Shown here: piece after piece, positions 1-64,000 of the stretch | Layout of the letters: every line of letters begins with the position of its first letter | Position numbering within the stretch: position 1 is the stretch's first letter | Source of the DNA: Selaginella moellendorffii | Lineage: Eukaryota > Plantae > Lycopodiophyta | Assembly: GCF_000143415.4 (NCBI RefSeq) | Contig: NW_003314264.1 | Location: 2,055,710-2,119,709 of the forward strand | Direction: 5' to 3' | Length of the DNA stretch: 64,000 bases | The notes under the pieces: generated by a model | What the model was told of the DNA's origin: nothing | The model's input: only the letters and a program-made list of their open reading frames with translations | The model's database searches: none | Program-made: the position numbers and the translations under genes

Positions 1-368
1 AGATGGACCCGAGATAGAGTCTGAGATGGACCCAAGATGGAGTCCGAGATGGACCCGAGATGGAGTTCGAGATGAGACCCAAGATGGAGTCCGAAGTGAA
101 CCGAGATGGAGTCCGAGATGGACCCAAGATGGAGTCTGAGATGGACCGAGATGGAATCCAAGATGGACCCAAGATGGAACCTAAGATGGAGTACGAGAAG
201 GACCCGAGATGGAGTCTGAAGTCAAGACCGAGACCGAGACTGGGACCGAGACTGAGACCAAGACTGGGATCGAGACCGAGACTGAGGCCGAGGCTGAGGC
301 CAAGACCGAGCCCGAGTCCAAGTCCGAGTCCGAGTTCGAGTCCGAGTCCGAGTCCAAGTCCGAGTCTA
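1..368 (+). repeat. LTR-internal tandem array (12-mer GAGATGGAGTCC/GAGATGGACCC, then 6-mers GAGACC/GAGTCC)
   Basis: Periodicity is directly visible. The same array occurs in every A LTR. Confidence 0.9.
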
Positions 369-1354
369 AGAGGGTGAAAGCCCAAAGCGTTTGTCTCCCA
401 GACCCTAGGGGGTTTGGTGAGCTCCAAAAGTATAATAGGGGGAGGACTGCAGTGGAGCCAGTTTGGCCAGGAAAGGCCAGTTTGGCCCAGGAAGGCCAGA
501 CCCAATGTTGGGTGATGGGATAACCACTGGGAAGTCCAAGGCTAGAGTGAATACAGACCGACAGACGGGGTAACTTGGTGAAGTATTCAAGAGCCAGCTC
601 TAGTTCCCCCGGGAGATAGAATGGCCGATGCTCCCAATCCAAGTGTGGGTGGCATTACCTACTTGGATACCTAGCGTGGCTTAACGAAACTTCACTCTAA
701 GCCCATAGCTAGAGCACCTAAAAGCAGAAGGTGGGGAGAGTACCCATAAGGCTCATGTAGGGCCACGGTGTTCTGAAATGTTGTCCCGAGGTCCCAAACT
801 AGGGAAAGGAGGAGGAGCAATCCTCTAATGTAGTGACTAAGGATACAGCCACATGGTGAGGAAGTCCCAGAGGATGATGGGACTTAGTGGCCAAGCTTGC
901 GGGCTTTGATCTAGTCGAACATGGCCATAGACAGAAAAGAGACTTAGTAGGAACTGACAAAGGGATATTGGGGAAGGCTATTCCCCATGTCTGTGGGCAT
1001 CCTAAGGATGCTAAGGAGTGGATCTGAGATGACCACTTGTGGATGGATTGCCCAGTTTTGGAGAGATAAGATTGTGATGCAAGTGGTATTGGACCACCAG
1101 TGTGGCAAAGGTGAATGAGTATGGCCTTAGCATAACGGGCCGATATCTCAGTGGTACCTTTGGGTGTCGGTCATGGGATCGGACACATGGAGCACTTGGG
1201 CCAAGTGCAAATATTGAGTATCAGGGATGCCATTCTCGGGGATAACACGCCCAAGTCCGGAATAGGACTTATGGAGGTTGTGACTGAGACTCCTCCAAGT
1301 GGTCAGAGGTGCGGTTAAATGATTAAAGTAGAATGAAAAAGTTAGTCACTTATA
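1..1354 (+). mobile_element. Family-A LTR, cut by the window start (solo or 3' LTR)
   Basis: Collinear with A LTRs at 9069-18214 and 30103-31917. Ends ...gttagtcacttata (decayed GCTTACA). No PBS follows. Confidence 0.85.
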
Positions 1355-1445
1355 GTACCTTTTAGTGGAGACTAAAGTAGGACCAAACAAGATCAAATAA
1401 ACTAAAGTAAAGTTAGTTGTAAGCTCTTGAGTTTGACTTCCCGGG

Positions 1446-4400
1446 TGTCGCAAATGTGACTTCAGGTATCGAAAGTTACCTGTCAGCTAGTCCTTACGGA
1501 CACTCTTACCTTACTGCCACAATGGCAGGAGGTCGGTATTGCTAGTTCCCTTTATTAGCCCCTCTTATTCAAGTGTTAGTTTACTGGGCTTAGCACCTGT
1601 ACTTAGCTAGATGGACATAAGGTAGGAACTCCTACGTGTTATTAGCTAAGCATACTTAGCCCGGTAAGGAGTTCCCGTCTCATTATGTCTTGCACTGGCT
1701 AGTGACAAGAACCCTCGTGTATTGAGATTGGTCCCTTAATATCGCTGGATGATAGCTTACCGTGTCTGCCAAACACCCTCACTATCATGCCCTTTGTGTT
1801 AGTCTCATTTCGGTCCCAAATGCTATTCATTGAAAGTGTCTAGATTCGCTCATTTGGCATATCTACAGAATGTAGAGATCGGCCTGAACACAATGGTGTT
1901 CGTCCCGTGTCCAAATTCGCAATCTAGGAACATTCCATATTTAGTAAGTTTCGAGCTTGTCCCAGAGACTAACTCCTGATACTAAGGGAGGCTTGGGGTG
2001 AAAGCCCAAAGCGTGTGTTCCTCAAAGGGCGGGGGGGGGGGGCTATGGGGGGTTCCAAATGTATAGTAGGGATAGTGGGTAGGTCGGGCATGGCCGACCA
2101 ACCTGAGGCATAGTCTAGCTCCCGCTTGCGTGCCTGTCCTTGTTCTGCGTCCAGCTTGGGTCTAAGCCCAAGTTCCATTCCATGCTAGCTAGTGGAGTAC
2201 CCATGTCCTCACGTTAGGCCACCGGTATGCCGAAATAGCGCCAGACTCCGTTTGGCTCCGTTTTACGTGCTGGTCCTGGCATTAGGATGTTGGTTGCTCC
2301 AGGACTGTTCCAAGTCGCTCTAGGCTCCTGTCCCTTCGCTCCTTGGGCTGTATGCTCGAGAGTTGCTCTGTGGTTCGGTTCCGTCACTCCTTGGCTCCAA
2401 GTTTGGGAGTTTGGCACCGTCCCTTTGTTCAGTGGCCCAAAGTCTTGAAACTCGGGTTTCGCACCACTATCCTTTGGACACGTGGCATGTGACATGTGGC
2501 ATCTGTCACGTGGCACAAAGAGGGTTTAGGTTCCGCTTCATGGTATGGTAAATCACCATAGGATAAAGGGTAAAAACCATGTGCACTACATTTGGTATCA
2601 GAGAATGAGTCTCGGCTAGTACTATCCAATGAGATTGGGCAACTAGTCTCATTGCATACGCAGAGATGAAAACGATGATCTGAGTGGGTACACGTTTGGG
2701 TGCAAAGGGTTTGCAATTGGTTCCTTGGGTATGGATATTATTACCTTGTTGTACCCTATGATGTGAGTTTGCGCTTGGGCTCATAGGATGGTTTGGAGAT
2801 GTTCCGTTTGCATGAGTTTGAGCTTGGGTTCGTGAGTGAGGCGCATTAGCAACTCGAGGTTACATTTTGAGTTGGCAAGATTAATGTTAGCCTATCGGTG
2901 GTTCCATGAGTTGTTCCTTGTACCATGGGTGAAAGCAAACCTTCCTTGGTTTGCTATGAGTGGCAAATAGGCTGGTCTGTAGCTTTTTAGCATAGCACTA
3001 GTGGATCCTTCCTAGGCATGATTATGAGTGGATCAATCAAGACTATAGGGATTAGTCTATTGGTTCAAGTAATCATTGCCGTGCTCTCTCATAAACTTTT
3101 CTTGGATTGAACTGAAGGCAGTGCGAACTCAAGCTTAAGGTTTAGTCAAGATGAAACCGAAAAGAGAGTTCTTAGGGACGAAGGATCAAACACGTAAATC
3201 ATTTTCTCTTCTTGGAGAAATAATTTGCAATGGAGTGTGACTCATTGCTCGTGTTCACGGTATGCAATCAAGAGTCCCTATCTTGATGCATATTGGACGT
3301 GATGGTCTTACAAGTGGTGAGTCGTGGGATGGATAGTAGTGAAGCGTTATACCATTTTGTCGAGGCTTGCTATTGTAAGACTTGGGTTGTAATGCTCAAT
3401 TCTTTTCCGGGGAACCTTGCTATTGCTCCTTGAGTAGCTTGGTGTTGGATTATTTTTGAGTTTGGTCGGAAAGAGAGTGGCATGAGCTTGACTGTTGTGA
3501 ACAAAAGTTAGTGGTGTTTAGTGTTGTAAATCTCTATTGGTGGAGTGTGGCATTTATGTTGCATTTTGTCGAATCGAGTTGACACTTGATACTCATATAA
3601 ACTTTTGAAGTAATTATATAGGCATTGCTCGTGGTGTTGCTCAATTGATGATCAAGTCATTGTGATGCTTATATCATATCCATGTGATAATGAGTAATGC
3701 ATTTACAAAGTTGCTTGGTTAAATGATGATCAACCCCAAGGTGGTTGATGGTGAAGCTAGTCTACTTGCATATAGTAGCATTGTAGTAGCCTTGACTAGA
3801 TTCTTGTTGGTTGTTCATTATGCTAAGCTTAAGTTGGTACCTTGTTTCCTTGAGTTTGCTCATAAGGTGTTGGAAAAGAGTTGTAGCATTCATTTTCTAT
3901 AGCTCGTCAATTGATCTGTTAGCACTTGGAATAGATTGTTAGATGGAGAAAATGTGTAATTGGGGCATTGACATCACTAGTACTTGTGCTAGTGGAGATG
4001 ACATTGTTATGTTGAGTGACAAGGAGCTTTTTCTTAAGCTTGATTTTTCATGTCATTTTTCTTGTTAGTGTTTTGGCTTCACATTGGATCTTAAAGGTGA
4101 TTGAAGAAGAGTGTTAGTGCAATATAGATATCCGAAGATGTGGTCTTTGTGATCAAGCCTTGGATGTTCATTTTGCGCTTTGCAGATGTCGGTGTTGGAT
4201 GTCGGAAAAATGGGCAAAAATGTTCGATGCTTAAGCATATTGTTGGATCATGAGAATTTGTGTCGAGGTGAACCTATGTGAAGTTGTTTGTAGGAGGAAG
4301 TTGGTTAAGTCTTGAAAGTTTGCAATCCTAGATTGAGAGTCATTCTTTCTCTAGGATGGAAATTTTCCACAAATTTTCTTAAACTTCTCCAATGGCTGAT

Positions 4401-7400
4401 CTGTTGATCACTTTGCCGAAAACCATTCTGTTTTCGGAAGCCAGTACAAACTAGTGAAGGGGTTGGAGTTGATTTCGGTTAGCTTAGACCTTGGTAAATA
4501 GTTTGTATGATGCGACCCGAAAGGGATGCTGACTTTTGGGGTTAAGGCAATTGAGTTGGATAGAGTCTGGAGTTGGTGTAGAAAAGTGGCCATTGCACTT
4601 TTCTAAGAAAGGTGACCTTTGTGCCTTTCTTTTGTAGTGTTGTGCTTGGTGGTAGGTTTCACCTTGCATTTCATTAGACTCTATAAGAGTAGTGAGCTCT
4701 CACTGATCTTGACTTGGTCTTGGTGGCCCTGTGCCTTGGCTAAGGATGGTGATGTCCAACTTAGTTGTTTGAGGTTGAGATGTTGGTACCCATACTATAG
4801 CTTTGTCAATAAGGAGGTTGTGTACCGACATGAGTCTATCTCATGGTCTTCACTTTAGTTTTGACTGAGTGTTGATCGCATAGCTAGCCTATTCAAGGCA
4901 TGCTCAGAGCTAGTGGCTAAATGTTTTAGTAAGTTTATTACGGTTGAATTGGATTCGAGTGGTCATTTAGTTTGTGCTTGTTTATGAACTTTTATCTCAT
5001 ACCTGGGGTATCACGTTCATGTTGGACAAGTATATAACTTGATGATAAGAGTTGGTGTTTGGGTCTTGTGACGGCAAGTTGAAGAGTGATTATTGGTTAC
5101 TTTGCGACTAGTGGTTACTTATAGACTTCGTCAAGGACTGTTGACACTTGCTTTGCTCGATGATGATTTAGCAGTGATGGGCTTGCTTTACTAGATGGTG
5201 TTGTGGAGGATCATGTCGTTAGACTTACATAGTTTTTCCAAGTTGACATGTCGACTCTACCTCTATCGATATCATTTGGTTACATTTAGTCCGTAGTGTT
5301 GGATTTCATTAAGTCTTGGACGTGGTGAATCACTCCATGATGATCTGTTCTCTGTTACTGAGTATTGTTAGAGGATTGGTCTCGGATACTAAGTAAAGTA
5401 TCTTTGACCTTGGTTAGCTTAGTTGCTAGGAAGTTTTGAGTGATGATTCACTCGTGCTTTCTTCTAGCTTTGTTATGGTGTTGATGGCATTGAAGTGATG
5501 CCTTATCGTTGATATTATTGATGTTGAGATTTGAGTGAAATGAAATGTCTCTCTGATGATTGATATTGAGTTTCATTGGTCTTGATAAAGATAGTGTTGA
5601 TGATTTGGCTTTAGCTTTGTATTGTTGGCATTCGTGCATTTGCTAGTTAGCAACTGTATTAACGTTTAAATGAACTAAGTGGCAAGTTTGAGTTAGTTGT
5701 GTTCTAGACGAGCTTGTTTAGTAGAGGTTGTGCTTTAGCTTTTCCTTGAAAAGTGATTTAGTCATGGACTAAGCTAACTTTACAAAAATAAGAGTTAGTG
5801 ATTAATATTAAAATGTTGAGTCCTTATTGGATTTGAGTTTGGGATATATCGATCATTGATGATTCTCTTTGTGCTTGTTATGAAGTGAGTTACGTCTTGC
5901 TGTAGATGGATTCATGGAGGATTGTTTAGTGATCACTTGTTGAGCATCGCTTTATTATGCTTAGCTTTTGGATTGATGCAAATATGCTCTTCATTAGCTT
6001 TGGAATTATGAAGTTTAGTTTATGGATGTGTTGAGGACGATATTATGGGTTGCACCATGATTTCTTCTTTAGCATTGAAGTTAGCTTTTATGAGACTCGT
6101 GATTATTAGTAGGCAAGACTTGGCTATAGGCTTCTTCGAGCTTTTGGTTCCTTGAGTTTTGTGCTCATTGTTCCATTTGTTAGAAGTTGTTGGGGAAGGC
6201 ATTTTGTCTCATTAGCTTCGATGTTGAAGTTGGCTTTTGCATCTAGCCATCATTGGTGATGATTGACTATCATTTAGGATAGTTGATTATCCTTGTCGAA
6301 GGTTTTGCTTGATTATTATTGATCTAGAATGATTTGCCATTTTTCGGGATGGTGGATTCTTTCTTCGATGACGATTATGCATTTCTCTATTGATGGGATG
6401 ATTGATGATCTTTCATGATGATTAATTGTTTTCTTTGATGGCTAATGGCTTTTTGCAATACCACATGTTCTTTGTGGTTTGCTCTAGATTGGTCTCTTGG
6501 GTTTGAGACATCGATAGGACGTTGCTGACACTTACTTAAGCAACTCTGGTTCCTTGGTATTATTGACCGGGATCTATTTAGATTAACTTATGCGATGGTT
6601 GGCATGACTAAGTGTTTGTTGGTCTTACCACATTCATTCTGTTTTGTTGATTGTTGCTCGAGTTAGTCCTGATAGATTAGGATGTTGTTTCCTTCGGGTG
6701 ATACATTCGTGAGCATTTTTCTTACCCATCAATGATACTCAGTGTTCTTTATCTTTCGTAAGTTGTTTAGCATACTATCTACAATCTTCGGTGGTTAAGT
6801 TTTATCATTAAGTTTCCTTGATGATATCCTTGCTATTGAATTTTGTAGATGGTAAATCCTATGTTTTCTAATGCTAGTGAGCTTGGTGGTTCCTATCCTG
6901 TAATACTAGTTTATCGGATGATAACTTACTTGGAATACTTTTGTGTTCTAATCTAAGCTTTATTCACTGATAATTCAATCTCTAAGATATCATTGTCTAT
7001 GACTTTGATATTGTCCATCTATTAATCTTTGAGTTTGGGCGAGTATAGGCAGACTGGCTTCGGCACTTCGTGTGCATGCTGAAATCTCTAGTCATGGGGT
7101 AGCTATTGTCGACTGGTCACATAACCCGCCTCTCTGTCGATGTTCCTTCTTCGTTGAAAGGGCGTGACCGTGTAAACAACTCTCACTACCTGTTTATAGT
7201 AGTCTATCTAAACCTTACCGACGGGTTTGGTTTCTTTGCTCAGGAGGGTTGGGGCCTTTAGCTTCTCTCTCTATGTTCTTGCGGGTAGGGGCATATCACA
7301 CTTTTGTAAGCTGGGTGACTCCCAGAGCAGCAAGGGTGGCTGACTCCGTTAGTCATTTCCTTGTCAGCAACGGCCGGAAGGTGTCTGAATTGGTAGCGCA

Positions 7401-8180
7401 TCCGCATTAGACAAAGAAGTTGGCCCATAACTCATTTAAGTTGGTGCATTTCTCACATAGTGTGAATTCTGTGAACTTTTTCTGGAGTTGTTTCCTTAGT
7501 GGTATTCTAGACTCAAGTGTGCATCGACGAGAACGTCGATCTTCCCTAGGGGGGGAGAGTGTCGCAAATGTGACATCGGGTATCAAAAGTTACCTGTCAG
7601 CTAGTCCTTACAGACACTCTTACCTTACTGCCACGATGGCAGGAGGTTGGTATTGCTAGTTCCCTTTATTAGCCCCTCTTGTTCAAGTGTTAGTTTACTA
7701 AGCTTAGCACCTGTACTTAGCCAGATGGACATAAGGTAGGAACTCCTACGTGTTATTAGCTAAGTATACTTAGCCCGGTAAGGAGTACCCATGTCCTCAC
7801 GTTAGGCCACCGGTATGCCGAAATAGCGCCAGACTCCGTTTGGCTCCGTTTTACGTGCTGGTCCTGGCATTAGGATGTTGGTTGCTCCAGGACTGTTCCA
7901 AGTCGCTCTGGGCTCCTGTCCCTTCGCTCCTTGGGCTGTATGCTCGAGAGTTGCTCCGTGGTTCGGTTCCGTCACTCCTTGGCTCCAAGTTTGGGAGTTT
8001 GGCACCGTCCCTTCGTTCAGTGGCCCAAAGCCCTGAAACTCGGGTTCCGCACCACTGTCCTTTGGACACGTAGCATGTGACACGTGGCATCTGTCACGTG
8101 GCACAAAGAAGGTTCCGCTTCGTGGTGTTATCCTATGGTAAATCACCATAGGATAAAGGGTAAAAACCACGTGCACTACA
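1446..8180 (+). mobile_element. Full-length but coding-dead LTR retroelement C1 (superfamily not assignable; 3' end looks gypsy-like)
   Basis: LTRs 1446-2590 and 7560-8180 (TGTCGC...CACTACA). Perfect TSD CCGGG at 1441-1445 and 8181-8185. PBS TGGTATCAGAG at 2593-2603. PPT AGGGGGGGAGAG at 7548-7559. The 5-kb interior has no long ORF. Confidence 0.9.
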
Positions 8181-9299
8181 CCGGGAGAGTATTATGCAAA
8201 CCTAAAGACATTTAACCCCAAATATCCTAAGACCCTTAACCAATTGGTAAAAGAGGTGCACTCTTGTTCATGCGCACTTTCCCTCTATTATTGAACCCTT
8301 ATAGATCGCTTTTCAAATTGTTCTCTTTGGTTGCTTACAATCCACTATGCTTCCCTGCAAGTTCACACCTTCATGAACGGCCTCAGCTCTCTTGAGAGCC
8401 TTACTATACTGCACCTTATCTCTCTCCCCTTAAGCCCATTGGAAAAGGGGCAATTCTTTAATAAGAGAGCCCTTAGTGGCACCCTTTATCCTATGGTGAT
8501 TTACCATAGGATAGCACCACAAAGTGGAAAATAAACCTTCTTTGTGCCATGTGACAGATGCCACATGTCACATGCCATGTGTCCAAAGGACAGTGGTGTA
8601 GAACTCGAGTTTCAGGGCCTTGGGCCACTGAATGAAGGAACAGAGCCAAACTCTCAAGCATGGAGCCAGGGAGTGACGGAACCGAACCATGGAGCAACTC
8701 CCAAGCATATCACCTAAAGAGCGAAGGGACAGGAGCACGGAGTGACTTGGAACAGTCCTAGAGTGACCAGCATCCCAATGCCAGGACTAGCATGCAAAAC
8801 GGAGCTAAATAGAGTCTGGTGCTATTTCGGCATACCGGTGGCCTAACACGAGGACATGAGTACTCCACCAGCTAGCATGGAATGGAACTTGGGCTTAGAC
8901 CCAAGCTGGACGCAAAACAAGGACAGGCACATAAGCGGGAGCTAGACTATGCCTCAGGTTGGTCGGCCATGCCCGACCTACCCACTATCCCTACTATACA
9001 TTTGGAACCCCTCATAGCCACCCCGCCCCAAGCCTCCCTTAGTATCAGGAGTTAGTCTCTGGGACAAATGTGAGACACAAAATCCCTAGGCCCCAAAGTG
9101 GATCCGGAAGGGCGCCACGTGGTAGTGGCCGATGCAAAAGCCAAACGAGCATAACACGTTTGGAGTAAAAGCTCCGACTTGATAGGTCAAGAGTGGGAGT
9201 GGAACTCCCAACAAAGTGCTCGAGGAACAAGCACGAAGCGAGCAATAAGCGAGGCTCCAAAAAGGGACCCAAAAGGACCAACACATGACACGTGGAAGT

Positions 9300-9697
9300 G
9301 TCTGAGATGGAGTCTGAGATGGACCGAGATGGAGTTCGAGATGGAGTCCAAGGTGGACCGAGACGGAGTCCGAGGTGGAGTCCGAGATGGACCGAGATGG
9401 AGTCCGAGATGGAGTCCGAGGTGGATTCCGAGATGGAGTCCGAGATGGAGTTCGAGGTGGAGTCCGAGATGGAGTCCGAGATGGAGTCTGAGGTGGACCG
9501 AGACGGAGTCCGAGATGGAGTCCGAGATGGACCGAGACGGAGTCCGAGATGGAGTCAGAGAAGGACCCGAGATGGAGTCCGAGGTCGAGACCGAGACCGG
9601 GACCGAGACCGAGACTGAGACCGAGGCCGAGGCCGAGGCTGAGACCGAGGCTGAGACCAAGCCCGAGTCCGAGCCCGAGTCCGAGTCCGAGTCTGAG
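9300..9697 (+). repeat. 12-mer/6-mer tandem array in the A1 5' LTR
   Basis: GAGATGGAGTCC units followed by GAGACC/GAGTCC units. Confidence 0.9.
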
Positions 9698-11299
9698 AGG
9701 GTGAAAGCCCAAAGCGTTTGTCTCCCAGACCCTGGGGGGTTTGGTGAGCTCCAAAAGTATAGTGAGGGGGAGGACTGCAGTGGAGCCAGTTTGGCCAGGA
9801 AAGGCCAGTTTGGCCCAAGAAGGCCAGACCCAGTGTTGGGTGATGAACTGACCACTGGGAAGTCCAAGACTAGAGTGAATATGGACCAACAAGCGGGGTA
9901 GCTTGGTGAAGTGTTCAAGAGCCAGCTCTAGTTCCCCCGGGAGATCGACTGGCCAATGCTCCCAGTCCAAGTGTGGGTGGCACTACCTACTTGGATACCA
10001 GGCGTGGCTCAACGGAACCTCGCTCTAAGCCCATGGCTAGAGCACCTAAAGGCGGAAGGCAGGAGAGTACCCATGTGTAAGCCACAAATTTTTCCTTTTC
10101 AATTTGCCAGCTTACCTCGCCTATCCGACCAACTCTGCCTTGGCTTGTGCTAAGTTCCCTCGCCAAGGTTCTCGCCTATGGTGCCAGCTCCTACTTGGTT
10201 TCAGCTACTTACTGCATGAGCAACGGAGTGTTAGCCATCCATCTACGGATTCCCAAATCTTTCCCAATCCCCCTCCCCGGGTTAGATTGGACTTAAGGTT
10301 CGGCTACACTCCCCGCAGGCACAAACAGCTAAGCACACCAAGCCTCCAGATTCCTAACACCCCAAGGTACCACAAGGCTTGATCATGGGACCCTCTAAAT
10401 CCCAAGCCTTGGGTGCAGCACTTGCTTCGGGACGTCGGGGCGAAACACCGTGGCCTAACGGCCCGGTATGGGTACCTCTACCCCCCCACTTTCATCCCGA
10501 AGGGAAGGCCCAAGCCCCCGGAAGGGCGAGGACCAATGAGCCACAAGGTACTCAAGTGGGGCACCACTCCACCTGAGCCGGGAACACCGCAGTCGGTTTC
10601 CCTTTCGGGAGTGGGAGCTGCTCTTGAGCACTTCCTTGGATGGCCCCTCCGGCACCAGCCAAGTCCATGCTCACTCCCACCCAAGGCCCCTCGGTCCCAG
10701 TCCCAACCTCAAGTCGGTTTGGAAGCCCAACTGGAGAGTCCCTTCTAAACTGGTTCCTGGACCTCACTATCCCTACTATACTTTTGGAACCCCCTGCAGC
10801 CCCCCCCCCCTGGGAGACACACGCTTTGGGCTTTCACCCCTTGACCCGTATTAGTATTTGGACTTAGTCTCTGGCTCGATCTCAGACCCGATTTCGGATC
10901 CGACTTCGGATTTGGTTTCGGACTCGATCTCGGACTCGATCTCGGACCCGATCTCGGGTCTGACCTCGGACTCGATCTCGGACTCGGTCTCGGACCCGAT
11001 TTCGGATCTCGGACTCCGTCTCGAACTCGGTCTCGAACTCGGACTCGAACTCGGTCCCCGAGTCGGTCTTGGACTCGATTCCGGACCCTATCTCGAACTC
11101 GGTCCTAGAGTCGGTCTTGGACTCGATCCTCGACTTGGTCCCATCCGATGAACTCTTTGTCATTTCGGTCAAGCTTTTGGGGATCCTTTAGCCTACGACA
11201 TCTCGGGGAGTCGGTTCTTTACAACTCCACCACCCATAGAAGAAGTTCGATGCCCACATCGAACGTCTCGTTTTATCCTACGACTTGTTGACCATGTCT

Positions 11300-11540
11300 C
11301 CGAGGGCATCCCCCCACTTAACGGTATGCCTAAGTTAGCCTCCCCGGCCAAGAGCCCATGACAACGGAATATAGGTGTCCCTATACTCCTCACCTCACCA
11401 CGCCCTAGTATGGGGTCGGGACTTGAACCCAGCCTTGCTTTACTAGGGGGTTGGGACTCGAACCCAACCTCCGTAGAATACGTCTACGGATTCGACATCC
11501 CCGCGGGGAGTCGGGCGTAGTGCCCTACGCCTGGTCGACC
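11300..11540 (-). ncRNA. Putative structured cis-acting RNA element (multi-hairpin, two T-loop/B-box motifs) in the B1 3' UTR
   Basis: Hairpins GGCGTAG/CTACGCC, TCCGTAGA/TCTACGGA and GGTTGGG-TTCGAGT-CCCAACC. Homologous segments with compensatory changes occur in A1, A2 and B2. Confidence 0.55.
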
Positions 11541-12008
11541 TATCCAACCCATGCTAATTAGCTTACCTTTGGCGCGCCTTCGGGTCCCAACATATTGCAC
11601 TTGCTCAACTTTGCAAATTGATATTTTTAATTGAATTTTGCATAAGTACATAGAGTTCTGCCTTGCAGAAATTCCTCCACTAGTTCTCGAGCGTTCGCTA
11701 GGTTCTCCTCCGGTTCCCATGTTGCTTCGCAATGTGGAAATCCTTTCCACTTCACATGGAACTCTCTCACCTCGCGTCCTTGTCGCTTGCTCTTGCGCGC
11801 ATTGAGGATGGCCTCGACTTCGTATTCCTCTTCCCCTTGGATAACCTCAGGTAAAGGTCTCACTTGGTCCTTGCGAAGCGGATCCTCAAAATACGGCTTG
11901 AGTAAGTTCACGTGGAACACTGGGTGCATCTTCCCCATCTCTCGAGGAAGTCGGAGTCGGTAAGCCACTTTACCGATTCGTGCCTCAATTTCATAAGGCC
12001 CCGTGAAC

Positions 12009-12060
12009 CTGCTTAAGGAACTCAAGATCAATTCATTTACAGGAATACATGCATCTTTAC
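12009..12060 (-). other. Putative spliceosomal intron 2 in integrase (52 nt)
   Basis: AG|GTAAAG...TTAAGCAG|G. Removal gives ...RKLTQRFTGPY.... Confidence 0.85.
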
Positions 12061-12478
12061 CTTTGGGTCAACTTTCGGCTGATCCCACTTGGTAGTCTGA
12101 GGTTCTTGGTGTTCAGCCACACCTTCTCCCCAGCTTGGAACTCCACATCCCGACGCTTTTGGTTCGCGTACTTAGTTTGCCTTTGTTGAGCCCGTTCCAA
12201 GGAATCCCTCACTAGATTCCAAATGTTGAGTCTTTCCGCCGTGAATGCCTCCACTGCGGGTAACTCTCCATGATACTCGGCCACGCCGAGTTCCACAGGA
12301 CCTTCAATAGCTCGCCCATTGATGACTTCCCATGGACTCACCCCGATGCTTGCATGTGGTGAGTTGTTATAACACATTTCCGCAAGTCCCAAATGACTTA
12401 CCCAGTCGGTCTGGTCTCCCGAGACATAGCATTGCAATTAATCCTCCAGCTGCCTATTCACCCTTTCCGTTTGTCCGT

Positions 12479-12524
12479 CTGTCAAGAAGTGTTAGTGCCA
12501 ACAACTTGACTTAATACCTCATAC
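12479..12524 (-). other. Putative spliceosomal intron 1 in integrase (46 nt)
   Basis: G|GTATGA...CACTAAC...TTGACAG|AC. Removal gives the canonical ...HPQTDGQTE.... Confidence 0.85.
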
Positions 12525-15500
12525 CTGTCTGTGGGTGATAGGCTGTGCTGAATTTCAACTTGGTGCGATACTGTTCCAGGAGAGTCCTCCAGAACCTACT
12601 GGTGAAGATCTTATCTCGATATGAGATGATCTCTTCTGGTCTTCCCCGCACTCGAACCACTTGTTCGAAGAACAGCTTCGCCACACCTTCCGCATCCACT
12701 TCCGTTGTGGTGGCTATGAAATGTGCCATTTTCGAAAATCGGTCCACCACCACGAATATCGCATCAAACCCCTTGCTTGGGGGGAGTCCCGTGATGAAGT
12801 CCATCGTAAGACATTTCCACGGGCGATCTGGAATGGGGATGCTTTGCAACAAGCCCCCACTAGCCTCAGTCACGGCTTTTACCTGCTGACATGTTGGGCA
12901 TGTCTTTACATAGTCTTGGACGTCCTTAGCCATATCTGGCCAATGGTACTTCCTTTTGAGTAAGCCCATTGTCTTGGGCACTCTGCCGTGTCCCGCAAGA
13001 GGTCCGTCATGACACTCTTCTAAGGCCACCTTCCTTAGTTCCCCTTCTGGAACATACACCCTCGTTTGCTTGTAATAAATGAGTCCGTTGCGTTCCGCAT
13101 AGCCCGTTTTCTCTTCCGTTGGCAGCTCATCTCTCTGGTGAGCTTCTCGCGCCTCTAGATTCCTCAGAAACACTTCCTGTGCTAGACCATCGTTCTCATA
13201 TGCTGTCCGCACATCGTCCCAGAAGGTTGCTGTTGCGCTGGATATTGCCAACCTCAAGCTCACTTTTCGACTTAGCGCATCTGCCACGATGTTGCTCTTC
13301 CCAGGCTTGTACAGAATTTCGCAATCAAACTCGGCCAAGGCATTGGCCCACCGACCTTGTTTCCCTCTTAGGTCAGGCTGTGACAAGAAGTGTTTCGTTG
13401 CCACATTGTCCGTGTAAACCTTGAAGTGTCTCCCAAGGTAGTGTCGCCACTCCTTGAGCACCTTGACCACCGCAAACAATTCCTTCTCGTGGGCAGGCCA
13501 CTTCCGTTGAGCCTTGTCCAGCTTCTTCGAGAAGAACGCTACTGGATGGTTGTCTTGCTTCAAAACTGCGCCCAACGCAAAGTCCGAAGCATCCGTTTCT
13601 ACCTCAAAGTCCTTACCAAAGTCTGGTAATGCCAATATGGGAGCCTTCCTCAACTTCCCTTTGAGGTGGACGAATGCCGCCTCGCATTCCGCTGTCCACA
13701 CCATCTTCCCTTTTCCTGTTTGGTCCGTTAAGGGCAGGGCTACTCTCGAATAGTGTCTGATAAACTTTCGATAGTAGTTGCAAAGCCCCAGGAATGCCCT
13801 CAACTCATGTACATTGGCTGGTCGCTCCCATTCCTGGATCGCTTGGACCTTCTACGGGTCCACCTTGAGCCCATCCTGGCCCACCACATGCCCGAGAAAC
13901 TTTACCTCTTGTTGAGCAAAGTCACATTTGCTCTCTTTAGCATACAGCTTGTGTTCCCTTAGTTTCTCAAACACCTTCGCCAAGTGTTCGGCATGCTCCT
14001 CTAGCGTTTCGCTATAGATCAGGATGTCGTCGATATAGACGACCACGAAGTGATCCAGATAGGGTACAAAGATGTGGTTCATTAGCGCCGAAAACGTTGC
14101 CGGCGCATTACATAGCCCGAAGGGCATCACCAGAAACTCAAAGCTCCCATACCTCGTTCGACAGGTTGTCTTCTCGACATCTTCCTCGGCTACCCTGATC
14201 TGGTAGTATTCTGACCTTAGGTCAATCCTCGAGAAGTATTTTGCCTTTCCCAACCTATCGAACAGGTCCTCAATCCTTGGCAAAGGGTACTTGTTCTTCT
14301 TTGTATACTTGTTGAGCAACCGGTAGTCTATGCACATGCGCATAGATCCATCTTTCTTTTTCACAAATAACACCGGTGCCCCATACGGCGACTTGCTCAA
14401 CCTAACATACCCTTTGTCCACCAACTCCTCTAGTTGGCACTTGAGCTCCTTGAGTTCTTTTTCGTTCAAACGATAAGGGGGACGAACCACTGCCTCAGCA
14501 CCCTCGACCAGCTCAATCTTATGTTCTATCGGTCGTGCTGGGGGTAGCCCCGCCGGTAGCTCTTCCGGCATGGTATCCTGGAATTGGTCCAACACCCGCT
14601 GGATCACTAAAGGTACTTCTTCCATTTCTGTCTTTTTGTCACTCTTCACCGAGAGTAAGCACAAAAAGGCCGCCTTAGTTCCTTTAGTGAGTTGTCCTCT
14701 CGTTGACACCAGGTTTAAGCAAGAATCTTTGGCCTTGCTTTGCCCTACCTTTAGATCTTGGGCCTCCACCCTAGATCTTCTTCTTTGGGCATTCGCCAGT
14801 ACCACAAGGTTTCTACCTTGACCATGCAGGGCTACCACGAATCGATTGAACCAGTCCATTCCGAAGATCACATCAAATCCCGCCATGTCCAACACGGTGA
14901 AATCCATGTCCACCTTCCAAGTCCCCACTTCGACTCTCGCTTGTCGAAGTACCTCATCGGTGCTTTGGCTACCTTGAACAAACTCTATAGTCCTTGGTTC
15001 ACCTAGCCGCTGCACCGTTAGTCCGGCTTGCCGGACTATGTTTGCAGCCACAAAATTATCCGAAGCACCCGTGTCAATAAGAATCTTAACAAAGCTACCT
15101 CCGAGCTTCCCTCGGAGGGCTAGTAGATGTTGCGAACGACTCTCTAACAAAGTTGCTCGTGTAATGAGTAACTTTGAGTTAGGGACTGGATCACATACCT
15201 CATTTTGGACTTCACCCGACTTGATGGCCATATTGGCTCTGGCCTTCTTCGGGTAGGGACTTTCCCTCGAGAAGTGTCCCGCTTCACCGCAGTTGTAGCA
15301 TACGTTGTTTCCCACGCTGCTATATGACTTGACCTTCTTATCCGTGGGTTTGTCTCTTTTTGCTTGACTCCCCCACGTACTCGCTCGCTGGCCCCCGGAT
15401 TTGCCTTTCCGGAACCCCGAGGACTCATTCTTAGAGAAACTCCTCTTGAATTTCCCTCTGCTAAACGTTCCCCTTGGTTTGGCCCCTTTGCTGAACGTGG

Positions 15501-18500
15501 ATCCCGACCCCGTCGTGTTCCCCTTTCGCAAGTTATCGTTGAAATGCACCTTGATGGCTGCATCCAACGCTTCCTTGTAGTTGGTCGGGTTCCACCGCAT
15601 TACTTCGCCGCGAGCCCAGGTTTGCAAACCTGATATGAAGGCATGGAACGCATCCATATCCCCCATGTCCGTGACAAGTATCCTCTTTGCCATAAACCCA
15701 TTCACATACTCCTGAATGGTTCCGGTCTGCTTCAGCCTACTCAGCTTGTCCCTTAGGTGCAGAGTAGCATTCGGAGGAACGTAAGTTGCGCGGATCCTCG
15801 CCTTCATCATTTCCCAAGTGGCCACCGGTCCTTCGTTGGCCTCCGTTGTTCTCCACCAAGACTTGGCATTATCTGCCAAGTATGGTTTTGCACATGGGAC
15901 CTTTTTCGAGCTCGGTAATCGCAACGCTCGGAAGTAGTCCTCCATATCGTAAAACCAATCCTCCACCACCTTATAGTCGTTCACTCCCTTGAAGACCGGT
16001 GGGGGCTTTGGTTTGTACTTGGGAACTGCCTGAGGGACTGATTCCACTTCGGTCTGTTCGACCTTGTCTGGTTTTGCCTCAGTCCCTGCCGAAGGGTCCG
16101 TACCTTCTGCGCTGCCAGCATCCGCAGTCTTTCGCTTTTTCTTCTGCTTCTCGTCACGCTTTAGCTTGCGTATGAGAGTCTCTAGCAAGGCATTGGTCTG
16201 TGCCAATTGTCCTTCTAGAACATCCAATCGAGCCTTGGACGACCGAACCTCACCACCAGACTCCTGTTTGGAAGTTGCCTCACTGGAGTCCTCCTCATGC
16301 AAGGATTCCTCATCCATCGCCTCCTGTTCGACCGGGGGCTCCAGCTCTGGAGGAGGTTCCGTCTCTGCCTGGGTTCGCTTACGTCCTGCCCTTGCCATCT
16401 CCCAGCAATCCGCCTCTATCCTTCGCTAGAACTGAGGAAGAGGCTCCGATACCAAATTGTAAGCCACAAATTTTTCCTTTTCAATTTGCCAGCTTACCTC
16501 GCCTATCCGACCAACTCTGCCTTGGCTTGTGCTAAGTTCCCTCGCCAAGGTTCTCGCCTATGGTGCCAGCTCCTACTTGGTTTCAGCTACTTACTGCATG
16601 AGCAACGGAGTGTTAGCCATCCATCTACGGATTCCCAAATCTCTCCCAATCCCCCTCCCCGGGTTAGACTGGACTTAAGGTTCGGCTACACTCCCCGCAG
16701 GCACAAACAGCCAAGCACACCAAGCCTCCAGATTCCTAACACCCCAAGGTACCACAAGGCTTGATCATGGGACCCTCTAAATCCCAAGCCTTGGGTGCAG
16801 CACTTGCTTCGGGACGTCGGGGTGAAACACCGTGGCCTAACGGCCCGGTATGGGTACCTCTACCCCCCCACTTTCATCCCGAAGGGAAGGCCCAAGCCCC
16901 CGGAAGGGCGAGGACCAATGAGCCACAAGGTACTCAAGTGGGGCACCACTCCACCTGAGCCGGGAGCACCGCAGTCGGTTTCCCTTTCGGGAGTGGGAGC
17001 TGCTCTTGAGCACTTCCTTGGATGGCCCCTCCGGCACCAGCCAAGTCCATGCTCACTCCCACCCAAGGCCCCTCGGTCCCAGTCCCAACCTCAAGTCGGT
17101 TTGGAAGCCCAACTGGAGAGTCCCTTCTAAACTGGTTCCTGGACCTCACTATCCCTACTATACTTTTGGAACCCCCTGCAGCCCCCCCCCCCTGGGAGAC
17201 GCACGCTTTGGGCTTTCACCCCTTGACCCGTATTAGTATTTGGACTTAGTCTCTGGCTCGATCTCGGACCCGATTTCGGATCCGACTTCGGATTTGGTTT
17301 CGGACTCGATCTCGGACTCGATCTCGGACCCGATCTCGGGTCCGACCTCGGACTCGATCTCGGACCCGATTTTGGATCTCGGACTCCGTCTCGAACTCGG
17401 TCTCGAACTCGGACTCGAACTCGGTCCCCGAGTCGGTCTTGGACTCGATTCCGGACCCTATCTCGAACTCGGTCCTAGAGTCGGTCTTGGACTCGATCCT
17501 CGACTTGGTCCCATCCGATGAACTCTTTGTCATTTCGGTCAAGCTTTTGGGGATCCTTTAGCCTACGACATCTCGGGGAGTCGGTTCCTTACACCATGGG
17601 GCTCGCGTAGGCCCACGGTGTTTCGAAATGTTGTCCCGGAGTCCCAAATGGAGAAAGGAGGAAGAGCAATCCTCTAGTGTGGTGACTAAGGATACAGTCA
17701 CATGGTAAGAAAGTCCCGGAGGACCATGGGACTTAGTGGTCGGGCCTGTGGGCCTTGATCTAGTGGCAGTGGCGGTGAACATGGCCATGGACAAAAAAGG
17801 GACTTGGTAGGAACTGACAAAGGGATATTGGGGAAGGCTATTCCCCATGTCTGTGGGCATCCTAAGGATGCTAAGGAGTGGATCTGGGTTGACCACTCAT
17901 GGATGGATGGCCCAGTTTTGGAGAGACGGGATTGTGATGCAAGTGGTATTGGACCACTAGTGTGGCAAAGGTGAATGGGTATGGCCTTAGCGTAACAGGT
18001 TGCTATGTCGGTGATATCTTTGAGTGTCGGTCATGGGATCGGACACGTGGAGCACTTGGACCAAGTGCAAGGGTTGAGTGGCGGGGATGCCATCCTCAGG
18101 GCTAGCAAGCCCAAGTCTGAAAAAGGACTTATGGAGGTTGTGAGTGAGACTCCTCCAAGTGGTCAGAGGTGTGGTTAAGTGACTAAAGTAGAATGGAAAA
18201 ATTAATCGCTTACAATTTGGTATCAGAGTTGTTCATTAGTTCGACTTTTATTGGTGCTCAAATATATTACCATCGATATTGGCATCAGAAGGTCCTAGGA
18301 GTGGGCCTATCCTTGAGGAGTAGCATGTCAAGAGGATATGGCTCTCCACTCAAGTTCATGCGTGAACTTGGGCGCGATGTGGTGGATAGAAAAGGGGCCA
18401 TTAAGGGAACGACTTTGGGATCTTGGGAACAGTATAAGGGTTTCCTCAGAGAGTTGAGGAGTTGATCTAGATGAGTGTTTGACTTAGCAAACTGGCTGAT

Positions 18501-20714
18501 ATAGTTGTGGTAAACAATTACAGTTGGGATCACGGGAAAGATGCGGACTCTAGAACAATAAAGGAGTCACAAGATTACCCTTATATAGTTGAGGCTGGTA
18601 CTCATAAAATTGAGACCAGAATTAATGACTGTGAAATGTCAAATACGGATGAGGACACGAGTCCTTGAAATGGTGGTTGGGGCTACCTTTAAATAAATGC
18701 TGGAACAACCCAAGGAGTTAGGGGTGTACTTAAAGATGAGTTGCTATTCTCATCACATGGACAAATAGTTCTAAGGGGCAAAGGTTAGCCCCAAGAAAAT
18801 CATCAAGTGTCGGAGTAACACTTGCAAAGATTGTCCTTGTGAGTAGGATATGAATACAAGAAGTTGTATTTTAGCGAGTTGGCACCTTGAAGACTAAGAC
18901 CTCGCAAGTTGTTGGATTAGCAAAGTCCAAAATGCTAAATGACTCAAGTGGAGTCAGGGAATGGTCCTAAGGGATTGGTTGAAGCATTTGGACTGAGGTG
19001 TATGGTGCCTCATGAGGTATGGGGAGGATCATAAGATCCAAGTACGAGAACAGTAGATATCTCATTGATGGCAAAATGTGCCATACCAAAGTTGTGGGAA
19101 AGATGTTCCTAGAAGAAAGCAACTTTGGCCTAGAGTTGGGTGCAAACACTATGGTGCGATGCTAATGGATAGTTAGCATAAGGAACAACCATATTGGTCT
19201 TGGCAAAGACCTAAACACTAAAAATAATGTCATAAGGATAGGCTCGTGGGGCCAATGGTGTAGAGACACCAAATGTGCCAAGGTGAGATACCTTGAGGTT
19301 ATGTTGATGGGTTCATAAGAACCCCTTGCCAAGACAATCCCAACGGAAATGGGAATGGCATAGCCTAAGCTGGAAGGCATGCGGTTAGAGTGTGGTGACC
19401 CAAATAATGATGGAGGTATGGAAGCACCAGCAATGAGTTGTAGAACTTGATAACTATGAGGCAACTAAGCAAAAGGTGCGAAATAATTAGTTAAATTGGT
19501 AGAAGGTAACTACCTATGACTTCTTATGCCGATAAGGAAGTTAGATATACCCTTATGGGGGAGAAATTGCTTACGTTGTGAAATAGTAAGTCAATGTCGT
19601 AAAGGGAATGCTCATTGTCAAAGAAGGCCATCATTGGGACACCCAGACACTCTAAAACACGCATGGAATGTGAAGTGTTTAGTGTCGCATTCAATGCGAA
19701 CCGGGCCCGGTCGCACAGGGCATTGTAAGCGACTAATTTTTCCATTCTACTTTAGTCACTTAACCACACCTTCGACCGCTTGGAGGAGTCTCATTCACAA
19801 CCTCCTTAAGTCCAATTCAGGACTTGGGGCTTGCTAGCCCAAGAATGGCATCCATGCCACTCATCGCTTGCACTTAGTCCAAGTGCTCCACGTGTCCGGT
19901 CCCAAGACCGACACCCAAAGGCACCACTGACATATCGGCCCATTACGCTAAGGCCATGCCCATTCACCTTTGCTGCACTAGTGGTCCAATACCACTTGCA
20001 TCACAATCCCGTCTCTCCAAAACTGGGCCATCCGTCCACGAGTGGTCAACCCAGATCCACTCCTTAGCATCCTTAGGATGCCCACAGACATGGGGAATAG
20101 CCTTCCCCAATATCCCTTTATCAGTTCCTACCAAGTCCCTTTTCTGTCCATGGCCATGTTCGCGAACACTACCACTCGATCAAGGCCCACAGGCCCGACC
20201 ACTAAGTCCCATGGTCCTCCGGGACTTCCTCACCATGTGACTGTATCCTTAGTCACCACACTAGAGGACTGCTCTTCCTCCTTTCTCCATTTGGGACTCC
20301 GGGACAACATTTCGAAACACCGTGGGCCTACGCGAGCCCCATGGGTACTCTCCCGCCTTCCGCCTTTAGGTGCTCTAGCCATGGGCTTAGAGCGAGGTTC
20401 CGTTGAGCCACGCCTGGTATCCAAGTAGTGCCACCCACACTTGGACTGGGAGCATCGGCCAGTCGATCTCCCGGGGGAACTAGAGCTGGCTCTTGAACAC
20501 TTCACCAAGCTACCCCGCTTGTCGGTCCGTATTCACTCTAATCTTGGACTTCCTAGTGGTCAGTTCATCACCCAACACTGGGTCTGGCCTTCCTGGGCCA
20601 AACTGGCCTTTCTTGGCCAAACTGGCTCCACTGCAGTCCTCCCCCTTACTATACTTTTGGAGCTCACCAAACCCCCCAGGGTCTGGGAGACTAACGCTTT
20701 GAGCTTTCACCCTC

Positions 20715-21390
20715 TCAGACTCGAACTTGGACTCAGACTCGGACTTGAACTCGGACTCGGACTCGGACTCAGACTCGGACTCAGACTCGGACTCGGGCTC
20801 GGGCTCGGTCTCAGCCTTGGCCTCGGTCTCGGTCTCGGTCCCAATCCCGGTCTCGGTCTCGGTCCCGGTCTCGGTCCCGGTCTCGGTCTCGACCTCGGAC
20901 TCCATCTCGAGTCCTTCTCGGACTCCATCTCGGACTCCATCTCGGACTCCGTCTCGGTCCATCTCAGACTCCATCTCGGACTCCATCTCGGACTCCATCT
21001 CGGACTCCATCTCAGACTCCATCTCGGACTCCATCTCGGACTCTGTCTCGGTCCATCTCGGACTCCATCTCGGGTCCATACTCGGACTCCGTCTCGGTCC
21101 ACCTCGGACTCCATCTCGGACTCCATCTCGGACTCCATCTCGGGTCCATCTCGGACTCCATCTTGGACTCCATCTCGGGTCCATCTCGGACTTCGTCTCG
21201 GTCCACCTCGGACTCCACTTCGGGTCCATCTCGGACTCCATATCGGACTCCATCTCGGACTCCACTTCGGGTCCATCTCGAACTCCATATCGGACTCCAT
21301 CTCGGACTCCACTTCGGACTCTATATCGGACTCCACTTCGGGTCCATCTTGGACTCCAACTAGGGTCCGCCTCGGACTCCATCTCGGACA
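20715..21390 (-). repeat. Expanded tandem array in the A2 3' LTR
   Basis: GGACTC/GGTCTC 6-mers and GGACTCCATCTC 12-mers. Confidence 0.9.
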
Positions 21391-23024
21391 CTTCCACGTA
21401 TCATGTGTTGGTCCTTTTTGGGTCCCTTTTTGGAGCCTTGCTTATTGCTCGCTTCATGCTCGCTCCTTGAGCACTTTGTTGGGAGTTCCACTCCCGCTCT
21501 TGACCTTCCAAGTCAGAGCTTTTAGTCCAAACGTGTTACACTCGTTTGGGCTTTCGCTTCGGCCACTACCACGTGGCACCCTTTCTGGCTCCACTTTGGG
21601 GCCTAGGGATTTTGTGTTTCACAACTCCACCACCCATAGACGAAGTTCGATGTCCTCATCGAACGGTAAACCATTTTATAAAGTAGCACCCGCATATGTC
21701 ACCATTTCCATCCTTGGCCCCTAGCCAATATTTGTCAATGGTTGGACATTGAAGGCTCACCATGCCTTCTCCATATTCATTAATGGTTCGACACCAAAGG
21801 CTCACCATGCCTTGCCCATCCTCTAAGGAGGATAGTCTCTCCAACTTAGAGACTCACTTGACCACCTGGGGTGGTTTGCTCCTTTTTATCGGTTTAGTTC
21901 TCGCTAAACCCATTAGAGACACCCTCTCTAACTCAATTCCACTACTCATTCTTGAGTAGTCACAGATTCCATTAATCTGCCTTTGCACTTTGGAATGTTT
22001 ACTCTTGACTTTTTGGAGTCAATTTCCTAGGTGTCTCCGACACCTTGCCTTGCACATTTTGTGCAACTCCACTTCCCCTCCTAGAAAGTTCTCTACTCTA
22101 GGGCACCCTCATCCTCCTTTCTATTTTTGGGCCACCATTAGCATTACGTTCCATTTATCATTATTTGTGCTAGGGCTGTCCACAGCTCTATCTTTTGGCT
22201 ACTTAGTTGCTCCCTCACTTGGAACCTTTCCTTTGCCAAATTGGAGCACTTGGGAATCCATCCTTGGAAGTCCACTTCTTTTTCCGCAATCCGTTAGCAT
22301 CAAACACATTAGTGTTCCTTGGCTAACTTTGCCACTTGGATTCTTTTCAATGGATTCCACGGCCCTATCTTGGGCACTCGTCTTTTGCTCCTATCCTTGG
22401 ATTGTTGCACCAAGCAACATAGGATCATTACCTCCTTCCTTGAGGTATTCTTTTGGTTCCATAGCAAAGGATCTGCTTTGCCCAGACTAGGGTGTTCACC
22501 CCTAGTAAGTCTCCCCACTGTTCTAGGCTCTCTTCCTAGCCCAACCTTGTGACCCACCCATGGGCCTGTCTCTAGAGACTATTTTCTTGAACTCATAATA
22601 CCATTGTATTGTAGTAGTTCATTTCCCTTAGGTGTCCTTCTCACTTAGTCACCTTGACCAAGCCACACCTTTATCAATAGTTCAAATCAACACTTTGAAT
22701 TAGGAATCATATTCCTTAAACCAAACAAAGACTTTGTCTTTGTTTAACCACAAGATCACCTAGTGATCTCATCTTGACCCCTTAATAGGTCTATCAATAG
22801 GAACTAGGTCTTCCAAACCCTTCTAAGTTGTTGACTATGACCCTGGGGGCATCCCCCACACTTGGCGGTGCGCCCAAGCCAGCCCTTCCGGCCAAGGATC
22901 CATAGCAATTGAGACTTTAGTGTCCCCATTTCATTCACCACGTTCTTGGTGCCCTTTGCACCAAAGTGTTCAAGTTAGATATGCCGAGCTTTCACTCTAA
23001 GCAATCTAACCGTGCATCACGACT

Positions 23025-23250
23025 CCGAGGCATCCCCCGTTTGGCGGTGTGCCCAAGCCAATCTCCTCATTGAGAGTCCATGACCACCGAAATATGAGTG
23101 TCCTCATATTCCAAACCATCACCACGCCCTAGTGATTTGGGACTCGAACCCAAGCACTAGAGGGTTGGGACTCGAACCCAACCTCCGTATATGCATCTAC
23201 GGATGGCATCCCCTAGGATGCCTGGCGTGACTCTCCACGCCGGTGCACCA
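23025..23250 (-). ncRNA. Structured T-loop element, A2 copy
   Basis: Two GGGTTCGAGTCCC hairpins plus GGCGTG/CACGCC, GGCATCC/GGATGCC and TCCGTA/TACGGA stems. Confidence 0.55.
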
Positions 23251-26200
23251 ACTTTTACTCAAAGCGCGCTATATATCACAGCTTAGGAACCTAGTTCCTC
23301 CACACTGCCAAGTCCTCTCACTTGACAAGTCTGTGATCATGCATGGACTCCTCCATGCTTGGCCCTATGGCCCACCCCTTTTGAAGTTATCACTTTCAAC
23401 TAGGGTATTTGTTCCCCTAACTTGCCAATCTCACTTAGCAAGTCTTCTGACCACTGTAACATGGTTTCTACACAAGCGTGAAAGCCCTTGATCATCGACT
23501 TTCGTTCAAAGCCCTCTCTTTGAACACTCAGGAACTATTTCCCTAACCTTGATAGCTTTGCCTCATGGCAAGCTTTAAGACCATGCTTCTGCTGCGCCAC
23601 TCTGATTTCACGCTTTCTTTGAACCATTTACGCTTGGCCTTTCTAGGTACTAAGCTACCTAGAATCGTCTTTGGGAACTTTGAAGGAACTCCGTCCCTTA
23701 GCTTGCTAAGGTTTCCTTTTTCGCAAGCTTTCTAGTTGCCATATAGTCTAATATGGACTATTCCATATTTTAGACTCTCCATGGCATCACGGTTGCTAGC
23801 AACAACACCCTCGAGCCCCCACTTGATTCTCCACTCCCAACTGGCATAATTACTCTTGGTTATGCCCTTCAATTCCTATGGTTTGGTTCTATCCCCTTAC
23901 TACTTGCTTTTGGCTTCACACCTTTCCTTCGGTCATTCTCCTCCCGACTAGGAGGATAATTTTGCACTTTCTATCATGCCTTAGCAAGTATTCTTAGGGA
24001 TGAATCTACCCAATAGCCTAGGGAGTGGTTCCTCAATCCAGGTATGCTCACCCTATAATCCCACACACCGGGATTACGTTGTTGCTTATGGGCCCTTATA
24101 TGCCCATCACTAACCTTGCCAAAATTCCATTTTTGGCTTTGTCCAATTCGAGTAGACAGTCTTCTCCTGTCTCCGCCACCTTGGACATTTGGATAGCACC
24201 TTCTATCCATCATTCGCTAAAGACTTAGTCCCTTGGGCCTTATCTATTGCCCTCGCAACATCAAACACCACCTCTTGGTGTTCTAGAGTGTTTGGGTGTC
24301 CCAATGACGGCTTCCTTGACAATGAGTATTTCCTTTTATGACATTGACTTATTATATCGCAACATAAGCAACTTATCCCCCGTAAGGGTATATCCAACTT
24401 CCATATGCCATTAAGAAGGCTTGGGTAGCTACCTTCTACCCGTTTAACCAATTATTTTGCACCTCTCGCTTAGTTGCCTCATAGTTGTCAAGTCCTACAA
24501 CTCATTGCTGATGCTTCCACACCTCCACCATTATCTGGGTCACCACACTCCAATTGCATGCTCTGCAGCTTAGGCTATGCCATTCCCATTTCCATTGGGA
24601 TTCCCTTGGCAAGGGGTTCTCATGAACCCACCAACATAGCCTCAAGGTATCACACCTTGGCACCTTTGGTGTCTCCACACCATCGGCTCCACGAGCCTAC
24701 CTCTATGACACTTCTTCTTTATGTCTAAGTCTTTGCCAAGACCAATACCGCTCTTTCTTATGCCAACCATCCGTTAGCACTGCACCATAGAGGTCACACA
24801 CAACTTTGTATCAAAGTTGTTTTCTTTTGGGAACACCTTTCCCACGACTTTAGTATAGCACATTTTGCCATCGATGAGATACCCTCTATTCTCATCCTTG
24901 GATCCTATGGTCCCCTCCATCCTTTGTGGGGTACAACACACCTCAATCCAAATGCTTCCATTAGTCCTTTAGGACCATCCCTTGACTCTACTTGAGTCAT
25001 CCAGCAGTTTTGGACTTGGTTAATCCACAGAACCGTAAGGTCCTACTTGTCGGGCACTAGCTCACTGGAATACACTTCTTGCATTCATGTCCTCACTCAC
25101 AAGGGTTATTTTCACAAGTGTTACTCTGACATTTGATTTTGTTCTCTGGGGCAACCTTTGCCCCTTAGGACTACTTGTCCATGTGATGAGAGTACCAACT
25201 CATCTCTAAGTACACCCCCCAACTCCTTGGGTTGTTCCAGCATTTATTAAAGGTAGCCCTGGCTACCATTTCAAGGACTAGCGTCCTCTTCCGTATTTGA
25301 CCTCCCACAGTCATTATTTCTGGTCTCACATTCATGAGCACCAACCTCAACTATATGAGGATAATCTTGTGACTCCTTTATTGCTTTGGAGTCTTTATCT
25401 TTCCCGTGATCCCAAATATAGTTGTTTACCACAACAATATTAGCCAGTTTGCTAAGTCAAACGCTCATCTGGACCACATCCTCAACTCTCTGAGGAAAAC
25501 CATATACTGTTCCCAAGATCCCAAAGTCGTTCCCTTACTGGCCCCTTTTCTATCCACCACATCGTGCCCAAGTTCATGCATGAACTCGAGTGGAGAGCCA
25601 TGTCCTCTCGACGTGCTACTCCTCAAGAATAGGCCCACTCCTAGGACCTTCCGATGCCAATATCAATGGTGATATACTTGAGCACCAATAAAAATCGGAC
25701 TAAGGAACAGCTCTGATACCAAGTTGTAAGCGACTAATTTTTCCAATCTACTTTAGTCACTTAACCACACCTTCAACCGCTTGGAGGAGTCTCATTCACA
25801 ACCTCCTTAAGTCCAATTTAGGACTTGGGGCTTGCTAGCCCAAGAATGGCATCCATGCCACTCATCGTTTGCACTTAGTCCAAGTGCTCCACGTGTCCGG
25901 TCCCAAAACCGACACCCAAAGGCACCACTGACATATCAGCCCGTTACGCTAAGGCCATGCCCATTCACCTTTGCCGCACTAGTGGTCCAATACCACTTGC
26001 ATCACAATCCCGTCTCTCCAAAACTGGGCCATCCGTCCACGAGTGGTCAACCCAGATCCACTCTTTAGCATCCTTAGGATGCCCACAGACATGGGGAATA
26101 GCCTTCCCCAATATCCCTTTGTCAGTTCCTACCAAGTCCCTTTTCTGTCCCTGGCCATGTTCGCGAACACTGCCACTCGATCAAGGCCCATAGGCCTGAC

Positions 26201-26719
26201 CACTAAGTCCCATGGTCCTCCGGGACTTCCTCACCATGTGACTGTATCCTTAGTCACCACACTAGAGGACTGCTCTTCCTCCTTTCTCCATTTGGGACTC
26301 CGGGACAACATTTCGAAACACCGTGGGCCTACGCGAGCCCCGTGGGTACTCTCCCGCCTTCCGCCTTTAGGTGCTCTAGCCATGGGCTTAGAGCGAGGTT
26401 CCGTTGAGCCACGCCTGGTATCCAAATAGGTAGTGCCACCCACACTTGGACTGGGAGCATCGGCCAGTCGATCTCCCGGGGGAACTAGAGCCGGCTCTTG
26501 AACACTTCACCAAGCTACCCCGCTTGTCGGTCCGTATTCACTCTAGTCTTGGACTTCCCAGTGGTCAGTTCATCACCCAACACTGGGTTTGGCCTTCCTG
26601 GGCCAAACTGGCCTTTCCTGGCCAAACTGGCTCCACTGCAGTCCTCCCCCTTACTATACTTTTGGAGCTCACCAAACCCCCTAGGGTCTGGGAGACGAAC
26701 ACTTTGGGCTTTCACCCTC

Positions 26720-27298
26720 TCAGACTCGAACTCGGACTCGGACTCGGACTCAGACTCGGACTCGGACTCGGACTCGGACTCGGACTCAGACTCAGACTCG
26801 GACTCGGGCTCGGGCTCGGTCTCAGCCTTGGCCTTGGTCTCGGTCTCGGTCCCGGTCCCGGTCTCGGTCTCAGTCCCGGTCCCGGTCTCGGTCTCGATCC
26901 CGGTCTCGGTCTCGGTCTTGATCTCGGTCCCGGTCTCGGTCTCGACATCGGACTCCATCTTGAGTCCTTCTCGGACTCCATCTTGGACTCCATCTTGGAC
27001 TCCGTCTCGGTCCATCTAGGACTCCATCTCGGACTCCGTCTCGGTCCGTCTTAGACTCCATCTCGGGTCCATCTTGGACTCCGTCTCGGTCCACCTCGGA
27101 CTCCATCTCGGACTCCATCTCGTGTGCATCTCAGACTCCATCTCGGACTCCATCTCGGGTCCATCTCGGACTCCGTCTTGGTCCACCTCGGACTCCACTT
27201 CGGGTCCATCTCGGACTCCATATCGGACTCCATCTCGGACTCCACTTTGGGTCCATCTCGGACTCCAACTAGGGTCCGCCTCGGACTCCATCTCGGAC
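26720..27298 (-). repeat. Tandem array in the A2 5' LTR
   Basis: Same units as the partner LTR with a different copy number. Confidence 0.9.
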
Positions 27299-28522
27299 AC
27301 TTCCACGTATCATGTGTTGGTCCTTTTTGGGTCCCTTTTTGGAGCCTTGCTTATTGCTCACTTCGTGCTCGCTCCTTGAGCACTTTGTTGGGAGTTCCAC
27401 TCCCGCTCTCGACCTTCCAAGTCAAAGCTTTTAGTCCAAACGTGTTACACTCGTTTGGGCTTTCGCTTCGGCCACTACCACGTGGCACCCTTTCTGGCTC
27501 CACTTTGGGGCCTAGGGATTTTGTGTCTCACAAGCATTAGATAAGGCCCAAGGGACTATGTCCCTAACGAATGATGGATAGGAGGTGCTATCCAAATGTC
27601 CAAGGTTCTGAAGATGGGAGAAATCTGTCTACCCGATTTGGACATAGCCAAAAATGGGATTTTGGCAAGGCTAGTGATAGGCATATAGAGGCCCATAAGT
27701 AGCAACATAAATCCCGATGTATGGGATTATAAGGTGAGCATGCTCAAATTAAGGAACCACTCCCTAAGTTATTGGGTAAGTTCATCCTTATGAATACTTG
27801 CTAAGGCATAGTAAAAGGTGCAAAGCTGTCCTCCTAGTCTGGAGGAGAATAACCAAGGGAAACATATAAGGCCAAAGGGCAAGTAGTATTGGGATGGAAC
27901 GGAACCATAGAAATTTAAGGACATAACCAACGGTGGTTATGCAAGTTGGGAGTGGAGAATCAAGAGAGTGCTCAAGGATGTTACTACTAGCAATTGCAAT
28001 GCCATGGAGAGTCTAAAATATGGAATTACCCATGTTAGACCATGTGGTGAGTAGGGAGCTTGCAAAGGAGAAGCCTTAGCAAGCTAAGGAACAGAATTCC
28101 TTGAAGGTTCCCAAAGACAGATAAGTACATAGAAAGCCAAGTGTAAATGGTTCCTAGAGCACGCGAAATCAGAGTGGCGCAGCAAAAGCGTGGTCTTGAT
28201 GCTGGCCATGAGGCGAGACTATCAAGGTTGGGGAAGTAGTTCCCTAGTGTTCAAAGAGAGGGCTTTGAATGAAAGTTGATGATTAAGGACTTTCACGCTT
28301 ATGCATAAACCATGTTATGATGGCCGGATGACTTGCTAAGTGAGATTGGCAAGTTAGGGGAACAAATCCCCTAGTTGAAGGTGCTAACTTCAAAGGGGTG
28401 GCCCATGGGGCCGAGCATGGAGGAGTCCATGCATGATCACAGACTTGTCATGTGAGAGGACTTGGCAGTGCGGAGGAACTAGGTTCCTAAGCTGTGATCT
28501 ATAGCACACTTTAAGTACATGT

Positions 28523-28750
28523 TGGTGCACCGGCGTGGGGAGTCACACCAGGCATCCGATGTGATGCCATCCGTAGATGCATATACGGAGGTTGGGTTCG
28601 AGTCCCAACCTTCTAGTGCTTGGGTTCGAGTCCCAAATCACTAGGGCGTGGTGATGGTTTGGAATATGAGGACACTCATATTTCGGTGGTCATGGACACT
28701 CAGTGAGGAGACTGGTTTGGGCACACCGCCAAGCGAGGGATGCCTCGGAG
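28523..28750 (+). ncRNA. Structured T-loop element, A1 copy
   Basis: GGTTGGG-TTCGAGT-CCCAACC at 28590-28610 and CTAGTG..TTGGG-TTCGAGT-CCCAA..CACTAG at 28613-28644. Confidence 0.55.
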
Positions 28751-30334
28751 TCGTGATGCACAGTTAGATTGCTTAGAGTGAAAGCTCGGCATATCTAACT
28801 TGAACACTTTGGTGCAAAGGGCACCAAGGACGTGGTGAATGAGATGGGGACACTAAAGTCTCAATTGCTATGGATCCTTGGCTAGAAGGGCTGGCTTGGG
28901 CGCACCGCCAAGTGTGGGGGATGCCCCCGGGGTCATAGTCAACAACTTAGAAGGGTTTGGAAGACCTAATTCCTATTGATAGACCTATTAAGGGGTCAAG
29001 ATGAGATCACTAGGTGATCTTGTGGCTAAACAAAGACAAAGTCTTTGTTTGGGTTAAGGAATATGATTCCTAATTTAAAGTGTTGATTTGAACTATTGAT
29101 AAAGGTGTGGCTTGGGCAAGGTGACCAAGTGGGAAGAACACCTAAGGGGAATGAGATATGTCAATGCTATGGCATAGTAAGTCCAAAGAAAGTAGTCTCT
29201 ATAAAAGATCCAAGGGGGGGTCTCAAAAAGTTGGGCCGTGATAGAGCCCACGACAGAAAATGTTAAAGAGACGTACTAGGGGTGAACACCCTCTGGACTT
29301 GGCAAAGCAAAGTGTTTGTTATGGAACCGAAAGGAAACCTCAAAAATGGAAGTAGCGATCCTATGTTGCTGGGGGCGACAATCAAGGATAGGAGCAAAAA
29401 GCTAGTGGCTAAGAAAAGAGCCATGGGAATCATGGGAAAGAATCCAAATGGCAAAGTTAGGCCGAGAACACTAATATGTTGGGTGCTAATGGATTGTGGG
29501 AAAGGCAATATTTCCCTAAGGATGGATTCCCAACTGCTTCAATTTAGCAAAAGTGGATGCTCTAAAGGGGGGAGCGGTAAGGTGGCCAAATAATAGGGCC
29601 GTGGGCAGCCCTAACACCAATTATGATAACTAGAACTTAGTGCCAAAGTTGGCACGATATCGAAGAGAGGATGATAGTACCCTCAAGTAAAGAACTTCCT
29701 AGGATAGGGAAGTGGAGTTGCACCATGTGCAACACAAGGTGTCAGAGACACCTAGGAAATTGACTGTGAGAAGTCAAAATTAAAAGTTCCAAGTGCAAAG
29801 GTTATGTTATGGAATCTGAGACTACTCGAGAATGAGTAGTGGAATTGAGTTAGAGAGGGTGTCTCTACCGAGTTTAGCGGGAACTGAACCAATAAAAGGG
29901 AGCAAACCACCCTATGTGGTCGAGTGAGTCTCTATGTTGGAGAGACTATGCTCCTTAGAGGTTGGACAAGGCATGGTGAGCCTCCGGGGTCAAACCATAG
30001 ACAAATATTGGCTGGGTGACATGGTAATACCTACGGGTGTTACTTTATAAAAGGGTTTACCGTTCGATGAGGACATCAAACTTCGTCTATGGGTGGTGGA
30101 GTTGTGAGACACAAAATCCGTAGGCCCCAAAGTGGATCCGGAAGGGCGCCACGTGGTAGTGGCCGATGCAAAAGCCAAACGAGCATAACACGTTTGGAGT
30201 AAAAGCTCCGACTTGATAGGTCGAGAGCGGGAGTGGAACTCCCAAAAAAGTGCTCGAGGAACAAGCACGAAGTGAGCAATAAGTGAGGCTCTAAAAAGGG
30301 ACCCAAAAGGACCAACACATGACACGTGGAAGTG

Positions 30335-30806
30335 TTCGAGATGGAGTCCGAGATGGACCGAGACAGAGTCCGAGATGGAGTCTGAGGTGGACCGAGACGG
30401 AGTCCGAGGTGGAGTCCAAGATGGAGTCTGAGATGGAGTCCGAGGTGGAGTGCAAGATGGAGTACGAGATGGAGTCTGATGTGGAGTCCGAGATGGAGTC
30501 CGAGATGGAGTCCAAGATGGACCGAGATGGAGTTCGAGATGGACCAAGACGGAGTCCAAGATGGAGTCTGAGGTGGACCGAGACGGAGTCCGAGATGGAG
30601 TCCGAGATGGGCCAAGACGGAGTTCGAGATGGAGTCCAAGATGGAGTCTGAGGTGGACCGAGACGGAGTCCGAGATGGAGTCCGAGATGGACCAAGACGG
30701 AGTTCGAGATGGAGTCCAAGATGGACCGAGACGGAGTCCGAGATGGAGTCCGAGATGGAGTCCGAGAAGGACCCGAGATGGAGTCTGAGGTCAAGACCAA
30801 GACTGG

Positions 30807-30837
<31 letters not shown>

Positions 30838-30921
30838 GCCGAGGCGGAGGCCGAGATCGAGTCCAAGTCCAAGCCTGAGTCCGAGTTCGAGTCCGAGTCT
30901 GAGTTCGAGTTCGAGTCTGAG
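30335..30921 (+). repeat. Tandem array in the A1 3' LTR
   Basis: GAGATGGAGTCC units, with higher-order duplications. Confidence 0.9.
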
Positions 30922-33125
30922 AGGGTGAAAGCCCAAAGCGTTCGTCTCCCAGACCCTAGGGGGTTTGGTGAGCTCCAAAAGTATAGTGAGGGGGAGGACT
31001 GCAATGGAGCTAGTTTGGCTAAGAAAGGCCAGTTTGGCCCAGGAAGGCCAGACCCAGTGTTGGGTGATGAACTGACCACTAGGAAGTTCAAGACTAGAGT
31101 GAATATGGACTAACAAGTGGGGTAGCTTGGTGAAGTATTCAAGAGCCGGTTCTAGTTCCCCTGGGAGATCGACTGGCCGATGCTCCCAGTCCAAGTGTGG
31201 GTGGCACTACCTACTTGGATACCAGGCGTGGCTCAACAGAACCTTGCTCTAAGCCCATGGCTAGAGCACCTAAAGGTGGAAGGTGGGGAGAGTACCCACG
31301 GGGCTCGCGTAGGCACACAATATTCCGAAATGTTGTCCCAGAGTCCCAAATGAGGGAAAGGAGGAGGAGCGGTCCTCTAGTGTAGTGACTAAGGATATGG
31401 TCACATTGTGAGGAAGTCCCGGAGGACCATGGGACTTAGTGGTCGGGCCTGTGGGCCTTGATCTAGTGGCAGTGGCAGCGAACATGGCCATGGACAAAAA
31501 AGGGACTTGGTAGGAACTGACAAAGGGATATTGGGGAAGGCTATTCCCCATGTCTGTGGGCATCCTAAGGATGCTAAGGAGTGGATCTAGGTTGACCACT
31601 CGTGGACGGATGGCCCAGTTTTGGAAAGACGGGATTGTGATGCAAGTGGTATTGGACCACTAGTGCGGCAAAGGTGAATGGGTATGGCCTTAGCGTAACA
31701 GGCTGCTATGTCAGTGGTATCTTTGAGTGTCGGTCATGGGATCGGACATGTGGAGCACTTGGACCAAGTGCAAGGGTTGAGTGGCGGGGATGCCATCCTC
31801 GGGGCTAGCAAGCCCAAGTCTGAAAAAGGACTTATGGAGGTTGTGAGTGAGACTCCTCCAAATGGTCGGAGGTGTGGTTAAGTGACTAAAGTAGAATGGA
31901 AATATTAGTCGCTTACAACAAGCTCAAAACTTACTAAATATGGAATGTCCCTAGATTGTGAATTTTGACACAGGACGAACACCATTGTGTTCAGGCCGAT
32001 CTCTACATTCCGTAGATATGCCAAATGAGCAAATCTGAACACTTTCCATAAATAGCATTTAGGACCGAAATGAGACTAACACAAAGGGCATGATAGCGAG
32101 GGTGTTTGGCTGACACGGTAAGCTATTATCTAGCAATATTGACGGACCAATCTCAATACGCGAGGGTTCTTGTCATTAGCAAGTGCAAGACAAAATGAGA
32201 CAGGAACTCCTTACGGGGCTAAGTATGCTTAGCTAATAACACGTAAGAATTCCGTCCTTATGGTCGTTTGGTCTAAGTACACTCGAAATGCCTAGTTAAC
32301 TCTACTAGCACAAGAGGGACTAATAAAGGGTCCAGCAATACTGACCTCCTGCCATCGTGGCAGTAAGGTAAGAGTGTTCGTAAGGACTGGCCAACAGATA
32401 ACTTTCGATACCCGAAGTCACATTTGTGACACTTACTCTCTTGATACCCTACCCCTCAGGTCAAGCCTAGCCGGAGCACACTAAACCCTTGCCAGATATC
32501 AATCAACATGTGGTGTGATTCTCTAGCCAACAAACAGAGTCGGATTCGAGACCTCTTTGATACCAAATGTAAGCTCCTAAATTTAGACTTCCCGAGAAGT
32601 CACCCAGCCCAGTACTATTCAAACCCAAGAACGCTCAACCTTAAATATCGCAAGACCCTTAACCCATTGGAAAAGGGGGTGCACTCTTTATTCATAGGCC
32701 TTTTTCTTCTATATTTGAACCTTTATGGATCGCCTCTCGAATCGTTCTTTTTAGTTGCTTACATCAGTCCCCTAAATAGTTCCTAAGTACATACCACTGT
32801 CCCCACCGATTTTCAAAGGAGTGAATAACTATAAAGTGATGGATGATATGGGGGATTACTTTTGAGCATTACAGTTACCAAGCTCAAAAAAGGTCTCATA
32901 TACAAAACTATATTTAGCAGATAATACTAAATTTTGGTGAAGAACAACAAAGGTAAACAAAAGATTGGTGGCCACTTAAGAAGTGATGAAAGCAAAGATC
33001 CACACAATCTATATTCCTTTGAATGCTACTTTGCACCTAAGGGATGAGATAAGTAGGTTAAAGGAAACATGAACCATTCAAAAATATGAATATTCTAGGA
33101 ATATACTCCTATGTGCTCCTAAAAA

Positions 33126-36100
33126 TGGCATGCGGCCCCACGCCATTCAAGAGATAACGCCAGATGACGCCGAGCATTTTTTGGTGCATTTTTTGGGATC
33201 AAAATTGCATGAGCCCACACGCTTGAACGTCACATCAAATCCTCTGACAATTTATTTAGCTGAACATCTGGCATTTTTGGAAATACAAGATGCTTTGGAA
33301 TATCCAATCATGCATGGTATAAATATAGCGAGGGTATTAAATGATATTCCAATCATGATCTTTCTTTTGGATTTCGCGTGCATGCAGTCCGAGGAATGAT
33401 GACGTTGCGGATTTCTTTTGGATTTCACGCATGCGCGCGCTGATCCAGAAATTAATGGTGGCGCCCAAGTCCGAGGAATGATGACGTGGCGGGATTACCA
33501 ACCGTCGTGACATTTCGCGCGTGTGAGGTTAGGTTTTGCATTTTGCTTCGTACTCGCGCTCGCATCGCGCTCCCACTTCTCTACAGGTTTCTCGTGTGCA
33601 TCGGCGTCCACTCGCGCTTGCATCGCGCTCGTGTGCATCGGCGTCCACTTCAAGACACACCCAGTTTGTAACTTCGCCGCCAACTCCGCCGCCCACTCCG
33701 CCACCCACACACAGCCCACTTGGCGTCCCGAGAGATTTCAGCGCCACTCTCCAACTTTAAGTGGCAGAGTAGCCTTGCTGCTACGATCCGCTGCACACAC
33801 AGTGCACATTCGCTAGCGAGTCCGGTTGTCACGCCTCCATTCGGCTTCAAATGGTAAGTCTTTTAGGCCAAGTAGAAAATGGCATGAGGCCACATGCCAT
33901 TTAGTAGCAACATTGGCATGCACCGATTGGGCTCTCGAGTGCAGTCCGGTTACAGATGGCGTGTAGCCTCACGCCATCTTAGGATGCAGCCTCAAGACAT
34001 CTGATGCAGTGGTGAATGGCGTGTGGCCTCACGTTATTTCCAGCTACTAGCTTTTTATCTGTCAGCTCTAATTGTTGTGCATTTCTGAACAGGCGAGGAA
34101 TTGCGTTCTTCTTCCAGCCACTGTCAATGTGGATGCAGAGAAGGGGGAGGAGCTCACCAGTTGGACTTTCGGGATGGAAGGCGAGGATCTGAGGCTGTAC
34201 AACACAGATGGTGGGAGAAAAGAATGCATGGGGATCCTCATCCAAGTGACAGACACTCCATGCAGTTCCATGCAAGAATATGGACTGGCACTTGTGGTAG
34301 AGACAGCGTCTGCTTTCAAGATCCACCTTGCACATCCTAGCGGCTTCCCGGAGGGGGGCAGCGGCTATGAGGAATTCCTAGAGGGAGCTAGGGAGAGGTT
34401 GTCCAGGAGGCCCACAATTTCAAAGACGCTGCGGGTCTATGAAGATCACATGGAATCCACGGACCTCACCTACGGCGATGTTCAAAAACTATATTCCAAC
34501 ATTGAGCCGTTGAGAGTGACTCCAGTTCGCGAAGCAAAGGGGAAGGGGGTCAATCTGGAAACTACCTTGAAGCAGAAAAGGGTGGTCAAGCTCAAGCCGA
34601 CGTCCGACTCTCCTGCTCCAAAAAAGAAGCTACTCAGTGATGCCATTGCCTCGGGTTCGAACACTACACCCACCAAAAAGAAGAGCCGCAAAGAGCAGAA
34701 AGAGCAAGAAGAGGCAGCAAAAATCGTCACAGATAATAGTACTTGTTACTATTCCAACAAAGTATATACAATCGACGTGAGCCGTATCGACATCCAAAGC
34801 AAATACAACCACAGGCTAGTATCTGATGAGTGGGTGGAGAAACTGAAGCAGAAGATGCTGGCAAGTCCAGTAACATCCGACATCGCAGACGTGATCCCCT
34901 ACTACCGAACAATGAAGGGCGAGACGAGGTTTCCAGACTTGATCAATAGGAAGGTGTTGGACGATCAGAACATCCGGTTCTATGCCGTCTCCGGGCAGCA
35001 TTCTAGCTTGGCGATGCAAGAGATAGTTGTGGATATTATGGTGGGCGAGGAGGTGAAGAAAGTCTTCAAGACAAGAGTTGTCTGCCTGATAAAAGGCAAC
35101 TCGCCCCTCCAATCTATCATATACATCTCCCACGCGCAGAATGTCAAGCAAGAAACGTGCTACAAATCGGGTCTGCACGAGACATTGGCACAAACACGGA
35201 AGCTCTGGGTTCAACTGAAGAAGCCACAAAAACCAGGACAAGGACGTGCACTAGCAACTAGCGCCTGGTAGATAAGCCTTGTTGCATGTGGCATAGCATG
35301 TGGCCTCACGCCATTTCCATTGCAGGAATTCTCGAGTTTTCTCTCGAAAACACTGGGGGTCAATGACACACTTAGCATCCATAACATTCTACTCGCGACA
35401 AAAGTTGTTTTTGACAAATGGGTAGATGTGCTGAGGAGGTACCATGACGGGGAGTTGCCAAACTCAATGGGTGTGGAGGACGGCCGGAAGCCCAATGATT
35501 TGAAGCTCAACGCCTTGCATTTCTCGCGGTCTCTAGACGACGACGACCTTCTGACAGTGGCTAATGCTCTTCTACGTGGTGAGGTAGTCTTCAACAAGAC
35601 CAAAATGACTCCCGGCCATATTGTGACATACGAGGACTTGTGCACGACTCTGAGAGCTCGTGCGCTATTGAAGGATTGGATCTTCGAGCAAGTGGCCGTG
35701 GAGAGGGTGAGCATCAACACCACGCAAGAGATGATGGAAGCGCTGGAGTTGTCAAATGAAGACATCCACGAGTACGTGAAGGGGGCCCCCAAGTTCATCG
35801 ATTTGCTGCGGGATGCCACGAAAAGTAAAGCTGAGAAGTTGGATCAGTATCCAAATTTCATTAAGATTGATGTCGACCGCCGGCTTCAGAAACAGCTCAA
35901 CCCCGCAGCAGAGGCCTATCGAGAACCTTACCGGGTATACTTGAATTCGGATGAGGATCAAAGGTGGAGGAGCATCGTTTCCCGCGGAGATGAGCAGGTC
36001 AAGAACATCTTTTGTGTGATGGACTTCACAAACGAGGAGATCACTCATGCAGACGAAGTCAGCTCCATCATTGACTTAATGGTGGGACTTGCGGAGGTGG

Positions 36101-39100
36101 AATCTTCAGTCCACTATATGATCTACGACTCCGAATCCTATCACAAGTTCTGGAAGGCCTTGAACGAGGTGAAGGCTCGGTTGAAAGGCAAGGAGATGCG
36201 GGAGATCTATGGGATAATGGCTAAGAAGAAGATACCGACGAATGTCTGCATCTTCACACTCGCCCTTGTTATTGGTTCTGCAGCAGAGTGGGACTGGAGT
36301 GACTTCCCAGCTTCGTTCGACAAGGCCAATCGAATTGATCTGAGGGAGGTCAATTTACCCGTGCCTGAGGAACTGAAGACGGCTATGGAGCTTTCGAATC
36401 CAAAGAAAGCTCCAGGTGCAGCATGGGAAATGCTCAGCTGGGTCTTCAACGCAATAGCGGGTGGGTCACCTGCTTCCGACTCCAAGGGCAAATGCGTTGT
36501 CGAGTACAACTGCGGCGGACTATTCTTTCGAGCCGCACTACTCAAGGGTGTCCCGTGTGTTGCGGTGACAAACTCCATTGAAGAGGTGACTTCAATGGAG
36601 CATATAATTACAGTTGCCAAAGAAAAACAGTATCTTCTCTGCGAACCTGGTGAGTACACACTTTAAGTTTAAATGTTATCTCACAAGCTCTGTATGCAGG
36701 AGCGTGGCCACCCCCAGATGCTGAAACGGCGTTAACAGCTACTGTTGAAGATACCCATGTTGGGCCGAGCTCACAACCTGCACAAGGTAAGGTCACGTGA
36801 GGCCTCACGCCATTTTGATTATAGATTGTTGTGAATATTCAGACACGAGGACTGAAAAGTGCACTGGTGGCGCATCGAAGAAGGACAAACAGACAAGCAA
36901 TAGGAAAAAAGGAGGTACAAATTATATTTGCAATGGCATGTGGTCTCATGCCATTCCTTGCAGGAGAAACTTCTTCAAAGGCAAAACAGGCAAGCACCAG
37001 CCAAGCTCAAACTGACAGTGGTCATAAAAAGCGAAAGCACGTTGGACAGTCGTCGAGATCAGAGGCGTTTGATTCGAAAAGGAAGAAGGGCAACGAAAAG
37101 ATGATAGGTAATGCCTCGCAGTTATGGCGTGTGTGCTCATGCCATTCATTGTAGATCAAGGGCTGAGTGAAAGCAGGCAATCACCACCTCATGACTCAGA
37201 TTCCTATGGCGGACTCCCCTTCCCCAATCTCAATGGAGAGGTACAATGGATGAGGGAAGCTTTTCAAGTCAGGGCCACGTTTTTCTCATCTCGTCGTCTT
37301 TGAAGGGTGCAAGAACGTGCAGAAACCATGTTAAGACAGTCGGGTGAGGATACGGTCCTAGGTCACGCACTAAAACAGGCTATGGATGTCTTGTATTTTG
37401 AGATGGAGACTCGGCCAGATGATTTTCCCAAGATGGTCCTGGAAGAACAAGCCATCCAGCCTGAGCAGCCTATGGAAGAAATGCAGGAGGGGGATGAGGA
37501 GCCAGAGAAAGATAATGAGCAGGAAGAGCAGAAGGACGAAGAGGAGGACAAAGAAGAGGAGGACAAAGAAGAGGAGGACGAAGAGGACTTGGATGGTCCT
37601 CACAATGGTGACAATCACAATAACGACGACGACGATGATGACAACGATGGCCAGCCTGAGGTGGCCAAAGAGCAGCGGAGGAAGGTCATACAAGACAAAC
37701 CATCAGGTAAATAATAGTACATCCATTCCTAACCTTTTACCATTTCTAACATTGTCCATGTAGGTCGCAGAGCAAATGGTAAGTAGAGATTATTCAGTTG
37801 AATTTACAAACTCTAGCCTTTAGTGTTGAGGAAGGATAGTGCCAAGCAAGGGTCGAAACGTATGTCCAATCCTTCAGAATCAGCAGTGTGCCCAAGTGAT
37901 ATCGGTCCTAGTTCCTCAATAGCAGTTGATGGTAAATACAGTATAGTCGATTCAATGTGCTAATGAGTTTATTTTTAGTAGCACGGGAGGATACCATCTC
38001 AATCGAAGGGAGATATTTGGACATGCATATGGATCCGCCAGTGGACTCTACTTGGCTGCAAGAGTCATCAGAGCTGGTGGAGGCTACTATCCATATCAAC
38101 GCCAAGCAAGCTGACCACGCTCCACTTGATGCTGCCCATACCACTGAGTCAATCTTGTCCACGTATCCAACTGACGGTGACCAGGCGTCATTGGACCCAC
38201 ATGAGGCCGCCCCAGCCGCCGAGCCGGTCATATCCTCATTTCCAACGGACTCAACGTGTGCCCAATCGTCTGACTACGCGCCGTTGGAACCTCCCTACAC
38301 CGCCCTTGCTGCCTGTTCGGTCATGTCCACTTTGCCAACGGAGGCACCAGCTGAAATGGCGTGTGATCACACGCCATCGGAACCACCCCATGCCACTGTT
38401 GAGCCAGTTGTACCAGAGTCTACAGCTGAAATGGCATATGCCCACACGCCATCGGATGCGATTGACCCCACATTGCAGAGGAGAGTATTTCCGCCCTTCA
38501 CGTTTCCTCGACCAAAACCCTCTCAACGACCATCGGGAGCAACATTCGCTAATATTGTAGATGGTAAAATTGACTTGTACCATTTTTTATGCTGACGCAT
38601 TTCATTTCAGAGTCACGGCGAAGGTACTGTATCGTTTTTGATCTGAACGGTGTCCTTTTCTCCCATGAGCGTGGCTCGTCCTCGAATGTCATTGCACCCT
38701 CCAAAGCCTGCGGTCGCAAGTTGGTCAAAAGAGACAGATTCACATTAATCACACGGGAGAAACTGCGGGATCTAATAATGACCATGCGACACTTAAAAAA
38801 GAGGGCCGGGTTCAATTTGCAATTGAGAGTTTGGACATCTATGATGCGCCACAATGCATTAACGTTGCTACAGATGATGCACGATCAGACGCGAGTAATA
38901 TTACCATTTGACTTTCTCCTAACGCAGGAGGATTGCTTGACTATGGTCCATGTGAGGGGTAGCAAGCCCATCTTCGTCAAGCCAGAGGCTGTAGTGATGA
39001 ACCGGACTGCTAGCTCAAGTGAAATCCTCATCATCGATGACTCGCCGATTAAAACTGCAGCGAACACGCACACATATGCAGTGCACCCCATCTCTTGCAG

Positions 39101-39820
39101 TATGGAAACTAGGGAGAAAAAACCATATGTTCTGGGGGACCTTGCAAAACGGCTTGGAGCGATGGTGATAGAGAACCGGCCAGTCCAGGAGGTGGCTGCA
39201 GAAATCAACCAAATGGCAGATGGAACGGTATATCAGAAGCCATTTGATCGGACAAACACCAGTCATCATTTATGGCATGTATATTGTCTAGCCAAGCACT
39301 ATCCGCATCTCCATAATCTGCTCAACCGGATGGGTTCTTCGACCACTGAACATGAGCGTGGACGTATTAGAGAAGAGATGGCATTACTATTGGGTTTAAA
39401 TCCTGATAGTGTGGAGAGTGATGAAATTCCAAGATTATTGTATAGGCGTTGGAGGCAAAAAATAACAGTCTGAGATGGCATGTATTTATTTAAAAATGTA
39501 ACTTATTATGGCATGGGGTTCCATGCCATTGTATTAATATTAAAAGACAATTCTTTGAGAGGATTTGCATTATACTAGAAGTGTTACAGCATGTTATTGG
39601 AAGTCTACGAAGTTGTTTTATTAATAATGGGAAAGTAAAGATTGAATGGGGACTTGGGCTCCACCTAGACTCGGAGCAACTGAGCCAATATTAAAAGGAT
39701 GGAAAGAAATTGGACGACGATGACAAGGAGAAGAGAGAGGTGAAGCAGTGGCAGGGGGAGGAGAAGTGATTGAGTAGACATTTCCTTGTTTAAAATAAAA
39801 TGGCATGTGCCTCAATGCAG
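33126..39820. repeat. Dispersed 20-bp palindrome TGGCRTG-N6-CAYGCCA, about 12 copies
   Basis: Copies start at 33126, 33880, 33957, 34017, 35294, 36793, 36934, 37125, 38357 (perfect TGGCGTGTGATCACACGCCA), 38432, 39509 and 39801. Confidence 0.9.
33851..39473 (+). pseudogene. 11-exon, ~1640-codon gene resembling ParB/Srx-like + degenerate beta-class amino-MTase-like + acidic linker + FCP1/NIF-type HAD phosphatase; probably transposon-borne and inactivated
   Basis: Exons 33851-33853, 34093-35271, 35326-36649, 36700-36786, 36843-36914, 36964-37107, 37155-37706, 37764-37778, 37824-37931, 37979-38563 and 38611-39473 join in frame (4932 nt). Motifs FYAVSGQHSSLA, KCVVEYNCGG..RAALLKG..CVAV and VFDLNGVL..VWTS..IIDDSP. 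Stops TAG at 35269 and TGA at 37301. The donor at 35272 reads AT. Confidence 0.7.
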
Positions 39821-39916
39821 TTGAATTTTGTTATATTTATATACTATATAAAGGTTTGGAAACCTTATTTTACAAGTGGGATAATGACAATTCCCACTTT
39901 AACGAAATAGAGCTTG

Positions 39917-42442
39917 GAAGAGATCATCTCAGATCGAGATAAGATCTTCACCAGTAGGTTCTGAAGGACTCTCCTGGAATAGTATCGCACCAAGTTGAAA
40001 TTCCGCACAACCTATCACCCACAAACAGGTATTAGGTATTAAGTCAAGTTTGATGGCACTAACACTTCTTGACAGACGGACAAACGGAAAGGGTGAATAG
40101 GCAGCTGGAGGATTATTTGTGATGCTATGTCTCGGGAGATCAGACCGATTGGGTAAGTCATTTAGGACTTGCGGAAATGTGTTATAACAACTCACCACAT
40201 TCGAGTATCGGGGTGAGTCCATGGGAAGTCATCAATGGGTGAGCTATTGAAGGTCCTGTGGAACTCGGCGTGGCCGAGTATCATGGAGAGCTACCCGTAG
40301 TGGAGGCGGCGGAAAGACTCAACATTTGGAATCTAGTGAGGGATTCCTTGGAACGGGCTTAACAAAGGCAAATCAAGTATGCGAACCAGAAGCGCTGAGA
40401 TGTAGAGTTCCAAGTTGGGGAGAAGGTGTGGCTGAACACCAAGGACCTCAGGCTACCAAGTGGGATCAGCCGAAAGTTGACCCATGTATTCTTGTAAATG
40501 AATTGATCTTGAGTTCCTTAAGCAAGTTCGCGGGGCCTTACGAGATTGAGGCACGAATCGGTAAAGTGGCTTACCATCTCCGACTTCCTCGAGAGATGGG
40601 GAAGATGCACCTAGTGTTCCACGTGAACTTACTCAAGCCGTACTTTGAGCATCCACTTCGCAAGGACCAAGTAAGACCTTTACATGAGGTTATCCAAGGG
40701 GAAGAGGAATACGAAGTCGAGGCCATCCTCAATGTGCGCAAGAGCAAGTGACAAGGACACAAGGTGAGAGAGTTCCATGTGAAGTGGAAAGGATTTTCAC
40801 ACTGCGAAGCAACATCGGAACCGAAGGAGAACCTAGCGAATGCGCGAGATCTAGTGGAGGAATTTCTGCAAGGCAGAACTCTATGTACTTATGCAAAGTT
40901 CAATTAAAGTATCAATTTGCAAAGTTGAGCAGTGGCATATGTTGGGACCCGAAGGCGCGCCGAAGGTAAGCTAATTAGCATGGGTTGGATAGGTCGACCA
41001 GGCATAGGGCACTATGCTCGACTCCCCGCGGGGATGTCAAATCCGTAGACGTATTCTACGAAGGTTGGGTTCGAGTCCCAACCCCCTAGTAAAGCAAGGC
41101 TGGGTTCAAGTCCCGACCCCATACTAGGGTGTGGTGAGGAGAGGGGTATAGGGACACTTATATTCCGTTGTCATGGGCTCTTAGCTGGGGAGGCTAACTT
41201 AGGCACACTGCTAAGTGGGGGGATGCCCCCGGAGACATGGTCAACAAGTTGTAGGATAAAAAGAGATGTTCGATGTGGGCATCAAACTTCTTCTATGGGT
41301 GGTGGAGTTGTAAGGAACCGACTCCCCGAGATGTTGTAGGCTAAAGGATTTCCGAAAGCATGACCAAAATAACAAAGAGTTCATCGGATGGGACCGAGTC
41401 AAAGATCGAGTCCAAGACCGACTCTGAGACCGAGTTCGAGATAGAGTCCGGGATCGAGCTGAGGCCGAATTGGAGACCGAGATCGAGACCGAGTTTGAGA
41501 CCGAGTTCGAGACAGAGTCCGAGATCCAAATCGGGTCCGAGACCGAGTCTGAGGTCGAGTCCGAAGTTGAGTCCGAGATCGAGTCCGATATCAAGTCTGA
41601 GACCAAGTCCGAAGTCGGGTCCGAGATCGAATCTGAGACTAAGTCCAAATACTAATACGGGTCAAGGGGTGAAAGCCCAAAGCTTGAGTCCCCCCGGGGG
41701 GGGGGGGCTGCAGGGGGTTCCAAAAGTATAATAGGGATAATGAGGTCCAGGAACTAGTCTTGAAGGAACTCTCCAGTGGTGCTTCTAAAATGACTTAAGG
41801 TTGAGACTGGGGCCGAGGGGCCTTGGGTGGGAGTGAGCATGGGCTTGTGTGGTGCCGGAGGGGCCACTCAGGGAAGTGCTCAAGAGCAGCTCCCACTCCC
41901 AAAAGGGAAACCGACTACGGTACTCCCAGCTCATGTGGAGTGGTGCCCCACTTGAGTACCTTGTGGCTCATTGGTCCTCGCCCTTCCTAGGGGCTTGGGC
42001 CTTCCCTTCAAGATGGAAGTGGAAGGGTAGAGGTACCCATATCAGGCCGTTAGGCCACGGTGTTTTGCCCCAATATCCCGAAGCAAGTGTTGCACCCAAA
42101 GCTTGGGATTTAGAGGGTCCCATGATCAAGTCTTATTGTACCAAGGGGTGTTAGGAACCTGGAGGCTTGGTGTGCTTATCTGCTTGTGCCTGTGGGGAGT
42201 GTAGCCGAACCTTAAATCCAGTCTAACCCGGGGAGGGGGATTGGGAGAGATTTGGGAATCCGTGGATGGATGGCTAACGCTCCGTTGCTCGTGCAGTGAG
42301 TAGCTGAAACCAAGTAGGACCAAGTAGGAGCTGGTACAATAGGCGGGGACCTTGGCAAGGGAATTTAGCACAAGCCAAGGCAGTGTTGGTCAGATAGACG
42401 AGGTAAGCTGGCAAATTGGAAAGGAAAAATTTATGGCTTACA
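39917..42442 (+). mobile_element. 5'-truncated second chromovirus B copy (B2): integrase C-half, chromodomain, 3' UTR, PPT and LTR
   Basis: Collinear with the reverse complement of 10076-12635. Intron-1 homologue at 40029-40075. LTR at 41309-42442. Carries frameshifts and stops. Confidence 0.92.
40992..41232 (+). ncRNA. Structured T-loop element, B2 copy
   Basis: GGTTGGGTTCGAGTCCCAACC at 41063-41083 and a second GGGTTCAAGTCCC at 41102-41114. Confidence 0.55.
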
Positions 42443-42977
42443 GTTACCTGATGGTTTGCCTCCCAAATGTAGAATTTAGCATGGGATTGACTTAGTTCCT
42501 AGAGCTACTCCTTATCAGTGGCAACCAACTCATACTAGTCCCACTGAAGATGAGGAGATTAATAGGCAGTTTGGTGAATACCTTTGAAAAAGGTGGTTAC
42601 GGATCAGTAAGTCTCCTTGGGCTACTCCCGTGGTGATGGTCAAAAAGAAAAATGGTACATGGCATCTTTGCGTAACTACAAGGGATTGAATGATAAGACA
42701 GTAAAGAATATGTTCCCAATCCCTCGCATTGATGATTTGCTCAATTGTCTTCATGGTGCTCAATATTTTTCGAAGATTGATTTGAGGCAAGAGTATTATC
42801 AGATTTGTGTCAAGCCAAAGGATGTTCTGAAAACTGCATTTTGGACAAGGACAGGTCATACAAGTTTTTGGTGATGCCATTTGGTTTTACAAATGCTTCT
42901 GCAATTTTTTAGAGATTGATGAATCAAGTTCTACAACCTTACTTGGGAAAGTTTGCAATTGATTATTTTGATGATAT
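42443..42977 (+). pseudogene. Ty3/gypsy reverse transcriptase fragment of another family
   Basis: LPDGLPP, SKSPWATPVV, FPIPRIDDLL..AQYFSKIDL, VMPFG and YFDDI across frameshifts. Confidence 0.85.
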
Positions 42978-44053
42978 TGTAAGTGACTAATTTTTCCATT
43001 CTACTTTAGTCACTTAACCACACCTCCGACCACTTGGAGGATCCTCATTCACAACCTCCTTAAGTCCAATTCAGGACTTAGGACTTGCTAGCCCTGAGAA
43101 TGACATCCATGCCACTCATCCTTTGCACTTGGTCCAAGTGCTCCATGTGTCTTGTCCTAAGACTGACACCCCAAGGTATCAACGATATACCAGCCCGTTA
43201 CGCTAAAGCTATGCCCCTTCACCTTAGTCACACCGGTGGTCCAACACCACCTGCATCGCAGTCTCGTCTCTCAACGACTGGGCCATCTGTCCAAGAGTGA
43301 CCATCCAAGATCCACTCCTTAGCATCCTTAAGATGCCTACAGACATGGGGAACCACCTTTCCCAATATCCCTTTTACCGTCCCCACCAAATCCCTTTTCT
43401 ATCCATGGCCGAGTTTACCTACACTGCCACTGAGACAAGGCCCACAAGCCTGACCACTAAGTCCCAATATCCTCTGAAACTTCCTTACCATGTGACCGTA
43501 CACTAGAGGACTGTTCCTCCTCCTTTCCCCTGTTTAGGACTTCAGGACAACATTTTGGAACACTGTGGCCCTATGCAAGCCCCGTGGGTACTCTCCCCAC
43601 TTTCTGCCTTTAGGTGCTCTAGCCATGAGCTTAGAGCGAGGTTCTGTTAAGCTATACCAGGTATCCAAGTAGGTAGTGCCACCCACACTTGGATTGGGAG
43701 CATCGACCATTCGATCTCCCGAGGGAACTAGAGCCGACTCTTGAACACTTCACTAAGTTACCCCATTTGTCAGTCCGTATTCACTCTAGTTTTGGACTTC
43801 CCAATGGTTATCCCATCACCCAACACCAGACTGCAGCCTTCCTGGGCCAAATTAGCCTTTCCTCACCAAACTGACTCTACTAAAGTCTTCCCCCTACTAT
43901 ACTTTTGGAGCTCACCAAACCCCCCAGGGTCTGGGAGACGAACGCTTTGGGCTTTCACCCTCTCAAACTCGAACTTGGACTTGGACTCGAACTCAGACTT
44001 AGGCTTGGTTTCAACCTCGGCCTCGGTCCCGGTCCCAGTCTCGGTCTCGGTCT
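42978..44053 (-). mobile_element. Truncated, diverged family-A LTR
   Basis: Starts TGTAAGTGACTAATT, is collinear with 19724 onward and breaks within the 6-mer array. Confidence 0.85.
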
Positions 44054-44124
44054 AGGCTAAAGTAAAGGTGGTTGAATAAATGAGGTAAGCTAACAAATTG
44101 GAAAGGAAAACTTTATGACTTATA
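44054..44124 (+). mobile_element. Decayed terminal remnant of a family-B LTR
   Basis: gaggtaagctaacaaattggaaaggaaaactttatgacttata resembles 42399-42442. Confidence 0.6.
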
Positions 44125-44650
44125 CCTTCCTCTAGTGTCAACACAAGCTAGATCATTTGCAATAACTTCCTTGATTGGATTATACTCCCATTGAGCTTTA
44201 TTAATAATTATTGTAGCAAGGTACACTACTCCCATCTCTTTGAAAACAACTTCAAAGATCTTTTTGATTGCAGTTGATTTCTCTCTAGTAGTCTTTTTGT
44301 TTTTACTAAAACCAAACATGAATAAATAGGCATCACTATTCGATGATCTATCGAGACAATAGCTACATACAAAAGCATTCCTCATTTGTTGAAGCTAAAT
44401 ATTGCATTGAAAGGCCATAGCTACTTAGAGTTACACATTGCTACCTCATGCATCCATGATGTTTGAAGGATGAAAATAAACCACTTTTTTTAGTATTTTC
44501 ACGCTTTTTATCCAAAGCTTGGTAAAAGAGCACTTTATCCACTTGACCCAAAGCATAAATTTCCATAACAAAACTGTTGTAGTTACAATTGCTCCACTTT
44601 TCACCATAGACAAAAAATGTTGTTATTGCTTCCACTTCTCTAGAATACAT
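44125..44650 (-). pseudogene. Mutator/MULE transposase remnant
   Basis: Across frames reads FYQ..FILQTSWM..FNAIFSFNK*GMLLY..AIV..TIIINKAQWEYNPIKEVI, which resembles the MULE core (DATF.TN.Y..PL...IIID....E..AI..V). Confidence 0.5.
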
Positions 44651-47600
44651 AAAGAACCTTTAACATCTACACTCTTTTAGTGGTGCATTGTGCCTTATTA
44701 TATGTCTATGCACCCATAGCAAATGCTCAATGTAGCTTGTATTGCACCTCCAAGATAAATTTGTGATACATCGCTATTTTATTAATCTGGAGGTAAAATT
44801 TAATATCAAAGACATTCAGTAATATAAAAAATCTTAATGTCATTTGTGAGTATATATTCTAATTTTAATAAAACACTTTGGTCATATTTTTTATTCACTA
44901 CAAGATAAAGTTTTATTTTTGGTTCACCTTTAACCTCATTGTGAAATTTGGGAATATTCTTCTCTTTGTCATAGGAGTAGAAGTGTTAAATGACAATATA
45001 TTTGAAACAGCATCTAGTATATAGCACATATATGTTCTTTCTTCCTTCAAACAATGTTGAATAATGCTTTGAAACACAATCTTTTTTGCAAACATAAATG
45101 TTATATAACACTTTGTCTTTTTAATAGATCTTCATGTTTGTGGATGTCAAAGAAACACAATATTTATTACATATTACTGTTATTGATATTGCCACATCAA
45201 TTGCATCTATGTGAAGCTCCTCTATCTTCCTAGATTATAATTAATATCAAGATCCATGAACAACTAAATATCACATTGGTTGTTTCTTTTTTTACCACAA
45301 TATTAGGCAATACAAGCATTTATGAAGCCTTCAAGCCAATTACAACAGTGAACTTCAATCTGATCTCCATCATTATTTTTAAGCATGATGAGTGCTTCTT
45401 GGTAGCTCTATGAATAATCATCACTGTTAAATACTATAGCTCTATAGGGAGAATTTGCTGATTCTTGTTGAATGCTAAACATATGATATACTCAAACTAT
45501 TCTTATTTAAATGAGATGCTTTATTTTTCTCACATAACAACAAACTTTTATCCTTTGGTAAAGGAGGGAAGGGATTGGAAGCTAGGATTGACTCTCTCAA
45601 TCTAGGAACTCTACTTAAAAGTGTTTGGAGCATTACAACACAAAGCTCTCTATTAAAAATAACAAGACTTTTTCAACATTTTAAAGGAACTAAATTATTT
45701 TTTCTCCAATTTCTTTGATAGAACTACTACTTATGTGTAGAGAGCTCTATCACACAAACCCTCACATTCTCCTTCACACAAACCCTATTCTAAGCTCATT
45801 AGTATACATTAAAAATAATAGAAATTAAGTTTTTGTATGCTAAATGTCTCTAAGAACTAAACATGAATTTGTGAGAAATGGTCTTTGCTCCATTACTTCT
45901 CTCAAAGAAGGTTTTTAAAAATAAAAGGTTAAAAGGGGCATAACCATAGCTATCAGATTGCTAAAGTACTGTAGTGATAAATATTGGATAAGTTTCCCTA
46001 TAATATTTCTATCGTGCAATCTTGCATTTACATTTGATGTGATTAACCATTATTTCCATAATAGAATGTTAACCATGGACAAGAATTATAGGATCAAAAT
46101 GGAGAATAGTAGGAAAGGATAAATAGTTGCAAACCAATGATTGCTATAAAACCTAAAGATTAAAAAAGCCTAATAATCTAACACTTCCTTTATAAAGCTC
46201 TTGTTATTGAGGTTTTGAATATGCCCCAACCATCCTTGACAATAAACAGGTGCAATAGAGAATACAATTGATAAACTTGATACAAATATTTACTACATCA
46301 TCTTGCATCCATTTTTGAAACAAATCTTCCCCATCTCAAGTAGTCATTGTGTGGAAGCTAAAAACAAAGGATTTTGATCTGTCGACATTATGTTAAAACA
46401 TAATATGATATTTAGTTCATATGTTAGTGACATTAAGCTTAAATAAAGGACAATGATCTAATTTGTATCATGTAAATTTGCACATAGTAACACCTTTTTT
46501 GTTTTATATAAGTATCCAGAAAGATTCAGTGGCTATAAAGTCTAAATTAGAGCCAATCTGGAAAGATAAAAAGAAAACTAAGTGCTCTAAATTTGAAACC
46601 TTTGTCTCATTGTCAACACTAGTTGACATTGTGTTTAGTGTTGACAATTAGTGTTGACATTGTCAACACTAGCACTTTGGTCTTGCTTAACCGAAATATC
46701 ATACTTTCAATTTGATTATCAAGTTGTAATTAGAACTTGTTGACAAGAAAAATATTTACAAAGACAATAAACTTACATAAGTGAAAGATCTAGCAAAAAA
46801 ATGCCTCCTTTTGCAATGCAGCAACTAAAATTTTTCTATGACACAATCAATTAAGCACAACTTCCACTTCTATAGTTGTTTGTGTGGGGCTTTTAGGTTC
46901 CTCACAACATGCATTGAGCTAAACAATCCTAACTACACCAAAAAGAAATAGATTAAGCCTAGAGATGAGAAATTCAATTTTTACCTTACATCCTTAGAAG
47001 GAAAATTGATCACAGATTGTCATTATCATTAAAGCTAATTCTCACAAAACTGTACTAAGTGGCATTTAGTGACACTTAGTTTTCAGCTAAAAAATATAAT
47101 AGTGATGCTAATTAACCTAATGTCTATTACAACATTTAGTTCACATCTAAACCGTTTGTATCTAAATGCTTTAGATAATGGTGTTCTCCATGTGAAAATT
47201 GCTGTTGGCAATTGTTCCGACCTAAGTTGTGCATTTGAAGCTTAGACAATTGTTTTCTTTTGTACTCTACATATCTCAATACAATACATTTTCAGTTCGT
47301 TGCCAGTAGAAACACCAAAGCACTTGATTTTGTAAACCTACAGAGAGGACCTTGATTTGCCTTTGGAGAAATTACTCCAAGCGTTGTTTCCTCAGTTTCT
47401 TGTGGACGAACGACGAAGTTCATTGCCACTGCTTCCATACGAGATGCCATGCTTTGCTTCCCTGAGAGGAGAAAACGCGAGTGAGTGCCTGTGGATTCTG
47501 AATGCCTATGCCAAGCATAGAACTTGATGGAGAACTTCGACGCCGAAGGAGGTTACTGTGCTTGTTTTTGTGCTTCCGAGATATGGACAGCGAGCTTGTT

Positions 47601-49559
47601 GCTCGTTGAATGCATTTACCAGTATAGATGAGAACCCAATGAAGTAGCCACCCAGACTGCCTGAGAATGAAACGTAGCTATGTCTTGAATGAGTAAATGG
47701 TTTGTGCTTCACCTGTCCAGACGTGCGACATAGGTCCTGCGCTTCTGCGATTCTTGGAGCTCGAATGAGCCTTCCAAAAGGCCATCTAAAAGAGGTGTGG
47801 GGAATTAGGCGAGCTCACGGTCGACGCCCCAAAGCTGGATATTCTACTGGTGGGACTGCGTAGGACTGGAGCGAGGATTTGAGGATGACCGTGTTAACAA
47901 CTCTTGTGTTTTTGACAGGCCATGTGAGAGGCTGCGTAGCGTGACGCTAATGGGATCCTGGGCGATGGGTACCATCGTCCAGCTCTCTCGGTTCTCACCT
48001 CTAGTCTCGACGCTCTCACTCCAGTTCTACACGATGACCATGGACGATATGTTATCTTGGTTTGGCCACGTGGAGGTGATACATGTCGACTGTTATTCTT
48101 TTCAGGTGGATCTCCGTCATTTCGTCTTTCTTCTTCTTACCAATCGTGTAATTGCAGTCGTTTGTGTCCGGCGGTGTCTCAGCGCAATGGTCTTACGGTT
48201 CATCTCTTCGTGTGGGGCACTAGTACACCGGCCAACGAGATGGTTCACTGCGCCGAGGTGGCGCAGCTGACACTCACACCAGGGTTTGAATGCTCGCCGG
48301 TGTTGTTCGACGTCTTTCCTGGTCGCGTTTCTTTATCTTTCTTTCCTGACCGACTGCTATCGTTCTGATCTTTGATCTTTTTTCTCGTAGAAAACTGCTT
48401 GTTAAATTAAATGCCTTAACCATTGCTAAAATATTAAAGTCACCCAAATCCAACAACAGATGATTAAAACTTGCCTGTTCATAACAAGAATTAAAGCCAA
48501 AAATGTGGCAATGGACGGCATCTTCAGAGCTAGCCAAAGTGGAGCGACATTCCAATCCACAGCTTAGCCAGTGATCGAGAAGCAAGATTGCTGCTCCACG
48601 AATCAAGCATGTCAAAGAGGTGTGGTTTTTGCTGCTACTCTTCTCTCCTTTTATCTAGGAACCAGCGCAGGAGAAAAATTCATTTGAGCGCTTTGCAGAT
48701 ACAACGGTTTAAACCACTTTCGTTTCTCAAATTATTCATGTTTGGCTTTGACTGCCCGAGTTCTTGACAGCGTTTGAAGACATTCGCCGGCAGCCAGCGG
48801 AGGCAGTCAAGTGACAATTGAAAGGTTATAGTAGTTTTTTTTTATTCAGAGACGAGGCAGCTGAGAAGCATCACGCCAGAAGCCTCAAATTGCTCCATTC
48901 CATCATGACACTTCTCTGGAAGAGGTAGCATCGCTTATTACACAGGGCTGACTTTATGGTTTCTTGGAGGGATGGAAAATAATAAGGTATTTTGTATGCA
49001 TGCTTTTTTGTGGTTTCAACTACAAAAAGCAACCACGTCAGTCCGAGTTTATAAGAAACGACGAGACTTCTCAAACATGTCTTTGTCTTGTTTAGTGGCT
49101 CGAGATTCTGGCATCCAAGGACAAGGATTTTGAAAAGAAGGTAAAACTCTTCCATTGAGTATTTCGTATCTACGGATTGTATGCTGGCTCATACAGAGGC
49201 TTGTGGGATCAGACATTTAAATCCTGATGCTAAAGCTTACAGGGTACTATGCTCTTTGAAAAAATTAGGTATTAAGGCCTTATGGTCTTCTTTTAAAACA
49301 TAGACTATACTTGAGTTCACGAGTTGAAGAGTTAAGCTCACGAGTTGAATTCAATTTTCAATTGTAATTTAGTATAAACATTATAAACTTTAAAATATTA
49401 AAGTTATGGTGAACTTAATAATTTCATAATTCTTTATATATTATATAGATAAAAATGTTCTAAAGGACACTTCTTGTTCTAATAATTTTGCCATGATAGA
49501 AACATTTGTTAGAACATAAAATAAAATGTTTGCAAAAAGAATATTATTGCAAAAAGAGA

Positions 49560-51000
49560 GACCCGACAAGACTTCCATCCGAGACTGTAAGAGATTGGGC
49601 ACAATAACTACAGCATTCAAGCCTTCCAGCCTCAGGCATGATGCTACTAGCATCTGGAGCAGCACATGAGAGACGGGCAAGCAAAGCTTGCACATTTCTA
49701 GGCACTTGAGCGAGCACCACACCAATCTCTGGTTGCTAGTGTGCATCCTTCCAATTATCTCAAGCCTCCGAATTGTGGTGGAGCATGCAATCAAGGCCCA
49801 CACAAACGGTCCCCATGATATGAGCTTCTGGAAAGCATTGAGGGAAAGTGTTGTGAGGGAGCTAGCAACCCAGGCAAGCCAGTAACCACTAGCTTCCATC
49901 TAGTCAATGCCATAACCATTCGCCATCACCATCACGACCATTGCCATCCTCATTGCCATCGCCACCATCGCCATCCTCATCATCAGCCTAGTCATAGTTG
50001 CTGGAAAACGTGTGAAACTTAAAAAATGTAATGTTTTAAATGCGTTAAAAAACGCCGTTCTAAACTCCCAATGTGTTTGCACTATTTGTAAAAAGAGACA
50101 AAGGTTTCTTTAGGGGTTTCTTCAGGGTTCTTGTGGTTTAGAGATGCCTGATCTACATCACATGGCTTTCCAGATTTTAAGCTAGGTTGTTTGCACTTCT
50201 CCATGCAAGAGGAATTGGAGCTCATGGAGCTTGATACAAACAAAGCACAGGTCCTGCTTGCTTCCCAAAAATGTTGAGAAGCTGGTTTACATTCATACAA
50301 ACTTGTAGGTTGCTTAGAAGCTGGAGAGTGAAGGTTTGAGGATGCTAGAGATTGATATAGACAAGCTGGAGTTAGAGCCTCATTGAAAAAGGATTTTGGA
50401 TCTGCAAGAAGCTTTTGAGGAACCAAATCAGGCTGCTAAGGAGTTTAGCATCGATGAAGGAATGAGAGATGATTCAGAATCGGAAGATGACTAAAATGGC
50501 TTCTTCTTTCATTTTTTTTAGTATGTTATTCAGTTAGGTTTTATAAAATTAATATCAGATTAAAGTGTCTTTAGTAAATATTAGTGTTTTCTTAATCATT
50601 TTAGGCTTTAACATGTAAACGTTGGATTGTCCTGAAAAAAACATTTTAAATGGCGTTTAAACGTCGACATGTTGGAACGTTTGCACATCTAGCTGCAACT
50701 ATGATCCCAATTGCCATTCCCATCCTCATTGTCATCGCCACTGAGGCGATACTGGAGCACGATGCTGAGCTCCTTGAGGCAGTTGGGAGCCTTGTACTTG
50801 GTGTGGTGAAGGATGCTGGGGATGGCATCCTCAGAATTTCTCAGCTCCTCCATGCCATTTACTGCAAACCCGATGCACAGGCGAGAGATGGCCCAGCGCA
50901 ACTTGGACCATCGCTTGCACACCAGCGAGCATTTGGCGAGCTCCCGTGCATCGCCCACCTTGGTGAAGACGTCCACCAGGAAGCTATCATCGAGCTCCAT
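49560..51000 (-). pseudogene. F-box protein gene with LRR-like downstream segment, probably disrupted
   Basis: MELDDSFLVDVFTKV..ARELAKCSLVCKRW is an F-box motif. The 49441-49899 frame has LTTLSL/IRRLEI/LKCLEM repeats. Exon joins were not resolved. Confidence 0.55.
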
Positions 51001-53409
51001 CCCTCTGACTTTCAGATTCCCAGCAAATGCAAAATTATATGGAACTCTTCGCATTCACCACCTTGGCAAGAGAAAATATTTGAAAGTTATTTTGTGTTTT
51101 GATATTTCGCACACTGCACTTCAGATTGCGCCATTGGCCAATGCTACATGCCTGCCGCGAGAAGAATCTCACAAGCAACAGCGTTTTCTCTCAGGTAGAG
51201 TGCTGTAAAAACTCTTACAGTGCTTATGTGCAAAGCTGCCAGCAGCTAGCGGCCTTTTTTTTGCAGTAAGCCACGGAAGGGGAGGTTCTCTCTGAACATT
51301 CCATTGCAAATCTCCTTGGTGCTACCAGCATTGACGACAGAAGGAAATCACGCTTATGCTCCTCTGGCGCCTGTGAAAAATTCTCAACCCACAAGAAAAT
51401 CTATAACTTTGAGCTTTTAAAAGTCAAGGAATTTTGATCAGGTGCAAAAATAGTATTAGCACATTTTGAGTTAAGCCATCGTTTTGGTTGCGAGAGCTCG
51501 CCAGGTGAGGTGATCCAAGTCTTTTCAAGAATGATGCATTCTTCATTGCTCTTGATTTGCCTCTGTGTGTTTCTCACAGGCTAACATGCTTGAAGTTGGC
51601 TTGAAGGAGCTGGAAGTGCTGGGCTTTAGATTTGTTGTCCATTTAATCCACATAAGCAATGTAGGTTTCTCTTTTCATTACTCACTTGATTCTCTCTAAT
51701 ATTTTCAATGGAAAACATGCTTAATAAAGTTTTGAACTTACCAAATCAAGTATAGTTATAACATGTAGAGATTATTTAATATTTTAATTTTGTAAGGACT
51801 TTAATATGATACTAAGATTGATGGGAGAACTCTAAAACACTTTCTCTTGAACCCAAACAAGCTTAGAACACAATGTTGCTATGACAAACAGCTTGATGTC
51901 GTTTTAGCAACTATAGATCAACTATAAATTCAAATTCTAAACTGATAAACTATTTTAAGTGTATGAAGAATTTTAGAGTAGTTAAATAAAGTCACTTAAG
52001 TTATTTGACACTCAATATTTAAAGGAATAAAGTTGAGAACACTTAGTTATATTACCAAATCTGTCCATGGTTGTGGGAAACCTGAGTTAAATGGTAGAGC
52101 AATTTAAAGCGGGTAAACAATAACTAACAAAGATGTTAATTAAATTTCTAATTCTTTCATGCAAAAAAAATAAAATTTAAAACCACCTTAAATTTGCATA
52201 ATAGAGCAAAATTACTAACATTTTAAGTAACTTGCACTAAATGTCATCACCCCAAATGCCATCACAATAACCCCTCTATAGCCATGACATTTCCCTTGGA
52301 AAAACTTTTACCATGATATCTTATGTATTTATTGTGACAAAAGTATAAAGTTGAGCATAAATGAATAAAATTGAGGGACACATAAAGTTAGGTAAGAGTA
52401 ATAACCACTGGAAATAAAAAATTTATGCTTCTCAATTGAGCATAACATAACCATAATATATAGAAGCATATAAATTCAAATGCATCCTTATTATACAACC
52501 AGGAGATAACTATCAGAAATCATTTCAATGAAGAGCAATTATGGTACCATCATCAAGAAAAGCAAAACATAATTAATGTCCTATATATTTCTCAAGATTA
52601 TATATAAGCAATGATTATTCAAACATAAATAAGATTAATAGAGAAGATCTACATTTGTGATGATAATTGTCGAAACAAGTGTGAATGAAAAATCTAATAT
52701 TGTAGCTAAACACAATATTTATAAAATATCAGCACAAATGAATTACCATAAAAGTAAAGTTAATATTATACTTTTTTATTTTTATATTGGTAGTTTTTGT
52801 GGTTTCTCTCTTCTCTACACTATAAGATTTTATTAAATATTTATTTTTGCTAATATGTGTAGCTTATTTTCTAGCATACATACCTTATTTAATATCTAAA
52901 GTTAAAGAAGAAACAAGTTTCTCACAATTTTAATATATTCCTACTTTATCAAAAACTCTTTTTATAAGTTTTTTTGTTATATAACTTACATATCTAACTT
53001 TGTCATAGGATTAACTTTAGTATTTTAGATATCATAAAGTATACATAAAACATTAAATTAATATAATTTAGTATATAAAGTTAGCAAGAATTTATAATTC
53101 TTGAGAATATAGTAAGTGTGTAAATTCTCTGCTCTTTCTTAAATTATTCATCAAATAAAACTTGGTTACAAGAACATTATAATAATTTTAAAAAATGTAA
53201 ATTGTAATAACTCTTTCTCACCTAATAATTTTTAATAGTAAAACTGTATACATTAATGATTTTAGTAGTTGCATCTCATTTCTTTAACAAATCTTGAAAT
53301 ATAAAAAAGTAAAAAAAATTTAGTATAAAGTGTTTTAGTACTTTATAGAGCCTTTAATGGCCACCCAATATTTAAAATAATAGAATTGATAAAAAAATTC
53401 ATTTTAATA

Positions 53410-54614
53410 CCTTGCTACAAAATTAGTTATCATACAAAATTGCGTATAAATATCATCATACAGCCTTCTGTATTAACTGCAAGCATAATAATGTTTAAAT
53501 AATAAATTTATAAAACTTATAATAACTACCTCTCTTAAATTTGACCATTTTGGAATAACACCTATATTAGGTAGGAGAAACAAAAATATAAATATGTAAG
53601 ATATAAAAGGTTAAATATAAACATTATAATACCTCTTGAATTTTTTTGTTTAACCGATTTTTCTCCAAAAATCTCCCCTTTATATATTTCTCTAGACCGT
53701 TTTCTCCCCTATTAAATATAAATATATATAAATTAGAAAACCAAAACATAAAACTATACCTGCTCAAAAGTTATATATTGTGCATCAGAAGATAATACCT
53801 TTACTAAGAATATTAAAATAAAATTAAAAGAATAAAACACTTTTACCTCCCAACTATTCTCCTTTGACCATTTCAAAGATGGTCTCAAATAGGACTTCAA
53901 AGTTATATATATACCTCCTTCCCCATATGGACGTTCCAAGAGTGCAATCTTAAAAATTATAAATATTAGTGTGTAGTAGAATGAAGATTATAAATCTCAC
54001 CTCTATAGTATCCTTTCCTATAAGCTTTCTAATAGTACATTGCCACCAACAACCTGATGTCCACCAATCAACTTGATCCCCAACTTTCCAATCTTTAGAA
54101 ATCGTGATAGCTTCTTTGAAACTAGATTGGAAGAACTTATCCTCTCTAAGAAAGGGCGGTGGCATTGGACGAATCATGTGTTGAAGGTGCTTCTTCATGG
54201 GCTTCCTTGATGAGAAAGGGCTTATCTGATACTCCAATGTCCAATGATCCTCTAAAAGAGAACAAGATATGTCAAATTTACACATAAAACCACAAGAAAC
54301 CGTGCTAAAAACCGCAAGAAACCGTGCGAAAACTCGCACAAAACCGCAGTTCTTGCACCTCAAATCAGGTGCATACCCTCCTCCTCGTAGTCTAGATACT
54401 TCAAAAGATATTTGAGCCTCCCCTCCTTCATCCTCCCATCCTTCACAAGATCAATATCTTGGATCTGAAAAGAATCATGTGATCTATCAAAGAGGAGATA
54501 CACTAGAAAGACTCAGACCTTGCATCTAAACCATGCCCCCCTGTAGCCACTAAGATTAGATCTCACTTCCACCTCTTGACCTTTGTAGAAATCACAACAA
54601 GGAGGAGGCGCCAT
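53410..54614 (-). pseudogene. Agenet/Tudor-domain protein gene, likely a pseudogene
   Basis: MAPPPCCDFYKGQEVEVRS..GYRGAWFRCK | ..LKYLDYEEE | ..IRPMPPP..WKVGDQVDWWTSGCWW | ..GEGG..LRPSLKW. Exon 2 has a 14-nt duplication causing a frameshift. 3' exons are extremely AT-rich, so the 3' boundary is approximate. Confidence 0.75.
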
Positions 54615-54691
54615 AAGAACCCTCCGCTCAAGAAGAGGCACTTTCTTTTGCCCTAAGCCCCAAATCCATGAGGCGCATATTCACGCCCAAA

Positions 54692-54789
54692 ACCGACCTT
54701 CCACGTGGCGCCACGTGAGTGGTAGCCATAAGAGGCGAATATTCACTCGAAAGCGCTCGTGCCATTGTAGCGCGGGCTTCTAGGGTTTG
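54692..54789. promoter_or_regulatory. Compact divergent promoter: DRE-like ACCGAC, double G-box palindrome, telo-box
   Basis: ACCGAC at 54692, CACGTGGCGCCACGTG at 54702-54717 and TAGGGTTT at 54781, lying between the divergent ATGs at 54614 and 54972. Confidence 0.55.
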
Positions 54790-54971
54790 TCGTGTCGTGC
54801 AGCAGAAGAAATGGCGCTCTAGAGCAATCGTCTTCGTTTCCTCGCAAGGTATCTATCGATCGCGTCTCTCCTCGGCGCAACCAAAATCGTGGCCCGCCGG
54901 CGCAAATGCGGGGCTTTGAGCTGCTGGAGCGCCCTCGCGATGCCCCCAGCTAAGTCTAGCACCACGGAGCA

Positions 54972-57665
54972 ATGGCCAGGTACGCACCGGTGGACGCGCT
55001 CCAGCACCAGCACGGCAAGAACGAAGATTTCTTTCTGGTAGACTCCAATCCCCCGGCGATTTCGGCGCCGAGTTTCTCCTTCCGGGAGGCCAACGCCTTC
55101 CGCTCGGCCCTTAATCCCAGCGACGCCGCCGCCGCCATCTATCACTCCTTGCCAGACGAGTGGTCGGGCACGACAAACGCCGTGCCCGATACGCCGCTCC
55201 AGCAGCAGCAGTGGCTCGCCCAAAACTCCAATCTTTCTGGAGGACCTTTGTGGCCGGGATCGCACGAGAGCTTAGATGGAAGTGGTGGTGGTAACGACTA
55301 CGCCCCGGACAAGAAGCCCAGGATAGAAAAACAGGACTCTTTCGACGAGGATCACCACCGCCGCTTGCCGCCAGCGCTGGGACTTCACGGCTACATAGGT
55401 GACGAGAACTTGAGGAAGCTCCAGGCGCTCCAGAGGCAAGGGAGCGCGCTGGAGGCCAACCAGAGGATCATCAACGCCTTGTACAGCTCCAGGCAGGCTC
55501 CAAGCTTGCAAGGAGCGTATCACCAGCTCGATCAACTCAAAGCTCGTCAGCTCACTACCTCGGGACACTTTGTTGATGGAAATCTTTTGCGGCAGTATGG
55601 GATCCAACATCTGGTCGTGGATCCAAGCCACCAGCAGCAGTCACTGTTGGTACGTTACGTAGGAAACAAAAAGAAAAATTTGGTCTCCTTGTTTGCTAAC
55701 ATATAACTTCCTTTTCGCTGTACCAGCAAGGACACAACTATCAACCTCCTTTCCAGTCAATCAATCATCCAGTCTTTCAAGTACAATATCAACAACAAGG
55801 AGGAGCAAACCCGTTATACTCTCAGCCAAGGTTGCAAGTGGCTTATGGACTAAAGCCAGAAGGAATCAAGCATCCGTTGTCACTGGCTGCGTATGCGAAG
55901 TGCTCTCAAGTGTTGACTCTCTGCATTCAAGAGCAAAGGCGTAAGCCCAGTGTACGTTTCGTTTCTAGGTTTTGTATCTCTTGCTTCGAGCTCAATCCAC
56001 GTTTTTATGTGTGCAGGACAACTCTGTCCAGTTCTGGAGGAATCTCTTTCAAACGTTCTTTACCGAGAATGCAACGCAGCGCTGGTGTTTGTCCTGCTAT
56101 AATTCGTGTCCTGTGGGGCGCCATGCACAGGGCCTCTTTCCGATGGTGAAAACTTTTGTTGCTTTTACAGTTCGTTTCGTGATACTAATAGAGGATCTCT
56201 TTCCAGGATCATTGGAAATGCAATTTGTGCGTGGTGGAACCTGGTCGTGGATTCGGTATGTTGCTCACCATTCGCAGTAAAGCGTTTTTACGATTTTTGT
56301 TTTTTCTTTATCATACACGCAGAGGCTGGCGTGGATGTTCTTCCGAGGCTTTTCAAGATCAAGTTCGATAGTGGACTGCTTGAGGAGCTTTTCTTCTTGG
56401 AACTCCCGGACGAGTAATTTTATTTTGCGATGAGTGCAGTGGAGTAACAGATTGTTTCAGGAGGTATGCTTTATCATCAGGATTCGCAGTTTTCGAGTAT
56501 GCTAGAGCAGTTCACGAATCCTCTTTCCCGGAAGTCAGGGTAACGCTCGTGATTGTTTTATATATACATTTTGATCAAGCAATCCGCTCTGCAGATAGTC
56601 AAACATGGGCGATTCCGAGTGACATTCAACCATATGTTTAAGGCAAGTGACTGGCTTTGATTATCCCTGTTATAACTTTCTCATCGCAGATATGCTCATG
56701 GGAGTTTTGTACAAAGTCACACGAAGAGGTGGTGCCCCGCAAGAATCTCCTCCAGCAGGTTACATCGCGATGCATAGATTTTCTTTTCTTTCTCTCCTTA
56801 TCATGTTATCCTGCTGGAACAGGTGCATCAACTGTCAAATCTCGTTCACGAGGTCGAGAAGGAAGGCTTTGACGCAAGCGTGGAAAACTTGAAAAACCAT
56901 TGCAATGCGTAAGCAAGGCGCCTTTTCTTGACGTATTTCCGGCTCAAACGTTCGTTTGCTTGCATTTTAGATTCCATTTGGCAGCCAAGCAACTTGCGGT
57001 AAAGATAGACGCGCCCTCTGTAAACGACCTCGGATTTTCAAAGCGATACATAAGATGCTTGCAGGTAAGCCGTGAGCATATCAGACACTTGATCATATTT
57101 CCGTGTTTAACAGATAGCAGAGGTGGTCAACAGCATGGAAGATTTAGTAACCTTCTCGAAGAAAACAGGCCTGGGTCCAATCGGTCAGTAGTTCCTTAAT
57201 TCCTTTGATCCTTATCTTACACATTTTTTGTCGTCGCAGAGAGCCTGTCAAAGTTTCCCAATCTTCGAAAGAGGCCTCTGGACGACTCGTCGCCGCAGTC
57301 CTCCATCACTTATCTTCCATCTCATCCAGACAACAACAGGCTCTCCTCGCCGCCGGCGACACCGTATCATCATCCGCCACCGCCAGAGCTCCGGGGTCAT
57401 TATCNNNNNNNNNNNNNNNNNNNNNNNNNNNNNNNNNNNNNNNNNNNNNNNNNNNNNNNNNNNNNNNNNNNNNNNNNNNNNNNNNNNNNNNNNNNNNNNN
57501 NNNNAGGACTTCGTGGCCCAAGCGCGTGCAAAGTCAGGCTTGCAGCAGCATCAAAACGCTACCCATTCCTCCATGCGGACGGCGACGGTGCTCTCGGCGG
57601 GCCAGCAGAGCTTACCCGGCACCCCGCAGAGCGAGATGAGTGATCTTCGGTCCAATGCGAATTAA
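54972..57665 (+). CDS. SEUSS/SEUSS-like transcriptional co-regulator (LIM-binding domain), multi-exon
   Basis: Q-rich N-terminus. Exons read DNSVQFWRNL..WCLSCY, WKCNLC..PGRGF, VLPRLFKIKFDSG..EELF, ICSWEFC..HEE, VNDLGFSKRYIRCLQ and IAEVVNSMEDL..GPI. An assembly gap falls in the last exon. Confidence 0.9.
57405..57504. other. Assembly gap (100 N)
   Basis: Run of N. Confidence 1.
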
Positions 57666-60245
57666 AGGAGAAGAACGAACGAACGAACAAAAAAACAAAA
57701 AAAAACCAGTCAAGAAGAACTAGGAGGTAACCTCTATTTGGTTTTCTACGTTTTGCCTGGCCCGGGAAAATTTTGACGACTATATATGTAATGATCGTTT
57801 TGAAGGTTAGATGGGAAATCTGCTATGGTTTCCTTTGAGCAATCTTAAGTTTCTATAAAAATAACATATTTTATAGTCCGGGCAACTCAAACGCCGCCAC
57901 GCCTTAATAGATATATCGATTATTATAACTAGATGCCGTACGACAAAACAAATCGTACGAGTCTGGTTGGTCCCCCAAGACAAGGGCAACAGAAAGCGCG
58001 CTTTTTCTCCACGAGCGCTGGAAGCTACGGCCCTACGTGGCGGCTCATACGGTTCCACATCACCCCCTAAGGTACGAATGGCGAATCACGCATGAAATCA
58101 ACGATAAAAACATTTTTAATTTGGCCAATAGATAAGGATCCGGGTGTTTGCTTCTAACTGGTTACTTGACTGACCTATGAGGAAAATGGCATGTGTGTGG
58201 GCAAGCTGCAAGGTGGCAACGACCAAAACTTAGCGCGCATTTGCGTGGCACGCTTGCATGGTGGGCACATAGCACATTCCGAAAGATGCCCGATTCCAAA
58301 ATATTCTGGAATATTATCTGTACAGTGGTATATGTATTCTTTTTTCTTTTTGGTTTTTTCTTCTTTTTGTATATCCTGGAGCCCAGCTCGACTTGTTCTT
58401 TCCTCTCTGGTGACTTTGCAAGTTGTGCGTTGTTTTTGGTGTTTATACGAATGTGTGGGAAAAGTATGGTGCAGATTTGAGATGCTTTCATTTTTGCAAA
58501 CCAAACAGTGGGGACCTGGACCCATATGCATAGATTCTAAATGTGCGCTGTAAAACGCTAGTACTTTTTACTTGAATTTTCTACTTATCTATACATTTTG
58601 TGTTGTTGGGATATGGCCGCAAAGGTTGAGACTTTCAATTTCTCCATCGCAAATCGATGAGAAGTTTCCTAGTTTCAGACAAACTTGCTTTTCAATGCTC
58701 GTGTGTATATATATTATATTCTCACGTATGGTATATCTTTATACACAAAATGATCTAAGCGCCGACACAGGAGTCCCTGTCTCGGGCAGCCACCTTGGAA
58801 CTTTGATGATGTAGAGAGATTGACCACTGCGTATGAAATCTTTTGGGGGGAGGGCTGGAGCCTCTGCATCAGTGATCATGCCGAACTTGATTTTCCCGAA
58901 AACGAACCAAGCCTGAGCGTAGGAGGCGGCAGCTTTGTGGATCCTTTTTGGCAACCAAATACCTCACGAAACTATATGGCCGCCACTGAAAAATGCCAAG
59001 GTGAAACACAATTGTTGCATGGAATGAAAGATGCAACAATGGGAGAGTTCCAGTGGTCTTTTCCAAACTTAATTTATGGATTTCTGTCTGGTATGCCATT
59101 ATTTGCGGTCACAAAATATTATTAATGTGTTGTTAAGTTTGGCTGGGAGCGGTGACTGATCACCATTATACAAGAATATATGCATTTGTAAGCAACGATC
59201 TCTCCTCCTCCTCTTGGACGCTTACAACCAAAACAAAAAATCATACCGCCCACCAACGCACTTCTTATTGTCATGTTCATTAAATTTTATTTTTTTTCTA
59301 GTAGTGCTTTGTTGCGCCATCACCCAGCCAAGCAAATCGTATGGTATTTTGCGCTTTAAACCCTACGTGTCCGTGTGCATGGCGTCTAAGCCTTGGAAAA
59401 TCAATTCATCTGGCGTACAAGGTTTGAGAATGTTCTACTAATCCAATCAAAAAGACTGTACCACCTTCTGGCTTTTCAGTCCAATCAATCGCTCCAAAAT
59501 GTTTAATAGTGTTTCTTTCTACCAGAGCGCTCACAACCATCCATCCCTGGGGCATGGGAATCTTTGCCCCTCTCTCACACGGCGCATATGCCCTAACAGC
59601 GACAAATGATTCCTTCACGTGAACCACTGAAATATCAACCACAGCAAAACTTTGGGGGCCGGCCGCTCGGACGGAATATTCGCACCCGATGCTAGGGTTT
59701 GTGGGCTGGCAGTGACGGACGGAGCCGTCAGTCAGTGGAACGGAGGCCTCCGTGTTGTGGTGTCCCTGTGTAGTATATTGTGGTGTCCGCATCTTTTCTT
59801 TTCTCCCCGTCAAGAACTAGGCAAGAGCTTCGTGCGAAGCTCTTAGCAACCGCCACGGATCATCGATCGATAGGTAAGGGTCGATATCGATCATCGACGC
59901 GAGGCTTTCTCTTCGTGGCGGCAGCGCCGTCTATTTCGCGGCTAGAAGTGATCTCTTGGCAGCCGTTGCGCTAGCTCGATTTGTCACCGACAATCCCAAT
60001 CGAGAGCAATCGGGGCTTGGAATCACCGTAATATTTCTTCCTCTCCCCCTTTCTTGTGAGGTCGTGGCGCCGTAGAGCTGGAGGCGGTCGATTCAGCATG
60101 GTGAAGATCGTCAAGAAGAAGTCGAGGGTGAGGCGGCCGAGTGCTCGCAAACGCGAGAGCCGCAAGGTTTACAGATAGATGGAATAATCTGCGCGTTGCC
60201 TCGCGATCGATCGCTGGTCGAGGGACAAGAGCAAGGGAGGGAGGG

Positions 60246-62362
<2,117 letters not shown>

Positions 62363-62860
62363 AAGCCACGCTCGGTTCTTTTTTCGTGTTTTTCATCTTC
62401 TTCCTCCTTTTTTTGCGCGAAGGGTCGTCACTTTGTACCATAGCCGGATCGAAAAAAGATCGTCAAAAGATCGTCAAAAGATTCATTTTGTCGAGAAAGG
62501 AAGATACACACACAACACATATACTGTAAAAAGAGAAAATATATTCCTTTTTTTTCTGACTCCTGTAAAAAGAGAAAGGAAAAAGCATTATGTTTTTTTT
62601 CCGACACCTGTAATAAGAGAGGAAAAAACATCATTTTTTTTTAATTCCGACTCGAGAGGAAAAAAACTATCATTTTTTTTTTCAAGCTTGTCTCTAGAAA
62701 CAGCTAAATATTTACAAAAAGAGCCTTGGTTTTTCGTCCTTCCCTCTCCGTGTCAAAGTCCTTCAGTCAGGATTAATGTACAAGCTCGTTTTTTTACTTC
62801 TTTACCTCCAAAGCTTTACCTTGAAGAAGTCTGGACTTCTTACAACCACCGCCACTGCTC

Positions 62861-64000
62861 TCAGCCATCGTCGTCATCTTCACAGTCGTAGTCGTCCTCT
62901 TCCTCGTGGCCCCTCTCGGTGTGCAAATCTAACAGTCCTAACCTCATCTTGTCCGATGGTATTTGCGGCCACTCTTCCTCCTCCTCCTCCGCCGCCGCCG
63001 CTTCCTCTTTCTCTACACCCGCTGCTACTGCCTCTTTCTCCTTCTTCACGTCGCTACACCCTGCTATGTCCCCGTTCTCGTCCAGCCCCATGTTAAGATC
63101 AAAGTCCCGGGGCTGTGACTTCCCAACCGGCGCTTGTCCCTGTCCCTGTTTAGTCGAAGTTGATGTTGTGGTGATCGACGTCGTCGTCTTGGGGCTCCCT
63201 ATGTTGCTATCAGTATCGGTGCTACCATCGTTATCCATGTCCGCATCCGCGTCGTCAGATTTGTGGTGAGCTGCTGGTATTTCTAACCTCTCCGGAACAA
63301 CGTCGCCTCTACCGCCAGAGGTTCCGTTCCTACCTCTCCCCCTGCCTCGGCCCCTGCCTCTACCCCTTCCTACTGTAGTGGACTCCTGCGAAAAAAACAA
63401 AATTTTTACTCAGTTGGAAGGTTGAAAAAGTAGTTTGGGATCTTGAAGTCTTACCGATTTTGGTCTCTTGACTTCCTCTTCTTCCGAGCCATTGTCATCT
63501 CCGTCCGAGATTTTCCTACAGCACACACAGCGAGGCATGAGCCGCTGGCCAAAAGAAAATCACCGAAGAAGAAATGGGGGAAACGTAGTTTATACCTTCG
63601 GCGGCTACCATTTCTCTCGTCCGCGGTGTCAGAGCCCATGTCTGGGACCTTGGAAACTATTTCACGAAGAAAATCAAATACGCTATTAGTTTGGACACAT
63701 TGCTTCCTGCAAGAAAAAAGGATAAGACTGAGAAGGAAAGCAATCTAGTACTTACAAATGAGAAGAACTCATTGTCTTGGCCCCCCTCCCCAGAGTTATT
63801 TCATACGTCTTGTCACAAAGGTCTTGTAAGAAAAGCTCCAGAGCCTTTGCTGCGATTCAAGGCGATGGTGAAACAACTCTAGAAAAAAAATTCGAATTTT
63901 TACTTACAGATCAGCACAGGAGTCGCAAGAGCGATCTTCCCAACTTCCTCGTCCGCTTGCATTATCTTCTTTATCCTTGCCTGAGCAACAAAAGGAAACA
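62861..64000 (-). CDS. DRAP1: NC2-alpha / Dr1-associated corepressor (histone fold); first exon lies beyond the window end
   Basis: ARIKKIMQADEEVGKIALATPVLI | KALELFLQDLCDKTYEIT..GAKTMSSSHL | KQCV..VFDFLREIVSKVPD, then GRGRGR, RDFDLN and an acidic tail. Confidence 0.93.

Follow-up and report, generated by a model that had tools for sequence, protein, structure and literature searches.

SM1-Galahad of Selaginella moellendorffii is an LTR element of about 7.5 kb with TG..CA ends, LTRs of more than 1 kb that carry poly-G tracts of 11–25 nt, a Met primer site, a first ORF of 1295 aa (3885 bp) that spans CCHC, protease, RT, RNase H and core integrase, and two short downstream ORFs, the last of which holds the chromodomain (PMC3350952). 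No RNA element, partner element or intron is named in that paper. The same species also houses Helenus, a non-autonomous LTR element with a tRNA-derived Pol III promoter whose boxes A and B lie in the LTR, and the available text on it states that how non-coding LTR elements keep their dependence on a partner is not known (PMC10886601). Structured signals that act in cis are described in other retroelements and in RNA viruses. In the available sections of PMC12786077, the RTE of IAP and the MTE of MusD are presented as structured 3′ export elements, the MTE with a pseudoknot and kissing loops, while the available part of PMC5932395 puts the porcine endogenous retrovirus packaging signal between the primer site and gag. 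Recruitment of brome mosaic virus RNA3 to the sites of replication requires the box B bulged stem-loop, which still functions after being moved (PMC5869524, in the part available); box B is also reported to mimic the tRNA T stem-loop, going by a title cited in PMC5723415. Two other papers cited here, likewise available in part, are PMC2864245 and PMC5086612.

The window, which is the whole 64 kb stretch of DNA analysed, contains a coding LTR element (B) and a non-coding one (A). The whole B1 copy (10076-17593, minus strand) measures 7518 bp, has LTRs of about 1136 and 1148 bp that are 99.1% identical, and is flanked by a CATGG target duplication; in size, LTR length and TG..CA ends it agrees with SM1-Galahad, and its G runs of 11, 11 and 12 fall in the published range. 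It is a Ty3/gypsy element with gag, a CCHC knuckle, protease, RT, RNase H, integrase and a chromodomain, and its primer binding site (16443-16454, minus strand; 25710-25721 in A1) is presumably of the initiator-Met type. This assignment to initiator tRNA-Met is supported by PMC3350952. The first ORF runs from ATG 16398 to TAA 12511, again 1295 codons, with its Pfam domains in the order published for SM1-Galahad and an internal stop in this copy, whose gag-pol is broken by in-frame stops. Two short ORFs likewise follow, with the chromodomain (Chromo PF00385, E 6e-17) in 11633-12004, and in B they are exons. B fits SM1-Galahad, as a match of features and not of sequence; its best protein relatives have 47–50% identity over most of the query.

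The A family is of a different character. A1 (19724-27532, minus strand) is about 7.8 kb long with LTRs 95.0% identical, the longest sense frame in its internal part is 89 codons, and between A and the two B ORF pieces tblastn found no match; target duplications are present. A LARD is a long non-autonomous LTR element with a non-coding internal region, and A resembles elements of this type in its long, well-folding non-coding internal part, intact LTRs, primer site and polypurine tract (PPT); it is unlike them in that what its internal part has in common with a named coding partner is pinned to one structured domain. The copies are nested (9069-31918), with B1 in the 5′ LTR of A2 and A1 in the A2 internal part, and further A-type LTR pieces lie at 1-1352 and 42976-44056. 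The LTRs of both families also contain tandem arrays based on hexamers, for example at 10860-11140, 20710-21390 and 30330-30920, which are about 70% alike between A and B.

With these hexamer repeats excluded, blastn of whole B1 against whole A1 returned eight matches, among them four strong islands. The longest non-repeat match is the structured element that is the subject of this report (207 nt, 74%, E 8e-25); the others are the pre-PPT hairpin with the PPT (48 nt, 92%; 11224-11264, minus strand, in B1), the LTR end with the primer site (47 nt, 85%) and a second partial unit of A (69 nt, 77%). The remaining matches are three short ones at LTR ends and one of 22 nt at E 0.6. The sequence-only reading had held that the surrounding A and B sequence does not align, but matches between the two extend to the primer-site end, the hairpin ahead of the PPT and the hexamer repeats of the LTRs. 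Primer-site and polypurine-tract ends are known cis-acting ends. Since the other shared islands are of this nature, the element is most likely cis-acting too. It is retained by A, the non-coding partner, as is expected of a packaging signal, which trans-mobilised partners keep. Just before the PPT, at 11245-11264 and 21645-21664 (both minus strand), an 8-bp hairpin has a stem common to A and B and a loop that differs.

The four copies reported from the sequence alone were recovered with all of the noted motifs in place and all in element-sense orientation: B1 at 11296-11545 (minus strand), downstream of the pol stop and ahead of the PPT, within the 3′ UTR of coding B; B2 at 40987-41236 (plus strand), inside a 5′-truncated B element (39917-42442); A1 at 23021-23254 (minus strand), inside the non-coding element; and A2 at 28519-28752 (plus strand). 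In their alignment 151 of 251 columns are invariant. The placement upstream of the PPT holds closely for B, where the element ends about 75 nt before the 3′ LTR, and loosely for A, where the distance is about 1.4 kb. Between the element and the 3′ LTR of A lies the second partial unit, which comprises the linker and the P6-P9 region and lacks the T-loops (22828-22950, minus strand, in A1; about 28823-28945, plus strand, in A2), and model R1 run on the window finds four full and two partial matches.

The element of about 250 nt is predicted to be a linear chain of about nine hairpins with no cloverleaf, in the order palindrome, P1, P2, P3, P4 with T-loop 1, P5 with T-loop 2, TGGTG linker, P6, P7, P8 and P9. 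In B1 (all minus strand) the 8-nt palindrome GGTCGACC occupies 11533-11540, its A1 counterpart being GGTGCACC at 23242-23249. P1 (11514-11531) would have 7 bp and a purine-rich tetraloop, and P2 (11493-11513) differs between A and B in sequence and loop with the stem retained, as had been noted; the 7 bp given for this second stem in A are, from the A2 sequence, really 6 bp and a variable loop. P3 (11470-11490) is the TCCGTA/TACGGA stem with a loop of 8–9 nt. P4 (11449-11469) is a 7-bp stem that carries T-loop 1 (G-UUCGAGU-C), and P5 (11403-11448) consists of an 8-bp lower stem, an internal loop and a 4–5-bp upper stem that carries T-loop 2 (G-UUCRAGU-C). After the conserved TGGTG linker (11396-11400) comes P6 (11366-11389), with 10 bp and an invariant GACA loop, and then P7, P8 and P9 (11302-11350), of which P8 has 6 bp and a conserved 8-nt loop. 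The stems named in the sequence-only reading are all present, but the last of them is not the end, as three further hairpins lie beyond it. In all four copies the linker and the P8 loop could join through 5 bp, a candidate pseudoknot that has no covariation. A closing helix formed by the palindrome with the TGGTG linker was set aside as unsupported, as it would have 3–4 bp and is absent from the pairings common to all four copies. Fold z-scores are -4.1 for B1 and -6.1 for A1, with none of 200 shuffles as good; the whole internal region of A folds well, so that strong folding is not special to the element in A and folding energy alone proves little.

The element carries a pair of T-arm hairpins. 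Both loops are exact 7-nt tRNA T-loops, GUUCRAGUC with the closing pair, and eight of eight loops conform to the T-arm type (7 nt, UUCRANY, with a closing G-C pair and about 5 bp of stem), their own stems measuring 4–10 bp. The pattern GTTCRANNC has 33 plain matches in the 64 kb; eight are closed by at least 4 pairs, and these eight are precisely the two loops of each copy, compared with a mean of 0.7 and a maximum of 4 closed matches in 200 block-shuffled windows. The LTR hexamer repeats hold near matches to the loop letters (6 of 17 read AGTTCRAGTCC) and form no T-arm hairpin. A whole tRNA or cloverleaf was considered and rejected: ARAGORN finds no gene, there is no Rfam match and the folds are linear chains, so that the T-arm alone is copied. 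The comparison with Rfam that had been proposed gave four matches in the window, all of them weak and all away from the element. Of the earlier packaging or tRNA-mimic reading, what fits is a conserved sense-strand RNA structure in cis, and what does not is mimicry of a whole tRNA. GGTTCRAGTCC also matches the B-box consensus, as B-box and T-loop share the same letters, but the Pol III promoter suggested on this ground fails for want of an A-box (TRGYNNAR) upstream of loop 1 in four of four copies. The dimer palindrome is weakly supported. The A and B versions are both self-complementary, it is present in all four copies and its self-duplex is worth about -14 kcal/mol; against this, it lies outside any predicted loop, 8-mer palindromes are common by chance (1.4 per 250 nt in the window), and a double change preserves a palindrome one time in three.

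Comparison of the copies bears on whether the predicted stems are maintained. Over 53 pairs in four copies, 98.1% of the 212 cells pair and 4 break, whereas 35–50% of cells pair in slid controls; the paired cells include 18 with a one-sided change. Two-sided changes occur at 7 of the 53 pairs (two in P1, one in P2, two in P6 and two in P8). The cells paired and the covariation score beat 500 of 500 shuffles, and the count of two-sided pairs is matched by 58 of 500; these figures are to be read with the structure having been drawn from the same four sequences, with the four rows being really two families and with the two-sided changes being nearly all one A-versus-B contrast. The T-stems are nearly invariant, with no two-sided change, and P4, invariant in the four copies, gives no covariation signal. 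Changes that keep a pair through G-U outnumber those that break one, which points to the sense strand as the one that folds. Conservation in excess of the surroundings is seen within A, where A1 and A2 are identical at 214 of 226 positions in the element (95%), against 1966 of 2400 (82%) over the rest of the aligned internal part (p 8e-8), a likeness that may include conversion as A1 is nested in A2; B1 and B2 show no excess (226 of 241 in the element vs 929 of 1010 in coding sequence, p 0.42). The conserved island between A1 and A2 (about 22650-23450, minus strand) is about 800 nt long at 90–98% identity, wider than the part shared with B, and holds further hairpins and the second unit without T-loops.

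A and B are both highly repeated families: of the contigs in one DNA run, 5725 mapped on 0.3 kb of A (A1) and 21,324 on 1.8 kb of B, contig number not being copy number. On A1, 40 of the 41 variants above 3% were examined, as unphased variants in contigs whose depth dips at variable sites. Both T-loops vary only by CpG-type changes, at 5–8%, other CG sites varying at 3–11%. The first T-hairpin, earlier called invariant, is so in the four copies but not in the family, as one stem change from U-A to U-G (23166) is found in about 60% of A-like contig depth. Thirteen variants of at least 15% fall within the element, of which 10 are unpaired, 2 keep a pair (this one in P4, and a P8 mismatch of A1 replaced by a pair) and 1 breaks a pair (in P6 at 30%, 23093). 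If P2 is given 6 bp, a length settled on once the data were known, the excess of unpaired variants has p 0.011; at 7 bp, p is 0.11.

Relatives of the element were sought in viral, metagenomic and prokaryotic collections, none of them a plant genome collection. In viral contigs, matches of a loose twin-loop pattern were estimated at 2200 loci; among the 125 obtained, tblastn and blastn linked none to B or to the element. A strict pattern gave three loci, all in tRNA clusters. The exact 21-nt hairpin has no occurrence in the prokaryote genomes, the metagenome scan, by the strict twin-loop pattern, yielded 31 loci and no full homolog, and three distant Ty3/gypsy loci (37–38%) have no T-arm hairpin. 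Model R1 run on 162 loci found T-hairpin fragments only, in 37 of them. One short metagenome contig (L139, 984-1119, minus strand) has tandem 30-nt repeats, each a T-loop hairpin of up to 7 bp. Fourteen of the 31 metagenome loci are gammaretroviral gag-pol sequences (Gag_p30 E 2e-97), which we take to be porcine ERV-like (among L129-L157), with two to five tandem 38-nt units between the primer site and gag, where the porcine endogenous retrovirus packaging signal is likewise put (PMC5932395). Each unit folds into a stem with a bulge and a 7-nt apical loop that in most cases is the same T-loop, in loci picked by a search pattern that selected for likeness; the leader hairpin (L141, 2824-3010, plus strand, and 13 like loci) recalls in shape an acceptor-plus-T-arm minihelix. 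The leader is like the element in having tandem hairpins with a GGG-UUCGAGU-CCC tip in retroelement RNA, but differs in that it is a 5′ leader of near-identical units in which the model scores a 17-nt hairpin only, at 11.6 bits. The likeness is an analogy, not homology. T-loops in a retroviral leader were not found described in the literature searched, largely outside subscription journals, and the 37-bp repeats in the available part of PMC5932395 are LTR repeats, distinct from the 38-nt leader units.

Brome mosaic virus box B is, like the element, an internal cis-acting stem-loop with a tRNA T-loop and no whole tRNA, and it selects RNA for replication; it differs in being a single loop of an RNA virus, bound through protein 1a, where the element has two adjacent loops among nine hairpins in an LTR retrotransposon and a putative role. 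RTE, MTE and SPRE of mammalian ERVs are also cis elements of LTR retroelements that act post-transcriptionally and are structured or motif-based; they are mammalian, RTE and MTE are linked to NXF1, and no T-loops are described for them in the available text (PMC12786077; for SPRE, PMC8579622), while neither Rfam nor sequence comparison gave a match for the element. Helenus, Ajax and Cassandra (TRIMp3) have tRNA-like letters in LTR retroelements, and the S. moellendorffii family has the same primer-site start; as far as the available descriptions go, their tRNA part lies in the LTR of elements of a few hundred bases, whereas here it is internal in elements of 7.5–7.8 kb, doubled, without an A-box and present in coding B as well. 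The element is real, likely functional and undescribed in the literature searched, which included a word search of PMC13570524 that gave no hits and lay mostly outside subscription papers and Repbase notes. Its kind is known, a cis-acting retroelement RNA and a T-arm mimic, but it is no member of a described family.

The integrase frame of B1 shifts twice, at two GT..AG segments (both minus strand): intron 1 of 46 nt (12479-12524) and intron 2 of 52 nt (12009-12060). One contig of run X15, which is probably RNA, skips exactly both, and these introns account for the two additional short ORFs in the published SM1-Galahad. B2 retains intron 1 and most of intron 2, intron 1 is spanned by a DNA contig with one gap letter, and no joint falls at either intron among the 15 of 53 joints examined in contigs on B. 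We infer that B copies come mostly from unspliced RNA and that a whole integrase needs splicing. Introns in SM1-Galahad were not found described in the literature searched, again largely outside subscription papers, and the plant LTR elements named with introns in the available parts of PMC12786077 and PMC6317226 are only Ogre and EVADE (and BARE1). At 11670 the spliced contig comes to its end, and X15 has no depth over the element, though a contig end cannot show a transcript end. An 83% A+T stretch (11611-11640, minus strand) at the final stop codon (11627-11629) lies upstream of the element and is a candidate early poly(A) region, from which early polyadenylation before the element can be hypothesized. 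Raw RNA reads numbered 9 and 3 on the 3′ 1.8 kb of B and 0 on A (9.2 million records each), too few to weigh and, for the zero on A, no test; in those few that cover the element the first mate falls on the element-sense strand, an orientation that would mean antisense RNA if the commonest stranded protocol was used.

In our judgement the chances are about even that the element acts as an RNA signal for sorting full-length genomic RNA into virus-like particles. B Gag/Pol, or a host T-arm-binding factor together with them, would take element-bearing RNA into particles for reverse transcription, docking on the T-arm hairpins much as happens at box B of brome mosaic virus; the palindrome may contribute to the pairing of two RNAs. 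A would keep the element because B Gag/Pol, or a host T-arm factor with them, needs it. Retroviral packaging signals are mostly near the 5′ end, which counts against this reading, as does the fact that the 3′ elements of IAP and MusD are presented as export signals (PMC12786077, available sections). With A-B internal sharing cut down to one folded domain of 200–250 nt, the question of particle entry becomes directly testable; if packaging is right, retrotransposons would join RNA viruses in T-arm mimicry, and the two integrase introns naturally reveal which form of RNA is copied. More speculatively, spliced B mRNA, required to make a whole integrase with chromodomain, would end at the AT-rich stretch without the signal and so remain uncopied, and genomic copies may keep both introns because the spliced mRNA lacks the signal. 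The wider proposal, that twin T-arm mimics past an early poly(A) site exclude spliced integrase mRNA and admit the unspliced genome and the gene-less parasite, and that T-arm mimicry is recurrent in LTR retroelements and independent in the gammaretrovirus leader, is put forward as doubtful.

Could the element instead serve to export or stabilize unspliced genomic RNA, like the RTE of IAP or the MTE of MusD, perhaps via a factor that handles tRNA? Its 3′ position between pol and the PPT would suit this, and the introns kept in B DNA copies imply that genomic RNA must leave the nucleus unspliced. tRNA export, however, needs a whole L-shaped tRNA with free ends, which the element does not have, and A keeps the element with no intron known in it. 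In the available text of PMC12786077, the RTE and MTE are structured as the element is, the MTE pseudoknot having a possible parallel in the 5-bp linker-loop pairing, but plants lack the NXF1 route that these two use, and the export of plant LTR element RNA is said not to have been studied directly. On balance we consider export or stability a doubtful explanation and packaging the better supported one.

The packaging reading also has to be weighed against the idea that what A and B have in common is a recombination relic of co-packaged RNAs, the hairpins being those of generally structured RNA and the T-loop incidental, maybe kin to the LTR hexamer repeats. That A folds well throughout, that the LTR repeats hold near matches to the loop and that conversion may contribute to the likeness of the nested A1 to A2 would agree with a relic; but at 74% identity with indels, stems retained in 98% of cells and loops that are fixed would be unexpected, the LTR repeat matches form no T-arm hairpin, and the other A-B islands are known cis-acting ends, all of which makes it unlikely. 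Still less probable is a part in RNA processing or reverse transcription, in which the P5 minihelix would be cut by RNase P/Z-type enzymes, the loops modified (pseudouridine 55, m1A58) or primer tRNA docked. P5, as 8+5 bp capped by a T-loop, has a suitable shape, and the available text of 10.1101/202747 has TRMT6/61A methylating GUUCRA in 7-nt-loop hairpins of human mRNA, which counts for modification; a cut, however, would destroy the genomic RNA of non-coding A, which has no other use for it, and no variant above 3% occurs at either A58 position in the contigs on A1, so that there is no sign of a misincorporation hot spot. Finally, that the two GGTTCRAGTCC motifs are DNA B-boxes binding TFIIIC as promoter or insulator is very unlikely, as tRNA-derived Pol III promoters are known in non-autonomous LTR elements but Helenus keeps both boxes, in the LTR (PMC10886601, available text), where the element lacks the A-box, and as a DNA site does not predict one-strand flanking stems kept by two-sided and G-U changes and leaves these covarying stems unexplained.

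Several other features were noted in the window. At 42441-42981 and 32824-33087 (both plus strand), tblastn picked up pieces of a further Ty3/gypsy RT and of a related gag, and two host-side ORFs have no protein relatives found. The region 34072-39473 (plus strand) holds frames of 399 and 464 codons without Pfam domains, the latter also without database relatives, together with a NIF-like phosphatase frame (E 8.5e-6), and is perhaps another mobile element. An F-box-like frame was recognized by eye at 50689-51054 (minus strand), and a kinase gene with short introns, CIPK/SnRK3-like by eye, lies at about 60130-62330 (plus strand).

Follow-up and report, generated by a model that had tools for sequence, protein, structure and literature searches.

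The integrase of SM1-Galahad, a Ty3/gypsy chromovirus of Selaginella moellendorffii, is almost certainly interrupted by two genuine spliceosomal introns (I1 and I2) that are really spliced, and a third intron (I0), missed by the initial annotation and newly found here, lies across the primer-binding site (PBS). Introns are expected to be purged by reverse transcription, yet this high-copy family retains them while needing two splices inside integrase for the enzyme. It is reasonably probable that the three-intron transcript is split into spliced mRNA, with the full polyprotein and without the PBS, and unspliced, PBS-bearing RNA as the copying template. More tentatively, with slightly less than even confidence, we propose that SM1-Galahad combines an exon-intron catalytic domain with a PBS-deleting 66-nt intron, which would make mRNA and genomic RNA mutually exclusive, have integrase act in trans and shelter gained introns.

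The analysed DNA, one stretch of 64,000 nt (the window), contains a full-length copy of the element (B) and a truncated one (B2); the features are collected in the table. A Pfam scan of B gave the chromovirus domain order Gag-PR-RT-RH-INT, and the TG..CA ends, target duplication, PBS and PPT-like tract are those of a chromoviral LTR element. A TATA-like motif lies near 17162 within the 5′ LTR, and the PBS motif is one we take to be of the tRNA-Met type. The two LTRs differ by 10 transitions over 1136 aligned sites and one gap (K2P 0.0089), so the insertion is young and arrived with its introns. Assignment of B to SM1-Galahad was made by host and dimensions, not by comparison with the published sequence. 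The published family is 7.5 kb long, with LTRs >1 kb, a poly-G of 11-25 and a 13-bp Met PBS, and has an ORF1 of 3885 bp (1295 aa) that lacks a chromodomain, together with two additional ORFs (316 and 309 bp), the 309-bp one encoding a detached chromodomain (PMC3350952; Novikov et al. 2012). It was placed in the Galadriel clade, and its reconstruction was built from several of hundreds of copies, no intact copy having been found in that study. B thus shares with the published family the host, length, LTRs, poly-G, PBS, ORF1 and 309-bp chromodomain ORF. The unspliced frame of B, from the ATG at 16398 to 12514, measures 3885 nt (1295 aa) and the further ORFs 318 and 309 bp, the latter two counted without stop codons. 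Because of this near-match in dimensions, the published reconstruction carries both integrase breaks.

Features of the two element copies and of a host gene. Positions count from the first letter of the window.
Feature	Position	Strand	Description
Full-length copy B, assigned to SM1-Galahad	10076..17593	-	7518 bp, defective
Target duplication CATGG	10071-10075 and 17594-17598		5 bp, flanks of copy B
5′ LTR of B	16458..17593	-	1136 bp, TG..CA, poly-G tract of 11
Leader intron I0	16432..16497	-	66 nt, GT..AG; joint 16431^16498 in one X1 contig
PBS	16442..16454	-	13 nt, presumably initiator tRNA-Met type, within I0
Coding exon 1	12525..16398	-	Gag, CCHC, PR, RT, RNase H, integrase zinc finger and core to HPQT
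Stop codon specific to copy B, RT	13852..13854	-	aa 849
Tyr replacing second catalytic Asp	12619..12621	-	aa 1260; Asp in B2 and X1 contig
Intron I1	12479..12524	-	46 nt, GT..AG, phase 1, CTAAC branch A 13 nt from end
Coding exon 2	12061..12478	-	418 nt; catalytic Glu and remaining integrase core
Stop codon specific to copy B, exon 2	12438..12440	-	aa 1305; sense in B2, X1 contig and one X17 read
Intron I2	12009..12060	-	52 nt, GT..AG, phase 2, directly before GPY/F motif
Coding exon 3	11627..12008	-	GPY/F-SH3 (PF24626), chromodomain (PF00385, E 6e-17), then stop
Purine-rich tract, PPT-like	11225..11237	-	Interrupted by T; precedes 3′ LTR
3′ LTR of B	10076..11223	-	1148 bp; with I0 donor and branch motif, without acceptor
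Truncated copy B2	39917..42442	+	Integrase 3′ part and 3′ LTR, about 90% identical overall to B
I1 in B2	40029..40075	+	47 nt; GT, CTAAC, AG kept
I2 remnant in B2	40483..40525	+	43 nt; donor gone in 14-nt deletion, acceptor AG to AA
Host CBL-interacting kinase gene	60246-62359	+	11 introns, exact mapping of S. moellendorffii protein P0121

The analysis of the integrase region showed that I1 interrupts an Asp codon four codons upstream of the catalytic Glu (codon 12467-12465, in D-35-E spacing from the second catalytic position). Both I1 and I2 are 3n+1 nt long, carry an in-frame stop and shift the frame. Their removal gives HPQT-DGQTER and KLTQ-RFTGPY and a 1557-codon frame from the ATG that includes D-35-E, GPY/F and the chromodomain, the last standing at the integrase C-terminus in frame with integrase only once spliced. 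Among homologous polyproteins (120 examined), junction 1 was gap-free in 109 of the 110 that span it and junction 2 in 73 of 94; in a second set of 149 homologs the counts were 113/116 and 80/116, respectively. The two GT..AG inserts, their minus-strand positions, their stops and frame shifts and the motifs restored by excision were thus all recovered as the initial annotation had described them, as was its reading that unspliced RNA encodes Gag-PR-RT-RH and an integrase cut before the catalytic Glu.

The donors of I0, I1 and I2 each matched 7 of the 9 positions of the donor consensus, a level reached by 24 of the 450 GT sites in the element; the 11 host kinase introns matched 6-8. With GT..AG ends, such donors and lengths of 46, 52 and 66 nt vs 47-89 nt in the host gene (median 66, n = 11; one kinase exon was 100% identical to P0121), all three have the features of U2-type introns. 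The 47-nt host introns cited earlier fared differently: the one at 61339-61385 (+) was supported by the exact kinase mapping, and the other, at 56643-56689 (+), reads GC..AG and is kept as a candidate. Apart from their own copies, the sequences of I1 and I2 had no match in the window. Repeats of 5 and 4 nt at the I1 and I2 junctions were considered as a clue to origin and set aside, being largely a product of the splice consensus.

For RNA evidence, four runs (X1, X17, X18 and X19; 23 listed) were aligned to positions 10000-17600. X1 consists of assembled contigs and is, by our guess, likely RNA; X17, from another study, X18 and X19 are raw-RNA runs. One 1083-nt X1 contig skips exactly I1 and I2 (joints 12478^12525 and 12008^12061), the I0 joint is on a different X1 contig, and all joints are GT..AG on the sense strand of the element. 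One raw RNA read of X17 skips I1, on the strand expected of sense RNA in a stranded library. No splice joint was found in X18 and X19 at their low coding depth, and the three raw-RNA runs, in which coding-region depth per strand stayed below 1.2-fold, contained one spliced read in total. Exact removal was therefore seen for I1 in two of the four runs and for I2 and I0 in one of four (X1, likely RNA). The RNA mapping of both junctions for which the initial annotation had called was thereby answered by one X1 contig, and for I1 also by the X17 read; together with the host-like lengths and donor matches, this upholds its view that the inserts are spliceosomal, spliced in at least one family member. 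The transcribed copy of the 1083-nt contig differs from B at 29 of 1083 letters and hence stems from another locus; it keeps the catalytic Asp and has a sense codon at the position of the exon-2 stop. The raw-RNA runs also contained 118-263 reads on a 34-nt LTR motif (10807-10840) with foreign flanks and a depth of 5-17 reads on a 357-nt LTR piece (16633-16989) with foreign ends, which are transcripts of other loci sharing these LTR parts.

It is highly improbable that the joined forms of X1 derive from intron-less DNA copies instead of RNA. The RNA status of X1 being a guess, this reading has some basis, but X1 behaves like RNA, since it has zero depth over 17112-17600 and 11016-11523, the LTR 5′ end included, and no intron-containing contig despite hundreds of genomic copies, with the breaks present in the reconstruction. 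Moreover, a PBS-less copy cannot arise by normal retrotransposition, and X17, whose I1-skipping read has the strand of sense RNA, is recorded as RNA.

The depth of X1 in the four bins overlapping introns (8.44, 8.37, 7.67 and 6.6) agreed with a spliced-only prediction (8.44, 8.37, 7.66 and 6.59) in 4/4 bins, and no unspliced RNA pool was seen, though contigs can drop rare forms. Splicing therefore does not look limiting at steady state, contrary to the proposal of the initial annotation that it acts as a switch keeping integrase scarce relative to Gag and RT. We regard such a switch as quite unlikely: in the unspliced RNA a single frame does run from Gag-PR-RT-RH into a catalytically truncated integrase, and Gag:Pol ratios are described as set by splicing in Ogre, EVADE and BARE1, but the breaks of SM1-Galahad do not part Gag from RT, and the spliced-only contigs argue weakly in the same direction. 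Dose control and PBS loss are compatible, not exclusive.

The locus B itself is dead as judged from its stops at aa 849 and aa 1305 and the Tyr at aa 1260. Thus the claim that doubly spliced mRNA gives active integrase held for the full frame, which is restored, and not for copy B, which would be inactive even when spliced. B2 is dead as well, with 4 stops in exon 2. Comparison of these two genomic copies, both in the window and both dead, showed that the I1 splice sites are kept, as had been noted earlier, and that the I2 sites are lost in B2; a minority of intron-less copies may exist in the family. Between B and B2 the introns diverge by a K2P of 0.045-0.049 (I1 0.045 plus one indel) and the exons by 0.056-0.064. 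Since I1 diverges about as fast as the exons, B2 shows inheritance and was rejected as proof of selection on splice signals. Inheritance of the introns through transposition, the earlier proposal, agrees with the presence of breaks in B, B2 and the published reconstruction.

SM2-Galahad, the closest sister family, has the same domain order and a group I chromodomain, and, unlike SM1-Galahad, an uninterrupted ORF of 1577 aa (PMC3350952), which makes gain of the integrase introns within the SM1 line probable. With this intact sister present in hundreds of copies, no intact SM1 copy found in the same study, B and B2 both dead, and non-coding elements with similar LTR ends abundant in the window, SM1-Galahad could be mobilised by SM2-Galahad integrase, the inserts being old lesions that happen to splice. 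This is very unlikely, given that both cuts are exact to the codon and give back conserved motifs, that the transcribed copy has the catalytic Asp and reads sense where exon 2 of B has its stop, and that GPY/F and the chromodomain are kept in exon 3.

The leader intron I0 comprises the final 40 nt of the 5′ LTR, then a 3-nt spacer and the complete PBS, and stops 33 nt short of the start codon. A CTTAC at the LTR terminus is its candidate branch; the acceptor follows at a distance of 28 nt, with the PBS in between. All three LTRs of the family in the window contain the donor and the branch motif; only behind the 5′ LTR is there an acceptor. As I0 lies in the 5′ UTR and contains no ATG, its removal leaves the reading frame unchanged; what it plainly does is delete the PBS and the LTR end. 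Elsewhere in the window its sequence was matched only by its own copies and by the LTR ends of a related family, family A. Leader folding was not better than that of shuffles (z -0.79), and a structural switch in the leader is not claimed.

RNA without a PBS cannot begin minus-strand synthesis, as established for LTR replication, in which the PBS is required for starting reverse transcription (PMC12786077). I0 thus supplies a reason, absent from the initial annotation, why spliced RNA escapes copying, and PBS loss through I0 is a likely part of the reason that transposition does not purge the introns. In the proposed mechanism, fully spliced mRNA would encode the complete 1557-aa Gag-Pol-integrase-chromodomain polyprotein and would not be primable. 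Unspliced RNA would be primable, with an integrase ending before the catalytic Glu, GPY/F and chromodomain, and is predicted to be the sole template for new copies, passing the introns on, and the spliced pool would be the source of integrase. The leader intron by itself is insufficient, because intron-less copies would result from RNA that had I0 but had lost I1 and I2. That both breaks persist in two copies and in the published reconstruction implies that retention of I0 and of I1/I2 is coupled; PBS-bearing RNA would also keep I1 and I2, either by all-or-none splicing or because the unspliced form is selectively exported or packaged.

Such coupling could also operate by itself, with the integrase introns real and kept, as in BARE, via a separate unspliced packaging pool marked out by a different start site, a missing cap or Gag binding, and with I0 incidental or serving control of expression, export or polyadenylation. 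In BARE only RNA that is uncapped, unspliced and made from a TATA box of its own is replicated (PMC3735527), premature polyadenylation in foamy virus is held down by the donor in the LTR (PMC5035957), and the PBS-loss model itself needs a coupling of this kind for I1 and I2. Nevertheless, what I0 takes out is precisely the LTR end plus the PBS, so that copying is blocked under any packaging rule, and no second start site was seen; we consider this explanation unlikely, and PBS removal by I0 is preferred.

Retroelements that divide their RNA by splicing are already known, among them Ogre, BARE1, EVADE, copia, foamy virus and CaMV; new here are the intron across the PBS and the reading of the integrase breaks of SM1-Galahad as introns of one frame. 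In Ogre, a plant Ty3/gypsy element, a sense-strand intron needed for the full polyprotein is kept in genomic copies, with one splice between two ORFs (PMC6317226, PMC12786077). B has a different layout, Gag to integrase core being one frame and the introns lying in the integrase and leader. BARE1, EVADE and copia form two RNA pools by splicing, as here (PMC3735527, PMC5580714, PMC12786077), but in them splicing destroys pol, leaving Gag only, and unspliced RNA encodes all, whereas here splicing creates the integrase frame. The translated pool of BARE cannot be copied, as is proposed for spliced SM1-Galahad mRNA, its exclusion being achieved via the start site and missing R (PMC3735527) and here via PBS removal. 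In foamy virus the major donor maps to R within the LTR, and Pol is made from spliced RNA (PMC5035957, PMC7828637); from that donor location, splicing should remove the PBS. In the CaMV 35S RNA, a donor upstream of the PBS yields spliced isoforms without it, which are not reverse transcribed, and PBS-keeping isoforms are, giving intron-less copies (PMC4498817). The foamy virus and CaMV splices are long and skip whole ORFs, whereas the 66-nt intron of SM1-Galahad takes only the LTR end and PBS; also unlike these viruses, SM1-Galahad has two host-sized introns within integrase.

In the published account of SM1-Galahad the downstream parts are separate ORFs, in contrast to the exons of one 1557-aa frame and the PBS-covering intron described here, and neither 'intron' nor 'splic' occurs in the text of PMC3350952. 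A 2025 review describes plant LTR elements as generally without introns and names Ogre and EVADE as exceptions (PMC12786077), and the accessible parts of PMC12477816, bioRxiv 2022.06.16.496473, PMC6839031 and PMC2864245 contain nothing on intron-bearing LTR elements. No earlier report of I0, I1 or I2 was found in the openly available literature searched, and an earlier annotation may exist in Repbase, the REXdb sequence files or subscription journals. No spliced member of the family emerged from protein searches: exon 1 gave no Selaginella sequence among the 120 longer-protein matches listed, exon 2 gave 0 matches among 372 candidates, and the best 150 50%-cluster representatives were at most 46% identical, with no close relative among them. 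A metagenome scan gave 11 distant loci, none spanning junction 1 and six spanning junction 2 in one reading frame.

A leader intron that deletes the PBS is a simple and testable way of explaining both the retention of sense-strand introns and the division of RNA between translation and copying, and it reinterprets the published SM1-Galahad family as potentially autonomous. Where genomes have very short introns, families of this kind will be scored as broken in surveys that rely on ORFs. The same leader intron may be present in the related non-coding elements of the window and in chromoviruses of other genomes.

The surroundings of the element are rich in related sequences. B sits inside the 5′ LTR of a family A element, forming a nested stack at 9069-31918, and the same family A element houses a further copy of its family, inverted, at about 19723-27533. 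No match to 120 retroelement proteins was obtained for the interior of family A or of family C (the latter at about 2593-7782), so both look like non-autonomous LARD-type partners; they have a Met-type PBS and similar LTR ends. In family A a candidate GT..AG intron of 71 nt spans the LTR end and PBS of that family, at 25770-25700 (-) and 18169-18239 (+), with putative donors matching 7 and 6 of 9 positions. Arrays of 12-bp degenerate repeats occur in the LTRs of B and of family A (10863-11146, 17245-17516, 20690-21390, 26707-27300 and 30312-30925). A gag fragment at 32758-33087 (+), with 62% protein identity to B, and a degenerate RT fragment directly behind the B2 LTR at 42441-42981 (+) possibly belong to sister families. 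The window further contains an assembly gap of 100 N (57405-57504), a weak NIF-phosphatase-like ORF at 38574-39473 (+) and, at 34072-36666 (+), two adjacent in-frame ORFs of 399 and 464 aa with one stop between them and no Pfam match.
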